From the NCBI GenBank assembly GCA_964589625.1, contig CAZPSH010000002.1:68469-132468 (forward strand): 64,000 nt of DNA, read 5' to 3'. This stretch comes from an uncultured Thermoanaerobaculia bacterium (GTDB taxonomy: Bacteria; Acidobacteriota; UBA4820; DSQY01). The notes beneath the pieces are model-generated. The model did not search any database. It was given only the letters and a program-made list of their open reading frames with translations, and was not told where the DNA came from. Positions 1-64,000 of this stretch are shown here, in pieces. Each line of letters opens with the position of its first letter. The first letter of the stretch is position 1. A program made the position numbers and the translations under genes.

Positions 1-1173
1 GGGACTCTGGACTTCATGAGCGGGAGGTACGGCCGTTCCCTGGCCTGGCTCGTCCTGGCCACGGCGGCCTCCCTCGGACTCCACGCCCTGCGCCGAGAGG
101 AGGGGCCGGGCCTTCGATGGGCCGCGGCGATTGCAGGCACGGCCTGGCTCGTGGTGGGCCTCGCCGTCTCGCCGCCTTCCCCGGCCCTCGCCGAGATTCG
201 CCACTGGGTCCCCCTGGCGGGGCCCACGCCGGCGCAGAGCGCCTCCTTTCTGGCCCTCGGGGCGGCGGGCCTGCTCCTCCTGTGCCTCCCGCGCTCCTGG
301 GTCTCGAGCCCCTTTCGTGCCGGCCTTCTGGGCGCGGCGCTTCTGGCCCCGGTGCTCTCCTACCACGCGGCCTTCGACGTCTACTGGAACCGCTCCGATC
401 CCCGTCCCTCGAGCGAAGTTCGACAGGCGGCTTCCTTCGGGCGGGTGTGGCTGCCCCATGCGGGGAAATGGAAGTCGTTTCCACCCAATCTCGGCTCCGC
501 CTTCGGCGTGCGGGACGTTCGCCTCTGCGACCCCTTCGTTCCCGAGCGCCTCGCGGCTTTGGAGTGGCCACGCGAGACCCACCAGGACCTGTTTGAAGCG
601 TGGGACCCAGAGAGGGCCCGTTTCGTGGGCGTGGCGGCGGCGCTCCGGCTGGACCCGGTCACGGCCGCAGGCGGACCGGGGATGTCGGTCGTGCCGATCC
701 CCGGCGGCGGGCGGGTCCGATTCGCCCACAGGGCCACCGCCGCCGCCTCCGCCGGGGACGCTCTGGCCGCCGCCCGTGGACCGGAGGGCGAGCCGGGGGC
801 CGTCTGCCTGGAGGGGACGGCCGCCGAAGTAAAAGGAACGGGCGGTTCTTCGGAGGGGGAGGCGGGGATCCGCCTCGAGGAGGAAACGGCCCTCACCCAG
901 AGGTGGACCGTGGCGGCGCCCCTTTCCGGATGGCTGGTGGTGAAGGACCTCTACTGGCCCGGCTGGCGAGCCACGGTGGACGGAAGGGCCGTGCCGATCC
1001 ATGCCGCCGACGGACTCTTCCGGGCCGTGGCCGTGCCCGCCGGGAGCCATGAGGTTCGGTTCTCCTTCCGGCCCGCTTCGTTCCTCATGGGGGTTCTCGT
1101 CACGCTTCTGACGGCCTTCCTCCTGGCATGGGGGGGCCGGACAAGGGGCGGGGGCTGGAGGGCTAAAGGTTGA
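1..1173 (+). CDS. YfhO-like polytopic membrane protein, C-terminal part (gene continues upstream of window); putative GT-C-type glycosyltransferase
   Basis: ORF 16..1173 has no plausible N-terminus; C-terminal motif [42 protein letters not shown] followed by final TM helix is characteristic of YfhO-family C-termini; hydrophobic helices throughout. Confidence 0.55.
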
Positions 1174-2813
1174 TCGGCCTGCGCGGTTTTGACGAATTGT
1201 CCAATAGCGGGACGTCGCCGGGACGCTTTCGCGGGGGCCTCCTGGCCGCCGGCGCCCTTCTCCTGGCTCTCGGCTTCCTCTTGCCCCTGGTCAGCCCGGT
1301 GGTGACCCCGCCCAAGTGGGATGAATACATCATCGTCTACGACGCCCAGAGGGTCCTCGAGGGACAGGTTCCCTACCGCGACTTCTTCAATTTCATCCCC
1401 CCGGGGACGTTTTTCGCCCTCCGATGGGTCTTCGAGGCCTCCGGAGGCGCCTCCATCACCGCCGCCCGGTACGCCTCACTGGTCCTGGTTCTTCTCAACG
1501 CCGGGCTCTTCGCGGCGGCCTTCCGGAGGACCGGCTGGACCCTACCCCAGGCGCTCCTCCTGGCCCTCCTGTACCCGGTGGGCCTGTACCCCTTCTGGCC
1601 CATCGCCTCCCACCATTGGCTGGTGCACCTCTTCTGTGCCGGATTCCTGCTGGCCGCCGCGGCGAGGGCCTCCGGGCCGGGTCTCGGGCGGGCCGTCCTC
1701 CTCGGCCTGGCCGCGGGGTTTGCGGGAAGCGTCCTCCAGACGGAGGCTTTGTACCTCTGCGCCGCGGGGGGGGTGCTCCTCCTGCTGGAAGAAGGGAGCG
1801 AACACCGTCCCAAACGGCTGGCCGCCTTCGGGATGGGGCTCCTTCCCCCCATCGCCCTGACCCTCGGCCCGCTTGCCCTCCGCGGAGCCGGAATGGACTT
1901 CCTCCGGGACGTGATCCTGTGGCCGGCCCGGAACTACAGCCGGCCCGGGAGCGACAACGCCCGTCTCCTCCTCGAGGACCTTCCGATCCGGCTGCAGTCC
2001 ATGTGGACTTCGGGGCTCGATCCGCGGGGTGGAATCCCGGGCCCCTTCGTGGCGGCCTCGGGAACCCTCTTCTACCTCCTGCTTCTCTCGGCGGCGGGGG
2101 CGCTCCTCGCCTCGGCCGGATTCGTTCTCTGGACGACCCTTCACCGCCGGCGGGCGCCCGCGCCCATCGCCCTGGCGGCCTGCCTGGTGACCTTCCTGGC
2201 CTTCGGTTTGTACCTGAAGGGACGTCCGGACTGGCTTCGAATGATCTACCTCCTCCCCCTACTTGGAGGAGTCTGGCTCCTGGCGGCGGGAGGCTCGGGC
2301 GAGGGCGGGGCCCGGACCCGGCGGATCGTGGTCGGGTGGGCGGCGCTCGCCCTCCTGTCGGGGGCGGTCTTTCAGGGGCGGTGGGTCTGGTACCACCGGG
2401 TGGAGGCGTGGGAACTGAGGGACGCGGACCGGCCCATACGGGAGAGCCCCGTAAACCGTTGGCTCCGAGGGGAGGCGGGCCTGGGGCCGGGAGATCGGAT
2501 CGCCGCCTTTCCCGAGGGCGGGGAAGTGTACCTGTACACCTTCCCCGCGGCGGTGCGCTTCACCTTCTTCACCCCCCTCTCCGAGGGGTACCACGATGCG
2601 GCCGACCACGGGCGGGCGGCTCGGGAGATGGAGGAGGCCCGTTGCGCGCTGGTGCTTGTGACCGAGGAGATGGAGAAGGACTACCTGGACCCGGCCTCGG
2701 CCGTGGGCCGGCTTCTTCGGACCCGCTATGAGCGGGAGGGCACCGTGGCCGGAGCGACTATTTACAAACGCTCGATTTCACCTCAACCCGAACCCCCTCG
2801 CCCCGAACCCTGA
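1170..2813 (+). CDS. polytopic integral membrane protein, paralog of 5910..7455 (GT-C-like / putative polyprenyl-P-sugar dependent glycosyltransferase)
   Basis: 547 aa, >10 predicted TM helices; N-terminal periplasmic-loop motif [16 protein letters not shown] matches VPYADFFAIIPPLTLY of the 5910..7455 product; start overlaps upstream stop (ATGA-type coupling). Confidence 0.55.
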
Positions 2814-4119
2814 GCCCCTTGGGCAGGGCCCCGGTGAATGTCACGGGTCGGTCCTGGACTGGTGCGACAAGGGTCGAGTATTGGACCACGCTCACACACT
2901 CCAAGGACACGTTGGCAGGCTCCCTTCGAGAAGGCTCCAGGACGATATCGAGGGAATAGACGGGCTCATCGTCCATGGTCGCAAAAAGGCGATCCAGGAC
3001 CACCGAGTACGCCCGGTTTTCCTCCATGAGAAAGGACGTGGATCGGGGCCCTGCCGTCGCACGCAGACGAAGGGGGGCCCCGGTCCGCACCTCCGCCTTC
3101 AACGTGGCCGCCACAATGGGGAAGCAGGACTCCACACGCCCTCCCGCTGTCGGAAGGGGGGTGTGCAGCCATCCGTTTCGATAGAAGCGGGGCGGATCGT
3201 GCCGCCCCGCGAAGAGAAAATGGCCTGTCTGCCCGTCGCCGAGGATCCACTCCTCCCCAGGACGGAGGCGCTGGGACAGGATCGTATCGAGCACATAACC
3301 CGGATCGTATTGGTAGAAATGGCGGGAGTGGGTCGGTGTAAACGAGTGAAAGGAGGGCATTCGGTGGGCCCATTGGGCGTAATGGGGGGCGGCCACGGCG
3401 TTCGCAAGCAGCGTGGGGTCCCTCGCCAGGTCTTCGGCGGAGCAAATCTCCTTGGGGTCTCCACGGTGGTAGTACACGCCGCAATCGGGGTCGAACATTC
3501 GCCATCTTCCCCTGACAAGGACCTCGCCGACGGAGTGATCGTTTACGTGGACCACCCGGGAGCGAAGGCCCATCCGCCCGCAGAGTCCAGCGAAAACGGA
3601 GGCGGCGTCAGAGCACAGCCCCCCACCGTACACCGCCAAGTGCTTTGGAACATCTCTGATTTCCCTGGTGGGCAGTGTGGAATACCAGTGGGTTCTCGCC
3701 CCGCACAGGAAGGACCAGATCCGGACGGCCCTGGCCAAGGGGTCTGATGGAAGATCGAGGGAGGCCAAAAGAGCGTCCGCCGACTCCCAACGCACGCTCG
3801 TCCGAAACGGCGGAACCCACAGGGGCTCCGAGCCCTCGTTCTTGAGCCGGAGGGTCCTCGTCGTCGGTGTTGGGGCATTTCGATGACGGTAGGCCTCCGC
3901 TTCCATGAAAGCCAGTAGGTCCATCAGCCGCGTGGTGTCTCCGGCCGGCATGAAACCCAGGCCGCGGACTCTGTGGATTTCTTCAATGAGCCGGCGGTCG
4001 GCTTGATTCAAACAAAAGGGCTTCAGGGGTTCCTCGTAGGGCGCGGGACCATTCCGTCGAATGGCGTTGCCCGCGAGCAACAGGGTAAGAATACTCGCGA
4101 GAGACCAGCCCACCATGGC
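2758..4119 (-). CDS. transglutaminase-like cysteine protease domain protein (N-terminal signal/TM anchor)
   Basis: Internal start MVGWSLASILTLLLAGNA (hydrophobic) chosen over upstream Arg-rich leader; core YGGGLCSDAASVFAGLCGRMGLRSRVVHVNDHSVGEVLVRGRWRMFDPD gives Cys...His...Asp transglutaminase-like triad spacing. Confidence 0.6.
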   Translation of the reverse strand, partial: AMVGWSLASILTLLLAGNAIRRNGPAPYEEPLKPFCLNQADRRLIEEIHRVRGLGFMPAGDTTRLMDLLAFMEAEAYRHRNAPTPTTRTLRLKNEGSEPLWVPPFRTSVRWESADALLASLDLPSDPLARAVRIWSFLCGARTHWYSTLPTREIRDVPKHLAVYGGGLCSDAASVFAGLCGRMGLRSRVVHVNDHSVGEVLVRGRWRMFDPDCGVYYHRGDPKEICSAEDLARDPTLLANAVAAPHYAQWAHRMPSFHSFTPTHSRHFYQYDPGYVLDTILSQRLRPGEEWILGDGQTGHFLFAGRHDPPRFYRNGWLHTPLPTAGGRVESCFPIVAATLKAEVRTGAPLRLRATAGPRSTSFLMEENRAYSVVLDRLFATMDDEPVYSLDIVLEPSRREPANVSLECVSVVQYSTLVAPVQDRPVTFTGALPKGLRVRGEGVRVEVKSSVCK

Positions 4120-4256
4120 GAAGTTTTGCCGCACGCTCCCTCCCGTTTTCCTTTTACCACGAGGGAGGTTCGGAAAGGGATATCGCAAAGCCTGAGGGCG
4201 GCTGGGGGCCCAGCCGGCGCCGTTCTTCCTCCTCTCCGTTGCGATAACGGGCCACA

Positions 4257-4286
4257 AAGGCAAAAGGCCCCCATTGCCGGGGGCCT
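4257..4286 (-). terminator. rho-independent terminator downstream of pilA
   Basis: Minus strand reads GGCCCCCGGCAATGGGGGCC (7-bp GC stem, 6-nt loop) followed by TTTTGCCTTT immediately 3' of pilin stop. Confidence 0.6.
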
Positions 4287-4311
4287 CTCGCGGAAAGAAC
4301 CGTGTTCAGGA

Positions 4312-4812
4312 TCAGTCGCACTTCTTCTGCTTGCCTTCGGGCTTCATGACGAAGGCGTCGTTGACCCAGACGATGTCGTTCTCGAAGCAGTTCGTATTCA
4401 CCACGGACAGGTTGACGACGGTGGTCCAGCCCGAACCATCCTCGGCCGTGTCCTTGCCGAGGGAGCGCACGCCGAAGTCCACGCCGCCGGAGGCAGAGGC
4501 ATACTCGTAGGTCTTGTTCCAGGGGTCCGGGGTGGGGATGGACTTGATGTAGTCAGGAGCCAGGTCGCCGTTGACGCCGCCCGTGGCGTTGGCGATGACG
4601 GCAAACGTGGTGCTGCCTATGGGATAGATCTGGGCGTCGGTTGCGTAGGACTGGGCCGCCGTGGCGATGGTGCGGACCTCACCCATGGCCCTCTTCTGCT
4701 TGGCGCGCTGGATGGCGCTCAGCAGGTTCGGGATGGCGATGGCGGCGATGATGCCGATGATCGCCACGACGATGAGCAGCTCGATGAGGGTAAAACCTTT
4801 CTGGTTCTTCAA
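4312..4812 (-). CDS. pilA: type IV major pilin (PilA-like, type IVa prepilin)
   Basis: TTG start preceded by GGAGG (5-nt spacer); N-terminus MKNQKGFTLIELLIVVAIIGIIAAIAIPNLL = class III leader + G|FTLIEL prepilin peptidase site + conserved hydrophobic helix; C-terminal Cys...Cys pair (D-region); longer ORF upstream of TTG is Arg/Cys-rich junk. Confidence 0.85.
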   Translation of the reverse strand: MKNQKGFTLIELLIVVAIIGIIAAIAIPNLLSAIQRAKQKRAMGEVRTIATAAQSYATDAQIYPIGSTTFAVIANATGGVNGDLAPDYIKSIPTPDPWNKTYEYASASGGVDFGVRSLGKDTAEDGSGWTTVVNLSVVNTNCFENDIVWVNDAFVMKPEGKQKKCD

Positions 4813-4841
4813 TGGACACCTCCTTTCCGGCATTCCATGTT

Positions 4842-4858
4842 TGCAATCGTAATGCCAA
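4842..4858 (-). promoter_or_regulatory. sigma-54 (-24/-12) promoter for pilA
   Basis: Minus strand TTGGCATTACGATTGCA = TGGCAT-N5-TTGCA, near-perfect match to TGGCAC-N5-TTGCA consensus, ~30 nt upstream of pilA TTG start. Confidence 0.65.
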
Positions 4859-4919
4859 CATATAGCCCTTGATTTTCCAGGTGTCAACCCCCCTCGTGTG
4901 CCCGCCGTTGTCCGGAGGC

Positions 4920-4938
4920 GGTGACGGACGTTGTCACC
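4920..4938 (-). promoter_or_regulatory. inverted repeat GGTGAC-N7-GTCACC, candidate enhancer-binding-protein (PilR-like) upstream activating site
   Basis: Perfect 6-bp inverted repeat ~65-80 bp upstream of the sigma-54 promoter; overlaps stop of methyltransferase gene. Confidence 0.3.
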
Positions 4939-5929
4939 CGGCCCCGTTTCGACGATCCGCCTTCCTGGCCACGACGTTCCAGGAATTCCGGTTGTGCCAG
5001 CGGAACCGCACCTCTTCGGGCGCCAAGGCGCCGAACCAGCCCTCCAGGGTCGGGCGGGAAAGGTACAGGGCGATGGGAGGGCAGAGGTGGTCCAGGACGA
5101 TGTGCTCCACCTCCCGCAGGGGGAAGCGCGAGATGTAGCCGAGGTACGCCGAATAGGGGAGCCAGGAAACGCTCCGGGCCCCCCGGCCCGTGGCCGGGCC
5201 GTAGAGGAGTTTGAGGGCCCCGTAGAGCACGGCCGTGAGGGGGAGGAGGAGGGGCCTCAAGACCTTGGTGGGGATCCGGGAGGTGATGCCCTTTCGGATC
5301 GGGTCCACGAGGTGGACGATCCAGCCGTTGCCCTCCCGGGCGTACACCCAGAGGCAAAGCGTCCCCCCGGGACGCAGAACCCGCCAGAGGTCGCGCAGGC
5401 CCGCCTCGGGGTCCCTCAGGTGGTGCAGAACGCCGAGGCAGACCACCACGTCCACGGAGGCATCCGGCAACGGAAGGCGATGGATGTCCCCCCGCAGGCA
5501 GGAAACCGCCGGAAAGGCCTTGGTGTACTCGGCGGCGAGAAAGACGGCCTCCGAGAGGTCCAAGGCAAAGAGGCGCCGCACGCCGTACCCCGCCATGTGA
5601 AAGGAATGGCGGCCTTTTCCGCAGCCGGCCTCCAGGACCGTCTGGTCCCGGAAGGCCCCGGCATCGAGGGGGGCGATCCAGTCCAGGAACTGGCGCTCCT
5701 GGTAGGGGGCGAGGTATTCGTGGGAGGTCCAGGAGGCGCCGAACTGGTCGACGGTCTCCCGGGTCTCCAGGGCCGTTTCCTTCGGGGCCACGTCGAGGAC
5801 CCCGTTGAGGAGAGGGAAACGGCGCCCGCAGGAGACGCACCGGACCTCCTCCGGCACGGCGCCGGCCTCGAGGGGGGTGGGTGGACCGCAGTCCGGGCAG
5901 CACAGGGTCTCAGGGGGCGGAAGGGCCAT
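4934..5929 (-). CDS. class I SAM-dependent methyltransferase with N-terminal Zn-ribbon (Trm112-like CxxC...CxxC)
   Basis: N-term CCPDCGPP...CVSCGRRF zinc ribbon; motif I LEAGCGKGRHS, motif post-I ALDLSE, DVVVCLGVLHHL; overlaps upstream gene by 20 nt. Confidence 0.75.
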   Translation of the reverse strand: MALPPPETLCCPDCGPPTPLEAGAVPEEVRCVSCGRRFPLLNGVLDVAPKETALETRETVDQFGASWTSHEYLAPYQERQFLDWIAPLDAGAFRDQTVLEAGCGKGRHSFHMAGYGVRRLFALDLSEAVFLAAEYTKAFPAVSCLRGDIHRLPLPDASVDVVVCLGVLHHLRDPEAGLRDLWRVLRPGGTLCLWVYAREGNGWIVHLVDPIRKGITSRIPTKVLRPLLLPLTAVLYGALKLLYGPATGRGARSVSWLPYSAYLGYISRFPLREVEHIVLDHLCPPIALYLSRPTLEGWFGALAPEEVRFRWHNRNSWNVVARKADRRNGAG

Positions 5930-7455
5930 GACCGTTCCTTTCGAGGACCACGCCGTAGGGAGTGTCGCTCAGAAAGCGGTACTCCTCGGCCAGGAGGGTC
6001 GCGAGGGGAGAGGGCTCCTCCCGGAAGGAGGCCGCCTCCTCGCGCCTCAGGACGATGTAGCGGACCCGGTGCTCCCGCGCGAAGGTGGCCAGCACCTCGT
6101 ACTCCCATGGGGAATTGTACCGCGCCGACGGGGGAAGCACCCAATCCATGGGAGGAGCCACGGGCGCCCAATAGAAGTAGAGCGTGCTCCCGTCCCGGGC
6201 GAGGTACAGGACCGGCAGGTTCCCTTCGCGGACCCCGGGGAGCGCGTCCACGAGGGCGGGGACGCTGTACTTCTTGAGCATGCCGTCCACGGCCCACACG
6301 TCGAGGGCGTTGGGCGGGGCGGAGACCCACGCGAGGGGCCACCGCAGGAGCCCCACGGCGAGGACCGCGCACAGCCAGACCTGGAGGAGGAGGGGGCGCA
6401 GGCGCTCCTCCTTCCAATCCACCGCGGCGGCGGCGAACAGGAGGAGGATGGGGCTGAGCAAGACGAGGTGGGTCCAGTCCGGACGCCCCTTCAGGAAGAG
6501 GGCGAAGGTGAGGGCCAGGGCCGCCGAGGAGTAGGCCCAACGGCGCGTCAACACGCCCAGCCTCCACTCGGGGGCGAGGGCCGGCCAAAGGAGGGCCAGG
6601 AGGGGAAGGGCCATGGCCACGGCCAGTGTCAACAGGGGGGCTGCGGAGGAGGGGGTCCAAACGTCGGGAACGGCGGTGCGGACGATCCGTTCCATGAACT
6701 CGAAGGGGTTGACGTTATTGAACCCCCCGGTCTGCTTGTAGAAGCGGGCGGGCCACTCCACGAGGTCGAACCAAGCCCACCGCAGGGCGCCCGACAGGGC
6801 CAGGAGCCCCCCGAAGAGCGCGAGGGGCAGGGCGGTGCCGCCCAGTGCGGCGGCGAGGGACCTCCGCCGGTCCCTGCCCGGGGCTCCGGAGGTCAGGAGC
6901 CTCATCGCGAGGAGGGCCGAAAAGAGGGCGCCGTCGGTCTGGAGGCAGAGGCCCGAGAGCCCGCAGAGGGCTCCCGCGGCCACCGCCCGGCGCCGGGACA
7001 CGTCGCCCTCCGGGCACAGGAAGAGGGCCAGGAGTCCGAATTCCAGGGCGAACCAGTGGTGGCTCGGGAGGGGCCAGAAGGGAAAGAAGGCCGAGGGGAA
7101 GGAGAGGGCTCCCAGGAAGGCCCACCGCGGGGGCACGGCGGCCCGCAGGAGGAGTCCGTACTGGGTGAGGGCGATGAGGAGGATCCAGGCCAGGGTGAGG
7201 AGGCGGAGGGCGCCGAGGGAGGCTCCGGCGGCCTTGAAGAAGGTCCCGACGCCGTAGAGGGTCAGGGGGGGAATGATGGCAAAGAAATCCGCGTAGGGCA
7301 CACGGCCGAGGGAGACCTGCTTGGCGGCCCAGGCCAGCGTCGTCTCGTCGGCCTGGACCGGGAAATAGCCGGCCGAAAGGGCCGTCTCCAGGATCAGGAA
7401 GGAGGCGGCAAGGAGCAGGGCGCCCAGGAGCGCGGGTTCGCGCGTCCGGATCATT
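5910..7455 (-). CDS. polytopic integral membrane protein (GT-C-like), paralog of 1170..2813
   Basis: Real start MIRTREPALLGALLLAASFLIL at 7455 (ATG overlaps TGA of upstream gene: ATGA); the 1042-aa ORF 5910..9038 is frame-extended through the neighbouring gene (different frame); many TM helices, conserved VPYADFFAIIPP loop. Confidence 0.6.
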
Positions 7456-9187
7456 CCCGGCCCTCCAGTTCCGCCAAGGCCTTGTCCAGCACGTCCCGGC
7501 GGCGGAAGTACGGGTCCTCCGCGATCTTGCGCAAGATGTCGGCCCGAAGGGCCCCGGGGTCCAGGTCTCCTCGCTTCGCCGCCCGCATGAGGTGGGGGAG
7601 GTCGTCGGGCCGGAGCACGCGGTACTCGAATCGGTCGATCAGGGCCTCGAACCGGGGCTCCCTCTTCAGGAGCACCATCCCGTAGTTTCCGAAGTGCACG
7701 AGGGCCCACTCCCCTTGAGGGAAGAGCAGGGCCGTGGGTCCCCGCAGGGGGCTGCCCCGCTGGCCCGCCCGCTCCTTCAGCAGGAAGCCGGGGTGGGGGT
7801 AGAGGATCACATCGAAGGGGTACCGGGCCAGGAATTCCCGGTACTCGGCCAGGGTGTTGTGGGCCTTCCAGTAGGCCTGAAGGTCCTTGGCGAAGGGGTA
7901 GTAGCGCCCGTCCATGAAGATCCGGCACCGGGGGGCGATGGCCCAATCCAGGTAACCCCCCGCCACGTACTCGTTGAAGAGGTTGCCGGTGACGCCGTGC
8001 TGGTTGAGGAACCTCACTTCCTGGACCGGGTACTTCTCCGAGAGGTTCCACTCCGAGGGCATGGCCCCCGCAAAGAAGACCGCCGCCCACAGGACGGAGG
8101 CGAAGGCCGCCGACCAGGCCCACCGCTCGAGGGCCGGCCTGCGGAGAAGGCGCCTCAGGCCGTCGGCTCCCCAGGGGGCCAGCGCGATCACCGTGAAGGC
8201 GGCGTAGCGGGCCCAATACCCGCCGAGGAAGGCCTGGGAGGCGGCGGGAAGGACCACGGACCACCTCGCCTCCCGCCATCGGGCCAGAAGCGAGAAGAGG
8301 ACCAGAAGAAGGGCCAGGAGAAAGAGGGCGCCGTAGCCCTTGAAGGGCGTGCGGCCCCACTCCTGGATCTGGACCAGGGTCTCGTCGGCGAACCCGATGA
8401 GGGACTTCACGGGGAACCAGGGGATGCGCCAAGTGTAGGGATTCAGGAAGAGGGCCAGGGTGGGCGCAAGCCCCGTCCAGACAAGCCCGCCGAAGTAGCG
8501 CCACGTGAGGGTGCGCTCCCGCGCGGCGTCGAAGACCTCGCCGGCGAGCCGGGCGCCCAGGAGGGCCATTCCGAAGGCCCACCCGCCGTGGAACTGGGTC
8601 CAGGCCCAGAGGAGGGCCGTCGCGACGATCCAGAATCGGCCCGTGCGCGGGGGATCGGGACGCCAGCGCAGGAGGGCCTCCACGAGGAGGGCCATGAAGA
8701 GGAGGGAGAAGAGGTCCGGCCGGAACCGGATCCGGCCCTTGTACGCCAGCATCATGGGAAGGAGGTACAGGGCGAAGAGGGCGGCGTTTCCCCCCTGAAG
8801 GCGTACGGTCCGGTACACGAGGAGGAGGACGGCGGCGCCGAAGAGAGCCGTGAAGAGGCTGAGGCCCCGGTCCCCCAAGGCCTTCCAGAGGGGGTACGCG
8901 AGCGCGTGGAAGGCCCACTCCGTGTCCTCCCACTCGGCGCCGTAAGCGGTGAAAGAGAAGGTCTCGGTGTAAACGAGGCGCCCCGTCTCCCAGATTTCGC
9001 GGCCCACCGCCAGGTGCCAGAAGGTGTCGGGATCCCACAGGGGCTGGTAACAGGCCACCGCGGCCATGACGAGCACCGCCGCGAGCAGGACGTACTCCCG
9101 TCCGCGGGATCCCTCCAGGGGAGGCAGGGGAGGAAGCACCCTCGGAAGATGGAACGGCCGGGGCCTCGGGGACCCTCCCATGGTCAT
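7451..9187 (-). CDS. polytopic integral membrane protein (third GT-C/YfhO-like membrane protein of island)
   Basis: 578-aa ORF with >10 hydrophobic helices (WHLAVGREIWETGRLVYTETFSF..., multiple W/F-rich TMs) and soluble C-terminal domain; stop overlaps next start (ATGA). Confidence 0.55.
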   Translation of the reverse strand: MTMGGSPRPRPFHLPRVLPPLPPLEGSRGREYVLLAAVLVMAAVACYQPLWDPDTFWHLAVGREIWETGRLVYTETFSFTAYGAEWEDTEWAFHALAYPLWKALGDRGLSLFTALFGAAVLLLVYRTVRLQGGNAALFALYLLPMMLAYKGRIRFRPDLFSLLFMALLVEALLRWRPDPPRTGRFWIVATALLWAWTQFHGGWAFGMALLGARLAGEVFDAARERTLTWRYFGGLVWTGLAPTLALFLNPYTWRIPWFPVKSLIGFADETLVQIQEWGRTPFKGYGALFLLALLLVLFSLLARWREARWSVVLPAASQAFLGGYWARYAAFTVIALAPWGADGLRRLLRRPALERWAWSAAFASVLWAAVFFAGAMPSEWNLSEKYPVQEVRFLNQHGVTGNLFNEYVAGGYLDWAIAPRCRIFMDGRYYPFAKDLQAYWKAHNTLAEYREFLARYPFDVILYPHPGFLLKERAGQRGSPLRGPTALLFPQGEWALVHFGNYGMVLLKREPRFEALIDRFEYRVLRPDDLPHLMRAAKRGDLDPGALRADILRKIAEDPYFRRRDVLDKALAELEGRE

Positions 9188-9295
9188 TCCTCCCCCCTAC
9201 TGGGCCCGCGTGTCATCGGGCGGCTCCCGGCACGAGGTTCCGCCCCAAGCGCCCGCCGGGAGAGATGCCTTGTCCGTCGGGCCTCCCGCCGGCCG

Positions 9296-11152
9296 TCACA
9301 GGGGCCTCCCGCGGCCGTTCCACCAGTGGAGGAAGCACAGGAGGGTCCAGAGGGGCTTGCGGTGGTCCGCGCGCCGGGCGAGGTGCTCTTTCCACAGCCG
9401 CCTGGCCTCGGCCGGGACGAGGAAGGGCGCGGAACCCAGGACGCTCTCCGAAAGAAGATCCTCGGCAAGCGGCTTCAGCGGGCCCGTGAGCCATCGGGCC
9501 AGCGGGATGCCGAAGCCCTTCTTGGGGCGTTCGAAATGGCTGGGGGGGAGGTCCCGCTCGAAGGCGGCCCGGAGGACCACCTTCCCGCGCGTGCCCTTCA
9601 GTTTCCAGGCGGGCGGCAGGGAGAAGGCCAGGCGGACCACGTGGGGGTCCAGGAGGGGGACGCGGGCCTCGAGGGAGGCCAGCATGCTCGCCCGGTCCAC
9701 CTTGGCGAGGATGTCCTCCAGCAGGTACGTATGGAGGTCCAGCCACTGGGCCGAGGTCGAGGGGTCGGAGGCGGGCGGGGAGGGGATCCAGGACCATGCC
9801 TTCTTCGAGTGCACGACGGGTGCACCGAACAGGCGCTCCAGGCCCTCCGGCGTCCAGGCTCCCATCCAGAGGTGGTGCCTCAGGGGCATGGGATGCTCCG
9901 CCCCGTCTCGGAACTTCCTGAGCTTGTAAGCGAAGGTGAGGTTGGCGTGGGAGACCGGAAGGAGCCAGTCCGCGGCGTCCAGGGCCGCCGTCCGGAGAAA
10001 CCGCGGAGCGCGCCGGTAGGCGCGGTGGCGTCGGTGGACCCAGTAGGTGGGATATCCCGCGAAGAGTTCGTCTCCCCCGTCTCCGCCCAGGGCTACCGTC
10101 ACGCGCTCGCGGGCGAAGCGCGACAGGAGGGCCGTCGGAAAGAGGGAGGGGTCGGCGAAGGGTTCGTCCTGGCGGCCGAGGACGCGGGGGACCTCGTCCA
10201 GGAGTTCCGCCTCCGAAAAGAGGTGCTCGTGGTGCGAGCATCCGAGATGCCCGGCCACGCGCCGCGCGTGGGCGCTCTCGTCGAAGGAGGGGTCTTCAAA
10301 GCCGATGGCAAAGGACTCGACGCGCCCTCCGGCGGCCGCCATGGCGGCCGTCACGATGCTGGAGTCCACCCCGCCGCTGAGGAAGACGCCCAGCGGGACG
10401 TCGGAGATGAGCTGCCCCTTCACGCTCCGCAGAACGGCCTCCCGCACGCGGGCGACGGCCTCGTCAAAGGAAGGCGGAGCCTGGGGGATCCTCCATTCCC
10501 AGTAAGGTTCGGTTTGGACGCCGCGGGCGTCCGCCCAGAGGAGCCAACCGGGGAGAAGCTTGCGGACCCCGCGGAGGATGGAAAGGGGGGCGGGTACGTA
10601 CTCCAAGGTCAGATAGAGTCGGAGGGCCTCCATGTCGAGCCCGCCCGGGCACGCGGGATGGGCCTCCAGGGCCTTCACCTCGGAACCGAAGAGGAGCCCG
10701 TCCGCCGTGGGGGCGTAGTACAGGGGCTTGACGCCCAGGGGGTCGCGGCAGAGCAGGAGCCCGCCTTTGGCGCGGTCGTAGAGCGCGAAGGCGAAGATCC
10801 CATTCAGCCGCGAGGCGAAGCGGGGTCCCTCCTCCTCGTAGAGGTGGACGAGGACCTCCGTATCCGATCGGGTGGAGAAGCGGTGGCCCCGTGCCTCGAG
10901 GTCCTCCCGGAGTGCGAGGTGGTTGTAAATCTCGCCGTTGTAAACGACGGCCACCGAGCGGTCCTCGTTGTAGAGGGGCTGGGCGCCCGTCTCGAGGTCG
11001 AGGATGGCCAGCCGGCGGTGGCCCAGCCCCACTCCGCCCTCGAGGAAGTACCCCTCCCCGTCGGGCCCCCGGTGGGCCAGGGTCTCGGTCATGGACTTCA
11101 GGAGGTCGCGGTCGGCGCGCCCCGGTCCGAGGAACCCGGCGATTCCGCACAT
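9296..11152 (-). CDS. asnB: asparagine synthetase (glutamine-hydrolysing)-family amidotransferase (AsnB/WbpS-like)
   Basis: Start MCGIAGFLG (catalytic Cys2 of class II glutamine amidotransferase); PP-loop SGGVDSS; 618 aa; GGAG 6 nt upstream; N-terminal part of the 814-aa ORF is Arg/Pro junk. Confidence 0.85.
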   Translation of the reverse strand: MCGIAGFLGPGRADRDLLKSMTETLAHRGPDGEGYFLEGGVGLGHRRLAILDLETGAQPLYNEDRSVAVVYNGEIYNHLALREDLEARGHRFSTRSDTEVLVHLYEEEGPRFASRLNGIFAFALYDRAKGGLLLCRDPLGVKPLYYAPTADGLLFGSEVKALEAHPACPGGLDMEALRLYLTLEYVPAPLSILRGVRKLLPGWLLWADARGVQTEPYWEWRIPQAPPSFDEAVARVREAVLRSVKGQLISDVPLGVFLSGGVDSSIVTAAMAAAGGRVESFAIGFEDPSFDESAHARRVAGHLGCSHHEHLFSEAELLDEVPRVLGRQDEPFADPSLFPTALLSRFARERVTVALGGDGGDELFAGYPTYWVHRRHRAYRRAPRFLRTAALDAADWLLPVSHANLTFAYKLRKFRDGAEHPMPLRHHLWMGAWTPEGLERLFGAPVVHSKKAWSWIPSPPASDPSTSAQWLDLHTYLLEDILAKVDRASMLASLEARVPLLDPHVVRLAFSLPPAWKLKGTRGKVVLRAAFERDLPPSHFERPKKGFGIPLARWLTGPLKPLAEDLLSESVLGSAPFLVPAEARRLWKEHLARRADHRKPLWTLLCFLHWWNGRGRPL

Positions 11153-12117
11153 GGAGACTCCAGCACCCGGGAGATCACGTAGGGGGTGCTCTTCAGGCTG
11201 GCGAAGTAAACGCGGATGAGAAGTTCCCCCAGAAGACCCATCATGACGAGTTGCAGGCCCACGAGGGCGGAGAAGATGGCGATGAGAAAGACCGGGTTCC
11301 GGTGGACCCACACGTCCGCGGCGATCTTTTCCCAGAGGGTGAAGAGGAAGAGGAGGCCCGACAGGAAAAGGAGGCCGAAGCCCGTACCCCCGAAGGCGTA
11401 GATGGGCTTGGTGAGGAAGGAGCCCATGAACTTGATGGTCATGAGGTCGAGGATGACCTTGAGGGTGCGGCCCAGACCGTACTTGCTCTTTCCCGTGGCC
11501 CTGGGATGGTGGGTCACCTCCACTTCGGCCACCCTGGCCCCCTGCCAGGAGGCCAGGACGGGAATGAAGCGGTGCATCTCGCCGATGAGGTGGGTGGGCT
11601 GGAGGACCTCCCTCCGGTAGGCCTTGAGCGTACACCCGTAGTCGTGGAGGTGGACGCCCGAGATGAGGGAGATGACCCGGTTGGCCAATTTGGATGGAAG
11701 GATGCGCGTGAGGAAGGGGTCTTTGCGGTGGCGCCTCCATCCGCTGGCCACGTCGTATCCCTCGTCCAGCTTGGCGAGGAGCCTAGGGATGTCGCCCGGG
11801 TCGTTCTGGAGGTCTCCGTCCAGGGGAATGAGGGTGGCGGCGCGCGCATGCTCGATGGCCGCCGCGAGAGCCGCGGTCTGCCCCGAGTTCCGCCGGAAGA
11901 AGACGACCCGCAGTCCCTTGCGCTCCCGCGCGGCCTTCTCGAGGAGCCTGGGCGTCGCGTCCGTGGAGCCGTCGTCCACCAGCACCACCTCGTAGGTCTT
12001 GTGCAGGCTCTCCATGACCGATTCGATGCGGTCGAGGAGGGGCTCCAGGTTCCCCTCTTCGTTGAAGAGGGGGATCAGGAGGCTCAACTCCGGTGCGGGC
12101 GCCGTTTCGCTCTTCAT
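11098..12117 (-). CDS. GT2 polyprenyl-phosphate sugar synthase (GtrB/ArnC/DPM1-like) with two C-terminal TM helices
   Basis: Start MKSETAP; LSLLIPLFNEEGNL, VVLVDDGSTD, DGDLQNDP (DxD-type) motifs; C-terminal hydrophobic helices typical of GtrB family; 3' end overlaps asnB start by 55 nt. Confidence 0.8.
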   Translation of the reverse strand: MKSETAPAPELSLLIPLFNEEGNLEPLLDRIESVMESLHKTYEVVLVDDGSTDATPRLLEKAARERKGLRVVFFRRNSGQTAALAAAIEHARAATLIPLDGDLQNDPGDIPRLLAKLDEGYDVASGWRRHRKDPFLTRILPSKLANRVISLISGVHLHDYGCTLKAYRREVLQPTHLIGEMHRFIPVLASWQGARVAEVEVTHHPRATGKSKYGLGRTLKVILDLMTIKFMGSFLTKPIYAFGGTGFGLLFLSGLLFLFTLWEKIAADVWVHRNPVFLIAIFSALVGLQLVMMGLLGELLIRVYFASLKSTPYVISRVLESPCAESPGSSDRGAPTATS

Positions 12118-12170
12118 TCGCCAGAAGCTCCCTTCGATCTCCCTGTCCTGAAATCCAGCTCCGCGTATCC

Positions 12171-12205
12171 AAATCCGAAATCCCAAATCCCAAATCCCAA
12201 ATCCC
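12171..12205. repeat. tandem heptamer repeat (AAATCCG/AAATCCC)x5 in pilR-GT2 intergenic region
   Basis: Plus strand aaatccg aaatccc aaatccc aaatccc aaatccc directly read; an additional gaaatcc ~20 nt upstream. Confidence 0.8.
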
Positions 12206-12209
12206 CTCC

Positions 12210-13592
12210 TCACGCCTCCCTGGCCTGCAACCCGTACTTCTTCACGAAGTACCTCATGGACCGGAAGGTGATCCCGAGGCGGGCGGCGGCCCGCGTCATG
12301 ATCCCGCCTTCGAGTTCCAGGGCCCGCTGCAGGTAGGCCGCGCGGATCCCCTCCAGGGTATCCGTCAGCGAGAACCCCTCGTCGGGAATCTGGACCCCGG
12401 CGAGATCGGGCAGGGGGCGGGCCCCGAGGAGAGGGTCGGGCAGGTGGCGAAGGTCGATGTGGTCCCCATCGCACAGGGCCATGGCCCTCTCCATGCAATT
12501 CTCGAGTTCCCGCACGTTTCCCGGCCAGGGGTAATTCTCCATCCGCCTCAGGGCCTCGGCGCTCAGGGAGGGTATTTCCCGGCCCATGAGGCGGGCGTAT
12601 TTTTCGAGGAAGTGCCGGGCGAGGAGGGGGATGTCCTCCCGTCGCTCCCTCAAGGGGGGGAGCGCGACCGTGATGACGTTGATCCTGTAGTAGAGGTCCT
12701 CGCGAAAACGTTTTTCCTGGATGAGCCGGGGGATGTCCTGGTTGGTGGCGGCCACCACCCGCACGTCCGTCGGGTGCTCCTCCTCGCCCCCCACGGGACG
12801 GACGGTCCGCTCCTGGAGGGCTCGCAGGAGCTTGACCTGCATGGCCGGCGACATCTCGGCGATTTCGTCCAGGAAAAGGGTTCCACCCTGGGCGGTGTCG
12901 AAAAGCCCTTTCTTCGAGGCGTGGGCCCCGGTGAAGGCGCCCTTCACGTGGCCGAAGAGCTCGCTCTCGAGGAGCGTCTCGGGGATCCCCCCGCAATTCA
13001 CGGGGACGAAGGGGCGGCGCGAACGGGGGGAGCGCTGGTGCAGGGTCCTCGCCACGAGCTCCTTTCCGGTGCCGCTCTCCCCTTGGATCAAGATCGTGCT
13101 GGGGGTGGGGGCCACCCTCTCGACGAGGGCGAAGACCGCCTTCATCCGGGAATTCGCCGCCACGAGGCCCCCGAACTGTTCCTTCCGGGCCAGCTCCTCC
13201 CTCAGGAGGACGTTCTCCTCGGCCAAACGCCGCTTCTCGAAGGCGTGGCGGACGATGTTGCTCAGTTCCTCCACCTGGAAGGGCTTGGTGATGTAATCGA
13301 AGGCGCCCAGCTTGAGGGCCTCGATGGCGGACTCCGTGCTGGAATAGGCCGTCATGAGGATGACCTCGGTGGGGGCCTCCTCCTGGCGGATGCGCTTCAG
13401 GAGTTCGAGTCCCGACAACCCCGGCATCCGGATATCGGACAGGACCAACTCGAAGGGCGAGTGGGCCAGGGCCCTAAGGGCCTCCTCGGCGCTCGCCGCC
13501 GTGACCACCCCGTAGCCTTCCTCGCGAAAGAGGATTTCGAGCATCTTCCGCATGGAGGCTTCGTCGTCCACGATGAGGATGCGCTCAGGCAT
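12210..13592 (-). CDS. pilR: sigma-54-dependent response regulator (NtrC family), PilR-like
   Basis: Start MPERILIVDDE (receiver); AAA+ sigma-54 activator motifs GESGTGKE, GAFTGA, ESELFGH; C-terminal Fis-type HTH; start overlaps pilS stop by 8 nt. Confidence 0.85.
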   Translation of the reverse strand: MPERILIVDDEASMRKMLEILFREEGYGVVTAASAEEALRALAHSPFELVLSDIRMPGLSGLELLKRIRQEEAPTEVILMTAYSSTESAIEALKLGAFDYITKPFQVEELSNIVRHAFEKRRLAEENVLLREELARKEQFGGLVAANSRMKAVFALVERVAPTPSTILIQGESGTGKELVARTLHQRSPRSRRPFVPVNCGGIPETLLESELFGHVKGAFTGAHASKKGLFDTAQGGTLFLDEIAEMSPAMQVKLLRALQERTVRPVGGEEEHPTDVRVVAATNQDIPRLIQEKRFREDLYYRINVITVALPPLRERREDIPLLARHFLEKYARLMGREIPSLSAEALRRMENYPWPGNVRELENCMERAMALCDGDHIDLRHLPDPLLGARPLPDLAGVQIPDEGFSLTDTLEGIRAAYLQRALELEGGIMTRAAARLGITFRSMRYFVKKYGLQAREA

Positions 13593-15210
13593 GGGGGGCC
13601 TCCGCGGGGAGGATGAGGCGGCACTGGGTCCCTCTGCCGTAGGCGCTGCGGATGACGACCCGGCCTTCGTGCTCCTGGGCCACCTGGTGAACCACGGTGA
13701 GGCCGAGGCCCAGGCCCTTCCGGAAGCCGTGCCGGAACGGGTGGAAGTAAGACTGGATCTCGTCCTGCCGCATCCCCACCCCGTCGTCCTCCACATCCAG
13801 TATAGCGTTCGGGCCCTCGAGGGTTAAGGCGACCCGGATTCGGCCCTTCCCGGGCACGGCTTTGCGGGCGTTTTGGAGGAGGTTCCAGAGGGCCTGACGG
13901 AGGCGGTCCGGATCGCCCGCGATGGGGACGGGGTCCTCGGGAAGGGCCGCCTCCACCTCCAGGGACCGGGCGCACTCGGGGTCGCTTCTGAACAGCGTGA
14001 CCACGTCCGCCGTCAGGGAGCGCAGGTCCAGGGACACTTTTTGAAGGGGAGGCGGCTTCACGTAGCGCATGAAGTTGTTCAGGATCTCCGAGAGGCGGCG
14101 GCTTTCCTCCTCGATGATCTTGAAAAGGTCCCCCTCCTGGCTCCCCGCGGCGTGCCGTTTGGCGAGCATCTGGGCGGCTCCCGAAATGCTCCCCAGCGGG
14201 TTCTTGATCTCGTGGGCGATGTCCGCCGCCATGGCCCCCACCGCCAGGAGCCGGTCCTTGAGAGCCAACTCCTCCCGAAGGCCCACCACCTCCGTCTGGT
14301 CCCTCACGAGGACGAGGAACCCCACAGGGGAAGCGCCCGAGCGGAGGGGGGCCACGACGAGCCCCAGATGGCGGCCCTCGGGAAGGGCGACCTCCACCTC
14401 CCGCTCGCCGAATCCGTCCTCCGGAAAGGGCGACGGACCTTCGTATCCCACGTCCCGGAGGCGGTCGGCCAGCGTCCAGCCCGCGGGCAGGGTCTCGCCG
14501 AGCAGGCGCATCCCGGCCGGGTTGGAGAAGGTGACCGTTCCCTTTGCGTCCGTCGTGATCACGCCCCAGGTCAGGGAGGAGACGAGCTGCTCCGTGAACA
14601 TCCTCGCCCGCCTCAGGTCCAACTCGGCTTCGCCCAGGGCGCGGCGCGCGGTCTCGAAGCGTCCCGACACGAGCCCCATCAACGCCGCCACGAGGTAGAA
14701 GCCCACGTAGTGGGCCACCAGGGCGTGGAAGGCGGACTCCGCCGTGGGGGCGTCGAAGGGGAATTCCACGCCCATCTTGGTAGGATCGATCCACCCGTAG
14801 AGGAGGGAGACGCAGAGAAGCCCGAAAAGAAGTGCGTCGATGGAGGCCACCACGAAGGCCCCCTTTCGCTTGAGAAGGTATCCCCCTACGACGATGAGGA
14901 TCTGGTACAGAAAGGTGAAGAGGCTCGCGAACCCGCCGGTGAGAAAGCACAGCAGGGTCACACCGAGGATGTCCCCAAGGATTTGCAGGTAGAGGAAGAG
15001 GGGCCTTGCGCGGAGCGAGCGGACCGTGAGGAAGAGGACCAGGTGGAGGAGGTTCAGGGCGAGGATGAAGGCGATGAGGTAGTAGAAGGGGCGCAGAAAG
15101 GACTCGCCGCCCACGAAGGCCTGCACGGCGAGCGCGCTGAGGAAGAAGGTGAAGACCACGACCATCCGGTATACCATCAGCCGGACGGCTTGGTGCTCTA
15201 GGGGCTCCAT
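13585..15210 (-). CDS. pilS: sensor histidine kinase, PilS-like (multi-TM N-domain, PAS, HisKA, HATPase)
   Basis: 6 N-terminal hydrophobic helices; H-box AHEIKNPLGSI; G-boxes DDGVGM, GLGLGL; genomic position between pilC and pilR. Confidence 0.8.
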   Translation of the reverse strand: MEPLEHQAVRLMVYRMVVVFTFFLSALAVQAFVGGESFLRPFYYLIAFILALNLLHLVLFLTVRSLRARPLFLYLQILGDILGVTLLCFLTGGFASLFTFLYQILIVVGGYLLKRKGAFVVASIDALLFGLLCVSLLYGWIDPTKMGVEFPFDAPTAESAFHALVAHYVGFYLVAALMGLVSGRFETARRALGEAELDLRRARMFTEQLVSSLTWGVITTDAKGTVTFSNPAGMRLLGETLPAGWTLADRLRDVGYEGPSPFPEDGFGEREVEVALPEGRHLGLVVAPLRSGASPVGFLVLVRDQTEVVGLREELALKDRLLAVGAMAADIAHEIKNPLGSISGAAQMLAKRHAAGSQEGDLFKIIEEESRRLSEILNNFMRYVKPPPLQKVSLDLRSLTADVVTLFRSDPECARSLEVEAALPEDPVPIAGDPDRLRQALWNLLQNARKAVPGKGRIRVALTLEGPNAILDVEDDGVGMRQDEIQSYFHPFRHGFRKGLGLGLTVVHQVAQEHEGRVVIRSAYGRGTQCRLILPAEAPHA

Positions 15211-15324
15211 CCCGGGACCCTCGATGCCCCCGACCTCAGGGGGCGGGGAAAAAGCGAGGGCGCCGCCCGGCGCCCTCGATCGTTTTCCCGGATTCTCCGC
15301 TTCCCTGGTTCCCTGTGTCCATCC

Positions 15325-16527
15325 TTACTGGATCTGCTGGATGAGGGTGAAGAGGGGCATGTACATGGCGATGACGATTCCGCCGATGGTCACGCCCAGG
15401 AAGACGATGATGATGGGCTCAAGCAGGGACATGAGGTTCGTCACCGCCTCGTCCACCTCGTCCTCGTAGAAGTCCGCGATCTTCGACAGCATGGCGTCCA
15501 GCGCGCCCGTGCTCTCGCCCACGCCGATCATCTGGGTGACCATCCCCGGGAAGAGCTTGGATTCCTCCAGCGGTTGGGTGAGCGTCTTCCCCTCCTCGAC
15601 GGCCTTCCGCGTCTTCATGATGGCTTCCTCCACGATGGCGTTGCCTGAGGTCTTGGCCGTGATGTCCAGCCCTTCCAGAATCGGGACGCCGGAGGAGACG
15701 AGGGTGGCCAGGGTGCGGCAGAAGCGGGCCACGGCGATCTTCTTCAACACGATGCCGAAGACGGGGAGCTTGAGGAGGATCTTGTCGATGAGGTACCGCC
15801 CGCCCGAGGTCTTGTAGTAGAGCCGGACGGTGACGAAGACGGCCACGACCATGATGATGATGAGCCAGGCCCAGCGTCCGAGGAAGTGGCTGATGGCGAT
15901 GACGATCCGGGTGGGCATGGGCAGCTTGGCGCCCAGGCCTTCGAAGAGGCTGGCGAAGGTGGGTACGACCTTCCACATGATGACGATCACCACCAGGATG
16001 GCCACCGTCACGACCACCGTCGGATAGATGAGGGCCGACTTGACGGCGGCCTTCAGCTTGACGGCCTTCTCGATGTAGACCGAGAGCCGCTGGAGGATGG
16101 TGTCGAGGATGCCGCCCGCCTCCCCGGCCGCCACGAGGTTGCAGTAGAGGTTGTCGAAGACCTTGGGGTGTTTCTTGAAGGCCTCGTTCAGGGAGGAGCC
16201 CGCCTCCACGTCCTCGCGGATCTCGAAGAGGACCCTCTGGAAGGCACGGTTCTGCTGCTGCTGGCCCAGAATCTCCAGGCACTGAACCACCGGGAGGCCG
16301 GCGTCGATCATGACCGAGAACTGCCTCGTGAAGATGGCCAGTTCCTTGGTCTTGACGCCCCCGCCGAACTTGGGGAGGGCCAGCTCCTTGCCCTTCTCCT
16401 TCACGCGGGTGGCGATGACCTGCTGGCGGCGCAGGGCGGCGATGACGCCTTCCTTGCTGTCCGCCGCCATGACGCCTTCGACCGTCTCGCCGGTCCGCTT
16501 GCGCCCTTTCCACTCGAATTGGGGCAT
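15325..16527 (-). CDS. pilC: type IV pilus assembly inner-membrane platform protein PilC (GspF family)
   Basis: 400 aa, two GspF repeats, 3 TM segments, typical PilC N-terminus and C-terminal LFTLIQQI. Confidence 0.9.
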   Translation of the reverse strand: MPQFEWKGRKRTGETVEGVMAADSKEGVIAALRRQQVIATRVKEKGKELALPKFGGGVKTKELAIFTRQFSVMIDAGLPVVQCLEILGQQQQNRAFQRVLFEIREDVEAGSSLNEAFKKHPKVFDNLYCNLVAAGEAGGILDTILQRLSVYIEKAVKLKAAVKSALIYPTVVVTVAILVVIVIMWKVVPTFASLFEGLGAKLPMPTRIVIAISHFLGRWAWLIIIMVVAVFVTVRLYYKTSGGRYLIDKILLKLPVFGIVLKKIAVARFCRTLATLVSSGVPILEGLDITAKTSGNAIVEEAIMKTRKAVEEGKTLTQPLEESKLFPGMVTQMIGVGESTGALDAMLSKIADFYEDEVDEAVTNLMSLLEPIIIVFLGVTIGGIVIAMYMPLFTLIQQIQ

Positions 16528-16556
16528 GGTGCCACCCTCCCTTCACGAGGCCGGAC

Positions 16557-17699
16557 CTATCGGCCCGGGACGGCCCCCCTCGGAGGAACCACGGGGCCTG
16601 GAGGGCCCACGCGGCGGCTCTGGAGCGTCATATTGCGATTGATGAGCTCTTGCAGTTCGTCGGGCATGGACGACCGGGACAAGGCGGTTTCCAGGTCGAG
16701 CTTCCCCCGCAGGTAGAGGTCCGCGAGGGACTGGTTGAAGGTCTGCATCCCGCTACCGGTCTGGCCGGTCTGCATGATGGAGTAGATCTGGTGGATCTTG
16801 TCCTCCCGGATGAGGTTTCGGATGGCCGCGTTGGGCACCATGATCTCCACCGAGAGGCACCGGCCCTTCCCGTCGCGCGTGGGCAGGAGGGACTGGCACA
16901 GGATCCCCTGGAGGACAAAGGAGAGCTGGGTGCGAACCTGGGACTGCTGGTGGCTCGGGAAGACGTCCACGATGCGGTTGATGGTCTCCACCGTCGAGTT
17001 GGTGTGGAGGGTGGCGAAGGTGAGGTGCCCCGTCTCGGCGATCCTCAGGGCCGCCTCGATGGTCTCCAGGTCCCGCATCTCGCCGATCAGGACCACGTCG
17101 GGGTCCTGGCGGAGGATGCTCTTGAGCGCGTTCTTGAAGGAGTACGTGTCGGCGCCGATCTCCCGCTGGTTCACCACGCAGGCCTTGTGGGGGTGGAGGT
17201 ACTCCACAGGGTCTTCGATGGTGACGATGTGCTCGTGCCGCTCGCGGTTGACCTTGTCGATCATGGCGGCCAGGGTGGTGGACTTGCCCGAGCCCGTGGG
17301 CCCCGTCACCAGGATGAGCCCCCGCGGCCTCTCCGCCATCCGCTCGACCACGGAGGGCAGGCCGAGCTCCTGGAAGCCGCGAATCTCGTAGGGGATGGTC
17401 CGGAAGGCGCCGGCCACCGCCCCGCGCTGGCTGAAGATGTTTCCGCGGAAGCGGCTGAGGCCCTTGATCCCGAAGGAGAGGTCCAGCTCCAGGTTCTCCT
17501 CGAACTTGTGCTTTTGCTGGTCCGTGAGGATGGAGTAGCAGAGCTGCTTGGTCTCGGCGGCGCTGAGCGGCTTGATCCCCTCGATGGGCTGAAGCTTCCC
17601 GTGGATGCGCACCTGGGGCGGGGAGTTGACGGTCAGGTGGAGGTCCGAGCCCCCGTTCTCCACGAGGAACTTCAGGAGCTGGTGGATGGACACGCTCAT
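16557..17699 (-). CDS. pilT: twitching motility retraction ATPase PilT
   Basis: Walker A GPTGSGKST, Asp box, Walker B VVLIGEMRD, His box TLHTNS, PilT-specific AIRNLIRE motif; 380 aa. Confidence 0.9.
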   Translation of the reverse strand: MSVSIHQLLKFLVENGGSDLHLTVNSPPQVRIHGKLQPIEGIKPLSAAETKQLCYSILTDQQKHKFEENLELDLSFGIKGLSRFRGNIFSQRGAVAGAFRTIPYEIRGFQELGLPSVVERMAERPRGLILVTGPTGSGKSTTLAAMIDKVNRERHEHIVTIEDPVEYLHPHKACVVNQREIGADTYSFKNALKSILRQDPDVVLIGEMRDLETIEAALRIAETGHLTFATLHTNSTVETINRIVDVFPSHQQSQVRTQLSFVLQGILCQSLLPTRDGKGRCLSVEIMVPNAAIRNLIREDKIHQIYSIMQTGQTGSGMQTFNQSLADLYLRGKLDLETALSRSSMPDELQELINRNMTLQSRRVGPPGPVVPPRGAVPGR

Positions 17700-17711
17700 G
17701 GGCGTCCTCCG

Positions 17712-19427
17712 CTACAAAACGGTTTCCCGGACCACCTCGTCGATGGTCGTGATTCCCTTCGAGATCTTGATGAGGCCCGACCGCCGCAGCGTGATCATAC
17801 CCTCCTCGAGGGACTGGCGCTTGAGCTCCACGGCGTTGGCCCCCATGAGGACCATCTCCCGGAGCTGGTCGCTCATCTCCATGACCTCCATGAGGGCGAT
17901 GCGGCCCTTGTAACCGCTGTTGTTGCAGGTGGGACAGCCGCGTCCCTTGTACACCTTCGTCGTCTCCGCCTCCTCCTCCGTGTAGCCGAGGTCCAGCAGG
18001 GCCTTTCGGGGTATCTGCACCTCCTCCTTGCAGTCCCTGCAGATGCGCCGTATGAGGCGCTGGGCCTGGATGAGGTGAACGGAGGTGGCCACCAGGAAGG
18101 GCTCGATGCCCATGTTCATGAGCCGGCTGATGGTGGAGGGGGCGTCGTTGGTGTGGAGGGTGGAGAGGACCATGTGCCCGGTGAGGGCGGCCTTGACGCC
18201 GATTTCGGCCGTCTCGAAGTCGCGGATCTCTCCCACCAGGATGACGTTGGGGTCCTGCCGGAGGAAGGCCCTCAGGGCCGAGGCGAAGTTGAGGCCGATG
18301 CCCTCCTTCATCTGCACCTGGTTGCACCCCTGGATGTTGAACTCTACGGGGTCCTCGGCGGTCATGATGTTGGTCTCGGGCGTGTTCAAGCGGCCCACGG
18401 CGGAGTAGAGGGTATTGGTCTTGCCCGAGCCGGTGGGTCCCGTGACCAGCACCATGCCGTAAGGCTTCAGGATGGCCCGCTCGAACTTCTTGAGGCTCTC
18501 CTCCTCGAAGCCGAGCTGAGTCATGTCGAGCTTGAGGCCCTCCTTGTCGAGAAGCCGCATGACGATCTTCTCGCCGTATAGGGTGGGCACCGTGGAGACC
18601 CGGTAGTCGATCTCCTTGCTCTTGTTGTCGATCTTCATCCGCATCTTGATGCGCCCGTCCTGGGGGAGGCGTTTCTCGGCGATGTCCAGCTTCGCCAGGA
18701 TCTTGATGCGGGAGGCGATGGCCTCCTTGAGCTTCATGGGCGGGCGGAGGATCTCGTAGAGAACTCCGTCGATGCGGAACCGGACCCGAAAGTCCTTCTC
18801 GTAGGGCTCGATGTGGATGTCGCTGGCCCCCCGGCGGACGGCGTCCGTCATGACGACGTTGCAGAGTTTGACCACGGGGGCGTCCTGGCTGGCCGCCTCG
18901 AGGTCCTCGGCGGAGATCTCGCCGTCCTCCTCCTCGACTTCGAGGTCCGCCACCTCCTCCTTCTGGATCTCGTCCATGATCGCCTTGAGCTGGATGTCGT
19001 GGGTGGAGCCGTAGTACTTGGCGATGGCCTCCCGGATGGAGGCCTCGGAGGCCACCACGGGTTCCACTTGGTAGCCCGTGATGAACCGGATGTCGTCCAG
19101 GGCGAAGACGTTGGAAGGGTCGGCCATGGCCACCGTCAGGGTGGCCCCCGTGCGCTCGATGGGGATCACGAGGTATTTCTGGGCAACGTCTGAGGGGATG
19201 TGCTTGAGGACCGACTCGTCGATCTCAAAGTGCTCGAGATGGATGGCCGGCACCCCGTATTGCTCCGAGAGGAGCGAGGTGATGTCCTCCTCCTTGACGT
19301 GGCCGAGGCGGACGAGGTTGTAGCCGAGCTTGCCGCCGTTGCTCTTCTGGAGGGCCAGAGCCTCTTGCAGCTGCTGCTGCGAGATGAGTCCCACCTTGAG
19401 AAGCATCTCACCCAAGCGTTCAGCCAT
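17712..19427 (-). CDS. pilB: type IV pilus assembly ATPase PilB (GspE family)
   Basis: Start MAERLGEMLLKVGLISQQQL (N1 domain); Walker A GPTGSGKTNTLY, VILVGEIRD, TLHTNDA, C-terminal CPTC tetracysteine; upstream ORF extension is low-complexity. Confidence 0.9.
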   Translation of the reverse strand: MAERLGEMLLKVGLISQQQLQEALALQKSNGGKLGYNLVRLGHVKEEDITSLLSEQYGVPAIHLEHFEIDESVLKHIPSDVAQKYLVIPIERTGATLTVAMADPSNVFALDDIRFITGYQVEPVVASEASIREAIAKYYGSTHDIQLKAIMDEIQKEEVADLEVEEEDGEISAEDLEAASQDAPVVKLCNVVMTDAVRRGASDIHIEPYEKDFRVRFRIDGVLYEILRPPMKLKEAIASRIKILAKLDIAEKRLPQDGRIKMRMKIDNKSKEIDYRVSTVPTLYGEKIVMRLLDKEGLKLDMTQLGFEEESLKKFERAILKPYGMVLVTGPTGSGKTNTLYSAVGRLNTPETNIMTAEDPVEFNIQGCNQVQMKEGIGLNFASALRAFLRQDPNVILVGEIRDFETAEIGVKAALTGHMVLSTLHTNDAPSTISRLMNMGIEPFLVATSVHLIQAQRLIRRICRDCKEEVQIPRKALLDLGYTEEEAETTKVYKGRGCPTCNNSGYKGRIALMEVMEMSDQLREMVLMGANAVELKRQSLEEGMITLRRSGLIKISKGITTIDEVVRETVL

Positions 19428-19471
19428 TTCGCTCCCCGGTCCCCCTTTGGAAAACGTAGTGTACCACTTGA

Positions 19472-19502
19472 AGTGTAGTTTGCAGCTTGCTGCAAAGTCA
19501 AG
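19472..19502 (-). promoter_or_regulatory. candidate sigma-70 promoter (TTGACT-N18-TACACT) upstream of pilB with embedded palindrome TTGCAGC-AA-GCTGCAA
   Basis: Read on minus strand; 45-75 nt upstream of pilB start. Confidence 0.3.
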
Positions 19503-19524
19503 GGAATGACCTTCTATACCCATC

Positions 19525-19608
19525 GAGGGATTGGGGTGCCCTCGAGCCGAAGGGGAGAGGGCGCCGAGGGTGGGGTGAGGCTCCACGGGCTTTGCCCGTG
19601 GAGCGGGG
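19525..19608. repeat. GC-rich ~85-nt dispersed repeat, copy A (contains 12-bp perfect hairpin GGCTCCACGGGC-TTT-GCCCGTGGAGC)
   Basis: ~90% identical to reverse complement of ~26385..26480; translated junk ORFs on both copies share RDWGALEP...GWGEAP...PVERG. Confidence 0.7.
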
Positions 19609-19665
19609 CCCCGAAGGGAAGCCCTCGCACGGACGGGCTTCGCCTGCCGAGGGTCGCGATCTGCC

Positions 19666-20178
19666 TCAGAAGGGGGCGAAGCCGCTCTCGGACCAGAAGT
19701 CCGAGCGGATCCCGTTGTAGAGGGTCTGCAGGGCGTCGAGGTGCTGCTTCTCCCAGTCCGCCAGGAACTGGTAGAAGTCCCTCACTTCCGACTCGGTCGC
19801 GCCGCGGGCCGCGTCGCTGAAGTAGGCGATGGCCCTGGACTCGAGGGTCATGCCCACGGAAAGGACCCCCATTTCGAAATCCGCCCCCTGAGCCTGCTCG
19901 CGGAACTTGTCCGAGAAGATCGAGTCCGTAAAGGCCTTCAGATCGGGCGTCTTCCGCTCCAGGGCGAAGGCGGAGGTCCCCTTTTCCTCGTACCTCCCCA
20001 TGATGCCCTTCAAGTAGGCCTTGTGCTGGATCTCGTCGTTGGCCAGCTTTTCGAAGAGTTCCTGAACGGCCGGCTTGGTGGCCCGGTCCGCCGTCATGCT
20101 GTAGAAGGTGTACCCGTCCACTTCGATCTGGTAGGCCTTTCTCAGGACCTCCCGGATCGCATCCTTCGGTTCGGTCAT
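19666..20178 (-). CDS. rubrerythrin/ferritin-like domain protein
   Basis: 170 aa with E..E..H pairs (ANDEIQHKAY, ADWEKQHLDAL) typical of diiron ferritin-like fold. Confidence 0.65.
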   Translation of the reverse strand: MTEPKDAIREVLRKAYQIEVDGYTFYSMTADRATKPAVQELFEKLANDEIQHKAYLKGIMGRYEEKGTSAFALERKTPDLKAFTDSIFSDKFREQAQGADFEMGVLSVGMTLESRAIAYFSDAARGATESEVRDFYQFLADWEKQHLDALQTLYNGIRSDFWSESGFAPF

Positions 20179-20229
20179 CTCAGGCTCCTTCCCGGCGTAT
20201 CCTCCTCCGGGCTCCGGCGAATGCCGCGG

Positions 20230-20691
20230 TCAGGGCGCGAGGGCGTCCGTCCACGCGAAGGGCTCGGGCTTCTCGGCCGCGCGATCCGCCGGCACGTACT
20301 CCAGGGCGTGGGTGGGACAGAAGGGGACGCACTTGGGATCCCCGCCGCAAAGGTCGCACTTCTGGACGCAGTGGTAGGTTTCGTCCCAGAGCATGTTTCC
20401 GAACGGGCAGGCGGCCACGCACATGCGGCAGGAAATGCAGCGGTCCCTCGCCATTTCGATGGCGCCGGTCCGGTCGTTTCGGACGAGGGCCTCGGTGGGG
20501 CACACGGCGGCGCAGGCCGCGTCGTGGCACTGGAAACAGACGACGGGGGTCCCCAGCTCGGGGCCCCTCTTGAAGATGTTGATTCGGGTCTTGCTCGGCC
20601 TGCCCTCGCTTCCGTGGGCGAAGGCGCAGGCCAGCTCGCACTTGCCGCAGGCGATGCACCTTTCGATGACGACCCGGTAGATCCTGTCCAT
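20230..20691 (-). CDS. 4Fe-4S ferredoxin-type polyferredoxin (HycB/NuoI-like)
   Basis: Multiple CxxCxxCxxxCP motifs (CIACGKCELAC, CFQCHDAACAAVCP, CISCRMCVAACP, CDLCGG...CVPFCP). Confidence 0.75.
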   Translation of the reverse strand: MDRIYRVVIERCIACGKCELACAFAHGSEGRPSKTRINIFKRGPELGTPVVCFQCHDAACAAVCPTEALVRNDRTGAIEMARDRCISCRMCVAACPFGNMLWDETYHCVQKCDLCGGDPKCVPFCPTHALEYVPADRAAEKPEPFAWTDALAP

Positions 20692-20715
20692 GGATGGCTC
20701 CTTTGGCCCGCGGCG

Positions 20716-21489
20716 TCAGGGCGCCGTGCCGGCTCCCTCGGAAAGCTTGACGAACTGCCTCGCCATGTCGGTCCGCTTGCACGCGTCGCACAGGTCGAAG
20801 TAGGAGGACGGGACGCCCGTCCGCCCCGAGAAGTGGGCGGCCTCGTCGCGCGTGACGTGGGCCCGGCCGCACCGGAGGCAGCGGACCATCTCGAATTCCT
20901 TGCCCCAGATGGTTCTCTTGGCGTCCGAGGTCTCGTAGGGGATGCAGGAGGTCGGGCAGATTTCCGCGCAGGCGAGGCAGCCGATGCAGTCGGGCGGGGC
21001 CTCGTGGAAGGGCGGGGCGATCTCCCGTCCCGCCCCCCGATTCACGGAGGAGATGGCCGACACGCCGATGTGGTCGCAGACCCGCGTGCAAAGGCCGCAG
21101 AGGATGCAGTCCGTGGGGGCGGGATTGGGCTCGTAGGTCGTTCGCTCCAGGCCATGTTTTGCGGCCATTTGCTGGACGAGGGGCGTGTCGGGACACCGGG
21201 CCAGAAGCAGGTCGATGACGACCCTTCGCGTGGACCGCACGCGCTCCGTGTCCGTAAGGACGAGCAAGCCGTCCTCCGCGGGGAACATGCAGGACACGAC
21301 CATTTTGCACCAGCCGTCCCACTCCTTCCTCGTTACGTCCACGAGGCACATCCGGCACCCGCCCCAGGGCTCCAGGGCCGGGTGGTCGCACAGCGTGGGC
21401 ACTTCGAAACCCGCGGAGCGGATGGCATCCAGGAGGCGGGTCCCTTCGGGGACCTTCACGTTCTTGCCGTTGACGGTGAGCGTGATCAT
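20716..21489 (-). CDS. HoxU/NuoG-N-terminal-like [2Fe-2S]+[4Fe-4S] subunit of NAD(H) diaphorase module
   Basis: Start MITLTVNGKNVKV; 2Fe-2S ferredoxin fold Cys (CDHPAL...CRMC), NuoG-type CxxCxxxC...C clusters; ~257 aa; ATGA overlap with upstream gene; the 875-aa ORF in this frame is antisense read-through of the nuoF-like gene. Confidence 0.75.
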   Translation of the reverse strand: MITLTVNGKNVKVPEGTRLLDAIRSAGFEVPTLCDHPALEPWGGCRMCLVDVTRKEWDGWCKMVVSCMFPAEDGLLVLTDTERVRSTRRVVIDLLLARCPDTPLVQQMAAKHGLERTTYEPNPAPTDCILCGLCTRVCDHIGVSAISSVNRGAGREIAPPFHEAPPDCIGCLACAEICPTSCIPYETSDAKRTIWGKEFEMVRCLRCGRAHVTRDEAAHFSGRTGVPSSYFDLCDACKRTDMARQFVKLSEGAGTAP

Positions 21490-23387
21490 GGGGCGCCTCC
21501 TGTCCCCGAAGCCGCGGCGAGCTCGCGCTTGGGGAAGAACCTCACGGCGTCGGTGGGGCAGACCGTGTAGCAAGCGCCGCAGGAGATGCACTTGCCTTGA
21601 TGGATGACGTGAAGGGCCTTCTTCTCGCCCGTGATGGCGTCTACGGGGCAGGCCCGCGCGCAGGAGCCGCAGCCGTTGCAGGCCTCGGCGACGATTTCGT
21701 AGGCCGTGAGGTCCCGGCAGATTCCGGCCGGGCAAGCCTTGTGCTCCGCGTGGGCCATGTATTCGTCGCGGAAGTACCGCAGGGTCGAGAGGACGGGGTT
21801 GGGGGCGGACTTGCCGAGTTCGCACAGGCTGCCGAGCCGCATCCCCTCCGATAGCCGCTCGATGCGCCCGATGTCCCCGGGGACGCCACGGCCGGCGACG
21901 AGGCCGTCGAAGATGGCCTTCATCTGCTTGAGGCCCTCCCGGCAGGGGACGCACTTTCCGCAGGACTCCTCCATGAGGAAGGAAAGGAAGTAGCGGGCCA
22001 CGTCCACCATGCACGTCCGGTCGTCCATGACGATCATGCCGCCGGAGCCCATCATGGAGCCTGCCTCGGTGAGCTTCTCGTAGTCCACCGGGTAGTCGAG
22101 GTGGGACTCGGGAAGGCACCCTCCCGAGGGACCGCCCGTCTGGACCGCCTTGAAGGGCCGGTCCCCCAGGATCCCGCCTCCGATGTCGTAGATGATGTGG
22201 CGCAGGGTCGTGCCCATGGGCAGTTCGATGAGCCCCGTGTTCTTGACCTTGCCGACGAGGGAGAAGGCCTTCGTCCCTTTGGACTTGGCCGTGCCCATGG
22301 AGGCGAACCAGTCGCCCCCTTTGTGGAGGATGGCCCCCACGTCGGCCCAGGTCTCCACGTTGTTGAGGACCGTGGGGCAGTCGAAGACGCCCCGGTCCGT
22401 GGCGTGGACGTATTTCTGCCGGGGCTCGCCCGTCTTGCCCTCGATGGAGCGCATGAGGGCGGAGGACTCCCCGCAGACGAAGGCGCCGCCCCCGCGGGAG
22501 ATCCTCACGTCGAAATCGAATCCGGTTCCGAGGATGTTCTCCCCGAGAAGCCCTCGCCGCCGGGCCTGCTCGATGGCCAGCGTGAGGTGGACGACGGCCA
22601 GCGGGTACTCGTCGCGGACGTAGATGTACCCCTCGTGAGCGCCGATGGCGAAAGCGCCGATGACCATGCCCTCGAGTACCGAATGGGGGTCGCCCTCCAT
22701 GATGGAGCGGTCCTTGAAGGCTCCGGGGTCGCCCTCGTCGCCGTTGCAGAGGACGAACTTCCTCTCGCCCTTCGCCTTGCGGGCGGCCTTCCACTTGCGG
22801 GCCGTTTGGAAGCCGGCGCCCCCGCGGCCCCGCAGGCCGGAGCGCTCGACCTCCTCGATGACCTTCTCCGGGGTCAGGTCGAAGAGGGCGCGGACGAGGC
22901 CGGCGTAGGCCCCGTGGGCCAGCGCGTCGTCGAGGTCGGCCGGGTCCACCTTCCCGATGTTCCGCATGGCGACCCGCGTCTGGTTCTTGTAGAAGGGGAC
23001 GTCGCCGTACTTCTCGACGGCCTTCTTGGTGACCGGGTCCTTGTAGAGGAGCTTGGACAAGGCCCCGCCGCCGCCCGTCGCCTTGTCGAGGATTTCGCCA
23101 ACGTGCTCCGGTTTGACCTTCGTGTAGAGGATGCCCTCGGGCTGGATGACCACCAGCGGGCCCTTTTCGCAGAAACCGTGACAGCCCGTCTTCTTGGTGA
23201 ACAGGCCCACGGAGGCCGGTAGCCCTCGGGACTCGACCTCCTTCTGGAAGGCCTCCGCCACGCCCTGGCTCCCGTTGGCCAGGCAGCCCGTTCCGCAGCA
23301 GACGAGCACCTCGATCTTCCGCCCATCGGCCGCCCGGCGGCACGCCGCGACGGCCTCCTCGAACCGGGCCCTGGAGTCAATGCGCAT
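21486..23387 (-). CDS. NuoF/HoxF-like NAD(H)-binding FMN/[4Fe-4S] subunit (51-kDa family) with N-terminal thioredoxin-like and C-terminal 2x[4Fe-4S] domains
   Basis: GGGAGFQTARKW (FMN site), GDEGDPGAF (NADH site), ESCGKCVPCREG (N3 cluster), C-terminal CNGCGSCARACP / CISCGACYTVCP. Confidence 0.85.
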   Translation of the reverse strand: MRIDSRARFEEAVAACRRAADGRKIEVLVCCGTGCLANGSQGVAEAFQKEVESRGLPASVGLFTKKTGCHGFCEKGPLVVIQPEGILYTKVKPEHVGEILDKATGGGGALSKLLYKDPVTKKAVEKYGDVPFYKNQTRVAMRNIGKVDPADLDDALAHGAYAGLVRALFDLTPEKVIEEVERSGLRGRGGAGFQTARKWKAARKAKGERKFVLCNGDEGDPGAFKDRSIMEGDPHSVLEGMVIGAFAIGAHEGYIYVRDEYPLAVVHLTLAIEQARRRGLLGENILGTGFDFDVRISRGGGAFVCGESSALMRSIEGKTGEPRQKYVHATDRGVFDCPTVLNNVETWADVGAILHKGGDWFASMGTAKSKGTKAFSLVGKVKNTGLIELPMGTTLRHIIYDIGGGILGDRPFKAVQTGGPSGGCLPESHLDYPVDYEKLTEAGSMMGSGGMIVMDDRTCMVDVARYFLSFLMEESCGKCVPCREGLKQMKAIFDGLVAGRGVPGDIGRIERLSEGMRLGSLCELGKSAPNPVLSTLRYFRDEYMAHAEHKACPAGICRDLTAYEIVAEACNGCGSCARACPVDAITGEKKALHVIHQGKCISCGACYTVCPTDAVRFFPKRELAAASGTGGAP

Positions 23388-23862
23388 GGGACTTGCCCTC
23401 CTGGCCCAGGAGCTTGGGCATCTTCGCCGGCTTGGCGTTCCCGTGGTACTTGTCTCCGACGATGAGGACGGGCGCCATGGCGCAGGCCCCCACGCAGTTC
23501 ACGGTCTTCAGCGTGAATCCCATGTCGGGCGTTGTTTCGTCCGGGCCGATGGAAAGCAGGCGCTGGACCTCCTCCACGAGTTGGCCGGCGCCCCGGATGT
23601 GGCAGGCCGTGCCCGTGCACACCTTAATAAGGGTCCTCCCCTGGGGCTTGAGGGAGAAGGCCTTGTAGAAGGTGGACACGGAGAAGACCTTGGCCAGGGG
23701 TACGTCCAGGACCTCCGCCACCTTGCAGAGCACGTCGCAGGGCAGGTAGTTGTAGGCGCGGTGCACGTCTTGGAGAACCTGGATGAGGGAGGCTTCCTCC
23801 CTCGGATACCTCTCCAGGATCTCCTCCACCGGGTGGAGGTCCTGGCAGGATGCTTGGCTCAT
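23377..23862 (-). CDS. NuoE/HoxE-like [2Fe-2S] thioredoxin-like subunit (24-kDa family)
   Basis: 161 aa; Cys ligands C..C...CxxxC (LPCDVLC...CTGTACHIRGA...CVGACAMAP); ATG overlaps porG TGA stop (ATGA). Confidence 0.8.
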   Translation of the reverse strand: MSQASCQDLHPVEEILERYPREEASLIQVLQDVHRAYNYLPCDVLCKVAEVLDVPLAKVFSVSTFYKAFSLKPQGRTLIKVCTGTACHIRGAGQLVEEVQRLLSIGPDETTPDMGFTLKTVNCVGACAMAPVLIVGDKYHGNAKPAKMPKLLGQEGKSHAH

Positions 23863-24413
23863 GGCTGTCCTTCCTTCATCTCCGCGCCGAGGTCGTACCC
23901 CCTCTTCAGCGCCACGAGGTTGGCCTCGATGACCTTGGGTTTGCTGGCGAAGGTTTCCCGGATCAGGGACTCGAGTTCCTCGAGGGCCACCGCGTTGGTG
24001 GCGCCGATGTAGGCGCCCAGGGCGACCATGTTGGCCCCCTTGGGGTTCTTGAGCTCGTTGGCCACGTCGTTGGCGGGAACCTTGAGAACGCGGACGTCTT
24101 TCCTCGACGGCTCCCGGTTGATCAGGGACGAGTTGACCAACAGGAGCCCGCCCGGCCGGAGCATCGGTTCGAACTTCTCCAAGGACGGCAGGTTCATGGC
24201 CAGGACCGCCTTCGGGGATTGGATGACGGGAGAGCCCACGGGGCGGTCCGAGATGACCACCGTGCAGTTGCACGTTCCCCCGCGCATCTCGGGCCCGTAG
24301 GAGGGAAGCCAGGACACCTCCTTGCCCTGGTGCATCCCGGCATAGGCCAGCATCTTCCCGATGAGAAGGATGCCTTGTCCGCCGAAGCCCGCCATGATCA
24401 CGTCATTCTGCAT
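23859..24413 (-). CDS. porG: 2-oxoacid:ferredoxin oxidoreductase gamma subunit
   Basis: Start MQNDVIMAGFGGQGILLIGKMLA, typical POR/KOR gamma N-terminus; overlaps porB 3' end. Confidence 0.8.
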   Translation of the reverse strand: MQNDVIMAGFGGQGILLIGKMLAYAGMHQGKEVSWLPSYGPEMRGGTCNCTVVISDRPVGSPVIQSPKAVLAMNLPSLEKFEPMLRPGGLLLVNSSLINREPSRKDVRVLKVPANDVANELKNPKGANMVALGAYIGATNAVALEELESLIRETFASKPKVIEANLVALKRGYDLGAEMKEGQP

Positions 24414-25203
24414 GGCCGCTCCCCCGCCTTCCCCGTCCGAGCGGGCCGGGCGCCCGGTCCTCGCCGCCGGGGGTCTTGAAGGTCCCAAGCGGGTAGTAGG
24501 GAAGCATGTTCTTTTCCAGCCAGGCCGTGGCCTCCGCGGGAGGGATCCCCCAGTTCGTGGGGCACGTGGAGAGGATCTCCACGAGGGAGAAGCAGACGTT
24601 CTCCTTCTGGTACCGGAAGGCCGTCCGGAGCATCTCCTTGGCCGCCACCGCGTGGAGGGGCGAGTGGACGGAGGCCCGCGCCACGTAGGCCGGCGTCCTC
24701 AGCGTGCTGACGAGTTCGGCCACGCGAATGGGCCATCCGGCCAGGTTCACGTCCCGGCCCAGGGGGCACGTGGTGGCCACCTGGCCGGGCATGGTGGTGG
24801 GTGCCATTTGTCCGCCCGTCATGCCGTAGATCGCGTTGTTCACGAAGACCACGGTGACCTTCTCGCCTCGGTTGGCGCAGTGGATGATCTCGGCCATCCC
24901 GATGGAGGCCAGGTCGCCGTCGCCCTGGTACGAGAAGACGATGAGGTCGGGGCGGGCCCGTTTCACGCCCGTGGCCACCGCCGGCGCCCGGCCGTGGGAG
25001 GCCTCGTGGAAGTCCGTGGCGAAGTAGTTGTAGGCGAGCACGGAGCATCCGACGGGTGCGATGCCCACGGTCCGTTCCCGCAGGCCCAATTCGTCGATGA
25101 CTTCCCCCACGAGCCGGTGGATGACGCCGTGGGTGCACCCGGGGCAGTAGTGGGTCGTCACATCCGCGAGGGCTTCGGGTCGCCGGAAGACGGTCTCAGC
25201 CAT
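24403..25203 (-). CDS. porB: 2-oxoacid:ferredoxin oxidoreductase beta subunit (TPP-binding)
   Basis: CPGCTHG Cys motif, GDGD...N TPP-binding motif (SYQGDGDLASIGMAE...NNAIYGMTGGQ). Confidence 0.85.
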   Translation of the reverse strand: MAETVFRRPEALADVTTHYCPGCTHGVIHRLVGEVIDELGLRERTVGIAPVGCSVLAYNYFATDFHEASHGRAPAVATGVKRARPDLIVFSYQGDGDLASIGMAEIIHCANRGEKVTVVFVNNAIYGMTGGQMAPTTMPGQVATTCPLGRDVNLAGWPIRVAELVSTLRTPAYVARASVHSPLHAVAAKEMLRTAFRYQKENVCFSLVEILSTCPTNWGIPPAEATAWLEKNMLPYYPLGTFKTPGGEDRAPGPLGRGRRGSGHAE

Positions 25204-26290
25204 GGGCCACCTCCCCGGACCGGCCGGCGGCGATGGCCCGGATCTGTTCGGCCACCTCCTCGGGCGCGGCGAGCATCCCGCCCTGGCGTCCGAAGAAGTG
25301 AACGGGCCGCGTTCCCAGGAGGGCGAGCTGCACGTCCTCCACCATTTGGCCGGTGGAGAGCTCCACGACGAGCACGGCCTTGGCCTTCTGGGCGGCGCGG
25401 CGGACCTGTTCGTAGGGGTAGGGGAAAAGCGTTACGGGGCGGACCATGGCGGCCTTCACGCCTTCCGCGCCCAAGTCCTCGATGGCCGTGGAGCAGACCC
25501 TCGCCACGGTCCCGTAGGCCACCACGAGGACGTCGTAGTCCGCCTCGGTGCCGTATTCGACCCAGCGGACCTCGTCGCGGACCATGGCCGCGTACTTGGC
25601 TTGGAGCTTCTGGTTGTGGTGCTCGAGAACCTGCGGGTCCAGGAAGAGGGAGTTGATGATGTTGGTGGCCCTGCCGCCCTTGCAACCGGTGGCCGCCCAG
25701 TCCTTGGGGGGGAGGGGCTTGCAGGGCACCCGGCCGGTCCGAAATTCCACGGGCTCCATCATCTGGCCGATGAGGCCGTCTCCGAGCACCATGACCGGAT
25801 TCCTGTAGTAATCCGCCAGGTCGAAGGCGTCCTGGACCAGGTCCGCGGCTTCCTGGACCGACCAGGGCGCCAGCACCAGAAGCCTGTAGTCGCCGTGGCC
25901 GCCTCCCTTCGTGGCCTGGAAGTAGTCCGCCTGGCTCGGGAGGATGCCTCCCAGCCCGGGGCCGGCGCGCATGATGTTCACGACGACGCAGGGAAGCTCG
26001 CTTCCGGCGAGGTAGGAAATTCCTTCCTGCATGAGGGAGATCCCCGGGGAGCTCGAGGAGGTGAACACCCGCTCCCCGCTCCCCGCCGCCCCGTACAGCA
26101 TGTTGGAGGCCGCCACTTCGCTCTCCGCCTGCACGAAGGTGCCGCCCACCTGGGGCAGGCGGTGGGACATGTACTCGGGGATTTCGTTCTGGGGCGTGAT
26201 GGGGTAGCCGAAGAACAGCCGGCATCCCGCCTGGATGGCGGCCTCACCGATGGCCTCCGAGCCCTTCATCAGTTTCTTGGCCATGGCCAC
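25196..26290 (-). CDS. porA: 2-oxoacid:ferredoxin oxidoreductase alpha subunit
   Basis: 364 aa, KGSEAIGEAAIQAGCRLFFGYPITPQNEI N-terminus typical of POR/KOR alpha; stop overlaps porB start. Confidence 0.85.
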   Translation of the reverse strand: MAMAKKLMKGSEAIGEAAIQAGCRLFFGYPITPQNEIPEYMSHRLPQVGGTFVQAESEVAASNMLYGAAGSGERVFTSSSSPGISLMQEGISYLAGSELPCVVVNIMRAGPGLGGILPSQADYFQATKGGGHGDYRLLVLAPWSVQEAADLVQDAFDLADYYRNPVMVLGDGLIGQMMEPVEFRTGRVPCKPLPPKDWAATGCKGGRATNIINSLFLDPQVLEHHNQKLQAKYAAMVRDEVRWVEYGTEADYDVLVVAYGTVARVCSTAIEDLGAEGVKAAMVRPVTLFPYPYEQVRRAAQKAKAVLVVELSTGQMVEDVQLALLGTRPVHFFGRQGGMLAAPEEVAEQIRAIAAGRSGEVAHG

Positions 26291-26384
26291 GCTCCTTCAG
26301 TCGCGAATTCCGCGGTCAAACGGCTCTTCCTTACGAGAAGCGCCCGCGTACACCGCGGAATACAAGTCTTCTCCTCGACGGGAA

Positions 26385-26480
26385 GGGGCCGTTCCCTCCC
26401 CGCTCCACGGGCCAAGCCCCTGGAGCTTCACCCCACCCTTGGCGCCCGCTCGCCTCCGGCTCGAGGGCTCCCCAATCCCT
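26385..26480. repeat. GC-rich dispersed repeat, copy B (inverted orientation relative to copy A; approximate ends)
   Basis: Reverse complement aligns with 19525..19608 at ~90% identity including hairpin (one stem mismatch); lies in unusual 270-bp gap between porD and porA. Confidence 0.65.
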
Positions 26481-26562
26481 TGGCGGGTGAAGGCGATCTC
26501 TTTCGTGCGTTGTCGATTCATTTTTCCGCCGTTCCTTTCCAACTTCCAACGCGGGATTGAGG

Positions 26563-26796
26563 TCAATAGGCGAAGTAGTGGTACAGGGTGCCGTGGACGC
26601 GCATCTCGATGGCCACGTCGGGGCAGGTGATGCAGCAAAGGCGGCACCCGATGCAGCGCTTCTGCTCCTGCATCCTCGCGTAGAAATAGCCCTTGGAGTT
26701 GATGTCCCGGGCCATTCCGAGGATCTTCTGGGGGCAGGCCTGCACGCAGAGTTCGCACCCCTTGCAGCGTTCGGGGTCGATCACGATTTGGGGCAC
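26563..26796 (-). CDS. porD: 2-oxoacid:ferredoxin oxidoreductase delta subunit (2x[4Fe-4S] ferredoxin)
   Basis: GTG start preceded by AAGGAG (7 nt); VPQIVIDPERCKGCELCVQACP ... CIGCRLCCITCP; 77 aa. Confidence 0.7.
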   Translation of the reverse strand: MPQIVIDPERCKGCELCVQACPQKILGMARDINSKGYFYARMQEQKRCIGCRLCCITCPDVAIEMRVHGTLYHYFAY

Positions 26797-26876
26797 GCGG
26801 GACTCCTTATCAATCTGCCGCGGGGCGGGTCTGCCGCGGCCTGTGCTGTCTGGCGCCGGCCCGCGCCGGGGCCTCG

Positions 26877-27641
26877 TCAGCCCACCACGAAGAGCGGCCC
26901 GACGGTCCTCTGGGTGCGGTCGGACTCGAAGGGCGGCTTCACGAATCTCCTCACGGGAAGCACCGGACAGCCCGGGTTTCCCTTCTCCACTTCCTCCGCC
27001 AGCTCCAGGGGCGCGGCCACGGCACGGACCTCCAAGGAGAGGCTCCTGCCGACCTCCCGGGCCAGACGCAGGCCGTCCAGGATCACCTCCGCCGTGGATT
27101 CGCCCATGAGGTGGGTGTTGGAGAGAAGCCCCGTGGTCTTCAGCCGGGACGTCGCCTCGATCTCGCGGGCCATGGACACGGCCGAGGTCACATCGGGGGT
27201 GAAGGGCCTGCGAAAGTTGAGCACGATCAGGAGGTCCGTCTCCGACTCCGGAACGGCGTCGCTCACGGAGGCCAGCGCACGGACCCCCGTTTCGTCGCCC
27301 CCCGCGTCGATGAGAACCTTCCGGGTCGGGTCTTGGAGCCGCGTCCGGACCTGGGGCAGGACAATGGGCAGATCGGAGGAGAAGTACTCGCCCATGGGAG
27401 CCACCAGTTCCACGTTCGCGGCGGACAGGATGTCCCGTGCGGACCTCGACCGCAGGTACGGCTTCACCACGTCCAGGTCGAGGAGGGACACGGGAAACCC
27501 GGCGCCCGCCAGTTCCATGGCGGCGGACAGGGTGATCTCCGTCTTGCCGCTGCCGAAGTGGCCGCACAGGATCGTGACCCGTCGCGAAAACACGCGGGCG
27601 AAGGTTTCGCCCGCCGGACGGACTTTTAGAACCTGCCCCAT
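26877..27641 (-). CDS. P-loop NTPase of unknown function
   Basis: Start MGQVLKVRPAG; Walker A GHFGSGKTE; ~254 aa; upstream 84 codons of ORF are Pro/Arg-rich junk. Confidence 0.45.
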   Translation of the reverse strand: MGQVLKVRPAGETFARVFSRRVTILCGHFGSGKTEITLSAAMELAGAGFPVSLLDLDVVKPYLRSRSARDILSAANVELVAPMGEYFSSDLPIVLPQVRTRLQDPTRKVLIDAGGDETGVRALASVSDAVPESETDLLIVLNFRRPFTPDVTSAVSMAREIEATSRLKTTGLLSNTHLMGESTAEVILDGLRLAREVGRSLSLEVRAVAAPLELAEEVEKGNPGCPVLPVRRFVKPPFESDRTQRTVGPLFVVG

Positions 27642-27807
27642 GCGGGCCGCGCGCGATTCGTCCACCGTCGTGTGCCTCTCCGGCCGGAAAGCGGCCTCGA
27701 AGAAGGTGTCCAATATAGTCCGCGGCGGCCCAGGGTCAAAAACCGCGCGCGGGTCCCCATGGGCAGGAAGGGCCAAATGCCCCACACGCCGTCCGGCTTT
27801 GGCTCTG

Positions 27808-29097
27808 TTAGCGGGGCGGGGCGGGAAGGGTGAAGGAGAGGACGAATCCCCGGCCCTCCCGGGCGATCCCCGCCAGGACTCGGGTGGCGCCATCCGAGCG
27901 GAAGGCGCACAGGCAGGTGGCGACGGCCTCCAACGGGGGCGAGATCCAGACCCTCTCCCAGATCCTTCCGTCGACCAGGTCGAAGGCTTCGATCCGGGGG
28001 GAAGTTCCCCCCGTGGAAACGAAAAGGGTGGAACCGGCGGCGGCCAGGGCGCCGGCGCCTTCCGCGGGCCCTGGGATTCGGGCCAGGTCGGAGCCGCGCA
28101 CGGCCGTCGTGTTCCCGCCGGGATCCAGCAGGAGAAAGTAAGTGCCGCCCGGTCCCACGGCTTTCACCATCTGGACGAAAGAGCCCAAGTCCCTTCCGGC
28201 GTAGTCAAAAAGGAGGAACGCTCCGGCCTCGGCGTCCCACTGGGCGGAGAGGAATTGGGACGTCCGTGGGCCCATGGGGAATCCTTCGATCTTGCCGCCC
28301 GGCGCGAACATCCCGCCGCTTCCCCTCGCGAACCAGCGGCTATCGGATGTTTCCGGTTCCAAGAGGGCAAGCCGCGCAGGGTCGGCCTCGTCCCAGACGA
28401 GGCCGGCGGCGCCAGGCGAGGCCTCTTGGTTCCAGCGTTGCAGGACCGTTCCGTCGGCCGGGTCCGTGCGGAGGAGGTCCCGGTTTCCCAGAATCCAAAG
28501 CCGGGCCGGAGGCCCTGCTTCCCAGGCCAGTGCCCGGATGGGCCCTTCGATGGTGGCGATGACCGAACCCGTCTCCGCGGGCGCCGCGGTTCGGGTCGGG
28601 GCCCGGAAAACCAGGGGGGGCCGGATCTCGAAGCGGAGGGTGGCCAAGCCCGGGCCTTTTCGAAGTTCCACGTGGAGGGACCTCAGGGCGCCCTCCGGGG
28701 TGCTTTCCGGGGACAGCCAAACGAGGGAGGAAAACGAAGCGGGATCGAGCTGAGAGTAGGCTTCCGGCGCCCCGCCCGCGGTGACGCCCAGTTCGGCGAG
28801 CGTCAGCGCCTTGGGAAGGCTCCTGGCCAGGTCCGCGCCCAAGGTCGCGAGGCTGGGCTCCTCCGGGTTCCAACCGACGGCCGTGGGGTTCGATTGGGTT
28901 CCGTTGATCCGACCGAGCAGTTCCCTCGCCAGGGCGCGGGCTACGGCAGGGGTTCCCCCCTCGGAGCTCAAAACGGTGGAAGGCGCCTCGGGTCTTTCGG
29001 CGGGCGGAGTAGAGGGAGGAATTCGGACGCCGGCCGGGGCGCACCCGAGGAGGAGCGCGGAGGCGGCCGCCGCGATCCATGCGGAGGCGGGCTTCAC
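27808..29097 (-). CDS. lipoprotein, unknown function (possible beta-propeller)
   Basis: Signal peptide + lipobox ALLLGC; 429 aa; no recognisable catalytic motif. Confidence 0.45.
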   Translation of the reverse strand: MKPASAWIAAAASALLLGCAPAGVRIPPSTPPAERPEAPSTVLSSEGGTPAVARALARELLGRINGTQSNPTAVGWNPEEPSLATLGADLARSLPKALTLAELGVTAGGAPEAYSQLDPASFSSLVWLSPESTPEGALRSLHVELRKGPGLATLRFEIRPPLVFRAPTRTAAPAETGSVIATIEGPIRALAWEAGPPARLWILGNRDLLRTDPADGTVLQRWNQEASPGAAGLVWDEADPARLALLEPETSDSRWFARGSGGMFAPGGKIEGFPMGPRTSQFLSAQWDAEAGAFLLFDYAGRDLGSFVQMVKAVGPGGTYFLLLDPGGNTTAVRGSDLARIPGPAEGAGALAAAGSTLFVSTGGTSPRIEAFDLVDGRIWERVWISPPLEAVATCLCAFRSDGATRVLAGIAREGRGFVLSFTLPAPPR

Positions 29098-30479
29098 GGG
29101 GTCCTCCCCGCGTACTCCGAGAGGCGGCGCGCCACGTCACGCTCGTCGCCTGGCAAGAGCGTGCGAAGGTGGATCAAGATCCGGCCTTCCGACGTCTGGG
29201 TCACCACCGGCGGGTCGCCGCCCGTGCGGAGGTGGCGTTCGAGGCTTTCGGGGTCCCCGAACCGGGGGACCACGGCCATGGCGGGAGAGGGAAGGGCCGT
29301 GAGGGGCGCCGAACCGGCTCCCGTGCGGCCCTCCGCTTCGACCACCTCCAGGCGGAACCGGCCGGGGCAGGCCTTCGACACGCGGCGCAGGAGCGCCCTG
29401 GCCCGCCGTCTCAGCTCCCCCGCCTCCCTGTCGAGGAGGGCCAGGGCCGGGACCTCCTTTCGCCTCCCCCGGCGGTACCGGTCCACCACCGCGGCGAGCA
29501 GCGAGTAGGTCACCTTGTCCACCCGGAGGGCCCTCAAAAGGGGGTTGGAGCGGAAGGCCGACACGCGTTCCGGAGCCACCAGGAGGATTCCCGCTTGGCA
29601 GGCCCCGAAGAGCTTGTCGCCGCTGAAGCAGAGCGCGTCGGGGCGGGCGGCGAGGGCCGAGGTCACCGGCGGCTCATCGGGCAGGCGCGAGCCGGCGACG
29701 GGGTCCACCAGGCCCGATCCAAGGTCGAAGCCGACGGGCATACCCAGCTCGCGGCCCAACTCCACGAGGCTCTCCAGGCTCACTTCTTCCGTGAAGCCGA
29801 GGATCCGGTAGTTGGACGTGTGGACCTTCAGCATGAGGGCGCTCTGGGGGCCGGCGGCGCGACGGTAGTCGGAGAGGCGCGTGCGGTTGGTGGTGCCCAC
29901 CTCCCTCAAGAGGGCCCCCGAGGCCTTCATGACCTCGGGCATGCGGAAGCCCCCCCCGATTTCCACGAGTTCGCCCCGGCTCACCAGGGTCTCGCGGCCC
30001 GAGGAAAGCGTGTTCAGGAGGAGCAGGGTGGCCGCCGCGTTGTTGTTCACGACCACCACGCCGTACTCCGTGTCGAACAGGCCCTGAAAGGCGCGCTCCA
30101 GCGCAGCGTCCCGGTGGCCACGGTGGCCGGCTTCCAGGTCCATTTCCAGGTCCACGTATCCCCCGAGGACCCCTTCGATTTCCCGAAGGAGCGGCCGGGA
30201 AAGGGGGGCCCTGCCGAGGTTTGTATGGAGGACAACGCCCGTGGCGTTGACGACCCGGCGGAGGGGCGGGCGGAAGGTCTCCGCCAGACGGAGGGCGGCC
30301 TCTCGGATCACGTCTTCGGGGCGGGGGACCTCGCCTGAATTCCTCCAGCGCGCCACGCCGCCATCGAGAGTCTGGCGCAGAGCCCGCTTCGTCTCGGCAG
30401 GGCCGTACTCCCGGGCCAGGTCCAGGGCGGCCGGCTCGGCAAGGAGCCGATCCATCCGGGGCGGGCGTTCCGGGATCAT
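29094..30479 (-). CDS. selA: L-seryl-tRNA(Sec) selenium transferase
   Basis: Start MIPERPP (ATGA overlap with upstream HAD gene); 461 aa; PLP-lysine region FSGDKLFGACQAGIL and SelA-like N-terminal architecture. Confidence 0.75.
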   Translation of the reverse strand: MIPERPPRMDRLLAEPAALDLAREYGPAETKRALRQTLDGGVARWRNSGEVPRPEDVIREAALRLAETFRPPLRRVVNATGVVLHTNLGRAPLSRPLLREIEGVLGGYVDLEMDLEAGHRGHRDAALERAFQGLFDTEYGVVVVNNNAAATLLLLNTLSSGRETLVSRGELVEIGGGFRMPEVMKASGALLREVGTTNRTRLSDYRRAAGPQSALMLKVHTSNYRILGFTEEVSLESLVELGRELGMPVGFDLGSGLVDPVAGSRLPDEPPVTSALAARPDALCFSGDKLFGACQAGILLVAPERVSAFRSNPLLRALRVDKVTYSLLAAVVDRYRRGRRKEVPALALLDREAGELRRRARALLRRVSKACPGRFRLEVVEAEGRTGAGSAPLTALPSPAMAVVPRFGDPESLERHLRTGGDPPVVTQTSEGRILIHLRTLLPGDERDVARRLSEYAGRTP

Positions 30480-31183
30480 GGCACTCCCCCCTCTTCCACA
30501 GCGTCGCAGAGCGCCCCGGGGTCTCCCAAACTGGGGAGGAGTGCGTCGGGGGCCAGCGCCCCCAAGACATCGAGAGGGGTGTGGCCCGTGGCGACGGCGG
30601 CGCACCGAACGCCGGCGGTCCGGGCCGCGCGAATGTCCCTCTCGGAGTCCCCGACGATCCAGACGGAGGCCGGAGGGAATTCCTTCCCGAAGTGCCGGCG
30701 GCACCGTTCCAGGGCCACGGGAACGAGGCCGGGGCGGTCAACGGCGTCTTCCCCGAAGGCGCCCAGCAGGACGCTTCCTCCGTTCCGGAAGAAGGCGTCG
30801 AGGCCGGCGGCGCGGAGTTTCACGAGGGCCCCGCCGCGCACGTTCCCCGTGAGAAGGGCCAGGTGGTGCCCACGCTGGAGACAGCGCTCGAGGGCTGCAG
30901 GGAGGCCATCGCAGCGGCACTGGTCTGACGGGGGAAAGGGCTCGCTCGAGAGGAGCTCCACGTATGCCCCGAGAAGACGTTGGAGGACCAGCGGGTCGGG
31001 CGTCACGTTCAGCGAGGAGAGCGTCCTGCGGGCGATCTCCACGTCGAGCAGCCCGTCGTAGGAGAAAGGGGCCGGGTCCACGGGGGCGCCGAACACCGTC
31101 TCGAGAGCAGCGAGAAAGGACTTGCGGCCCAGACCGAGGGGCCGCACGAGGGTGCCGTCCACGTCGAAGAGCAGAAGGGCCAT
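30476..31183 (-). CDS. HAD-superfamily hydrolase (phosphoglycolate phosphatase-like)
   Basis: Motif I FDVDGTL at N-terminus, motif IV VGDSERDIRAARTAG. Confidence 0.7.
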   Translation of the reverse strand: MALLLFDVDGTLVRPLGLGRKSFLAALETVFGAPVDPAPFSYDGLLDVEIARRTLSSLNVTPDPLVLQRLLGAYVELLSSEPFPPSDQCRCDGLPAALERCLQRGHHLALLTGNVRGGALVKLRAAGLDAFFRNGGSVLLGAFGEDAVDRPGLVPVALERCRRHFGKEFPPASVWIVGDSERDIRAARTAGVRCAAVATGHTPLDVLGALAPDALLPSLGDPGALCDAVEEGGVP

Positions 31184-31502
31184 GGAGCCTCCCCGAAACC
31201 CAGTCTAGCCGGAGGAGTCCGCGACGGCAAATGGGGGATCGGCGCCGGAGGCGCCTGTGGGGCCTTTGGGGAAGCGGGGCAACAGCCTGCCAGTGTGGCG
31301 AGTCAGAAGTTCGATGGCGAATGGACCTTCGCCACACGGCGGGTGGGGGTCCGGGGGAGGCGCCGCCGCGCCTTCCCCGGTAGGGCGCGCGGGGAGGGCA
31401 GGCGGATTGCGCGGCCTGAGGCCGCCGTCCGCAAGCCGCATGGCCTTCCCCGCGAAGTGTCCCGAGGCGGACGTATCGTGCGTGAAGTTCCGATTCGGGA
31501 CA

Positions 31503-33437
31503 CTAGAAGGCCTCCTTGCGGAATTCCTCGGCGGTCGTCAGCCCCTCCCGGATGGCCTTGAGGGCCCGCTGGCGAAGGGAGATCATTCCCGCCTTCTGGG
31601 CCTCCCGCTCGAGGGTCTTTTCGGCGGGTCCCTTGGCGAGCGCCTTCCGGAAAGCGGGCGAGGGCGTTAGCAGCTCAAAGAGGGCCATCCGGCCCCTGTA
31701 GCCGATGCCCGAGCAATCGCCGCAACCCTGCCCCTGCAGGCCGTGGCCGAGGTCCCTGGACTCCTCCGGGGTGAGGCCCATCATCCGAAGCGAATTCTCG
31801 GAAAAGGTGACGGGTGCGGCGCACAGCGGGCAGTTTTTCCGGAGCAGCCTTTGGTTCAGGACGAGCAGGAGGTGCTGGGCCAGGTCCGCCGGGGAGAGCC
31901 CCGAGGAGATCACCTGGGCGAGGGCGCGGACGGCGCCGGCCGATTCGAGGGTCGCGACCACGAGCATCTGGCCCATGAGTTTCTGGACCTGGCCGATCAT
32001 GGAAGCGGTGTCCAGGACGTCGGCCAGAACGCAAACGTCCGGCTGGATGCTGGAGAGCGCCTTCATCGTGGTGAGGGTGGCCTCCGCGTCCTGGGTGTCC
32101 CCCAGGGAAATCTGCGAGACGTTGGGGACCGGGCAGACGCTCTGGGCCTCGATGCTGATGACCTTTCGACCGCTCTCCGCGGCCAGTTCACTCATGACGG
32201 CGTAGAGGGTGGTGGTGCACCCGTGGAACAGGGGCGCGCTGATGAGAACCAGCCCGCGCTTGGCGCCGAGGGCCGCACGGAGCGAGACCATGTCGTCGGC
32301 GGGGATCCCGAGTTGCTCGAAGGACTTCAGGAAGGTGTCGCGGTTGATGATCTTCAAGGAGATGTTCTCTCCGGACCGCGTGGGGAGGCTGTGGGCGATC
32401 ACGTCGTAGCGGTGCTCCCCCGAACGCATGACCACGCGTCCGGCCTGGGGGCGATCGGACACCGCCGTATCCAGCCTCAGGAGCTTCTTGAGCTCCAGCG
32501 TCAGCGTCTCCTGAAGCTCGCGCCCCACGGGTTTGGCCTTGTAGAGAAGCCCGTCGATGCGGAGGTGGATGGAAACCTCCTCCTCGCGGGGCTCCACGTA
32601 GAGGTCGGAGGCGCCTCGGGCGATGGCCTTGCGGATGAGGTCCGTGGCCAAGCGCGGTCCGCGAGCAGAATCCTTGGAGGATCCGGAGGCGTCGCCCTCG
32701 CCGCCGGCTTGGAAGGGAAGGAGGAAGGACTCGATCTCTTCCCGGGGGGCCTGGACGGCCAGGACCTGTGAGGCCGTGGCGTTTTGAACGAATTCCACGG
32801 TCTCTCCGTCGGCTGGATTGGCCATGGCGAGCGTGAGGAGGTCCCGTCCGCTCAAGTGTTCCCGGCTCACAGGAACCACCAGGCGCCGCAGGCACTCGGC
32901 GGCGCCGATGGAAGAAACGAGCATGGGGTCGGGAGGGGTATCTCGGAAGGAGATCTGCATCACCGATCGCTGGCTGGACAGGAAGGCGTCGAGGGTGCCC
33001 TGGGTCAGATGCCCCATCGCCACCAGGATCTCGCCGATCTTCCCGCCCTCCTGCCGCTGGCGCTTCAGGGCCTGAAGGAGCTGATCCGAGGTGATGACCC
33101 TGGCGCGGATCAGGGCCTCTCCGAGTGGGCCCCGCGCGCCGGCCAGCATCTCCCGATCCGTTACGACCGACTCCGGCGCACCGGCCCAGAACCGTTCGTG
33201 GTACTCCTCCGGCGCGGCGCAAAAGCACTGGAGGCAGAAGGGGCAGACCTTGGTGGGCCGGTTGGGGTTGCACGAGCACCACACGGCCGTCAGGGCGTCG
33301 TAATCCCCGAGGCAGTTCCAACACCGGACCGGATGTTCCGCCACGTCGACCTCCCAGATCTGGCAGAAGTGTAGGGCATGGCGCCCGGCTTCCGCAACCG
33401 TCCGAATCGGCCCGAAGGCTCGGTTGACCGCCTCCAA
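31503..33437 (-). CDS. GspE/PilB-family secretion ATPase homolog with degenerate catalytic motifs (pseudo-ATPase), N-terminal Cys-rich Zn-finger-like region and MshEN/T2SSE_N-like domain
   Basis: Walker A region reads [19 protein letters not shown] (consensus GLILVTGPTGSGKSTTLYA: Lys and Gly lost); Walker B/Asp box VLADVLDTA; His box ATLESA (His->Glu); retains C-terminal CPLC...CGDC; N-term [24 protein letters not shown] resembles c-di-GMP-binding MshEN motif. Confidence 0.75.
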
Positions 33438-33555
33438 GGGCCCCGACTATACTGAAAAGCCAGGATCGAGTCGGCTGGCCGCCCGCCAGGGGGGATTCCC
33501 GGCGGGTGTCCGCCGCAGTTTCGGCACGGGACCCAGAGACCGAGGAGGTGTCGCA

Positions 33556-34977
33556 GTGGCCACGTTCAAGAACGTCACACCGCCGGCGCAGGGCAGGCCC
33601 ATCACCATGGAGGCCGGAGAGCTGAAGGTTCCCGACAATCCCATCCTCCCCTTCATCGAGGGGGACGGAACGGGCCCCGACATTTGGAGGGCCTCCCAGC
33701 GCGTCCTGGATGCGGCGGTGGAAACCGCCTACGGCGGAAAGAAGAAGATCGCATGGATGGAGGTCTACGCGGGGGAAAAGGCCTTCATGAAGTTCAACGA
33801 GTGGCTCCCCGAAGACACGGTGGAGGCCTTCAAGCAGTACCTGGTGGGCATCAAGGGCCCTCTCACCACGCCCATCGGCGGCGGCATCCGCTCTCTGAAC
33901 GTGGCCCTCCGCCAGCTCCTGGACCTGTACGTCTGCCTGCGCCCCGTGAAGTACTTCAAGGGCGTCCCCAGCCCGGTCAAGGCCCCGGAGAAGGTGGACA
34001 TGGTCATCTTCCGGGAAAACACCGAGGACATCTACGCGGGCATCGAGTGGAAGGCCTACAGCCCCGAGGTCAAAAAGGTCATCGAGTTCCTCCAGAAGGA
34101 GATGGGCGTCAAGAAGATCCGGTTCCCGGAAACGTCCGGCATCGGAATCAAGCCCGTGTCCGAGGAGGGCTCCAAGCGGCTCTGCCGGGCCGCCATCCAG
34201 TACGCCCTCAAGCACGGCCGAAGGAGCGTGAACATCACCCACAAGGGCAACATCCAGAAGTTTACCGAGGGCGCCTTCAAGGACTGGGGCTATGAGGTGG
34301 CCGCCAAGGAATTCCGGGACCAGACCGTGACCCAGCGGGAATCCTGGATCCTTGGCAACAAGGAGCACGACCCCAACCTTGGAGACGAGGAGAACGCCCG
34401 CATGATCGAGCCGGGCCTCGACATGTTCGCGCCCGACAAGAAGGCCGAGATCGTCAAGGAGGTCGCGGACACGCTCAAGCTCTGGCCCACGCACGGCGAC
34501 GGGAAGTGGAAGAAGAAACTCATGATCAAGGACACCATCGCCGACATCACCCTCCAACAGACCCTGACCCGGGCCGACGAGTTCGACGTCATCGCCACGC
34601 TGAACCTCAACGGGGACTACCTCTCGGACGCCCTCGCGGCCCAGGTGGGCGGCATCGGCATCGCGCCCGGCGGCAACATCAACTACGTGACCGGGCACGC
34701 GGTCTTCGAGGCTACCCACGGCACGGCGCCCAAGTACGCCAACCTGGACAAGGTGAACCCCGGCTCCGTCATTCTCTCCGGCGAAATGATGTTCCGCTTC
34801 CTGGGCTGGAACGAGGCCGCCGACCTCCTGATCCGGGGCATCGAAGGCGCCATCGCCGCCCACACGGTCACCTACGACTTTGCTCGGCTGATGAAGGCCG
34901 AGGGCCTGAAGGACGTCAAGGAACTGAAGTGCTCCGAATTCGGCGACGCCATCATCGCCCACATGAAGAAGCAGTGA
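33556..34977 (+). CDS. icd: NADP-dependent isocitrate dehydrogenase (dimeric, E. coli Icd type)
   Basis: GTG start 7 nt after GAGGAGG; near-colinear with E. coli Icd ([61 protein letters not shown]). Confidence 0.9.
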
Positions 34978-35003
34978 GCCGCGTGCGATTCTGGGGCGCG
35001 GGG

Positions 35004-35711
35004 ATGTTTCTCGTCCTCGCGCCCCTTTCGATTCTCGCATTCGGGCCCGCGGCCCAGCGCCGGGCCGCCGAGGCGGCTCTCCGCCTGAGCCCGGCCGCGC
35101 TCCGCTCGGTTCTCCTGTCCCACCGTCCGGAACTCGACCGGGGCATGGCGGAGACCTTTGCCGAACTGGAGGGCGCCTCCGAAGAGGCCCTCGTGGCGGC
35201 GCTGGAACGAGAGGCCTCCCTTCCTCGGAAGCTCGCGGAGGAAAGGGCCCCCTTTTCCCGGGTGGCGTTCCATTTTGGCCGGGCCGCCGGCATCGCGCTC
35301 CTTCTGAACGATCCCGTCTCCTTCGGTGCGGACCCCCGCCTGGGGTCCGTGCGGGCGGACTACGATCGCTACGTGGATCGGAAGCTCCCCCTCCTCGTGC
35401 TGTCCTTCGACGGCTGGGACACGCCCGCCATGGAAGACGACCTGAAGGCCTACTTCCAGGAGAGGCGCGCCTCGTCGGCCCGGTACCGCGAGGCCCTGCT
35501 TACCTGTTACTATCCCGGTGGGAAAAGGGTCTCCTCCGACACCTTCGACGACCGGTCGAACGCGTTCGGTGTGGCCCAGATCGCGCTTTCCCACGCCGCG
35601 TCGGACGCGGCGAAAACGTGGCGGAGGATGTGGGCCGCCATGGACGGAGACCTCGCCGCCACACCCTTCGCGGGGGCGGAACGCACCACCGCGGCGGCCG
35701 GCGCGCCGTGA
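35004..35711 (+). CDS. hypothetical secreted protein
   Basis: N-terminal hydrophobic signal MFLVLAPLSILAFGPAA; 235 aa; no recognised motif; antisense 381-aa ORF is junk. Confidence 0.4.
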   Translation: MFLVLAPLSILAFGPAAQRRAAEAALRLSPAALRSVLLSHRPELDRGMAETFAELEGASEEALVAALEREASLPRKLAEERAPFSRVAFHFGRAAGIALLLNDPVSFGADPRLGSVRADYDRYVDRKLPLLVLSFDGWDTPAMEDDLKAYFQERRASSARYREALLTCYYPGGKRVSSDTFDDRSNAFGVAQIALSHAASDAAKTWRRMWAAMDGDLAATPFAGAERTTAAAGAP

Positions 35712-35724
35712 TACGGAGAGTGCC

Positions 35725-37284
35725 ATGACGACGATCCCCATCCGACGAGCCCTCGTATCCGTGTCCCGCAAGGACGGGCTCCAGGAGTTCTGCTCTTTTC
35801 TGGCCCGGTCCGGGGTGGAGATCCTCTCCACGGGAGGAACGGCCAAGGCCCTCCGGGAGGCCGGGGTCCCGGTCGTGGACGTGGCCGCGTACACGGGCTC
35901 GCCCGAGGTCATGGAGGGCAGGGTCAAGACCCTCCATCCCCGCGTCCACGGGGGCATCTTGGCGAGGCGCACGGCGGAACACCTGGCCGACCTCGACCGC
36001 CTCGGCGGAAAGCCCATCGACCTGGTGGTGGTGAACCTCTACCCCTTCGAAAGGGTCGTGGCCAGCCCCGGCGCCTCCATCCCCGAGGCGGTGGAAAACA
36101 TCGACATCGGCGGCCCCTCCATGGTGCGTTCGGCCGCGAAGAACTTCGAGAACGTGGCCGTGGTGGTGGATCCCTCAGACTACGCCTCGCTGATGAAGGA
36201 GATGGAAGCGCAGGGGGGGCTGACCCTATCCACCCGCCTGCGTCTCTCGTCCAAGGCCTTCGAGCGGACGGCGCGCTACGACGGGGCCATTTCGAGGTAC
36301 CTGTCGTCGGTGCGGGCGGAGGGCAAAGACCTTACCCGGAACGGCGGGACCTTCCCCGACTTCCTACCCCTGTTTTTCCGGAAGGTGCAGGACCTTCGCT
36401 ATGGGGAGAACCCCCAGCAGGAGGCGGCCTTTTTCGCCGAGGGCGACCGCTTTCTCCCGGCGTTGCGGCAACACCAGGGCAAGGAACTCTCCTTCAACAA
36501 CCTCCTCGATCTCAACGGCGCTTGGACCCTGGCCTGCGAGCTCCCCGCCCCCGCCTGCGCCATCATCAAGCACACGAACCCGTGCGGGGTCGGGCTGGGC
36601 GCAGGGCCCCCCGCCGCCTTCGAAAGAGCAAAGGCAACGGATCCCCTCTCGGCCTTCGGCGGGATCGTGGTCTTCAACGTCCCGTGCGACGCCCTCGCGG
36701 CGCAGGCCCTCTCGGACCTCTTCCTCGAGATCGTGGCGGCCCCCGCGTACGACGCCAAGGCGCTGGAGATCCTGTCGAGGAAGAAGAACCTCCGCGTCAT
36801 CGAGATGAAGGACCAGGATCCCTTCCCGGGGTGGGACCTCAAGCGCGTCGCAGGCGGGCTGCTGGTCCAGACCCAGGACCTTCCTGGGGCGGCCGAGGAC
36901 CGGCGGGTCGGCACCAAGCGGGCGCCCACGGAGGAGGAGGCCCGGGGCCTCGAACTCATGTGGAAGGTCTGCAAGCACGTCAAAAGCAACGCCATCGTCA
37001 TCGGCGACGCCGAGGGCACGGTGGGCGTGGGCGCGGGCCAGATGAGCCGCGTGGACTCGGTGAAGATCGCATGCGCCAAGGCCTACCGGGACCCGAAGGG
37101 GTGCGTCGCGGCCTCGGACGCCTTCTTCCCCTTCCCCGACGGAGTGGAGGAACTCGCCGCGGCCGGAGTGACGGCGGTGATCCAGCCGGGAGGGAGCATC
37201 CGGGACAACGAGGTGGTCGAGGCGGCCAACCGCCTGGGCGTAGCCATGGTCCTCACGGGCACGAGGCACTTTCGCCATGGCTAG
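35725..37284 (+). CDS. purH: bifunctional AICAR transformylase / IMP cyclohydrolase
   Basis: MGS-like N-domain ([16 protein letters not shown]), AICARFT domain motifs; 519 aa. Confidence 0.9.
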
Positions 37285-37981
37285 ACCATCGGCGGTCCCC
37301 GCCCTGGTCCTCCTTCTGGCCCTGGCCTCGCAGGCGGCGCCTCCGCCCCCCCCCTCCGAGGACCGCGCGAAAACCGAGGCCCTTCTGACCACCATGAACA
37401 CGGTCCAGAAAGGCCTCCAGACCCTGCGCGTCTCCTTCGTGCAGATCAACCACTTTCGGATGCTCGCCAGGCCGCAGGTGCTCAAGGGAACGCTCATTCT
37501 CAAGAAGCCGGATACGGCCCTCTACGCCTACACCTCTCCGAGCCGCCTCTCCTTCCTCGTGAAGGACGGCGACCTCTTGATGGTGGACGAAGCCGCCAAG
37601 AAGGTGGTGGTCCAGGACATCCGGCGCCACCAGAACAAGATCATGCGGTACCTCGCGGTGGGCCAGCCCATCGAGGAACTCACTCGGCACTTCCGGGTGA
37701 ACACCCTCGGCGAGGTCAACGGGTCCATGCACCTCGAACTGGTTCCCTTGAAGGTGCGCGTCAAGCGGAAGATCTCCGCCCTCCACTTTTGGGTGGACAC
37801 GAAGACGGCGCTCCTGGAGGCCTTGGAGATCATCGAGCCGGAGGGGGACCGGATCCGCTTCGAATTCTCGGATTGGGACACCAACCCCGTCCTCACGGAC
37901 GCGGATTTCAAGGTGGAGATCCCCAAGGGCGCAAAGGTCCAGCGCCAGCTCCTGGATGTGGACCAGCCCTTCGGGAATTAG
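37277..37981 (+). CDS. LolA-like outer-membrane lipoprotein carrier family protein
   Basis: Signal peptide, size 234 aa, LolA-like beta-sandwich pattern ([11 protein letters not shown]...[22 protein letters not shown]). Confidence 0.55.
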
Positions 37982-38086
37982 CCGCGCGGCCCTCCGGCGG
38001 GACCTTCGCGTCCGGCGCCGGCAGGCTCCCGTTCCGCGGGGCGTCCCGATCCTCCCGCCGGCGGGGGCGGAGGAGGTGAGGCGGCC

Positions 38087-38350
38087 ATGATGGATGGCAT
38101 CCTTCGCCTGATCCGGGTCATCCTCCGCTCGCTCTTCATGCTCTTTGAGGGTGTCCCCGCGCTGGATGCCGTGCGAGCCTGGTTCGGAGCCGACCGGGGG
38201 AGTGTGGGGGGCGGGTTCCTCCTCCTCGTGGTGGTGCTGGGCGCCGCGGCCCTGGGGCTCACCCTCTTCCTCGTCCTTTTGCGCTGGCTTGGCAGGAAGG
38301 GGCTCGTGGCGGGGGAGGGCCGTTTGCCCCCGCGGAAGGCTCCGCCGTGA
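38087..38350 (+). CDS. small membrane protein, hypothetical
   Basis: 87 aa with two hydrophobic helices; weak. Confidence 0.3.
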   Translation: MMDGILRLIRVILRSLFMLFEGVPALDAVRAWFGADRGSVGGGFLLLVVVLGAAALGLTLFLVLLRWLGRKGLVAGEGRLPPRKAPP

Positions 38351-39060
38351 CCGGGGCCTGGAGAGGGTGGCGTACGGCCGCTACGGCGACCCTGGTCCTT
38401 CTCGCCACGGCGTGGGCCTGCGGTGGGGGAAGGCGCTCCAGGGGGCCGGAGTCGGTTCCCCGGCGGGACCGAGTCCAGGAAGGTGTGGCCTCGTGGTATG
38501 GGAGAGACTTCCACGGCAGGCCCACGGCCTCGGGCGAGACCTACGACATGAACGGACTCTCGGCGGCTCACCGGACCCTCCCCTTGGGGACCCGGGCGCG
38601 CGTGAAAAACCTGGAGAACGGGCGCGAAGTGGAACTGAAAATCAACGACCGCGGTCCCTTCGTGCGGGGCCGCGTCCTGGACTGCTCCTACGGGGCCGCC
38701 AAAGCGCTCGGTTTCGTGGGGCAGGGGCTCGCCCGCGTCCGGATCGAGGTCCTCGAGCGGGGGCGGGGGCGTCCCCGCGGCCTCCCGCCATCCGGGGAGA
38801 TCCTGCCGGGCGCAGGGGGGCCGCCCGGAACCGTGCTGGACGGCTCCTTCACGGTTCAGGTGGGGGCCTTTCTGAATCCGGACAACGCGGTCCGGCTCCG
38901 CGGTCGGCTCGCCGGAAGCCACCCGGACGCCTACGTGATCCGATTCCGCGACTTCTACCGGGTCAGGGTGGGGCACCTCCGTACGGAGGAGGCGGCGGAG
39001 GCCCTCCTCGGGAGGTTGGCGGAGTCCGGCCTCGAAGGGTTCGTCACTCGCAACGAATGA
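38347..39060 (+). CDS. rlpA: septal ring lytic transglycosylase RlpA-family protein (DPBB + SPOR domains)
   Basis: Lipobox ATAWAC; GVASWYGRDFHGRPTASGETYDMNGLSAAH (DPBB), C-terminal SPOR-like FTVQVGAF...RVRVG. Confidence 0.8.
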   Translation: MTGAWRGWRTAATATLVLLATAWACGGGRRSRGPESVPRRDRVQEGVASWYGRDFHGRPTASGETYDMNGLSAAHRTLPLGTRARVKNLENGREVELKINDRGPFVRGRVLDCSYGAAKALGFVGQGLARVRIEVLERGRGRPRGLPPSGEILPGAGGPPGTVLDGSFTVQVGAFLNPDNAVRLRGRLAGSHPDAYVIRFRDFYRVRVGHLRTEEAAEALLGRLAESGLEGFVTRNE

Positions 39061-39105
39061 AGGCGTCTTCGCCGGAGGACGGGGCGGGGCGCCCCGCCCG
39101 CCGTG

Positions 39106-39498
39106 TCACTCCCCCGGCAGGAACGTGAGCCAGAGCGTGCGGTGGCGCGGCCCGTCGAACTCGAAGAGGAACAACCCCTGCCACCGGCCCAGAAGAAGGT
39201 TGCCCTGGCGCACGGGGATGAGGACCTGGCACCCCGCCACGAGGGCCTTGATATGGGCGTCGGCGTTTCCCTCCGCGTGGCCGTACGGGGCGTCCGGGGG
39301 CACGCGCTCCTCGAACCACTTGAGGACATCGCCCGCCACCGTCGGGTCGGACCTCTCGTTCACACCCACCCCGCAGGTGGTATGCGGACAGTACGCCAGA
39401 ACGGCCCCCGTACCCCCCCACTGCCTGCAGGCCTGCTGAACGTTGCGGGTCACGTCCACGGCCTCGCAACGCTTCTGCGAGACGACCTGGATCTCCAT
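39106..39498 (-). CDS. yjbQ: YjbQ/UPF0047 family protein (secondary thiamine-phosphate synthase-like)
   Basis: 130 aa; MEIQVVSQKRCEAVDVT... HTTCGV... conserved UPF0047 pattern. Confidence 0.7.
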   Translation of the reverse strand: MEIQVVSQKRCEAVDVTRNVQQACRQWGGTGAVLAYCPHTTCGVGVNERSDPTVAGDVLKWFEERVPPDAPYGHAEGNADAHIKALVAGCQVLIPVRQGNLLLGRWQGLFLFEFDGPRHRTLWLTFLPGE

Positions 39499-39609
39499 CG
39501 TCTTCCTTCCTCCACCCCAAGCATAGTGCCGGCGAGGCCGCCGGGCAAGGCGGACCTCGTTGCCGGGGCGGAGGCGGAGTGGTAGCCTGGGGGCGAAGGA
39601 GACGCGCCC

Positions 39610-40335
39610 TTGGTGGAGGCCCCCGCCGACATCGCCTGGTGTGCCGCCGATCCGCATTTCGCCCCCGACGATCCGGCCATCCCCCTCTTTCTCCGGTGGG
39701 TGGGGGCCTTCATCGAGTCGGAGGCGGAGAACCTCGTCCTCCTCGGCGACCTCTTCCAGATCTGGGTGGGGGACGGACGGAGTCTTTCCGCCAGCCAGAC
39801 GGCGGTCCTCGACGCGGCGACCCGCGCCGCGCGCGGGGGTCGGAGGGTCGTGTACCTGGCCGGGAACCGGGATTACTTCGTGGAGTCCGAGGCCGTCCGG
39901 CGGGGGATCCTGGCGCCGGAGCGATGGGACCTTGCGGCCGGGCCCGTCCGCCTGCGCTTCGAGCACGGCGACCTCATCAACACCTCCGACCGCCCCTACC
40001 TCGGGTGGCGGGAATTCTCCCGGTCGGGCGCCGTGCGGGCCCTCGTGGGCTCCCTGCCGCCCCGTTGGAGCGAGGCGCTCGCGCGTGTTCTGGAGAAGAG
40101 GCTCTCGGACACCAACCGGGCCTACAAAGCCTACCGGCCGGGGAAGGAGCTCCGCACCTGGGCGGAGGGACTGGCCGGGGAGGGAATCGAAGGCGCGGTC
40201 CTGGGCCATTTCCACCGCGACGCCGAGGAGGTCGTGGCGGGGGTTCGCGTGCGCTTCGTCCCGCAATTCCGGGAGGAAGGCTACCACCTTCGCGTGGACG
40301 CAAGGGGTTGTTTTCGGCTACTTCCCTTCCGGTGA
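39610..40335 (+). CDS. LpxH-like calcineurin-type metallophosphoesterase (UDP-2,3-diacylglucosamine hydrolase family)
   Basis: AADPHF...LLGDLFQIWVGD...GNRD...HGD metal-binding motifs in LpxH order. Confidence 0.6.
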   Translation: MVEAPADIAWCAADPHFAPDDPAIPLFLRWVGAFIESEAENLVLLGDLFQIWVGDGRSLSASQTAVLDAATRAARGGRRVVYLAGNRDYFVESEAVRRGILAPERWDLAAGPVRLRFEHGDLINTSDRPYLGWREFSRSGAVRALVGSLPPRWSEALARVLEKRLSDTNRAYKAYRPGKELRTWAEGLAGEGIEGAVLGHFHRDAEEVVAGVRVRFVPQFREEGYHLRVDARGCFRLLPFR

Positions 40336-41070
40336 GGCCTCCCCGCGCGGCCCAAGGTGGCGGAGGATTCCCTCCGCGTTGGGGACGCTGGCCCGGATCC
40401 ACCGGTCCCTCAAGGAGGCGGCCGTCTCCTCGGGAAGAGCGACCCGCAGGGCTCTCTTGCCCGAGAGGGACCACAGGAAGATTCCGGCGGCCACGGAGAC
40501 GTTGAGGCTCCGAACGAAGCCCCTCAGGGGCAGGGTGAGCCTGGCGTCCGCTCGGGACTCCCAAAAAGGCGCGGCCCCCTCGCGCTCGTTGCCCAGGACC
40601 AGGGCCACGGGGCCCGGTGGGTCGTAGGCCTCCGGAGACAGTCCTGCCCCCTCGGGGCTCGTGAGCGCCACCGTGAAGCCCCGCGCGCGCAAGTCCCCCA
40701 GGAGGATCTCCGGGTCGGGCCACCGCCGGACCGTGAGCCACCGTTCGGCCCCGAGGGCCACCTGGGGGTTCGTCGTCTCGGGCCAGGACTCGGAGAGGTG
40801 GATCTCCTGGAGCCCGAAGGCCTCGGCGGTCCGCAGGATGGCCGAGAGATTGTGGGGATCGTAGAGGCGGTCGAGGACCAGGACGATTCCCGAGGTCCGG
40901 TCCCTCAACACCTGGTTCAAGCGCTCCACGCGGGCCTCTGTGGCGAAGGGCGCGAGCCGGTCCCACGCCCCCGAGGCGCCGCTGCGGAACTCCCCCCGTC
41001 CCGTCCGGAGCCGGACCTGTCCGGGCCTTGGGCTCCCGCCGCGGGATCCGGGAACTCGGCCCCCCGACAT
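40318..41070 (-). CDS. SpoU/TrmH-family RNA 2'-O-methyltransferase (true start probably internal/non-ATG)
   Basis: VLDRLYDPHNLSAILRTAEAFG, LVLGNEREG, SLNVSVAAGIFL SPOUT motifs. Confidence 0.7.
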   Translation of the reverse strand: MSGGRVPGSRGGSPRPGQVRLRTGRGEFRSGASGAWDRLAPFATEARVERLNQVLRDRTSGIVLVLDRLYDPHNLSAILRTAEAFGLQEIHLSESWPETTNPQVALGAERWLTVRRWPDPEILLGDLRARGFTVALTSPEGAGLSPEAYDPPGPVALVLGNEREGAAPFWESRADARLTLPLRGFVRSLNVSVAAGIFLWSLSGKRALRVALPEETAASLRDRWIRASVPNAEGILRHLGPRGEASPEGK

Positions 41071-41071
41071 C

Positions 41072-41512
41072 TCAGATGTCGGGCTCGGTCTCCACCGTGA
41101 GGTAGAAGACCTGGGCCGTGGAGAGCTGGCTGTTCACGTAGTCGAAGGCCACGAAAAAGGACTCGGTCTCGGAGGGCTTGGTCGAACCGAGCTTGCTCCC
41201 CGTGGTTCCGCACCCCACGAGGTTCCCGCTCGCGTCGAAGAGGGCCACGGCGATGTGGACGCGGAGCCTCTGGGTCCCGTAGTTCTTGACGTTGACGGTG
41301 GCCATGTTGCGGCCCTTGACGTTGAGCTTTCGCGGCCCCACGTAGGAGGGGAACTGGAAGATTACGTCCTGGACCTCCAGGTCGCCCGCCTTCATGTCCA
41401 GCCGGATCCACCTCTCCTGGGCGAAATCGTAGCGCTTGCAGGCGAATTCGGACCGGAAGGGCAGGGCCAGGAGGAGAAAAGCAAGCGCGATCCACGTCTC
41501 ACGTCGTCTCAT
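41072..41512 (-). CDS. hypothetical secreted protein
   Basis: Signal peptide MRRRETWIALAFLLLALP; 146 aa. Confidence 0.4.
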   Translation of the reverse strand: MRRRETWIALAFLLLALPFRSEFACKRYDFAQERWIRLDMKAGDLEVQDVIFQFPSYVGPRKLNVKGRNMATVNVKNYGTQRLRVHIAVALFDASGNLVGCGTTGSKLGSTKPSETESFFVAFDYVNSQLSTAQVFYLTVETEPDI

Positions 41513-41993
41513 GGGGGACTCCTTCGTCAAAGGTCTCTTCCCATCGCGAAAGGAGCCGATCCCAGTGGGACCGCTCCGGGGTGAGGGCCAAGGAAACGAG
41601 AACCTGCCAGATGCACAGGAGGATGGGCTTCCAGGGGGGATGGGCGCCGAGCACGGCGGCGGTGACCGCCGCCAGCCCCAGGCTCTCCGCGGATCCGAGC
41701 AGGAACAGGAGTGTGAGGAAGATGTGGCGGACCATGGAGCCCAGGTCGGAAAGGCCCCGCGCGCGCAAGGTCCGCGGACGGAAGGCGATCCACCGACCCA
41801 GAAGGACGGCCCCTGCCGCGAAGGCGCCGTAGGCGAGCGCCGCGTCCGCCAGCCAGGGGACACGTGCGGGCGAGCGCGACGAGAGGGCCGCGGCGGCGGC
41901 GCCATAGAGGACGGCAGAGGCGACGGCGATCCAAAAGGCCCAGCGGTAGGCCCGCATCCTCCGGAACAGGTCCAGAAGCTCAGTTTCTTTCAT
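41499..41993 (-). CDS. hypothetical membrane protein
   Basis: 4 hydrophobic helices; start at MKETELL. Confidence 0.35.
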   Translation of the reverse strand: MKETELLDLFRRMRAYRWAFWIAVASAVLYGAAAAALSSRSPARVPWLADAALAYGAFAAGAVLLGRWIAFRPRTLRARGLSDLGSMVRHIFLTLLFLLGSAESLGLAAVTAAVLGAHPPWKPILLCIWQVLVSLALTPERSHWDRLLSRWEETFDEGVPHETT

Positions 41994-42789
41994 GGGGCGC
42001 ACGGCGGCGCTCCTCCTTCTCGAAATCGTACAGCGTCCGGTCCATGAGAAATCGAGCCTCCACGCGGCCGAGGGCGGAAAGGACGGAGCGCCTGACCTGA
42101 GGGTACCGCTCGGCTACGTCCTGCACGAGGGTTTTCATGCGCGCGCGCTCCTGGTCCTGCTTCCCGCACAGCCAGCAGCCGCAGTCGATGATCGGGAACC
42201 CGGACTCGGCCGCGTAGTCGGCCAGCATGGACTCGGTGACGTAGAGGAGGGGGCGGATCACGGTGGTCCGGCCGTTCTCCGCCAGAAGCTTCGGCGGCAT
42301 GGAGCGGAGGGACCCCTCGAAGAAGAGGTTCATGAGGAGGGTCTCGGCGGCATCGTCCAGATGGTGCCCGAGGGCCAGCTTGTTGCACCCGAGCGCCAGG
42401 GCGGCCCCGTAGAGGGCTCCCCGCCGCAGGCGCGCGCAGAGGGAGCAGTAGGGCGAGCCCGGACGTCGCTTCTCCTCCACGATCCGGGTGATATCGGTGC
42501 GCTCCAGGTGAAAGGGGATCTCGTCCCTCCGGAGGTAGTCCTCGAGGAGTTCGGATTGGAAAAACTCGCTCCCGTTGTGGACCGTGACCGCCGTGATCTC
42601 GAATCGAATGGGCGAACGCTTCCTCAAGAGGTGGAGGAGCTTCAGGAGACCGAAGGAGTCCTTCCCCCCGGAGAGGGCCACCGCCAGGCGGTCCCCTTCC
42701 CGGATCAGGCCGAAGTCCCCCACCGCCTTGCCCACCCGGTGAAGGAGGATGCGTTCGAGTTTCACTCCGGTGGCCGGGATTCCTGCCAT
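41980..42789 (-). CDS. ttcA: tRNA 2-thiocytidine(32) synthetase TtcA (PP-loop ATPase)
   Basis: SGGKDS PP-loop, CxxC pairs (CSLCARL, CGCWLCG). Confidence 0.8.
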   Translation of the reverse strand: MAGIPATGVKLERILLHRVGKAVGDFGLIREGDRLAVALSGGKDSFGLLKLLHLLRKRSPIRFEITAVTVHNGSEFFQSELLEDYLRRDEIPFHLERTDITRIVEEKRRPGSPYCSLCARLRRGALYGAALALGCNKLALGHHLDDAAETLLMNLFFEGSLRSMPPKLLAENGRTTVIRPLLYVTESMLADYAAESGFPIIDCGCWLCGKQDQERARMKTLVQDVAERYPQVRRSVLSALGRVEARFLMDRTLYDFEKEERRRAPHERN

Positions 42790-42977
42790 GGCCTCACTGT
42801 ATCACCCCAGATTCCGCCATGGGAAGGTCGCGCCGGCGGCGTCGGACCATCTGCTTTGTCAGGCTTCGCGTGCGGACATGCTCCACGTGCGCACGTACGA
42901 GTCGGTGTCCGCCCGCTCGTCTTTCGCGCATCTGGCTGGGCGGCGCCGGGACGCCGCCATCCGCCTGCGGCGGGCGC

Positions 42978-44357
42978 TCACTCCGACGGGCTCCGGGAGG
43001 AATCCCCGGATCGCCCCTTGCGGGGGCGGTGAACGGCAGGGTCGAGCCCCAGTTCGGAGAGACGCTCGTAGAGCCGGGAGCGGCTCAGATGAAGGAGGCG
43101 CGCCGCCGCCGCCACGTTCCCCCGGGCCTTCTCCAGGGCGTCTGAAATGGCCCGGGACTCGGCGTTCTGGCGCACCCCCTCCAGGGACCCGGGAGGCGAT
43201 CCGACCCGCCCCTGGCGCACCTCGGGAGGCAGGTGGCCGGGCTCGGGGAGGCCCGGGCCCGAAAGAAGGGCGGCCCGCTCCACGGCCCACCGGAGCTCCC
43301 GCACGTTCCCCGGCCAGGAGTACTCCTTCAGCGCCTTCAAGAAGGCCGAAGGGAGAGGCGACGCCGGCCATCCCTGGCGCAGGCGCGCCTCGTCGAGGAA
43401 ATGCTGGGCGAGAAGGGGCAGGTCCTCCGGCCGCTCCCTCAAAGGAGGGACGCGGAGGGGGAGGCCGGCGATCCGGTAGAGGAGGTCCTCCCGGAAGGCC
43501 CCGTCCCGAGCGCGGGTCCGTAGGTCCCGGTGGGTGGCGGCCAGCACCCGGACCCGCACCGCGACGGGCCGATCGGCCCCCACCGGCTCAACGGTTCCGT
43601 CCTCGATGGACCGCAGAAGCTTGGCCTGGAGGGGAAGGGGAAGGTCTCCCACCTCGTCCAGGAAGAGGATCCCCCCGTCGGCGGTCTGGAACTTCCCCTT
43701 CCGGGGCGCGTCGGCGCCGGTGAAGGCGCCCTTGATGTGGCCGAAGAGTTCGGACTCGGCGAGGCTCTCGGGAAGGGCGGCGCAGTTGAGGGCCACGAAG
43801 GGACCCAGGGACTGGGGGCTCCGGGCGTGGATCCATCGGGCGAGCACCTCCTTGCCCGAGCCCGTCTCGCCCTGGATCAACAGGGGGGCGGGAGAGGCGG
43901 CCAGCCTCCGGGCTTCCTCGAGCACGGCGCCCATGGCGGGAGAGGCCGTCAGGAAAACTCCGGGCTGGGATTCGGAGGCCTTCCGCTGGAGAGCCGACTG
44001 GCGGGCGGCGTTCCGCACCGTGATGAGGAGGCGCTCGCGGTCCAGGGGTTTCTGGAGGAAGTCGAAGGCGCCGGAGCGGACGGCGGCCACCGCGGCGGGA
44101 ATCGTGCCGTGGCCGGAGATCATCACGACGGAGGTGGAAAGGGCCTGGTTTCGGGCGGCCTCGAGAACGGCCGTGCCCTCGCGATCGGGGAGCCGGAGGT
44201 CCACGAGGGCCACGTCGGGAGGGGGTTCCCGCTGGAGGGCGGAGATCGCCGCCGCGGCGCCGGACGCCTCCCGGACGGCGTACCCCTGCCGCTCGAGAAT
44301 TTCCCTCAGGGCGTCCCGGATGGCGGCTTCATCGTCGACGATGAGAACGGTAGGCAT
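42978..44357 (-). CDS. sigma-54-dependent response regulator (NtrC family), no cognate kinase adjacent
   Basis: Start MPTVLIVDDE; GETGSGKE, GAFTGA, ESELFGH; C-terminal HTH. Confidence 0.8.
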   Translation of the reverse strand: MPTVLIVDDEAAIRDALREILERQGYAVREASGAAAAISALQREPPPDVALVDLRLPDREGTAVLEAARNQALSTSVVMISGHGTIPAAVAAVRSGAFDFLQKPLDRERLLITVRNAARQSALQRKASESQPGVFLTASPAMGAVLEEARRLAASPAPLLIQGETGSGKEVLARWIHARSPQSLGPFVALNCAALPESLAESELFGHIKGAFTGADAPRKGKFQTADGGILFLDEVGDLPLPLQAKLLRSIEDGTVEPVGADRPVAVRVRVLAATHRDLRTRARDGAFREDLLYRIAGLPLRVPPLRERPEDLPLLAQHFLDEARLRQGWPASPLPSAFLKALKEYSWPGNVRELRWAVERAALLSGPGLPEPGHLPPEVRQGRVGSPPGSLEGVRQNAESRAISDALEKARGNVAAAARLLHLSRSRLYERLSELGLDPAVHRPRKGRSGDSSRSPSE

Positions 44358-44439
44358 GGCCCCAGGGTACCCCAAGGCCGCGAATCGCGGAAGCGAGGGG
44401 GTCCCCGATCCCGAGAGTGAAATGGGACGGTGCATTGTC

Positions 44440-44468
44440 TTGACTTCCGTGGCTTCGAAGGGTATATT
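44440..44468 (+). promoter_or_regulatory. candidate sigma-70 promoter TTGACT-N17-TATATT for ferredoxin gene
   Basis: Direct read; ~55 nt upstream of ATG with GGAGG RBS. Confidence 0.4.
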
Positions 44469-44524
44469 CCCCTCTTTTGGAAGTGGGGGGGTGCCCCAGT
44501 TCGTGATCCCGGAGGTTCAGAACG

Positions 44525-44758
44525 ATGGCCGACGCAAACCTGAAGGTTTCCGAGAACGTTCCCGGCAAGTGGTTCGTGGATGAGAACTGCATCGCGTGCG
44601 ACTCCTGCATTTCCATCGCCCCCGATCACTTCCAGATGAACGAGGATTCTACCCACGCCTTCGTCTCCAAGCAGCCCGAAACGGCAGAGGAGGAGCAGCT
44701 TTGCGAGGACGCCAAAGCTTCCTGCCCCTCCGAGTCCATCGGGAACGACGGCGAGTAA
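44525..44758 (+). CDS. small [4Fe-4S] ferredoxin
   Basis: 77 aa; CIACDSC...CP cluster motif. Confidence 0.7.
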   Translation: MADANLKVSENVPGKWFVDENCIACDSCISIAPDHFQMNEDSTHAFVSKQPETAEEEQLCEDAKASCPSESIGNDGE

Positions 44759-44888
44759 GCCCAGGGAATCAAGGATCTCAATGGGCGGCCCGGGAGAACC
44801 CCGGGCCGTCCTTTTTCGTACCCCTGCGAGGCTGTGCTAAGGTGACACCCGGCCCACAGGGAAATCGGACCCTCGAACGGAGGCCACC

Positions 44889-47831
44889 ATGAGAAGGCGC
44901 AACGGTTGGGTGATCGGGGCGGTCCTCGCGTGTTTGGCGAGCGCGGCGGAAGGGGCTTACCCGGAACAGAAGCTGCGGTTCGGACTGCGGGTGGGGCCGG
45001 AGCAGTGGACGGCCGCCGGGGAGGCGCTGCGGCTGGCGCCGGCCGATCCGGCCAACCCGGTTGGCCTCACGATCCAAATTCCCGCGGAATGGACCCAGGC
45101 CCCGGATTGGGGAGCCCTGGACGGCGTCTTGGAGGCGGCGAGGGCGGCGAACGCTAGGCTCTGCGTCACCACGGCCATTCCCGCGGAGCCGGCATCGCCC
45201 GAGACCCTGAAATACCTGGCCACCCTCTCCTCCCACGCCGGGGAGGAGGCGGACGCGATGGGACTCTCTTTCGCCCCGTCGGAATTCTCGGAGGCCCTCC
45301 TGTCGGAGCCCGACCAGCTGGCTCTGGCCCTCAAGCGCGTGACGGCTTCCTTGAGGGGGGGAAGCGGCGCGAAGATTCTGCTGGGGGAGGTTTCCCCGGC
45401 CGACCTGCCTCTCTTGGAACCCCTCTACGAGAGGGACTTCCGAGCCTACGTGGAGGGGTATTCGTCGGCGACCACGGGGAGCGCGGGCGAACCGTCGGAG
45501 GCCGTCGTGTCCTTTCTCCAGGGGTACCACCTGGGGGCGCCCTTGCTCCTGCACTTGCCCCGCACGACGAATCCCATCGCCGCCCAAATCCTCGTCCTCG
45601 CCTCGGCGAGCCGGGACGTGACGTACACGGATGTGGAGGCCGTGGACCCCGCTTCCGCCTGGAGTGGGCTCCTGGACCTCCGCGCGCGGCTCTCGCCGGG
45701 GACGGCGCCCGGCTTCGGCGCCATGGCCACGCAGATCACCGGGCCCGAGGGGGCGAGACCCGATGTGGGCCTGATCCACCTCCTCGACGCGGATCGCATG
45801 GCCCAGTCGATGGTGCTCGTGCCCCGCGTGGCGGGCTCTCGCCCCGGAGTCCTCCGGGTCCGGCTCCCGACGGCGGACATCACGGACCCGATCCTGTACA
45901 TCCTTCCGGGGTGCGAGCGCCGGGACGTGGGGTACACGGCGGACCAGAAGAAGCAGGAGACGGCCCTGGAGGTGCCCTGGGAGGGCCGGCCCCTTCTCCT
46001 CTCCTTCAACCGTCTTCGGACGGGCACGGTGGGCCAAGAGGAACTGACGGTCACCAGCGTCTACCGTCTTCCCGTGGAGGTGATCCTGGCGCGGCACCAG
46101 GCCGTGAGCCAGCCCCAGGAGATCTTCCTGGACAACTACGTGCGCGACGCGCAGGTGGACTACCACTTCCGCCTCCCGGGGGGCACCGGGAGCTTGGACG
46201 TCACCTTTCTCAACACCTTCTTCTTCGAGAAGGGGGCCGGGGCCCGGTGGGTCCAGAACCAGCTCCTCGTGAACGGAGTGGCCTGGAAGGGCAAGACCCT
46301 GCCCGAACTGCCCATCATTGAGCCCGAGAAGGTCAACGCCCTACCCCTGGGATTGACCCTGGGCCGGGATTACACGTACCGCTACCTGAAGGACGATGTG
46401 GTGGAGGGGGTGACCTGTTTCGAGGTGGAGTTCGTCCCCGCCGAGGACGCCCGGGGCAGCCTCTACACCGGCAAGGTCTGGATCAGCCACGATTCCTACC
46501 AGAAAATCCGCATGTCGGTCCGCCAGGTCGGGCTCAAGGAGCCCCTCGTCAGCAACGAGGAGACCGATTTCTACGCTCCGTACCAGGCCCCGGACGGGAG
46601 GTCCTTCTGGCTCCTGTCCCGGGTTCGCGGACAGCAGATCTTCTCCGTCGTCGGCCAGAACGTGGTGGGGGAGAGGGAAATCAACTTCGGGGCGCCGCGC
46701 CTGAACGACGCGGGCTTCCGGGCGTCGGTGGCCGAGGCGGAGGCCAGCGACCGGCGCATCCTCCAGGAGACCGACCAGGGCCTCAAATACCTCGAGAAGC
46801 AGGCCGACGGAACCCGTAAGATCCAGTTGGACCAGAAGACGGGCCGCCTCTTCGCGGTGGGCGGATTCTATTACGACAAGAGCCTCGACTTTCCGCTCCC
46901 CCTCGTGGGGGTCAACTATTTCGACTACGACTACAAGAAGACGAAGACCCAGGTGAACCTGCTGGTCGCGGGCGCCGTGAACAGCCTGGCGGCGTCCAAG
47001 GTCAATCTCCTGCCCAAGGTGGACGGGAGCCTGAACACCGTCCTCTTCGCCGTCCCCTTCCAGGACCGCCTCTACCGCGGCGGCGTGGAGGACGAGGGCC
47101 AGAAGGTGAAGATCCTGAGGGAGTCCGTGTCCGTGGGCGCCGGCTGGCGCTTTCAGGAATTCTCCAAGCTCTCCCTGGACCTCCGCGGCAGGTATCTCCG
47201 CTTCTCGCGCACCTCCGACACCGCCCCCGGGTTCGTCCTCCCCGAGGACCACTTCGACTGGGAGGCCGACGTTTCCTACGACTTCTCCTGGAAGGGCTGG
47301 TCCCTGGGCTCGAGTTACGAAATGCACAGAAGGAGCCGGTGGGAGCCGTGGGGGCTTCCCGGAAGCCCGAGGGACGTCTCGGCCTTCAAGGACTACGTCC
47401 AGTGGAGCGCCGCCTTCAGCAAGGCCTTCTACCTTCCCAAGTTCCAGAAGGTGTCGGCCTCCATCTCCTGGCTCGACGGGAAGGACCTGGACCGCTTCAG
47501 CCGCTACGAGTTTACCTACCTCGGCCGTCGATCCCTGGCCGGCTTCGCCGGGAGCGGGATCCGCTTCGACCGGGGCTCCATCGCCGCCCTCGCCTACCAG
47601 TTCAACCTGGCGCAGGTGGTGCGCTTCGGCGTCTCCCTCGAGCACGCGCGCATCCAGCCCATCAAGAGGCTGGGAACGTGGCAGAACCACACCGGGGTGA
47701 GCCTCTCGGGCTCCGTGGCGGGCCCCTGGCAGACGCTGTGGACGCTGGATGCGGGCTACGCGCTCCGCAGCGACGTGGGTCCGGTGGAGAGGGACTATAC
47801 GGTGGCCCTCGCCATCCTCAAGCTCTGGTGA
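44889..47831 (+). CDS. large secreted/outer-membrane protein with C-terminal beta-barrel signature (terminal ...AILKLW)
   Basis: Signal peptide MRRRNGWVIGAVLACLASAAEG; 980 aa; alternating amphipathic strands in last ~300 aa; C-terminal aromatic. Confidence 0.55.
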   Translation: MRRRNGWVIGAVLACLASAAEGAYPEQKLRFGLRVGPEQWTAAGEALRLAPADPANPVGLTIQIPAEWTQAPDWGALDGVLEAARAANARLCVTTAIPAEPASPETLKYLATLSSHAGEEADAMGLSFAPSEFSEALLSEPDQLALALKRVTASLRGGSGAKILLGEVSPADLPLLEPLYERDFRAYVEGYSSATTGSAGEPSEAVVSFLQGYHLGAPLLLHLPRTTNPIAAQILVLASASRDVTYTDVEAVDPASAWSGLLDLRARLSPGTAPGFGAMATQITGPEGARPDVGLIHLLDADRMAQSMVLVPRVAGSRPGVLRVRLPTADITDPILYILPGCERRDVGYTADQKKQETALEVPWEGRPLLLSFNRLRTGTVGQEELTVTSVYRLPVEVILARHQAVSQPQEIFLDNYVRDAQVDYHFRLPGGTGSLDVTFLNTFFFEKGAGARWVQNQLLVNGVAWKGKTLPELPIIEPEKVNALPLGLTLGRDYTYRYLKDDVVEGVTCFEVEFVPAEDARGSLYTGKVWISHDSYQKIRMSVRQVGLKEPLVSNEETDFYAPYQAPDGRSFWLLSRVRGQQIFSVVGQNVVGEREINFGAPRLNDAGFRASVAEAEASDRRILQETDQGLKYLEKQADGTRKIQLDQKTGRLFAVGGFYYDKSLDFPLPLVGVNYFDYDYKKTKTQVNLLVAGAVNSLAASKVNLLPKVDGSLNTVLFAVPFQDRLYRGGVEDEGQKVKILRESVSVGAGWRFQEFSKLSLDLRGRYLRFSRTSDTAPGFVLPEDHFDWEADVSYDFSWKGWSLGSSYEMHRRSRWEPWGLPGSPRDVSAFKDYVQWSAAFSKAFYLPKFQKVSASISWLDGKDLDRFSRYEFTYLGRRSLAGFAGSGIRFDRGSIAALAYQFNLAQVVRFGVSLEHARIQPIKRLGTWQNHTGVSLSGSVAGPWQTLWTLDAGYALRSDVGPVERDYTVALAILKLW

Positions 47832-47841
47832 GGAGGGGAAG

Positions 47842-48810
47842 GTGGCGGCCCGGCTTCCGCTCCTCGTCCTGACGTCCCCCCTCCCCGGGGACGCCCTCGA
47901 CCTCGCCGAGGGAAAGGCCCGGGTTCATACGCTCCGCCCGCGCGGTCCCCTCTCGGAGGAGGCTCTTCTGCGGGCGCTGAGGCGCGCGGTCGGCGCCGTC
48001 ACGCTTCTGAGCCACCCCATGTCGGCGCGGGTCCTGGAATCGTGCCCCAAGCTGAAGGTGGTCTCCAACTACGCGGTGGGGACCGACAACGTGGACCTGG
48101 AGGCCGCACGGAGGTTGGGCATTCGCGTGACGAACACGCCCGATGTCCTCACCGAGGCGACGGCGGACCTCGCCTGGACCCTCCTTCTGGGCGCCGCGCG
48201 GCGGGTCTCCGAGGGCGACCGGATGGTGCGCGCGGGCCGCTTCCGGGGATGGGCCCCCGGCCTTCTCCTCGGGATGGACTTAAGGGGAAAGCTCCTCGGG
48301 GTCGTCGGCATGGGGCGCATCGGCAGGGCCGTCGCCCGGCGCGCGCCCGCCTTCGGCATGAGGGTGGCCTACGCCCAGCGCCGCCGGCTCCTCGAGTCCG
48401 AGGAGGCCGCCCTCGGCGCGACGTACATGGACCTCGACTCCCTCTTGAGGTCGGCCGACGTCGTGAGCCTGCACTGTCCGCTCACACCGGAGACCCGGCA
48501 CCTCCTCGACGACCGACGCCTGCGCTCCATGAAGCCCGGGGCCGTTCTCGTGAACACGGCCCGGGGGCCCGTGGTGGACGAGGCGGCTCTCGTGGAGCGC
48601 CTTCGCGAGGGTCGCCTGTTGGCGGCGGGATTGGACGTTTACGAGGGCGAACCGGCTCTGGCTCCGGGCCTGAGGGACCTGCCCAACGTCCTGCTCCTGC
48701 CGCACCTGGGGTCTGCCGGGGAGGAAACCCGGGCCGAGATGGCGCGGATGGCGGTGGCGGACTGCCTTGCGGTGATGGAAGGCCGGGAGCCGGCCCATCC
48801 CGTCGTTTGA
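47842..48810 (+). CDS. D-isomer-specific 2-hydroxyacid dehydrogenase (glyoxylate/hydroxypyruvate reductase-like)
   Basis: GTG start after GGAGGGGAAG; NAD-binding GVVGMGRIGRAVARRA, catalytic R..E..H pattern. Confidence 0.8.
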   Translation: MAARLPLLVLTSPLPGDALDLAEGKARVHTLRPRGPLSEEALLRALRRAVGAVTLLSHPMSARVLESCPKLKVVSNYAVGTDNVDLEAARRLGIRVTNTPDVLTEATADLAWTLLLGAARRVSEGDRMVRAGRFRGWAPGLLLGMDLRGKLLGVVGMGRIGRAVARRAPAFGMRVAYAQRRRLLESEEAALGATYMDLDSLLRSADVVSLHCPLTPETRHLLDDRRLRSMKPGAVLVNTARGPVVDEAALVERLREGRLLAAGLDVYEGEPALAPGLRDLPNVLLLPHLGSAGEETRAEMARMAVADCLAVMEGREPAHPVV

Positions 48811-48833
48811 GCAGGAGATCCGGAGGGAGGCCG

Positions 48834-49892
48834 ATGGCCATGGGCGCGGAGGTGGAACTCCGGCGGGGGGCAAGGCTTCTGGTCCGCCTGCCGAACTGGG
48901 TGGGGGACGTGCTCTTCTGCACGCCCTCCCTGGCGGCCCTCCGCCGCGCGCGGCCCGATGTTCGCGTCACCGCCCTCGTGAGGCCCTCCGTGCTCCCGGC
49001 GGTGGAAGGCCTGCCCTTCGTGGACGAGGTCCTCACGCTCTCGGCAACCACACCCGGCCGAACCCTGGCCGAGGCGCGGAGGCTGCGAGCCCTGGGGTTC
49101 CACGCCGCGCTCGTATTTCCCAAGGGATTCCGCGAGGCGCTCCTCGTGCGGCTGGCGGGCATCCCCGTGCGGATCGGATTGGCCACCGACCGGAGGAGAG
49201 CCCTCCTCACCCGGCCGGTGTCTTTCACCCGCGAGGACTGGGGGCGCCACCACGTGGACCAGTTCGCCCGGGTCCTCTCCCCCCTGGGCATTTCGCTGGC
49301 GGGCGAAGGCATGGCCTTCCCCGTCGGTGCGACGGACCGGGAGGCGGCCTCGGCGCTCCTGCGCGCGTGCGGCGTCGAGAGGCCGTACGCGGTCCTCCAC
49401 GCGGGGGCGAGCAAATTGCCAAGGGCCTGGCACCCGGAGCGCTTCGCCGAGGTGGCCCGCGGGCTCAGCGCGCGTGGAGGTCTGGCGGTGGTCCTCGTTG
49501 GAACGGCGGCCGAATCCGAGCTCTGCGAGGCGGTGAGGGCTGGGGCCCCGGAGGCCGTGAGCGTGGCCGGCAAGACGAACCTGAAGTCCATGGCCGCCCT
49601 CCTGGAGGGGGCCGCTCTTTTTCTGGGCAGCGACTCGGGCCCCATGCACCTCGCCGCCGCGGCGGGCGCGCCGGTGGTGGCGGTCTTCGGTCCTGGCGCC
49701 CCCGGGAAGACGGCCCCCTACGTGCCGGCCCGCCGGTTTCGGGTCGTCTACACGGCGCACCCATGCTCTCCCTGCCGCCAGGCCTTCTGGAAGGAGTGCC
49801 GCCCCTCGCCCTCGGGCAAGCCTCCCTGCATCGAGGGCGTCCATTCCGCCAGCGTGCTGTCCGCCTGTCTGGAGCTCCTGGACTCGAAGTGA
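48834..49892 (+). CDS. LPS heptosyltransferase family glycosyltransferase (GT9)
   Basis: Start MAMGAEVEL after GGAGGGAGG; GT9 motifs (LLVRLPNWVGD, GSDSGPMHLAAAAGAPVV); upstream part of ORF is junk. Confidence 0.75.
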   Translation: MAMGAEVELRRGARLLVRLPNWVGDVLFCTPSLAALRRARPDVRVTALVRPSVLPAVEGLPFVDEVLTLSATTPGRTLAEARRLRALGFHAALVFPKGFREALLVRLAGIPVRIGLATDRRRALLTRPVSFTREDWGRHHVDQFARVLSPLGISLAGEGMAFPVGATDREAASALLRACGVERPYAVLHAGASKLPRAWHPERFAEVARGLSARGGLAVVLVGTAAESELCEAVRAGAPEAVSVAGKTNLKSMAALLEGAALFLGSDSGPMHLAAAAGAPVVAVFGPGAPGKTAPYVPARRFRVVYTAHPCSPCRQAFWKECRPSPSGKPPCIEGVHSASVLSACLELLDSK

Positions 49893-50010
49893 CGCGATGG
49901 GGGACGAGCCCCGAGGCACAGGAGCCTGCGATGGCTCAGGAGACCTTTCGCCGCAATGCGGCCTCGGCTTCTTTGGTTCGTGGGCCCTTGGACGCTCGAA
50001 GTCGATCTCT

Positions 50011-50589
50011 TCAAAACCCCAGGGTCTTGCACCGTCCTGAGCCGTCGCAGGCCTTTCCCGGCTCGATCCAACAGGCGTGCGGTTCTGGCTCGGCCTCCCC
50101 GAGGATCTCTCGGAGGATCTGCCGGTCGGGGCTGGAGAGCGTGCGCGAGGGCGCCGCCTGGGAGGCGGCCGGGGCGGGGGAGTCCGGCGGAGGTTGCGCC
50201 GGGGCCCTCTCCGCGGAGGGCAGAGAGGAACCGCGCTCGGATTCCTCCCCCACGAGGGCCACGCCCGTCCCGGAAATGCGGATGAACCACCGGGCGAACT
50301 GCTCCTGCAACCGCGGAGGGTACGAGGAGAGGCCGATGGCGCGCTCCACCGCCGGCCGGTCGAGGAAGACCGGCCGGCCCGCCCGGAGCATAGCGAGGAC
50401 CTGGTCCACCAGGGGATCCCCGGCCTGCAGGTAGGCAAGCCGGCTCAGCTCCGCCAAACCGATTCGCGTGATTCTCAACTCCGCCGGAAGGGGGGCGGAC
50501 TCCGGCGCGCCGGGGTCATCCGGAGGGGCCGATGGCCCTGAGAGCCTCCGGAGGGCGCCCGCCGCCAGGGACTTTACGGCGCTGTCCAC
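50011..50589 (-). CDS. hypothetical protein, last gene of microcompartment operon (Cys-rich C-terminus)
   Basis: 192 aa, no recognised motif; C-terminal CWIEPGKACDGSGRC; start uncertain. Confidence 0.35.
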   Translation of the reverse strand: MDSAVKSLAAGALRRLSGPSAPPDDPGAPESAPLPAELRITRIGLAELSRLAYLQAGDPLVDQVLAMLRAGRPVFLDRPAVERAIGLSSYPPRLQEQFARWFIRISGTGVALVGEESERGSSLPSAERAPAQPPPDSPAPAASQAAPSRTLSSPDRQILREILGEAEPEPHACWIEPGKACDGSGRCKTLGF

Positions 50590-50876
50590 GGGTCATCCCT
50601 GCGGGAAGGGGTCAACCGAACCTGATCTACGACGGCGAGGACCACGGCGTCCAAGGGGTTGTCCCCCCGCCCCACGGCGTCCACCGCGCTTTGCCCCTCG
50701 AGGCAGAGGAGGACCTCGTCGCCCTCTCCAGCGTCCACCAGGTCCACGGCGGTCATGGGGAGCCCAAGGGGCCTCCGGTCCAGGTCGAGGGGTTGCACCT
50801 GAAGGAGCTTGAGTCCCTCGTACTTGTAGAACTTCTGTGTGGCGACGACGGTGCCCACGACCCGGCCCACCTTCAC
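50574..50876 (-). CDS. BMC vertex protein (BMC-P, EutN/CcmL/PduN family), third copy
   Basis: GTG start overlapping previous TGA (GTGA); MKVGRVVGTVVATQKFYKYEGLKLLQVQPL typical BMC-P N-terminus. Confidence 0.7.
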   Translation of the reverse strand: MKVGRVVGTVVATQKFYKYEGLKLLQVQPLDLDRRPLGLPMTAVDLVDAGEGDEVLLCLEGQSAVDAVGRGDNPLDAVVLAVVDQVRLTPSRRDDPWTAP

Positions 50877-51160
50877 GGCAGCGCCTCGTGCAGTTCGTCC
50901 ACGATGCCGACGATGGCGGCGTCGCAGGGAACGATGGCGGGAAGAAAGGCGTAGGAGGCCTCCCGCTGGCGGACGTACAGCACCACCTCGCCGGCGCCCG
51001 CCCCCGCGGCGTCCAAGGCCACGAAGGGCCTCTCCCGGCCGTTCAGCGGCTCCACCAGGAGGAGTTTGTGCCCCTCGAGGCGGGCGTCCTTCATCGTCGA
51101 CACGAGGTTTCCGATCACTTTCCCGACGTTCACCGTCCCGCGCCTTTCGACCCGCCCCAA
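50873..51160 (-). CDS. BMC vertex protein (BMC-P), second copy (start may be internal GTG)
   Basis: VGKVIGNLVSTMKDARLEGHKLLLVEPL...GAGEVVLYV EutN-like. Confidence 0.7.
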   Translation of the reverse strand: MGRVERRGTVNVGKVIGNLVSTMKDARLEGHKLLLVEPLNGRERPFVALDAAGAGAGEVVLYVRQREASYAFLPAIVPCDAAIVGIVDELHEALP

Positions 51161-51164
51161 TCCC

Positions 51165-51232
51165 GAATCCCCAACTCCCCTTGGGTTTCGGAGTTCGAAA
51201 TCCGAAATTCGACATCCGAAATCCGGCCCCCC
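51165..51232. repeat. GGATTTCG-rich intergenic element between BMC-P1 and BMC-P2 (related to 12171..12205 heptamer repeat)
   Basis: Minus strand GGATTTCGGATGTCGAATTTCGGATTTCGAACTCCGAAACCC...GGGGATTCGGGATTGGGG; only non-overlapping junction in the shell operon. Confidence 0.6.
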
Positions 51233-51233
51233 G

Positions 51234-51500
51234 TCAGTCCAGGCTTACGGTGTCCACGATGCCAACGATGGCCGCGTCCACGGGGGCGTCCTTGGTTCGC
51301 TCGGTCATCCGGGCGGACGACCCCGTGCAAAGGATCACGGTTTCCCGGAATCCGGCCTGAACCGTGTCCACCGCCACCTCGTAGCCCCCGTCGGGCTCGA
51401 GGCGGGGCGTGAGCGTCGCCACCACCAGGAGCTTGCACCCCGACAGGCGGGCGTCCTTTCGGGTGGCCACGACGGTGCCCACCACCCTTCCGAGGCGCAC
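51234..51500 (-). CDS. BMC vertex protein (BMC-P), first copy
   Basis: MRLGRVVGTVVATRKDARLSGCKLLVV...; 88 aa. Confidence 0.8.
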   Translation of the reverse strand: MRLGRVVGTVVATRKDARLSGCKLLVVATLTPRLEPDGGYEVAVDTVQAGFRETVILCTGSSARMTERTKDAPVDAAIVGIVDTVSLD

Positions 51501-51503
51501 GAC

Positions 51504-51803
51504 CTACTCGTTGGCGCTGGAGTGCCCGATGGGGAGGGCGTCCTCGAGCGACTTGTGGGGCCGCGGGATCACGTGGACCGTGACCAGCTCGCCCACCTTG
51601 CGGGCGGCGGCGGCCCCCGCGTCCGTGGCGGCCTTCACGGCGGCCACGTCTCCCCGGACGATGGCGGTCACGTAGGCGCCGCCGATCTTCTCCCAGCCCA
51701 CGAGGGTCACCTTGGCGGCCTTGACCATGGCGTCCGACGCCTCGATCATCGCCACCAGACCCTTCGTCTCGATCATGCCCAGGGCCTCGCCGTATTCAGC
51801 CAT
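51504..51803 (-). CDS. BMC hexamer shell protein (BMC-H, PduA/EutM/CcmK family)
   Basis: [77 protein letters not shown] - canonical Pfam00936 pattern. Confidence 0.9.
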
Positions 51804-51833
51804 GCCTTCCTCCTTGCACTCTCACCTCACATC

Positions 51834-52595
51834 TTACTTCATGGACCCCTCCGAATGGAACCGCGCGAACTCGCTCAGGAGCCGGACCAGGTCCTCCTCC
51901 CCCACGAACCGGCCCCCTCCGCCCGCCGCAGGGCACCCGTCGCACGGGCGCCCGGGGGCCGAGGCCAGGGCGTAACGGGCCCTCATGGAGTCCAGGTCGC
52001 GGACCACCGCGTCGGGGAGTTCGCGCCCTCCGCCCAAGGCATCGGTGTACAGGGTGATCCGTGCCGTGTGCTCCAAAGTTTCCATCCGGTAGTAGGCCGT
52101 CCTCACGTCGGGGCCGACGGCCACCGCGCCGTGGTTCGAAAGCAGGGCGGCGGCGCCCCCTCCGAGGATTTCGGCGGCCCTTCGGGCCAGGTCCGGCGTG
52201 GAGGGGAGTTCGAAGGGCACCAGGGGCACCGTTCCGAGGGCGAGGACCGCCTCCGAAAGAAGGGGACGATCCAGCCCGCGTCCCAGACAGGCCAGCGCCG
52301 TGGCGAAGGGCGGGTGGGCGTGAACCACCCCTCCCACGTCTGGTCGGGCCTGGTAAAGGGCCAGGTGGAGGGGCCACTCGCTCGAAGGATTCCCGGAGAG
52401 GGGCCGTCCGCCTGCGTCCAGGCGCGCCAGGAGATCCTCCCGGAGTTCCTCTTTAGGAAGGGCCGTGGGGGTGCAAAGGAACCCCTCGTTGGCCAGTCTG
52501 GCCGAGAGGTTCCCATCCGTGGCGGCGACGAAGCCGCGCCCGTGAAGGCGCCGACCGAAGTCCACGAGGTCACGCCGGACCTCGGCCTCGTCCAT
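51834..52595 (-). CDS. class II aldolase/adducin-family protein (L-fuculose/rhamnulose-phosphate aldolase-like) with C-terminal encapsulation-peptide-like extension
   Basis: ATDGNLSAR, HAHPPFATALA, SNHGAVAVG motifs; ~35-aa tail after Gly-rich linker (AAGGGGRF-VGEEDLVRLLSEFARFH) predicted amphipathic helix. Confidence 0.8.
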   Translation of the reverse strand: MDEAEVRRDLVDFGRRLHGRGFVAATDGNLSARLANEGFLCTPTALPKEELREDLLARLDAGGRPLSGNPSSEWPLHLALYQARPDVGGVVHAHPPFATALACLGRGLDRPLLSEAVLALGTVPLVPFELPSTPDLARRAAEILGGGAAALLSNHGAVAVGPDVRTAYYRMETLEHTARITLYTDALGGGRELPDAVVRDLDSMRARYALASAPGRPCDGCPAAGGGGRFVGEEDLVRLLSEFARFHSEGSMK

Positions 52596-52623
52596 GCCCC
52601 CACCTCCCCCGCGGCGTTCTGCG

Positions 52624-53202
52624 CTACTTTCGGACTTCCTGGGCGAGCCGCTTGGTCATCTCGTCTTCGGGATACAGCGCCTCGAGGTCCTTCAACGCCC
52701 GCTCGGCTCCGGCCTTGTCCTTCAGGTCAAAAAGAAGGACCACCACCCGGTTGTAGAGAGCCTGGCGCTTCTTCGGGTCCACGCCCAGCGCCTTGTCGAA
52801 GTAAGCCAGGGCCTCCCGCATCTTGCCGAGGTTCCGGTTGCAGATCCCGAGGTCCACCAGGACGTCGGTGTTCTGTGGCTGAAGCCTCAGGGCCTCCTCG
52901 TACCAGGGAATGGCCTGGTCGAACTTGCCGCCGTCGAAGTAGATGTTGGCGAGCATGATCCGCTTTTCGGCATCGGCCGGGTTGCTCTCGATGTCCGCGC
53001 GGATCTGGTCGAGCATGGCCTTGTGCTGATCCGGGTCGAAGGCCGGAGAGGCAGGCTGGCTGGACTGGGCCGCCTGGGTGTGCGGAGCGGCGGCCGGAGC
53101 CTTGGCGAGCTTTCCCTCGTAGTATTCACGCGTCACGATGAAACCGAGAACGGCGCCCAGGAGCACGCCGGCCACCAGCAGGAGCAAACTTTCTTTCTTC
53201 AT
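52624..53202 (-). CDS. TPR-repeat protein with N-terminal TM anchor
   Basis: Start MKKESLLLLVAGVLLGAVLGFIV; TPR-like repeats (ANIYFDGGKFDQAIPWYEEAL..., LGICNRNLGKMREALAYFDKAL). Confidence 0.6.
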   Translation of the reverse strand: MKKESLLLLVAGVLLGAVLGFIVTREYYEGKLAKAPAAAPHTQAAQSSQPASPAFDPDQHKAMLDQIRADIESNPADAEKRIMLANIYFDGGKFDQAIPWYEEALRLQPQNTDVLVDLGICNRNLGKMREALAYFDKALGVDPKKRQALYNRVVVLLFDLKDKAGAERALKDLEALYPEDEMTKRLAQEVRK

Positions 53203-53341
53203 TCGATCTCGTCTCCTTGGCCACCCGCCGGGGCGGGGGATTCGTCCGTAAACCTTACCCAATAAGGTGCGGGAATTCGGGGCCGGGGTCAAGGCCACGC
53301 CCTTGAAATTCCGAACACGACTCGCGTATACTCCTGCTTCC

Positions 53342-53418
53342 GCGCCCGTGGCTCAATTGGATAGAGCATCGGCCTACGGAGCCGGGGGTTGCAGGTTCGA
53401 GTCCTGCCGGGCGCACCA
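53342..53418 (+). tRNA. tRNA-Arg (anticodon ACG)
   Basis: 77 nt cloverleaf folded by hand: acceptor GCGCCCG/CGGGCGC, D-arm GCTC-AATTGGATA-GAGC, anticodon arm TCGGC-CTACGGA-GCCGG, T-arm GCAGG-TTCGAGT-CCTGC, encoded CCA. Confidence 0.8.
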
Positions 53419-53427
53419 GGAGGGCAA

Positions 53428-53456
53428 GGGGGGAGGGCTCTGCCCTCCCCCCTTTG
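53428..53456 (+). terminator. rho-independent terminator after tRNA-Arg
   Basis: GGGGGGAGGGC-tctg-CCCTCCCCCC followed by TTTG. Confidence 0.6.
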
Positions 53457-53698
53457 CGCTCGTCTCGCTTCGGTCGCCCCGCTAATCCCCCCACCCGTAG
53501 GAGATTGCGCTCCAGCGGGAGTGAATCCCGCTTCGTGCGGCTATCCTTTTTTTCAAAGGGAACCTGGGCGGGACGAGAAGGGCGGGAATCCCTCCGACGG
53601 CCTTGCGAAGCCGCGACCGGGAAAATAGGTGGCTGTCCCTAATTTTTTCGTTGACTCCCCGCCGGCTTCTCGACTACCCTACGCGCTACGGAGACGCG

Positions 53699-55312
53699 AT
53701 GAGCCCGGAGACGCAGGAAACCCTCTTTCGGAGCGGAGATGCGCCCGCTCCAGAGATCCTCAGCTTCGCGGGTCCCACGGGCGGTGTGGGTACGACCCTC
53801 CTGGCCGCCAACCTGGGAATTCACCTCGCCAAGAAGGGCCGGAGCGTCCTGCTGGTGGACCTGGCGCTGACGGAGGCGGGGTGCCACCTGGCCCTCGGCA
53901 TGCTGAAAACCGATCGCCACCTGGGTTCCCTCGTGACGAAGCAGGTGGTGGACGTCCGGGACGCCATCCAGCCGACCTCCGTGAACAACCTTTCTCTCCT
54001 GGCGGGATATCCGGACTTGCCCGAGGTGGCCAACCTGGCCTATCTCCTCAAGCAGAAGATCCTCGCGAGCCTGCCCACGCTGCCCTTCGACTTTATCCTG
54101 ATCGACGCGGGGTGCGGAACGGGGGCGGACACGCTGGACTTCTTCCTCGCTGGGAGGACTTCCGTGGCCGTCATGCAGGCCACGCCGGCGGGCGTCGAGC
54201 CCTTCTACCGCTTTCTCCGCGCGGCCCTGCGCCGGCTCCTCGTGGAGAGCCTCAACCGAAAGCGCTACCAGGCCCTGGCCCCGCATCTCAACGCCAAGTC
54301 CCCCCTGTCGGGGCTCTGGGACCTCCACGAGACGCGGGAGGAGGACCTTACGGCCGTGGAGCAGGCCATCCGCCGCCACTCCATCGCCTTCGTCCAGACG
54401 GGGCTGTCCTCCGAGAAGGACGCCCGCCTCGGCCTCCAGCTCGAGACCCTCGTGCGGCGCTACTTCCTCTTCCCCACGCGCTTCCTCGGGGCCCTCGACT
54501 GGGACGCGCAAGCCTCGGGGGCCAGCCGCAACCTGGAGCCCATCGGAAAGGCCTACCCCATGTGCCCCTACAGCCTTTCCGTGGAGAAGCTCGCCAACCT
54601 CTTTCTGAGGGAGGAGCGGGACGCGCTGACCGGGGAGGGCCACCTGGCGCCGAGCCCCCTCGAGGAGATGGACGCCTACGAGCTGCTGGAGGTTCCCTAC
54701 AACGCGCCGGCCAAGGAAATCCAGGCCGCCTACCCGCGCCACCTGGAACCCTACCTGGAGACCTCCCCCCTGACCCTGAGCCTCTATTCCCGGGAGGAGC
54801 GGGAGGCCGTGCGGGACCTCTTCGAGGAGGCCTACAAGACCCTCATCACCACGAGTCTGAGGCAGAGGTACGACGAGGACCTCATCGCCAAAGGAAAGAT
54901 GAGCCCCGACCAGCGCGTGGCCGAATACCGGGAGGCCGGCCCCTCTTCCGAGGGGCCCCACGCCCCGCCGGCGGGCCTCCCCGCGCCCGAGAAGGTGGAG
55001 GACACGGCGACCCGGTCGGCCAAGATCCTCGATGCGGTCCTCGCCGAGATAAAGACCTTCGACGGGGCGGGGATCCGGGCGATCCGAGAGGCCCAGGGAA
55101 TTTCGGTGGCCGAGATCGTGGCCGAGACGAACATCCGTTCGTGGTACATCGATTCCATAGAGGCCGAGCGCTTCGAAGCCCTCCCCGGCCTCATCTACCT
55201 AAAAGGATTTGTCCGCCAGGTGGCCAACTACCTCCACCTGGACGCGGAGAAGGTCCTGAAGGATTACCTGGGCCGCTACGAGGCCTGGCGCAGCCGCCGG
55301 GGGCCCGGATGA
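53699..55312 (+). CDS. ParA/MinD-like protein with lysine-less deviant Walker A, fused J-domain-like (no HPD) and C-terminal RodZ/XRE-like HTH
   Basis: AGPTGGVGTTLLAANL vs MinD KGGVGKTT (both Lys absent); DAYELLEVPYNAPAKEIQAAYPRHLEPY resembles J-domain helices I-II with HPD replaced by HLE; C-term GISVAEIVAETNIRSWYIDSIE...LIYLKGFVRQVANYLHLDAEK is RodZ-N/HTH_25-like. Confidence 0.65.
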   Translation: MSPETQETLFRSGDAPAPEILSFAGPTGGVGTTLLAANLGIHLAKKGRSVLLVDLALTEAGCHLALGMLKTDRHLGSLVTKQVVDVRDAIQPTSVNNLSLLAGYPDLPEVANLAYLLKQKILASLPTLPFDFILIDAGCGTGADTLDFFLAGRTSVAVMQATPAGVEPFYRFLRAALRRLLVESLNRKRYQALAPHLNAKSPLSGLWDLHETREEDLTAVEQAIRRHSIAFVQTGLSSEKDARLGLQLETLVRRYFLFPTRFLGALDWDAQASGASRNLEPIGKAYPMCPYSLSVEKLANLFLREERDALTGEGHLAPSPLEEMDAYELLEVPYNAPAKEIQAAYPRHLEPYLETSPLTLSLYSREEREAVRDLFEEAYKTLITTSLRQRYDEDLIAKGKMSPDQRVAEYREAGPSSEGPHAPPAGLPAPEKVEDTATRSAKILDAVLAEIKTFDGAGIRAIREAQGISVAEIVAETNIRSWYIDSIEAERFEALPGLIYLKGFVRQVANYLHLDAEKVLKDYLGRYEAWRSRRGPG

Positions 55313-55346
55313 TTCCCTCACGACAGGCCGAGGGAGCGCGCGACCG

Positions 55347-56666
55347 ATGAGCACGGACCTCCCCGGCGACGAGACGGCCCTTACCTCCCCCCGCCAACTG
55401 GCTGATCTTTTCGAGCCGAAGGAGCCCGTCCGCGGCCGGGTGGGCGTGGAGTGGGAGCAGGTCCCCGTGGATTCCCGGTGCCGCCCCGTTCCCTTCGACG
55501 GTCCCGCGGGCGTGGAGGCTCTTCTCCTTCAGCTCTCCTCCACCCACAAGGCCATCCTCGAGGGGGGGCGTTACACGGCCCTGAGGCTGAGCGGCGGAGG
55601 GATGCTGGGGCTCGAGCCCGGGGGCCAGGTGGAGATCGCCTCCCCCCCGTCGGCCCGCATGACGACCCTCCACCGCTTTCTGGCCCGCACCTGCCGCGAG
55701 GTGGACGGGGCCGCCCGCCAGATGGGCTTCCGGCTGGCCCCCTGGGGCCTGAGCCCGTATGCCGAGGCGGAGGACGTGCCCGACGTGCCGAAGGTCCGCT
55801 ACTCGATCCTCCGGGACCACCTGGAACGCGCCGGCACCCGGGGGCGGCGCATGATGAAGCTCACGGCCTCCACGCAAGTCTGCCTTGACTACCTGGACGA
55901 GGCCGACATGGGCCGGATGGTCTCGGCGGTGACGCCGCTCCTGCCCTACGTGGCGGCCTATACGGCCAACTCGCCCGTCTACCGCGGGCGGCGGAGCCGC
56001 TGGGTGAGCCAGCGGCCCTGGATCTGGAGGGGCACCGACGTCCTGCGGACGGGGCTCCCTGGGTTCCTCTTCGACGAGCCCGTCTCCTACCACCAGTGGG
56101 TCAAGTACGGCCTGTCCCGCCCCGGCCTTTTCCTGATCCGAGACGGGCGGTACCTCCCGGGCGACGGGCGGACCTTCGGGGACTGGATGAAGCACGGCTC
56201 TCCCGGAGGAGCCCTTCGGGTCTCCGACTGGCTCGTCCACTGGAGCACGCTCTTCCCCGAAGTGAGGATCCGCGGCTACCTGGAGATCCGGACAGTGGAC
56301 TCCCTTCCGCTTCCCCTGGTGCTCGCCGTGGCGGCCTTCTTCAAAGGGCTCCTCTGCCCGCCGGAGGCGCCGGGCTTCTGGGGCGTCCGGCTTCCTCGGT
56401 GGACTCCGAGGGAATGCCGGGCCGCCCTGCTGGAGGCCTCCCGCCTCGGTCCCCGGTGGGCGCCCCTGGAGGGTCCCTCCCCCCACGCGGTCCTCTCGCG
56501 TCTCGTCCGCGCCGCATCGGCGGGCCTCGTCTCCCTGGGCGAGGAGGACTCCTGGCTCGCCCCCTTCAAGGAACTGGTGGACCGCGACGCCTGTCCGGCG
56601 GACCTTTGGCGCAAGGACGCCGCGGGCCGGTGGCGCGGCGCCGAAGACCCGGACCCCATCTATTGA
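55347..56666 (+). CDS. glutamate--cysteine ligase family 2 (GCS2) carboxylate-amine ligase
   Basis: 439 aa; VGVEWEQ N-terminal motif and overall size fit GCS2/EgtA-like ligases; assignment from motif memory only. Confidence 0.5.
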   Translation: MSTDLPGDETALTSPRQLADLFEPKEPVRGRVGVEWEQVPVDSRCRPVPFDGPAGVEALLLQLSSTHKAILEGGRYTALRLSGGGMLGLEPGGQVEIASPPSARMTTLHRFLARTCREVDGAARQMGFRLAPWGLSPYAEAEDVPDVPKVRYSILRDHLERAGTRGRRMMKLTASTQVCLDYLDEADMGRMVSAVTPLLPYVAAYTANSPVYRGRRSRWVSQRPWIWRGTDVLRTGLPGFLFDEPVSYHQWVKYGLSRPGLFLIRDGRYLPGDGRTFGDWMKHGSPGGALRVSDWLVHWSTLFPEVRIRGYLEIRTVDSLPLPLVLAVAAFFKGLLCPPEAPGFWGVRLPRWTPRECRAALLEASRLGPRWAPLEGPSPHAVLSRLVRAASAGLVSLGEEDSWLAPFKELVDRDACPADLWRKDAAGRWRGAEDPDPIY

Positions 56667-57037
56667 CGGGGAGGGAGAGCGCCGGCCCTCGGGCCGTGGG
56701 ACCCTCGCGGGTCGGCCCATTCGGGGAGTCGGAGGACAACTGGGTCCATATTCCTTGAGACGTCGCAGGTGGCTTTTCGCCCTCGATGGTTCGGCGGCCG
56801 CGGCATTCCGCCCGCGGCCCGGGCCCGCGAAACGCTCCGAAGAGTGTGACCCGGCGCACACCTTCGCGGGTGAAATGGCCCACCGTTCCGCCGGACCCCT
56901 TTGAGGGGAGGAATGGGCGCGGGCGGGGAGCCCCCGTGGGGGCTTGACTACCCTGGAATTGAGCCTATACTTTGAGTCAGAGGAGGGAAAGGGCGGAAAG
57001 CAAAGGGCAAGAGGCCATTCCTCCAGGGGGGAGGGTA

Positions 57038-57065
57038 TTGACACCACAGATTGCCCTGATATACT
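57038..57065 (+). promoter_or_regulatory. candidate sigma-70 promoter TTGACA-N16-TATACT
   Basis: Direct read, ~300 nt upstream of PKD-protein ATG; second candidate TTGACG-N18-TATTCT at 57146..57175. Confidence 0.4.
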
Positions 57066-57364
57066 TCCCCCGCAAAGGGAGCGGGCCATATTTACCGAGT
57101 TTTTGGCCGTGACGGGGGGTTGAACGGTGGAGGATGCGCCGGGGCTTGACGGCGCGCGGGTGCCTTCGGTATTCTGAGGCATCCAGTCCGTCGCAGGAGT
57201 TCTGGCGGATGGACTCGGAGGGCGGGAGCGACATGGACACGCAGCGGTCCCAGCGGAGAGGGAGGCGGAGCGGCCGTTGGCCCGCCCCGAGAGGTGATCC
57301 ATTCGGGCTTGTTTCGACACGATACCCCATGTGGTTGAAGCGCTTTGAGTGATGGAATAGGAGG

Positions 57365-60300
57365 TTGAGGATGCACAAAACGTTGAGAACGCGGCTCGTG
57401 GGGATCGGCCTGGTGGTCGCCCTGCTGGCGCTCGCCGTTCCGGCTCTCGCCCAGAACACGTGGCAAAGGCAGTCCACGGTCATGGGCGTCCCCGGGGCGA
57501 ACTTCCCCACGCCCCCGATGGCGATCTGGTCCAACCCGGGAGGCGTTGTGGACGTCGGCACCGCCGGCGGCGGGTACCCTGGCGGAAACCTGGGCTACCT
57601 GTATGAATCCGGGCTCGGAAACTACGGTGTCAATTTCGATTTTCAGGTGACGCCCCCCGGTCCGGCGGCCGATGACTTCACGGCCGTCACGTGGGACGGA
57701 GCCGTGTCCTACGTCGGCAACTGGAACACGGGCCTCTGGGTGTCCAGTGGAGGCATCTGGACCAACGTGTCCGCCGGCGTGCCCTCGGTGAACCAGCACG
57801 TCCAGTGCATCACGTGGGATCCCAGCGCGCCCACGGGCACCCTTCCCCACGACGTCTTCTTCGGCACCTGGGGTAGCGGCGCCTACATGTACGAGGGGAC
57901 CACCTTCACCCAGATCTTCGATCCCCTCTTCGACCTGGTGGACGGCGCCGCCGCCACGCCGGGCATGTACTTCGTCCACGACATCGCCGTGAAGCAGGCC
58001 AACTGCCCGACCACCCCCCGCCTGGTCTTCCTCGCCACGGATGGCGGCGGCCTCCTGCGCGGCACCCAGTCCTGCACCACGGGCCTCTGGTCCTGGAGCC
58101 AGGTCTACGATGCGGACCTCTACATCTACGACGTGACCTACGACTACGCAACGGGTTCCCTCTTCATCGGCACCCAGCAGCACGGCATCCAGCTCTCCAC
58201 GGATGACGGCGCCTCCTGGACCACGCTGTCCGCCTCTCCGGCCATTACGACGCCGGTGACGGACATCCAGTTCGGCGGCTACCCGAACTTCATCTTCGCC
58301 GGCACCCTCGGCCAGGGCGTGTTCCGCTACGACAGCGACGCCGGCTCCTTCTACCAGATCAACAACGGCTATGGCGCCGCCGACATGAACGACCCGAACG
58401 TCCACTGCATCTTCTGGAACGCGGCGGACGGGTACCTCTACGCCGGAACCTCCGACGCGGCGACCCCCACGGCGGGCAACGTGTGGAGCATCAACCTGGT
58501 GCCCTTCACGGGGACCTTCACGCCCACGACGCCCCTCGAGGTCGGTGACGCGGTGAACGACTGCGTGGCCGTGACCCTCGCCAACCAGGCGCCGGCCAAC
58601 TGGACGGCCGCCATCACGCTGGGCTCCCTGCCCCCGGGCATGGCCCCCACGGTGGACAACGTCCCCTATCCGCCGGCCGCCTGCATCGCCGGCGCGCCCA
58701 CGGAGGACGGCTGCTACGACGCCACCCTCACGGTGTGGGACGCCCTCATCAACCGCACCGACTTCGCCAACGCCGACTACACCGTGACCCCCGGCGTGGC
58801 CATCGACGCCCAGCCCAACCCCGCCCAGTACGGCATGCTGGTCCAGTTCACCAGCGCCGTGACGGGCGCCACGGGCACCGTCACCTACGCCTGGGACTTC
58901 GACGTGACCAACGTGTCCCTGCTCTGGCTCCCGGGCACCGACACGAGCACCGAGGCCAACCCCGTGGTCCTCTTCCCCGAGGCCGGCCTCTACCAGGTGG
59001 ACCTCACCGTCACCGACACGGGCGCCGCGGGCGGCTGCACCGTCTCCACGACGAAGACCATCCTCGTCGAGGTGGTGGGCAACCTGGTGGTGGACCCCAA
59101 CGCCACGATCGTGGGATCGGGCGCTCAGTTCCAGTTCTGGGCCAACGTCTCCGGCGGCGTGCCCATGTGCGTGACGCCGAGCGGCTACACCTTCGCCTGG
59201 ACCTTCGTAGACGTGCAGACGGGCGCCACGATCACGACCAGCACCCTCGAGAACCCCGTCATCACCTTCCCCTACACGGGCACCTTCAAGGGCACGGTCA
59301 CCGTGACGGACTGCTCGGGCCACACGGCCACGGGCTTCTGCGTGGTGAACTACAACGGCTTCATGTCGGCCACCGTCTCCTCGGTCTGCAACCCCGGCCC
59401 CACGGGCGTGCCCGTCGCCTTCTACGTGTCGGCGCACAGCATCAGCCCCTCGGCCACGCCTCCGTACACCGTGACCTTCTCCTGGGGTGACGGGACCCCC
59501 GACGTGATCGTGCCCACGATCACGGGCTTCGGCGGCTTCGAGGAGGCATTCCAGCTTCACACCTACGCCGCGGCGGGCACCTACGACGTGCTCATCTCCA
59601 TCTTCGACGGCGGCTCCAACACGACGCTGGTGCCCTACACCCAGACCATCTATCCGCAGTTCACGGGCATCACGATCGCGGCCAACCCCAACCCCGCCTC
59701 GGGCTGCGACCTGCACATCGGCGAGACCATCACCTTCACCGTGACGCCCGTGGGTGGCATCGCGCCGTACCTCTACTCCATCGACTTCGGCGACGGCTCC
59801 ACGGCCACCGTGACCCAGAGCGGGCCGGCGACCTTCAGCCACGCCTACGCCGCGGCCGGCACCTACACGGTCCGCGCCTACGTCACCGATAGCGGCAACT
59901 GCGCCACGACGAACTCGGCCACCTACGGTCCCTTCAACGTGGTGGCGGAGCCCACGGCCGCCGTCACCGTGAACGGCCTGAACTGCAACACGGGCGGCTT
60001 CGGCGTGGAGATCCCGAACTTCGGCGTGAACCCGCTGGCCGTGGCCCTCGGCGCGACCTACACGGCCTTCGCCGGCCACACCGTGAACTACACCTGGACC
60101 TACAACAACAACTGGGCCGCCGACGACCCCGACACCTACAGCAACTCGGTGGTTTCCCCGGCGCCCATCCCCGACTTCATCGAGAACTTCTACCTGGGCT
60201 CCGAGTCCTACCGGACCTTCACCGCCACCTTCACGCTCACCGACACGGGCTTCTGCGTGAACGACACGGTGCTGACCCGGACCATCACCTTCACGATCTA

Positions 60301-62221
60301 CAACCCGCTGGCCGTCAGCGCCCCCTCGTGGGAGCAGGCGTGCGGCTCCATGGCCGTGACCTTCAACGCCTCGGCCAGCGTCTTCGGCGGTATCCCCGGC
60401 TACTACTACGTGTGGAACTTCGGTGACGGCTCGAGCGCCGGACCCTTCACGAACCCCGGCCCCATCACCCACACCTACGCCGCCCCCGGCGAGTACGACG
60501 CCCAGCTGACCGTGACGGACAGCGCGGTGCCGAACTGCACGGGCACGGCCAACACGGCCAACGTCATCTTCCACGTGACGGTGGTGGAACCCTTCGCCGG
60601 CACGGCCTCGGCCTCCCCGACGGTGGGTTGCTCCCCGCTGTGGGTTGACTTCACCTCCAACGTGACCGGCGGCGGACAGCCCGGGACCAACCTCCAGCTC
60701 CGCTGGACGGCGACGGACGGCTGGGACACCGGCTGGGGCGCCTCGGCCACCCCGAGCCACACCTTCACGGCCGCGAGCAGCACGGTCTACTCCTGGTACC
60801 TGTACGCGCGCTCGGGAATCTACAACCCCTACGAGTGCCTGATCGCCTCCGGCGACATCCAGGTGGACGTGGCGGCCTCGAACCTCGTGATCGTGCCCAC
60901 CTCGACCTCCGACTACATCCCGCTCGACGACACCTTCACGACGACCTGGAACGACGGCAGCGCGCCCATCACGCTGACCTACACCCTGACCCGCATCAAG
61001 GACAAGGACGGCAACTTCATCACCCCCGAGGTCACCACCCGGACGGTGACGAACGCCACCTCGCCCTACCAGTTCACCTTCACCTTCGAGAAGACCGGAA
61101 CCTGGACGGTGGTCTGCAACCTGTCCGACGTCTGCACCGCGTCGCTGGCCAGCAACACCGTGACGATCCAGGTCCTCGACACGCCGGCCCTCACCGTGAC
61201 GACCCAGACCCTCATCAACGGCGTCATCGGCACCTCGGGCCTCGCCCCCCTCACCGTGAACTTCTCCTCCGTGCCCCAGGGCGGCGTGCCTCCCTATACC
61301 TTCCTCTGGAACTTCGGTGACGGCACCAACAGCACGGCCCAGAACCCCATCAAGACCTACAACCTTACCGGCCCGTACGATGTGGTCCTCACCGTGACCG
61401 ACTCCTACCCGGCCGCCGCCGGCGGGCCCCAGACGGCCACCGCCAACATCCACATCACCGTCTACGCCCCGCTGACCGCCACCGCCACCGGCGCGCCCAC
61501 GACCCTCATCACGGGCGGCACCGTGAACTTCTCCGCCAGCGTCATGGGGGGCACGGGCTCCTACACCTATGCCTGGACCTTCGGCGACGGCGGCGTGGGC
61601 ACCGGCGCGGCTCCGGCCCACCAGTACCTCACGGCCGGCACCTACTTCGCGCGGGTCCGTGTGACCGACACGGCCACCAACTTCGTGGACAGCAACGACG
61701 TCGTCATCCGGGTGTACAGCCCCGTCGCCGTCGCGGCCTCCGCCACGCCCAGCACCGTCATCCTCGGCAACTCGGTGACCTTCACGGCCCTGGCTTCGGG
61801 TGGCAGCGGCAATTACACCATCGAGTGGAGCTTCGGCGACGGCACCACCGGAACGGGCGCCACGGCCAACAAGACCTACACCACGATCGGCACGAAGAAC
61901 GTGACCGTTACCGTGACCGACACCCAGCTCGCCAGCAACACCATCACCCAGAACCTCACGGTCATCGTGAAGCCCGTTCCTCCGCAGATCCTGTCCTCGA
62001 AGAAGCTCACGGATCCCTTCCGGATCGTGCTCTACGGGACGAATTTCCAGAGCGGCTGCACGGCAACCATCAACGGCACGGGCGTCACGGTGAAGTTCGT
62101 AAGCAGCGGCAAGATCAAGCTGCTCAACGCCAAGAGCCTCTGCCCCAAGGGCGTGCCCGTCACCATCGTGGTCACGAACCCCGACACCGGCGTCTCCAAC
62201 CCCTATCAGTTCACCAGGTAA
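57365..62221 (+). CDS. giant secreted PKD-repeat / IPT-TIG domain cell-surface protein
   Basis: RBS GGAATAGGAGG; signal peptide MRMHKTLRTRLVGIGLVVALLALAVPALA; >=7 PKD signatures (WxFGDG...Y: WNFGDGSSAGPF, FSWGDGTPDV, IDFGDGSTATV, WNFGDGTNSTAQNP, WTFGDGGVGTGAAP, WSFGDGTTGTGATA); C-terminal IPT/TIG-like domain. Confidence 0.8.
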   Translation: MRMHKTLRTRLVGIGLVVALLALAVPALAQNTWQRQSTVMGVPGANFPTPPMAIWSNPGGVVDVGTAGGGYPGGNLGYLYESGLGNYGVNFDFQVTPPGPAADDFTAVTWDGAVSYVGNWNTGLWVSSGGIWTNVSAGVPSVNQHVQCITWDPSAPTGTLPHDVFFGTWGSGAYMYEGTTFTQIFDPLFDLVDGAAATPGMYFVHDIAVKQANCPTTPRLVFLATDGGGLLRGTQSCTTGLWSWSQVYDADLYIYDVTYDYATGSLFIGTQQHGIQLSTDDGASWTTLSASPAITTPVTDIQFGGYPNFIFAGTLGQGVFRYDSDAGSFYQINNGYGAADMNDPNVHCIFWNAADGYLYAGTSDAATPTAGNVWSINLVPFTGTFTPTTPLEVGDAVNDCVAVTLANQAPANWTAAITLGSLPPGMAPTVDNVPYPPAACIAGAPTEDGCYDATLTVWDALINRTDFANADYTVTPGVAIDAQPNPAQYGMLVQFTSAVTGATGTVTYAWDFDVTNVSLLWLPGTDTSTEANPVVLFPEAGLYQVDLTVTDTGAAGGCTVSTTKTILVEVVGNLVVDPNATIVGSGAQFQFWANVSGGVPMCVTPSGYTFAWTFVDVQTGATITTSTLENPVITFPYTGTFKGTVTVTDCSGHTATGFCVVNYNGFMSATVSSVCNPGPTGVPVAFYVSAHSISPSATPPYTVTFSWGDGTPDVIVPTITGFGGFEEAFQLHTYAAAGTYDVLISIFDGGSNTTLVPYTQTIYPQFTGITIAANPNPASGCDLHIGETITFTVTPVGGIAPYLYSIDFGDGSTATVTQSGPATFSHAYAAAGTYTVRAYVTDSGNCATTNSATYGPFNVVAEPTAAVTVNGLNCNTGGFGVEIPNFGVNPLAVALGATYTAFAGHTVNYTWTYNNNWAADDPDTYSNSVVSPAPIPDFIENFYLGSESYRTFTATFTLTDTGFCVNDTVLTRTITFTIYNPLAVSAPSWEQACGSMAVTFNASASVFGGIPGYYYVWNFGDGSSAGPFTNPGPITHTYAAPGEYDAQLTVTDSAVPNCTGTANTANVIFHVTVVEPFAGTASASPTVGCSPLWVDFTSNVTGGGQPGTNLQLRWTATDGWDTGWGASATPSHTFTAASSTVYSWYLYARSGIYNPYECLIASGDIQVDVAASNLVIVPTSTSDYIPLDDTFTTTWNDGSAPITLTYTLTRIKDKDGNFITPEVTTRTVTNATSPYQFTFTFEKTGTWTVVCNLSDVCTASLASNTVTIQVLDTPALTVTTQTLINGVIGTSGLAPLTVNFSSVPQGGVPPYTFLWNFGDGTNSTAQNPIKTYNLTGPYDVVLTVTDSYPAAAGGPQTATANIHITVYAPLTATATGAPTTLITGGTVNFSASVMGGTGSYTYAWTFGDGGVGTGAAPAHQYLTAGTYFARVRVTDTATNFVDSNDVVIRVYSPVAVAASATPSTVILGNSVTFTALASGGSGNYTIEWSFGDGTTGTGATANKTYTTIGTKNVTVTVTDTQLASNTITQNLTVIVKPVPPQILSSKKLTDPFRIVLYGTNFQSGCTATINGTGVTVKFVSSGKIKLLNAKSLCPKGVPVTIVVTNPDTGVSNPYQFTR

Positions 62222-62325
62222 CCACAGCCTGGGAAAGCGCTTCTCAGAGGGCGGGCTTCGGCCCGCCCTCCCTTTTTTTGTCCATCCCTTTTCTCCGGAC
62301 CCTCCCCTTGCGGTACGATGACCCC

Positions 62326-63444
62326 ATGAACGGGAGAAGGTGGGGCTGGGCCGTCTTGAGCGCACTATTGGCCGCTTCGTGCGCACCGCCCCCGGCGGCG
62401 CCGACGCAGGTCCCGCGGGTGGCCACGCAGGCCGGCTTGGCGCGGACGCTTCAGGCCGGGTCGGCCTACGGGCGTCTCGGGTGGGCCTTCGCGCCCCTCA
62501 CCCCGAATGCCCGGGCCCGGGACCTGGAGGTTCTTCTGTTCTCCAGCGGCTCATCGGCCTACGACGGCTACGTGCTTCGGGCCTCCTCCCTCTCCCTTCT
62601 TACGCCCTGGCTCAAGCCCTTGGAGCCCGTGGGGCCAGGGATCTTGCGCGAGAGCCTCGCCACGTGCGTGCCGGTCCGGAATGGACGGTGGCTTGCCCTG
62701 CCGCTCACCGCGGACGCGGTCGTGCTCGTCCTGCGTGAGGAAGACGGAGGGCCGGACGGTGCCACGCTGGAGGCCCTGGACCGCTGGTCCTCCGCCAGGC
62801 GAGCCTCCGGAGATGGGGAGCCCGTCCTGGGAAGCACCGTTCCTCCCCTGGAGGTCTTCTGGGCCTTGTCCCTCGGGGAGGGCGCGCCGGGGCCCCCCGC
62901 GCGCGCCGTGCACGGGTCCGCGCAGATCCGCGCGCTGTCGTTCCTTCAGAGACACCGCCTCAGGGCCGCATCCGAGGCGCAAGAGGCCCTCGATTCCTTT
63001 TTGGAGGGACGCCTGAAAGGCGTGTTCCTCTGGGCGTCGGAGGTCAAGCCCCTCTTGGTCCGGGCAAGGTCCGCCGGGATTTCCTGCCGCGTGGTGGAAG
63101 CGCCCCACCGTGGGAGCGAGGCACGCGCCTTGTACGGAGGATTCGTGTGGGCCTGCCCGTCCTCCGTGTCGGCACCCAGCGACGGGAGCCCGCTGCTCGG
63201 GTCCGCCGTACAGGAGACGCTCACCCTGGCGGGCCACCTCCCCGCCGCGGCGGGGATGCCCCCCGGCAGCCCCGAGGCCGAGGGCGTTCTCGGGCGCACA
63301 CGACTCGTGGCGCCTCCGGACCTCGGACAGCGGAGCCAGGAAATCCTGGAGGGGGCCCTGATGGACGCGCTGGAGGCGGAGTTCTCCGCGGAGGACGCGC
63401 TGCGGCGGGCGCAGGCCCGAATCGCCCAGGAGGCCGGTCCTTGA
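62326..63444 (+). CDS. lipoprotein, possible solute-binding-like protein
   Basis: Signal + lipobox LLAASC; 373 aa; no catalytic motif. Confidence 0.45.
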   Translation: MNGRRWGWAVLSALLAASCAPPPAAPTQVPRVATQAGLARTLQAGSAYGRLGWAFAPLTPNARARDLEVLLFSSGSSAYDGYVLRASSLSLLTPWLKPLEPVGPGILRESLATCVPVRNGRWLALPLTADAVVLVLREEDGGPDGATLEALDRWSSARRASGDGEPVLGSTVPPLEVFWALSLGEGAPGPPARAVHGSAQIRALSFLQRHRLRAASEAQEALDSFLEGRLKGVFLWASEVKPLLVRARSAGISCRVVEAPHRGSEARALYGGFVWACPSSVSAPSDGSPLLGSAVQETLTLAGHLPAAAGMPPGSPEAEGVLGRTRLVAPPDLGQRSQEILEGALMDALEAEFSAEDALRRAQARIAQEAGP

Positions 63445-63497
63445 GGGCGGGCGGTGGAGCTCTGGAAGGGCGCCTTCGGCGCAGGGCCGGGACGGGT

Positions 63498-64000
63498 ATG
63501 GCCGTCATGGCGGTGGCGGCGGCCGTCACGTTGGCGTTGGTCGTCACCGCCTGGCAGCGCCAGGTGAGGCAGATCCGCGAGGAGGTGGGCCGGTACGCCC
63601 GCTCCGAAGGGCTGGCGGTGGCGCGGACCCTTCTCTACGACCTTGCGGCGGCCCCCTCCGTGCTCAAAGTTCACCTGCTGGAGTCCCGGTTGCTGGAGAT
63701 GCGGGCGCCCGAAGGGGCCGCGCCAGACCCGCGTCTCGTGGAGATGGTCCGGGCTCACGCCTCCCTACCCGACACGCGCATCTGGGAGCTGGCGTCGGAG
63801 GCGGGTGTCCCTGCGGCCCTCCGCGAGGTGGAAGCCGCCCGCGCTTTCTGCTATCGGGAGGAGATGGAGGCCACCGAACGGGCCCTCGAAGAGGACCTGT
63901 CGGCACGCATCTCCTTCTCCGAACACCTGAGGGGAATCCGCCTGACCTCGGCCGGAGGGCTCTTCGAGATCGAGGCGGGGGAACGCTGGGACCGCGGCCT
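63498..64000 (+). CDS. hypothetical membrane-anchored protein, 3' truncated by window end
   Basis: MAVMAVAAAVTLALVVTAW TM helix then charged coiled-coil-like region; ORF open to window end (not in ORF track because no stop). Confidence 0.3.
   Translation, partial: MAVMAVAAAVTLALVVTAWQRQVRQIREEVGRYARSEGLAVARTLLYDLAAAPSVLKVHLLESRLLEMRAPEGAAPDPRLVEMVRAHASLPDTRIWELASEAGVPAALREVEAARAFCYREEMEATERALEEDLSARISFSEHLRGIRLTSAGGLFEIEAGERWDRG

Follow-up and report, generated by a model that had tools for sequence, protein, structure and literature searches.

The motor ATPases of secretion systems and pili are generally regarded as enzymes. Among the described systems, PilB and PilF, represented by M. xanthus PilB (3jc8), Geobacter PilB (5tsh) and Thermus PilF (5oiu/6f8l), share the domain order MshEN N1D-N2D-CTD and a tetracysteine site. 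The MshEN domain of Vibrio cholerae MshE (5htl) is a c-di-GMP receptor with a tandem motif of 24+5+24 residues, which is located at the extreme N-terminus of both MshE and PilB and in which the Gly and hydrophobic positions count most (PMC5013675). For PilF GSPII-A it has been reported that even a perfect motif can fail to bind owing to capping at the N-terminus and contacts between subdomains, and that presence of the motif is insufficient for c-di-GMP binding (PMC12002112). MshEN also serves as a portable input for a non-motor output in the NfrB-type c-di-GMP-activated glycosyltransferases (NF008411, NF012033), while degenerate enzymes of the FimX type retain a fold that has lost catalysis as a c-di-GMP-responsive regulator acting on the pilus motor (PMC11656802). 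According to the same review, PilB of Myxococcus signals to EPS production when it is free of nucleotide or carries a Walker A mutation.

Within the window, the whole stretch of 64,000 nucleotides that was analyzed, the first-pass annotation had placed a degenerate GspE/PilB-like gene at positions 31503-33437. The ORF listing contains a minus-strand ORF of 644 aa spanning exactly 31503..33437, and the gene is real, with its probable start moved. The upstream in-frame TTG at 33437 is probably an unused start. A GTG at 33344, 31 codons inside the previously noted end, is preceded by a Shine-Dalgarno-like GGGAGG (33350..33355, minus strand) with a spacer of 5 nt, and the gene therefore most likely extends over 31503..33344 on the minus strand (stop codon 31503-31505), encoding a PilB-like product of 613 aa. 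The N-termini of the approximately 65 orthologues begin with 'MAE[HY]..CWNC', and the translation and dN/dS were also used in defining this gene.

The 613-aa protein matched Pfam T2SSE at 7e-49 and MshEN (PF05157) at 6.6e-9, and its PDB sequence matches were PilF/PilB/GspE structures at 1e-59 to 1e-40, with PilF/PilB at 1e-59 to 1e-53. Sequence as well as the fold of N2D and CTD place it in the T2SSE/PilB-GspE superfamily (PF00437). In the AF2 model (pLDDT 86.7) the motor core superimposed on PilF 5oiu and PilB 5tsh with Foldseek TM scores of 0.91-0.92 and an rmsd of 2.3-2.6 A, and the PilB encoded in the window aligned collinearly with the protein at 27% identity. The PilB equivalog model TIGR02538 scored 239.1 bits compared to 209 bits for the GspE model, and lies below its equivalog cutoff of 675.65 bits. 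The PilB body is entirely kept. Following the MshEN region, a disordered linker (residues 214-226, 32667..32705, minus strand; pLDDT <50) with a column identity of 0.23, thus non-conserved, leads into the N2D domain (residues 227-340, 32325..32666, minus strand), where RLPQDGR has become DRPQAGR, and the C-terminal RecA-like domain (residues 341-613, 31506..32324, minus strand), which in Foldseek comparisons has an intact fold and is catalytically degenerate. The tetracysteine zinc motif C505-x2-C508 ... C541-x2-C544 (31713..31832, minus strand) is retained, as had been claimed before, with C505, C508, C541 and C544 aligning to CRDC...GCPTC of the window PilB.

In contrast to PilB/PilF, the Walker A Lys, the Asp box, the Walker B Glu and the His-box His are all replaced. 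These losses were read residue by residue against the solved PilB/PilF, the window PilB and 17 canonical PilBs. In the pseudo-Walker A (32202..32243, minus strand; canonical VTGPTGSGKTNTLY), GPTGSGKT is changed to APLFHGCT, with Lys replaced by Cys and two Gly lost. The pseudo-Asp box (32112..32156, minus strand) reads SIEAQSV for the canonical TAEDPVE, so that EDPVE has become EAQSV with its first Glu kept and the remainder lost. In the pseudo-Walker B (32010..32045, minus strand; canonical DPNVILVGEIRD), VGEIRD is changed to LADVLD (GE to AD) and the catalytic Glu is an Asp, while in the pseudo-His box (31932..31970, minus strand; canonical GHMVLSTLHTNDA) TLHTNDA is changed to TLESAGA with Glu in place of His. 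A scan of the whole protein for a canonical GxxxxGK[ST] found none at any other position, and the initial proposal of a pseudo-ATPase stands. The alignments show that the protein is, as judged from its residues, a pseudo-ATPase of the PilB/GspE family that has lost those required for ATP hydrolysis.

The region that follows the first 72 residues carries the MshEN_N c-di-GMP motif as defined in PMC5013675 (residues 73-125, 32970..33128, minus strand), forming four helices in AF2. NCBIfam NF053729 scored 60.1 bits against a cutoff of 38, which bears out the MshEN-type assignment of the first-pass annotation; for the other subfamilies and for module-MshEN proteins that stand alone it gave 47-60 bits. 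The tandem spacing of 24+5+24 is exact (residues 73-96, spacer RQEGG 97-101, residues 102-125). As in MshE, Gly-3 of both motifs (G75, G104) and both Gln (Q96, Q125) are kept, and five of the six hydrophobic positions (L74, L89, L93, I103, L118, L122) are Leu, with L39 changed to Ile. Also MshE-like in the AF2 prediction are the four-helix bundle and the MshEN_C alpha/beta subdomain (residues 126-213, 32706..32969, minus strand), to which the Pfam PF05157 match corresponds. Motif II was quoted correctly in the first-pass annotation, whereas motif I went unmentioned there and, compared to MshE, deviates at two positions, where Arg9 has become Pro and the turn Gly18 has become Arg/Lys. Both motifs of the protein failed the relaxed regex [RKPN]hGxxhhxx[GAS]hhxxxxhxxxhxx[QNKRYWST], motif I because its position 10 is Arg and motif II because its position 11 is His; in most orthologues motif II alone passed. 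The same scan had suggested a loss of the c-di-GMP motif in a subfamily of ~531 aa, which was overturned by NF053729 (53-60 bits); this subfamily is without the MshEN_C subdomain. We predict from the sequence that the motif binds c-di-GMP. In contrast to MshE and PilB, a folded module precedes the motif, and this N-terminal extension of 72 residues is located exactly where the PilF GSPII-A study places capping, which, like the deviations in motif I, counts against binding. The region around the motif also aligns with the NfrB-type proteins; here, however, MshEN is joined to a Cys module and a dead motor, not to a glycosyltransferase.

The N-terminal Cys module (residues 1-70, 33135..33344, minus strand) is absent from PilB/PilF. 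In AF2 (pLDDT 89, pTM 0.72) its Cys pairs lie on short beta-hairpins, which are followed by helices 46-54 and 58-70. The eight-ligand cluster C8,C11 / C23,C25 / C34,C37 / C40,C42 (33219..33323, minus strand) has the form CWNC-x11-WCSC-x8-CPFCLQCFC and occupies invariant columns; the N-terminal Cys cluster reported in the first-pass annotation is real and nearly invariant. The protein conforms to the family pattern C-x2-C-x11-C-x-[C/D/H]-x8-C-x2-C-x2-C-x-C, followed by xAPxxYxxxFWxxAP helices, in which ligand position 4 (residue 25) is restricted to C, D or H, all of them metal ligands. We propose that the cluster is a two-metal site; the eight conserved ligands and the C/D/H variation are the reason for reading it as a two-zinc site. 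Cross-brace zinc fingers (FYVE, RING, IBR) likewise have eight ligands as four pairs on short hairpins, and these binuclear types were the weak fold matches of the module, but the similarity was insignificant in structure and sequence (PDB fold search, best E 2.5, TM 0.34). None of the Pfam and NCBIfam models covers the module, and no second copy was found within the window.

When the 72-aa module was used as query in a word-indexed search for homologues, no candidate shared three 5-residue words with it, while an exhaustive profile search (E<=1e-3) yielded 323 representatives. The domain C-terminal to the module, assigned for 110 representatives, was REC in 52, MshEN/T2SSE in 31 (T2SSE and MshEN 31 each) and GGDEF in 2, besides other domains. 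The stand-alone MshEN proteins carry the module without an ATPase body, and the module-REC genes are located in a hybrid-kinase/Hpt-REC-GGDEF cluster. From this distribution across sequences, the module is a mobile domain. Its net charge, approximately -2 for the pseudo-ATPases compared to +1.4 for the small proteins, speaks neither for nor against a role of the module in binding nucleic acids, and its sequence fits docking, sensing and dimerisation alike. That the module is mobile and common to REC, GGDEF and stand-alone MshEN proteins is the most informative point that the first-pass annotation had missed.

We favor, with a probability of roughly 55%, the reading that the protein descends from PilB, the extension ATPase of type IVa pili, and acts in the cytoplasm as a signalling or adaptor protein that is non-catalytic and responds to c-di-GMP. 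It combines the MshEN N1D, N2D, RecA-like CTD and tetracysteine site with an eight-ligand Cys module fused directly before the MshEN motif. According to the proposed mechanism, c-di-GMP would bind to the four-helix bundle of MshEN, which directly follows the module, and binding would alter the way in which a partner is engaged by the module or by the PilB-like ring or scaffold, with phosphorylation as the equivalent trigger in the module-REC paralogues. The module would most likely be a metal-stabilised docking domain, possibly redox- or metal-sensing, that recruits a range of signal-handling domains to one shared target, while the dead motor body may provide an oligomerisation or docking surface of the kind used by PilB. 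Pilus assembly would not be powered by the pseudo-ATPase itself.

As a special case of this adaptor reading, the protein could act on the type IV pilus specifically, as a brake or decoy. Depending on c-di-GMP, the dead PilB would attach to the PilM/PilC platform or assemble jointly with PilB/PilT, and would thereby block or tune extension. PilB is the nearest relative among both the equivalog models (TIGR02538 239 bits, GspE 209 bits) and the structures, a canonical pilB-pilT-pilC-pilS-pilR cluster lies 12 kb away in the same genome, and its PilB has an MshEN motif I that fits the relaxed consensus (motif II was missed by that scan). The reported EPS signalling by Myxococcus PilB without nucleotide or with a mutated Walker A also favors it, and in one metagenomic relative (L002) pilB-pilT-pilC are found three genes downstream. 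This relative is the exception. In the window, the neighbours of the pseudo-ATPase gene are the housekeeping genes icd, purH, HAD and selA, and it lies outside the pil operon; pilT or pilC occurred within ~6 kb in none of 80 related loci (two extra PilB-like matches probably represent pieces of one and the same gene), and the divergent subfamilies are found in unrelated neighbourhoods. The module-MshEN proteins without an ATPase body also argue against a brake, and the motor-like part is therefore unneeded for the core module-MshEN function. Given the housekeeping context, the 0/80 loci, the divergent neighbourhoods and the single L002 case, action in trans on the pilus machine is possible but not indicated, and the suggestion of the first-pass annotation that the protein is a decoy or partner for the PilB/PilT encoded 12 kb away found no support in these neighbourhoods. 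We consider the brake reading improbable, if worth keeping in mind. While the logic resembles that of FimX, the folds are unrelated (GGDEF/EAL versus RecA-like motor), and FimX-type proteins act on the pilus motor whereas the pseudo-ATPase has no evident tie to PilB. No operon partner conserved across subfamilies was found. The order target-HAD-selA, tried as a functional link, was limited to the closest subfamily (16-18 of the 80 loci) and looks like backbone synteny.

An unlikely reading, compatible with the adaptor function, is that the module is a sensor of redox state, oxygen or metal, with an Fe-S cluster or a zinc-thiolate switch as the input controlling REC, GGDEF or the MshEN-scaffold. 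Consistent with it, C-x2-C-x2-C-x-C is akin to the ligand spacing of Fe-S proteins, in P0180 the module precedes a GGDEF domain, as sensors usually do, and genes of anaerobic-type metabolism (POR, rubrerythrin) are located nearby in many hosts. In contrast, variation among C, D and H and the pairing of CxxC/CxC knuckles on beta-hairpins would sooner be expected of a structural zinc site, in line with the FYVE, IBR and RING fingers among the weak fold matches.

The conservation of the degenerate site bears on whether it could still be active. The pseudo-Walker A has a column identity of 84%, at the 99th percentile of CTD windows, and the substituted residues of the ancestral active site are strongly conserved, with the pseudo-P-loop retained as [AS]P-x3-G-x2-TT-x-Y. 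This conservation, together with the GPANAGKT retained in the divergent relative P0161, would fit an active NTPase using non-canonical residues or a protein with nucleotide as an allosteric ligand. However, the Walker A Lys, Walker B Glu, Asp-box Asp/Glu and His-box His are jointly lost in the protein and nearly all of its relatives, and the P-loop Gly position is occupied by a bulky Phe, Tyr or His. In ASCE ATPases such motif losses abolish hydrolysis and probably phosphate binding. Catalytic loss is common to all module-bearing subfamilies in five acidobacterial classes, with P0161 as a partial exception to the loss of Walker A, and we regard residual nucleotide use as very improbable. That all catalytic motifs are degenerate would also fit a functionless, decaying paralogue, a reading effectively refuted by the dN/dS of 0.087 overall (0.09 in the dead CTD and 0.06-0.09 across every domain), the conserved pseudo-P-loop, the ~65 orthologues at 48-91% identity, and reading frames that are intact in dozens of species from several classes.

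Returning to the non-catalytic adaptor, we tentatively suggest, as a more doubtful extension, that the PilB-derived pseudo-ATPases of the Acidobacteriota may be an ancient phylum-wide clade and part of a larger undescribed signalling system. It would be defined by a new two-metal Cys domain through which receiver domains, diguanylate cyclases and c-di-GMP receptors, the latter as stand-alone MshEN or as MshEN with a dead motor, dock on a common cellular target, forming a local c-di-GMP/phosphorelay hub. A search of the literature, subscription journals aside, for pseudo-ATPase PilB, a degenerate Walker A with MshEN, or a Cys-rich module with REC/MshEN found no description.

The Acidobacteriota are a dominant and poorly studied soil phylum. 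One family member is from Thermoanaerobaculum aquaticum, a cultivable species, its locus being in a MAG assigned to that species. A strongly selected deep clade that is without catalysis and has kept its c-di-GMP receptor points to reuse of the PilB scaffold for signalling. Neither Pfam nor NCBIfam annotates the Cys module, and no structural relative of it has been solved, although hundreds of protein clusters contain it beside REC or c-di-GMP domains, the two principal switch domains of bacteria. Knowledge of its ligand or partner would help to annotate many acidobacterial 'CheY-like' and 'GspE/PulE family' proteins, and the pseudo-ATPase family provides a tangible and testable entry point to c-di-GMP signalling at the local level.

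The first-pass annotation placed the PilB/GspE-like gene at 31503..33437, and a single long ORF (644 aa counted from a TTG) is indeed present there on the minus strand, with its real start most likely 31 codons downstream of that end. Approximately 65 orthologues of full length (604-646 aa), 48-91% identical to it, share the N-terminus MAE[HY]..CWNC, and a GTG at 33344, with GGGAGG upstream at a spacing of 5 nt, matches the orthologue start. For these reasons the gene was taken as 31503..33344, encoding 613 aa, and residue numbers throughout follow this protein. The window has a G+C content of 63-72%, and the nearest relatives of the protein are found in Acidobacteriota metagenome-assembled genomes.

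Pfam matched the protein to T2SSE (7e-49) and MshEN (6.6e-9), and the top NCBIfam model was TIGR02538 (PilB) with 239 bits against an equivalog cutoff of 676. Its nearest solved structures are Thermus PilF and the PilB proteins of Myxococcus and Geobacter (1e-59 to 1e-53), and the catalytic motifs were read residue by residue against those structures, the window's own PilB and 17 canonical PilBs. The alignments bore out the earlier observation that all four motifs are degenerate: the canonical Walker A (VTGPTGSGKT) is degraded, the Asp box reads SIEAQSV instead of TAEDPVE, Walker B LADVLD instead of VGEIRD and the His box TLESAGA instead of TLHTNDA. Of the reported loss of the Asp-box and Walker B glutamates, the latter stood, as a replacement by Asp and not a deletion, while the first Asp-box glutamate is kept. 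A scan of the whole protein, following up the suggested check, found no canonical Walker A elsewhere. The C-terminal tetracysteine (C505, C508, C541 and C544) is retained, as had been noted. By homology the protein is a member of the T2SSE superfamily nearest to PilB. It differs from PilB ATPases in their defining features (Walker A, Asp box, Walker B, His box, equivalog score and operon context), and the labels PilB, GspE and TadA given in the source databases should not be applied to it.

The full-length AlphaFold model has a pLDDT of 86.7 with disorder only in the linker 214-226, and the N2D and CTD core superimposes on the PilF/PilB crystal structures with TM scores of 0.91-0.92 (2.3-2.6 A). 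The closest orthologue, L092, is 91% identical; relative to it, dN/dS amounts to 0.087 for the whole gene and is similarly low in each domain (N-terminal Cys module 0.07, MshEN 0.07, N2D 0.06, dead CTD 0.09). Among 62 full-length orthologues the alignment columns of the pseudo-Walker A are on average 84% identical, which ranks it at the 99th percentile of all 14-residue CTD windows, and those of the pseudo-Asp box 85%. The former active site was thus remodeled and then frozen, not freed from constraint; the protein is functional, and a decaying pseudogene is a reading to which we attach virtually no credence. Residual NTPase activity, for which the conserved pseudo-P-loop might speak, is highly improbable in a core that has no catalytic residues.

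The additional N-terminal Cys cluster described in the first-pass annotation is real. Its invariant columns are C8, C11, W22, C23, K32, C34, P35, F36, C37, C40, F41, C42, F52, A56 and P57, and since position 25 is only ever Cys, Asp or His across the family, all of them metal ligands, eight ligands in four pairs are indicated. AlphaFold predicts with confidence a small fold, short hairpins carrying the Cys pairs followed by two helices (pLDDT 89, pTM 0.72). No model in Pfam or NCBIfam was found to cover this domain, and Foldseek against the PDB returned no significant match (best E 2.5), the weak ones being FYVE, IBR and RING binuclear zinc domains. We infer from the eight ligands a cross-brace that would hold two zinc ions; the alternative of a redox or Fe-S sensor built on the same cysteines, which would be compatible with other roles, appears unlikely. 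An exhaustive profile search of 1.84 billion cluster representatives matched 323 proteins at E<=1e-3, 184 of them at E<=1e-10. A Pfam census of 110 of the 323 found REC as partner in 52, T2SSE and MshEN in 31 each, GGDEF and PALP in two each, and EAL and HEAT in one each. The module always lies directly N-terminal to a switch or enzyme domain. Module-REC proteins of ~210 aa form a large family, called merely "CheY-like" in the sources; further architectures are long proteins carrying a pair of module-REC units, GGDEF-EAL-module-REC, PALP-module-REC, module-GGDEF and, at ~220 aa, module-MshEN without ATPase. In two genomic loci, module-REC proteins of ~209 aa (L089, 7001-7630; L090, 7001-7627) belong to a conserved cluster in which their genes sit between that of an SSF solute symporter and those of a PAS/GAF hybrid histidine kinase, a REC and an Hpt-REC-GGDEF protein, a separate signaling system using the same Cys module. 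The top-scoring profile match, P0106 (3179 aa), is a giant Cys-repeat protein that the profile matches 38 times, always partially and through the CPFCxxCFC half alone; the full eight-ligand pattern is unmatched.

Directly after this module, c-di-GMP motif I runs from P73 to residue 96 and, after the spacer RQEGG, motif II from K102 to residue 125. NF053729, the curated NCBIfam model, gives the region 60.1 bits, above its cutoff of 38, which confirms by HMM the MshEN motif proposed earlier, and AlphaFold predicts the four helices of the region. In the study defining the motif, the position-3 glycines were essential for binding, six leucines each contributed >10-fold, the glutamines contacted the backbone and changes of Arg9 cost <5-fold (PMC5013675). 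The equivalents here are G75 and G104, L74, L89, L93, I103, L118 and L122, and Q96 and Q125. Deviations comprise Arg9 to Pro, Arg38 to Lys and the turn Gly18 to Arg (a position that orthologues fill with Lys, Arg, His or Asn), and they put motif I outside even the relaxed pattern given in that study; the protein agrees with MshEN in HMM score and key residues, but not with the published regular expression. In the GSPII-A domain of PilF, even a perfect motif can be kept from binding by capping of the N-terminus and by contacts between subdomains (PMC12002112), and in our protein a folded 72-residue module occupies exactly that N-terminus, so that binding of c-di-GMP is graded likely but unproven. 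The regular expression had also given the impression of motif loss in some subfamilies; this was ruled out, as the 531-aa subfamily and the stand-alone module-MshEN proteins pass the HMM threshold as well (47-60 bits).

A genomic scan covering one genome per GTDB species yielded 80 loci, nearly all labeled Acidobacteriota (Thermoanaerobaculia, including Thermoanaerobaculum aquaticum, Aminicenantes, Vicinamibacteria, Polarisedimenticolia and Marinacidobacterales), with proteins of about 610-620, 531 or 692-722 aa. The Walker A Lys and His-box His are absent in all of these and the Walker B Glu in nearly all, and the pseudo-P-loop [AS]P-x3-G-x2-TT-x-Y and the tetracysteine are shared among them; judged by these alignments, the catalytic loss is ancient and shared by the clade. 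Down to P0079 in the homology search, every match that includes the N-terminus has the Cys module and none a canonical Walker A; five N-truncated or fragmentary matches (P0062 and P0065-P0067 among them) stop short of the module. From P0080 on, the matches have no module and nearly all are canonical PilBs (GPTGSGK[ST]), P0098, P0104 and P0105 having neither module nor canonical Walker A. Module and pseudo-ATPase state are thus tightly coupled. The divergent, module-bearing P0161 (639 aa) keeps the Walker A Lys (GPANAGKT) but none of the other three motifs (Asp box, Walker B and His box), and could be either an evolutionary intermediate or able to bind, though not hydrolyze, nucleotide. Two loci, L064 and L083, have a short pseudo-ATPase ORF (462 and 417 aa) next to a second PilB-like tblastn match, probably a gene split by frameshift or assembly error and not a neighboring pilB.

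Downstream of the gene and on its strand, the window has a HAD hydrolase gene and selA, no terminator-like site being found in between; icd, purH and lolA are oriented divergently to it. The stop-to-stop frames of selA (29094-30737) and HAD (30476-31204), both on the minus strand, overlap by ~260 nt; because the called genes in L001, L002 and L092 overlap by only 4 nt, selA probably starts well inside its long ORF. A canonical pilus cluster at 12.2-19.8 kb, all on the minus strand, comprises pilB (17712-19781), pilT (16557-17711), pilC (15325-16542), a PilS-like kinase (13585-15324) and a sigma-54 PilR-like regulator (12210-13823). This PilB has an intact GPTGSGKT, and since its MshEN motif I (RLGEMLLKVGLISQQQLQEALALQ) fits the relaxed consensus, the real motor may itself bind c-di-GMP. 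The gene order with HAD and selA recurs in the closest subfamily, and in one metagenomic relative (L002) pilB-pilT-pilC directly follows selA. In the window, selA and pilB are kept apart by a gene block for rubrerythrin, 4Fe-4S ferredoxin, a Nuo51-like flavoprotein and 2-oxoacid:ferredoxin oxidoreductase (19666-26296, minus strand), plus ORFs to ~29 kb; nothing of the kind intervenes in L002, which suggests rearrangement or insertion between the related genomes. Across the family, pilT or pilC was found within ~6 kb in none of the 80 loci, a HAD, selA or icd neighbor is kept in only 16-18, and divergent subfamilies adjoin glycine-cleavage, haem-synthesis or cytidylate-kinase genes. Hence no partner is conserved family-wide, and a dedicated link to pilus genes has no neighborhood support. 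The protein might specifically brake the pilus machine, a plausible if doubtful special case of an adaptor role.

Elsewhere in the window, a 1622-aa ORF (57353-62221, plus strand; very high third-position G+C, 0.95) in which six or more PKD repeats occur probably encodes a large protein of the cell surface or one that is secreted, and 53525-55312 (plus strand) encodes an unusual fusion of a ParA/MinD-like P-loop (AAA_31/CbiA) with a C-terminal HTH_25 (RodZ-type). Four long ORFs with coding-like codon bias went unmatched in Pfam (E<=1e-3 to 1e-4): 44841-47831 (plus strand, 996 aa), 7451-9196 (minus, 581 aa), 1167-2813 (plus, 548 aa) and 26877-28163 (minus, 428 aa).

Neither PilB-family pseudo-ATPases nor the Cys module were found described in the searchable literature, a scope outside which subscription journals fall. 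The protein is a PilB-derived pseudo-enzyme, and its attached Cys domain appears new to the databases consulted. It combines an intact PilB fold and a conserved, remodeled pocket with a retained c-di-GMP motif, to which a conserved eight-ligand module, also carried by REC, GGDEF and stand-alone MshEN proteins, is directly fused. We infer that it acts as a non-catalytic, c-di-GMP-responsive adaptor. The module would be a docking, dimerizing or sensing element that places different signaling domains at a common target, the only role fitting all its contexts (phospho-switch, cyclase and c-di-GMP receptor); c-di-GMP bound beside the module would gate its contact with that target, and the dead motor body would supply an oligomerization or PilB-like docking surface.

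Follow-up and report, generated by a model that had tools for sequence, protein, structure and literature searches.

The gene cluster at positions 50011-53202 (minus strand) of the window, meaning the whole 64,000-nucleotide stretch of DNA that was analysed, is very probably the main locus of an ACI-type (Acidobacteria) bacterial microcompartment. The operon belongs to a type that is already catalogued and does not represent a new minimal PVM-like organelle. Read along the minus strand from 53202 to 50011, the gene order was TPR, class II aldolase, BMC-H, BMC-P1, BMC-P2, BMC-P3 and a 192-aa protein, with every open reading frame of the operon intact. The features of the operon and its flanks were as follows.

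47842-48810, plus strand: 2-hydroxyacid dehydrogenase, 322 aa, glyoxylate/hydroxypyruvate-reductase-like (PF02826, E 1e-60; PF00389, E 3e-28); start codon taken from homologues and uncertain
48840-49892, plus strand: GT9 gene, convergent with the operon
50011-50589, minus strand: 192-aa protein, extended version of the small cysteine protein of ACI loci
50014-50079, minus strand: C-terminal cysteine motif of the 192-aa protein, C-WIEPGKA-C-DGSGR-C-KTLGF
50574-50876, minus strand: BMC-P3, divergent pentamer paralogue, 100 aa, GTG start (PF03319, E 1.5e-19)
50873-51133, minus strand: BMC-P2, divergent pentamer paralogue, 86 aa (PF03319, E 1e-22)
51134-51233: 100-nt spacer between P1 and P2 with heptad repeats GGATTTC/GAATTTC
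51234-51500, minus strand: BMC-P1, 'standard' pentamer (vertex) paralogue, 88 aa (PF03319, E 1e-29)
51504-51803, minus strand: BMC-H, hexamer shell protein, 99 aa (PF00936, E 3.8e-29)
51834-52595, minus strand: class II (metal-dependent) aldolase, 253 aa (PF00596, E 2.5e-49, residues 9-182)
51852-51902, minus strand: predicted C-terminal encapsulation peptide of the aldolase, residues ~232-248, GEEDLVRLLSEFARFHS (from the hydrophobic moment)
52624-53202, minus strand: TPR protein, 192 aa, with an N-terminal membrane anchor (TPR Pfam families)
53342-53418: tRNA-Arg(ACG), on the other flank of the operon

Domain calls were made with Pfam and NCBIfam (with curated cut-offs) on the ORFs of the window, and the matches to PF00596, PF00936 and, three times, PF03319 bore out the original prediction of a microcompartment shell and an aldolase in one operon. 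The host organism is an acidobacterium. Among the 80 best BMC-H matches, 61 of the 64 non-HO loci carried Acidobacteriota titles, the closest genome locus belonged to an Acidobacteriota MAG with a 98% identical BMC-H, and all named homologues of the 192-aa protein were from Acidobacteriota. The order aldolase-BMC-H-P1-P2-P3, with a TPR gene ahead and (a small cysteine protein and) a 2-hydroxyacid dehydrogenase behind, was common to ~60 acidobacterial genomes, and the architecture was kept among relatives down to ~50-60% protein identity. Soil Acidobacteria are rich in ACI compartments and, to our knowledge, no ACI compartment has ever been studied experimentally.

The published ACI type comprises 125 loci, found only in Acidobacteria and uncharacterised (Sutter et al. 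2021, Nat Commun 12:3809, PMC8217296). [quoted passage not shown] Also described are a very short protein of ~80 aa, which has an encapsulation peptide at its N-terminus and three conserved cysteines close to its C-terminus, and further uncharacterised proteins that include one with three conserved histidines (PMC8217296). The window resembled this type in phylum, in its PF00596 aldolase ending in an amphipathic helix, in its one BMC-H with standard motifs, in its three adjacent and mutually divergent BMC-P genes in the same order, in a gene directly after the third BMC-P whose product has a helix at its N-terminus and three conserved cysteines at its C-terminus, in an associated PF00389/PF02826 dehydrogenase and in a main locus without an aldehyde dehydrogenase. 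It differed in its cysteine protein, which has 192 aa instead of ~80 aa, contains an inserted alpha/beta domain of ~80 residues and carries an Asp in place of one of the four usual cysteines, and in its dehydrogenase, which lies on the opposite strand behind the GT9 gene whereas a relative of the same clade (locus L089) has it in the canonical position. Only one of the three uncharacterised ACI proteins was recognised in the window, and the operon held no further unassigned ORF.

BMC-H showed the canonical motifs D-x-x-x-K and IPRPH on direct reading and reached 143 bits against an EutM-type NCBIfam model (cut-off 133). P1 scored 84 bits against the solved pentamer 4i7a and 73 bits against the Haliangium shell pentamer 5v74, with P2 and P3 reaching 43 and 53 bits, respectively, against 5v74. 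Identity between the paralogues was 37-45% over the whole triplet (P2/P1 43%; P2/P3 37%), compared to orthogroup means across ACI loci of 67% for P1, 56% for P2 and 55% for P3. As the paralogues are 37-45% identical and the orthologues 55-67%, these values indicate that the triplet is old and consists of one standard (P1) and two 'special' members (P2 and P3), a widespread arrangement; the division was judged by mutual identity, orthologue position and scores to solved pentamers.

The aldolase carried a C-terminal extension of ~70 residues. Against three solved structures, the aldolases 6vop and 6voq and FucA 1fua, it scored 88-95 bits; it retained on direct reading the FucA-like active-site motifs PSSEW...H, VVHAH and NHG, and fell below every NCBIfam cut-off (best OtnC, 134 bits versus 250; FucA models, 75-100 bits). 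The ACI aldolase has been reported to be most similar to HO and MIC3 aldolases (PMC8217296). The highest helical hydrophobic moment of the protein (0.71) lay at residues ~232-248, and an equivalent amphipathic C-terminal helix ended nearly all of the ~60 ACI aldolases (e.g., EIRLTYRELTALIEDAVRNLR). The tail is predicted to be an encapsulation peptide.

The TPR gene ends 28 nt upstream of the aldolase on the same strand and immediately precedes it in 40 of 61 ACI loci and throughout the clade of the window, so the transcription unit probably begins with the TPR gene. Of the limits given for the operon in the original prediction, the convergent GT9 gene and the tRNA-Arg stood, and the TPR gene, which had been taken as a boundary, is probably not one.

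The 192-aa ORF at the end of the operon had no match in Pfam or NCBIfam and had been described as unknown and Cys-rich; it contains three cysteines only, all in its last 22 residues. Its layout consists of an N-terminal amphipathic helix (~2-14), an alpha/beta domain (~31-112), a P/A-rich linker, a second helix (~151-160) and the C-terminal three-Cys motif. This motif aligned with CxxEPxxxC(C)GSGRCKTLGF of the clade and with C[LIV]IEPxVxCxHCGYCxSxGH of the canonical ACI small proteins. Homologues were proteins of 81-98 aa and the ORF after P3 in ~28 canonical loci, and on this alignment evidence the protein is a homologue of the ACI small cysteine protein. The inserted domain was specific to the clade of the window and resembles half of the PF02441 flavoprotein fold. 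A 212-aa relative with the cysteine motif was also encoded directly after two BMC-P genes in a shell-only locus (L092). Genes of this family thus sit right behind a divergent BMC-P pair both in ACI loci and in one or more shell-only loci. The small cysteine protein of ACI loci is a member of a modular family of ~80 to ~240 aa, with an optional alpha/beta domain, which may interest specialists.

The 2-hydroxyacid dehydrogenase, which sits between a 980-aa secreted protein and the GT9 gene 1.2 kb past the end of the operon, had been overlooked in the original prediction. Its best NCBIfam match was a glyoxylate reductase (327 bits, below cut-off). A 2-hydroxyacid dehydrogenase followed on the operon strand in 28 of 61 related loci, among them L089, where it directly follows the cysteine protein. 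The window protein has 64% identity to the L089 copy and 46-49% identity to those of canonical ACI loci, which identifies it as the ACI-associated orthologue, relocated to the opposite strand. Co-regulation with the operon is not evident because of this strand and its place outside the operon.

Neither an aldehyde dehydrogenase nor PduL nor an acetate kinase was detected in the 64-kb window by Pfam on ORFs that were coding-like by codon-position G+C or in the annotation of near-identical contigs, and phmmer on all ORFs with aldehyde dehydrogenase seeds likewise returned no aldehyde dehydrogenase, in agreement with the original prediction. No BMC-type aldehyde dehydrogenase was found within 10 kb of any of the ~80 ACI loci. 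As no ACI locus examined had this enzyme in its main locus, the local lack of it is uninformative. The ACI aldehyde dehydrogenase is consistently encoded at a satellite locus and not in the main locus, with a peptide near its C-terminus (PMC8217296), and that of the window's genome is expected at such a satellite locus. The suggestion of a satellite shell locus with its enzymatic core elsewhere agrees, for the core, with what the literature describes for the ACI type, and was wrong on the locus, which is a main one because both BMC-H and BMC-P are encoded.

Under the ACI reading, BMC-H hexamers would tile the facets and the three BMC-P paralogues would supply the vertices of a shell to whose lumen the C-terminal helix may recruit the aldolase. 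The aldolase would split a phosphorylated ketose similar to fuculose-1-phosphate or rhamnulose-1-phosphate, which would yield DHAP and a reactive aldehyde; this aldehyde-producing reaction is assumed, since the enzyme passes no curated subfamily cut-off and scores best against a decarboxylase model (OtnC). The shell would retain the aldehyde for oxidation by a CoA-acylating aldehyde dehydrogenase, which in ACI genomes would come from a separate satellite locus and carry its own encapsulation peptide. The hydroxyacid dehydrogenase probably handles a 2-oxo/2-hydroxy acid product or recycles cofactor, and it may act outside the shell because no obvious targeting peptide was seen in it. The N-terminal helix of the 192-aa protein may co-encapsulate it, and the cysteines at its C-terminus are probable ligands of a metal or an iron-sulfur centre.

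A minimal or satellite locus of the PVM or PVM-like (fucose/rhamnose) kind known from Planctomycetes and Verrucomicrobia is very improbable. Erbilgin and colleagues are said to have described, in 2014, PVM compartments of these phyla for fucose and rhamnose catabolism. The type also extends to gut and other lineages that have PVM-type aldolase and shell HMMs. The window shares with PVM a class II aldolase as signature enzyme, here with FucA-like active-site motifs, a canonical BMC-H and a triplet of one standard and two special pentamers. The triplet with an aldolase, which the original prediction had taken as a PVM hallmark, is common to PVM, ACI, HO and FRAG loci (PMC8217296), and the shared PF00596 aldolase, BMC-H and triplet do not discriminate between PVM and the other three. 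PVM loci also carry PvmJ (aldehyde dehydrogenase), PvmB (PduL-type phosphotransacylase), PvmG (acetate kinase), PvmO (lactate/malate-type dehydrogenase) and PvmL (PF02441 flavoprotein), none of which had an equivalent in the 64-kb window, and two BMC-H genes where the window has one. The PVM-like label failed on these missing enzymes and on the acidobacterial host, which is of another phylum; instead, the locus agrees with ACI in gene content and gene order, in the C-terminal peptide of the aldolase, in the cysteine protein and in the hydroxyacid dehydrogenase, and not one of the 80 closest BMC-H loci had a PVM architecture. Apart from ACI loci, these 80 comprised only loci of the HO type (Haliangium ochraceum type, Myxococcota; 16 loci). 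These resemble the window in a BMC-H followed by a standard BMC-P, in the BMC-P triplet and in a related PF00596 aldolase, which in some cases ends in a helix, but in the 16 retrieved BMC-H and P1 are directly followed by the gene for an aldehyde dehydrogenase that bears an N-terminal peptide, and these loci also contain a PduS-like gene and genes for BMC-T. The window lacks all of these, and the HO loci have no cysteine-motif protein. FRAG (fragmented, shell-only) loci share the BMC-P triplet and, in L092, the cysteine-motif relative after two BMC-P genes, but they lack the organised aldolase operon found in the window.

The small enzyme complement and the repeat-bearing 100-nt spacer within the triplet might instead point to a decaying remnant or non-functional shell gene cluster, a reading made extremely improbable by the intact ORFs, by an architecture retained down to ~50-60% protein identity and by the pattern of codon changes. 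Compared to a strain at 87% DNA identity, synonymous/non-synonymous changes numbered 7/0 in BMC-H, 14/1 in P1 and 24/3 in P3, and BMC-H was 100% identical in strains whose DNA was 87-94% identical. The shell genes are under purifying selection and none is a pseudogene; BMC-P pseudogenes were the outcome that the original prediction had named as counting against it. An organelle of the window's acidobacterial clade that works without any aldehyde dehydrogenase, its cargo being only the aldolase and the 192-aa flavoprotein-like cysteine protein, is unlikely. The window had no aldehyde dehydrogenase, and neither did the regions flanking 17 metagenome loci and several genome loci from its clade; the clade has its distinct long cysteine protein, and the satellite dehydrogenase is reported in 'most', not all, ACI genomes (Sutter 2021, PMC8217296); however, absence from the main locus was universal among the ACI loci examined, including types with a documented satellite, and the search covered the window and flanks. 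If this improbable case held, the co-cargo would be a modular protein of targeting helix, half flavoprotein-like domain and cysteine knot, and its family might serve generally as a metal or redox module associated with vertices or shell, so far undescribed as such.

With the ACI main locus as the preferred reading, the value of this locus is mostly corrective, the type having been catalogued in 2021: in Acidobacteria, an operon of an aldolase and a three-pentamer shell without an aldehyde dehydrogenase is to be read as ACI and not as a reduced PVM locus.

Spacing within the shell genes was uneven. BMC-H and P1 lie 3 nt apart, P1 and P2 are separated by 100 nt, P2 and P3 overlap by GTGA (the only GTGA overlap among these genes), and P3 overlaps the 192-aa ORF by 16 nt; the GTGA/ATGA coupling proposed for all three BMC-P genes thus held between P2 and P3 and not between P1 and P2. 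The predicted RNA fold of the P1-P2 spacer was not significant (z -1.4). The heptad motif occurred nine times in the window compared to 0.96 expected, in this spacer and at 12167-12201. In one related locus (L009), a PF13366 ORF was inserted in the corresponding P1-P2 spacer.

Seven genes were tightly packed in a row on the minus strand of the window (G+C ~68%), from 53202 down to 50011, and Pfam matches together with the gene row itself confirmed the shell-plus-aldolase operon of the original prediction, with one BMC-H and three BMC-P genes (P1, P2 and P3 in order of transcription). The operon genes and their neighbors were as follows:

52624-53202, minus strand, membrane-anchored TPR protein
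51834-52595, minus strand, class II aldolase (PF00596, E 2.5e-49)
51504-51803, minus strand, BMC-H (PF00936, E 3.8e-29)
51234-51500, minus strand, BMC-P1 (PF03319)
50873-51133, minus strand, BMC-P2 (PF03319)
50574-50876, minus strand, BMC-P3 (PF03319)
50011-50589, minus strand, 192-aa ORF without a Pfam or NCBIfam match
48840-49892, plus strand, GT9 glycosyltransferase, convergent to the operon as predicted
47842-48810, plus strand, 2-hydroxyacid dehydrogenase (PF02826, E 1e-60; PF00389, E 3e-28), just beyond the GT9 gene
53342-53418, plus strand, tRNA-Arg(ACG)

The start/stop coupling originally described for the pentamer genes was present as a GTGA overlap at P2/P3, whereas BMC-H/P1 and P1/P2 are separated by 3 and 100 nt and P3 overlaps the 192-aa ORF by 16 nt; the TPR/aldolase and aldolase/BMC-H gaps are 28 and 30 nt. 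Compared with a strain at 87% DNA identity, synonymous/non-synonymous codon changes were 7/0 in BMC-H, 14/1 in P1, 24/3 in P3 and 34/10 in the TPR gene. Changes in the three shell genes were mostly synonymous, which argues against pseudogenes, and on sequence grounds the operon genes are functional. Scanning the operon for promoters and terminators detected no promoter-like site on the minus strand and no terminator-like site.

The locus had originally been assigned to the Planctomycetes/Verrucomicrobia (PVM) type as a minimal version without an aldehyde dehydrogenase. BMC-P triplets are common to the PVM, acidobacterial (ACI), Haliangium ochraceum (HO) and fragmented shell-only (FRAG) types (PMC8217296). 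The ACI type, reported from 125 loci in Acidobacteria only (Sutter et al., 2021; PMC8217296), has a main locus made up of a PF00596 aldolase bearing a C-terminal encapsulation peptide, a hydroxyacid dehydrogenase (PF00389/02826), a side-by-side BMC-P triplet plus BMC-H with typical motifs, and three proteins without known homologues, one of which (~80 aa) carries an encapsulation peptide at its N-terminus and three conserved cysteines towards its C-terminus; the aldolase and dehydrogenase HMMs of the ACI type form their own set, separate from the PVM HMMs, and most ACI genomes are reported to encode the aldehyde dehydrogenase at a satellite locus (PMC8217296). Content, gene order, aldolase tail, dehydrogenase and cysteine protein all match the ACI type, and the locus is very probably an ACI main locus, which takes the place of the PVM-like reading. 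It belongs to an already known, uncharacterised kind (a literature search found no experimental work on ACI function) and departs from it in two minor respects: its cysteine protein is long and its dehydrogenase is relocated.

Sixteen public contigs encode the identical BMC-H protein (among them GCA_049325635.1, GCA_040758175.1 and JGI 3300025310), and contigs sharing it are 87-94% identical to the window DNA. A BMC-H scan of one genome per species gave a best match of 98% identity in an Acidobacteriota MAG. ORFs were called in the best 80 loci and labelled by the window's proteins; single-linkage clustering of stop-to-stop ORFs joined unrelated genes in this high-GC DNA and served solely to count labelled genes. 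In 61 loci the genes follow the order aldolase, BMC-H, P1, P2, P3, and 28 of these have the hydroxyacid dehydrogenase downstream on the same strand. Acidobacteriota titles (e.g., Vicinamibacterales, Terriglobia, Acidiferrales) were attached to 61 of the 64 non-HO loci. The remaining 16 of the 80, from Myxococcota, Nitrospinota and Pseudomonadota, are HO-type loci with another layout, in which BMC-H and BMC-P are followed by an aldehyde dehydrogenase bearing an N-terminal helix, then by a PduS-like gene, BMC-T, two BMC-P genes and an aldolase. ACI loci are flanked by housekeeping genes, and no sugar kinase or isomerase was found beside any ACI locus examined. The TPR gene lies immediately 5' of the aldolase in 40 of the 61 loci and is absent from the published ACI description (PMC8217296); its conservation there could reflect a functional link or merely inherited gene order.

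The three pentamers share 37-45% identity with one another and 55-67% with orthologues at the same position in other ACI loci, so the triplication is old. Of the paralogues, P1 most resembles pentamers of solved structure, scoring 84 bits against 4i7a and 73 bits against 5v74, the Haliangium shell pentamer; P2 and P3 score only 43 and 53 bits against the latter. The P1-P2 spacer (51134-51233) is filled by a dispersed heptad repeat of GGATTTC/GAATTTC units, which recurs at 12167-12201 upstream of a sigma-54 regulator gene (9 matches in the window vs 0.96 expected). A structured RNA in the spacer was rejected, given a non-significant fold z-score of -1.4 and the dispersed nature of the motif. 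The closest species-level relative (L009) has a ~450-bp insertion in this spacer (10568-11017) encoding a PF13366 PD-(D/E)XK (GxxExxY-type) protein (E 1.6e-42), and the spacer evidently accommodates insertions.

The aldolase extends ~70 residues past the Pfam domain and ends in GEEDLVRLLSEFARFH, which has the highest helical hydrophobic moment of the protein. An equivalent amphipathic C-terminal helix is present in nearly all of ~60 ACI aldolases, for example EIRLTYRELTALIEDAVRNLR (Vicinamibacteria) and ITLTRRELEALVEEAV (Terriglobia). The FucA-type motifs PSSEW...H, VVHAH and NHG are conserved. The protein scored below every curated subfamily cut-off, the top NCBIfam model being the decarboxylase OtnC (134 bits vs 250).

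The original prediction that no signature enzymes lie nearby held for aldehyde dehydrogenase, PduL and acetate kinase, none of which was detected in the 64-kb window by Pfam on ORFs that were coding-like by codon-position G+C, nor in the precomputed annotation of near-identical contigs; it had, however, overlooked the 2-hydroxyacid dehydrogenase. The best NCBIfam model for this enzyme is glyoxylate reductase (327 bits, under the cut-off of 455). On an 827-kb metagenome contig of the window's own clade (L089), the order is TPR, aldolase, BMC-H, P1, P2, P3, a 179-aa homologue of the 192-aa protein and the dehydrogenase, all on the same strand, with GT9 further downstream. The window dehydrogenase shares 64% identity with the L089 copy and 46-49% with canonical ACI copies and is therefore the ACI dehydrogenase, relocated by rearrangement. 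A further 17 metagenome loci from this clade include both arrangements. A 980-aa protein (44889-47831) with a signal-peptide-like N-terminus and no Pfam or NCBIfam match occurs together with the dehydrogenase and GT9 in some members of the clade (L094, L096, L099) and has no homologue in L089.

A phmmer search with five BMC-type aldehyde dehydrogenases as queries also gave no match among window ORFs of at least 50 aa. None of ~80 ACI loci examined has a BMC-type copy within 10 kb, and its local absence is thus uninformative. An eight-sequence profile of HO-type aldehyde dehydrogenases run against a 5.8-billion-protein set returned no acidobacterial enzyme among the 120 matches listed, all HO-type. 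Near one ACI locus (L069), at a distance of 9.6 kb, a partial dehydrogenase proved to be a generic non-acylating enzyme and was rejected as BMC type.

The 192-aa protein, originally called Cys-rich, contains only three cysteines, all within its last 22 residues. Its 78 homologues (130-209 aa) are all unnamed or annotated 'hypothetical protein [Acidobacteriota]', and a profile search matched only 25 clusters among 1.84 billion cluster representatives. The family alignment (A2) falls into five parts. A conserved helix at the N-terminus (MDxRVxxIAxGALRRLG) precedes a well-conserved domain at residues ~31-112, and a variable linker rich in P/A then leads to a second helix (PDRQILxEILGEA). The C-terminal motif, CxxEPGKAC(C)GSGRCKTLGF, has three invariant cysteines, and the fourth, found in most members, is replaced by Asp in the window protein. 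In canonical ACI loci the ORF directly after P3 encodes a ~72-aa protein, e.g., MTEEELRALVRTAIARH...CIIEPAVMCNHCGYCKSMGH, and an HMM of the family's C-terminal part matched the post-P3 ORF in ~28 loci, always at the extreme C-terminus. A full-library search also retrieved proteins of 81-98 aa that share this N-terminal helix and C-terminal motif (E 1.5e-11 to 1e-4). On these grounds, the 192-aa protein is the small cysteine protein of ACI loci, into which a domain has been inserted. Longer relatives (212-240 aa) have a full-size alpha/beta domain ahead of the same motif; one of them, the 212-aa P0212, has this domain followed by CIIEKGKPCDRCDMCSTLGF, and its gene directly follows two BMC-P genes in L092 (7446-8639; GCA_033583975.1), a shell-only locus with no BMC enzyme nearby. 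This suggests that a BMC-P pair plus cysteine protein is a recurrent module beyond ACI. PDB sequence searches with the longer relatives and Pfam on P0212 and a further relative, P0210, gave no match. PF15953 (PduM-like) was too weak a candidate for the family (3 of 29 homologues, best E 0.23 in a permissive Pfam scan).

The proposed working draws on established metabolosome knowledge and the catalogue paper (PMC8217296), applied to a locus documented by domain identities, selection on genes, synteny, conserved terminal helices and homologies. BMC-H would form the shell facets and the pentamers would close the vertices, with the C-terminal helix bringing the aldolase into the lumen. The aldolase would cleave a ketose phosphate to give DHAP plus an aldehyde; the latter would be held inside and oxidised by an acylating aldehyde dehydrogenase encoded elsewhere. 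The hydroxyacid dehydrogenase (47842-48810), which has no visible targeting extension, probably acts on a 2-oxo/2-hydroxy acid or balances cofactor, and the cysteine protein would be co-encapsulated, probably binding a metal or iron-sulfur centre.

Elsewhere in the window, 19666-26296 and 29094-30737 encode rubrerythrin, a 4Fe-4S ferredoxin, a NuoF-like flavoprotein with ferredoxin domains, 2-oxoacid:ferredoxin oxidoreductase subunits and the selenocysteine synthase SelA, which point to an anaerobic or microaerophilic lifestyle of this acidobacterium. The regions 12210-19781 and 31503-33446 together encode PilB-, PilT- and PilC-like proteins of a type IV pilus or type II secretion system, along with a sigma-54 response regulator, a PilS-like kinase and, further on, a second MshE-type ATPase. 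A 569-aa protein (53603-55312) has a ParA/MinD-like ATPase, a C-terminal HTH_25 domain and a weak match to DnaJ, and 57353-62221 encodes a ~1600-aa PKD-repeat protein.
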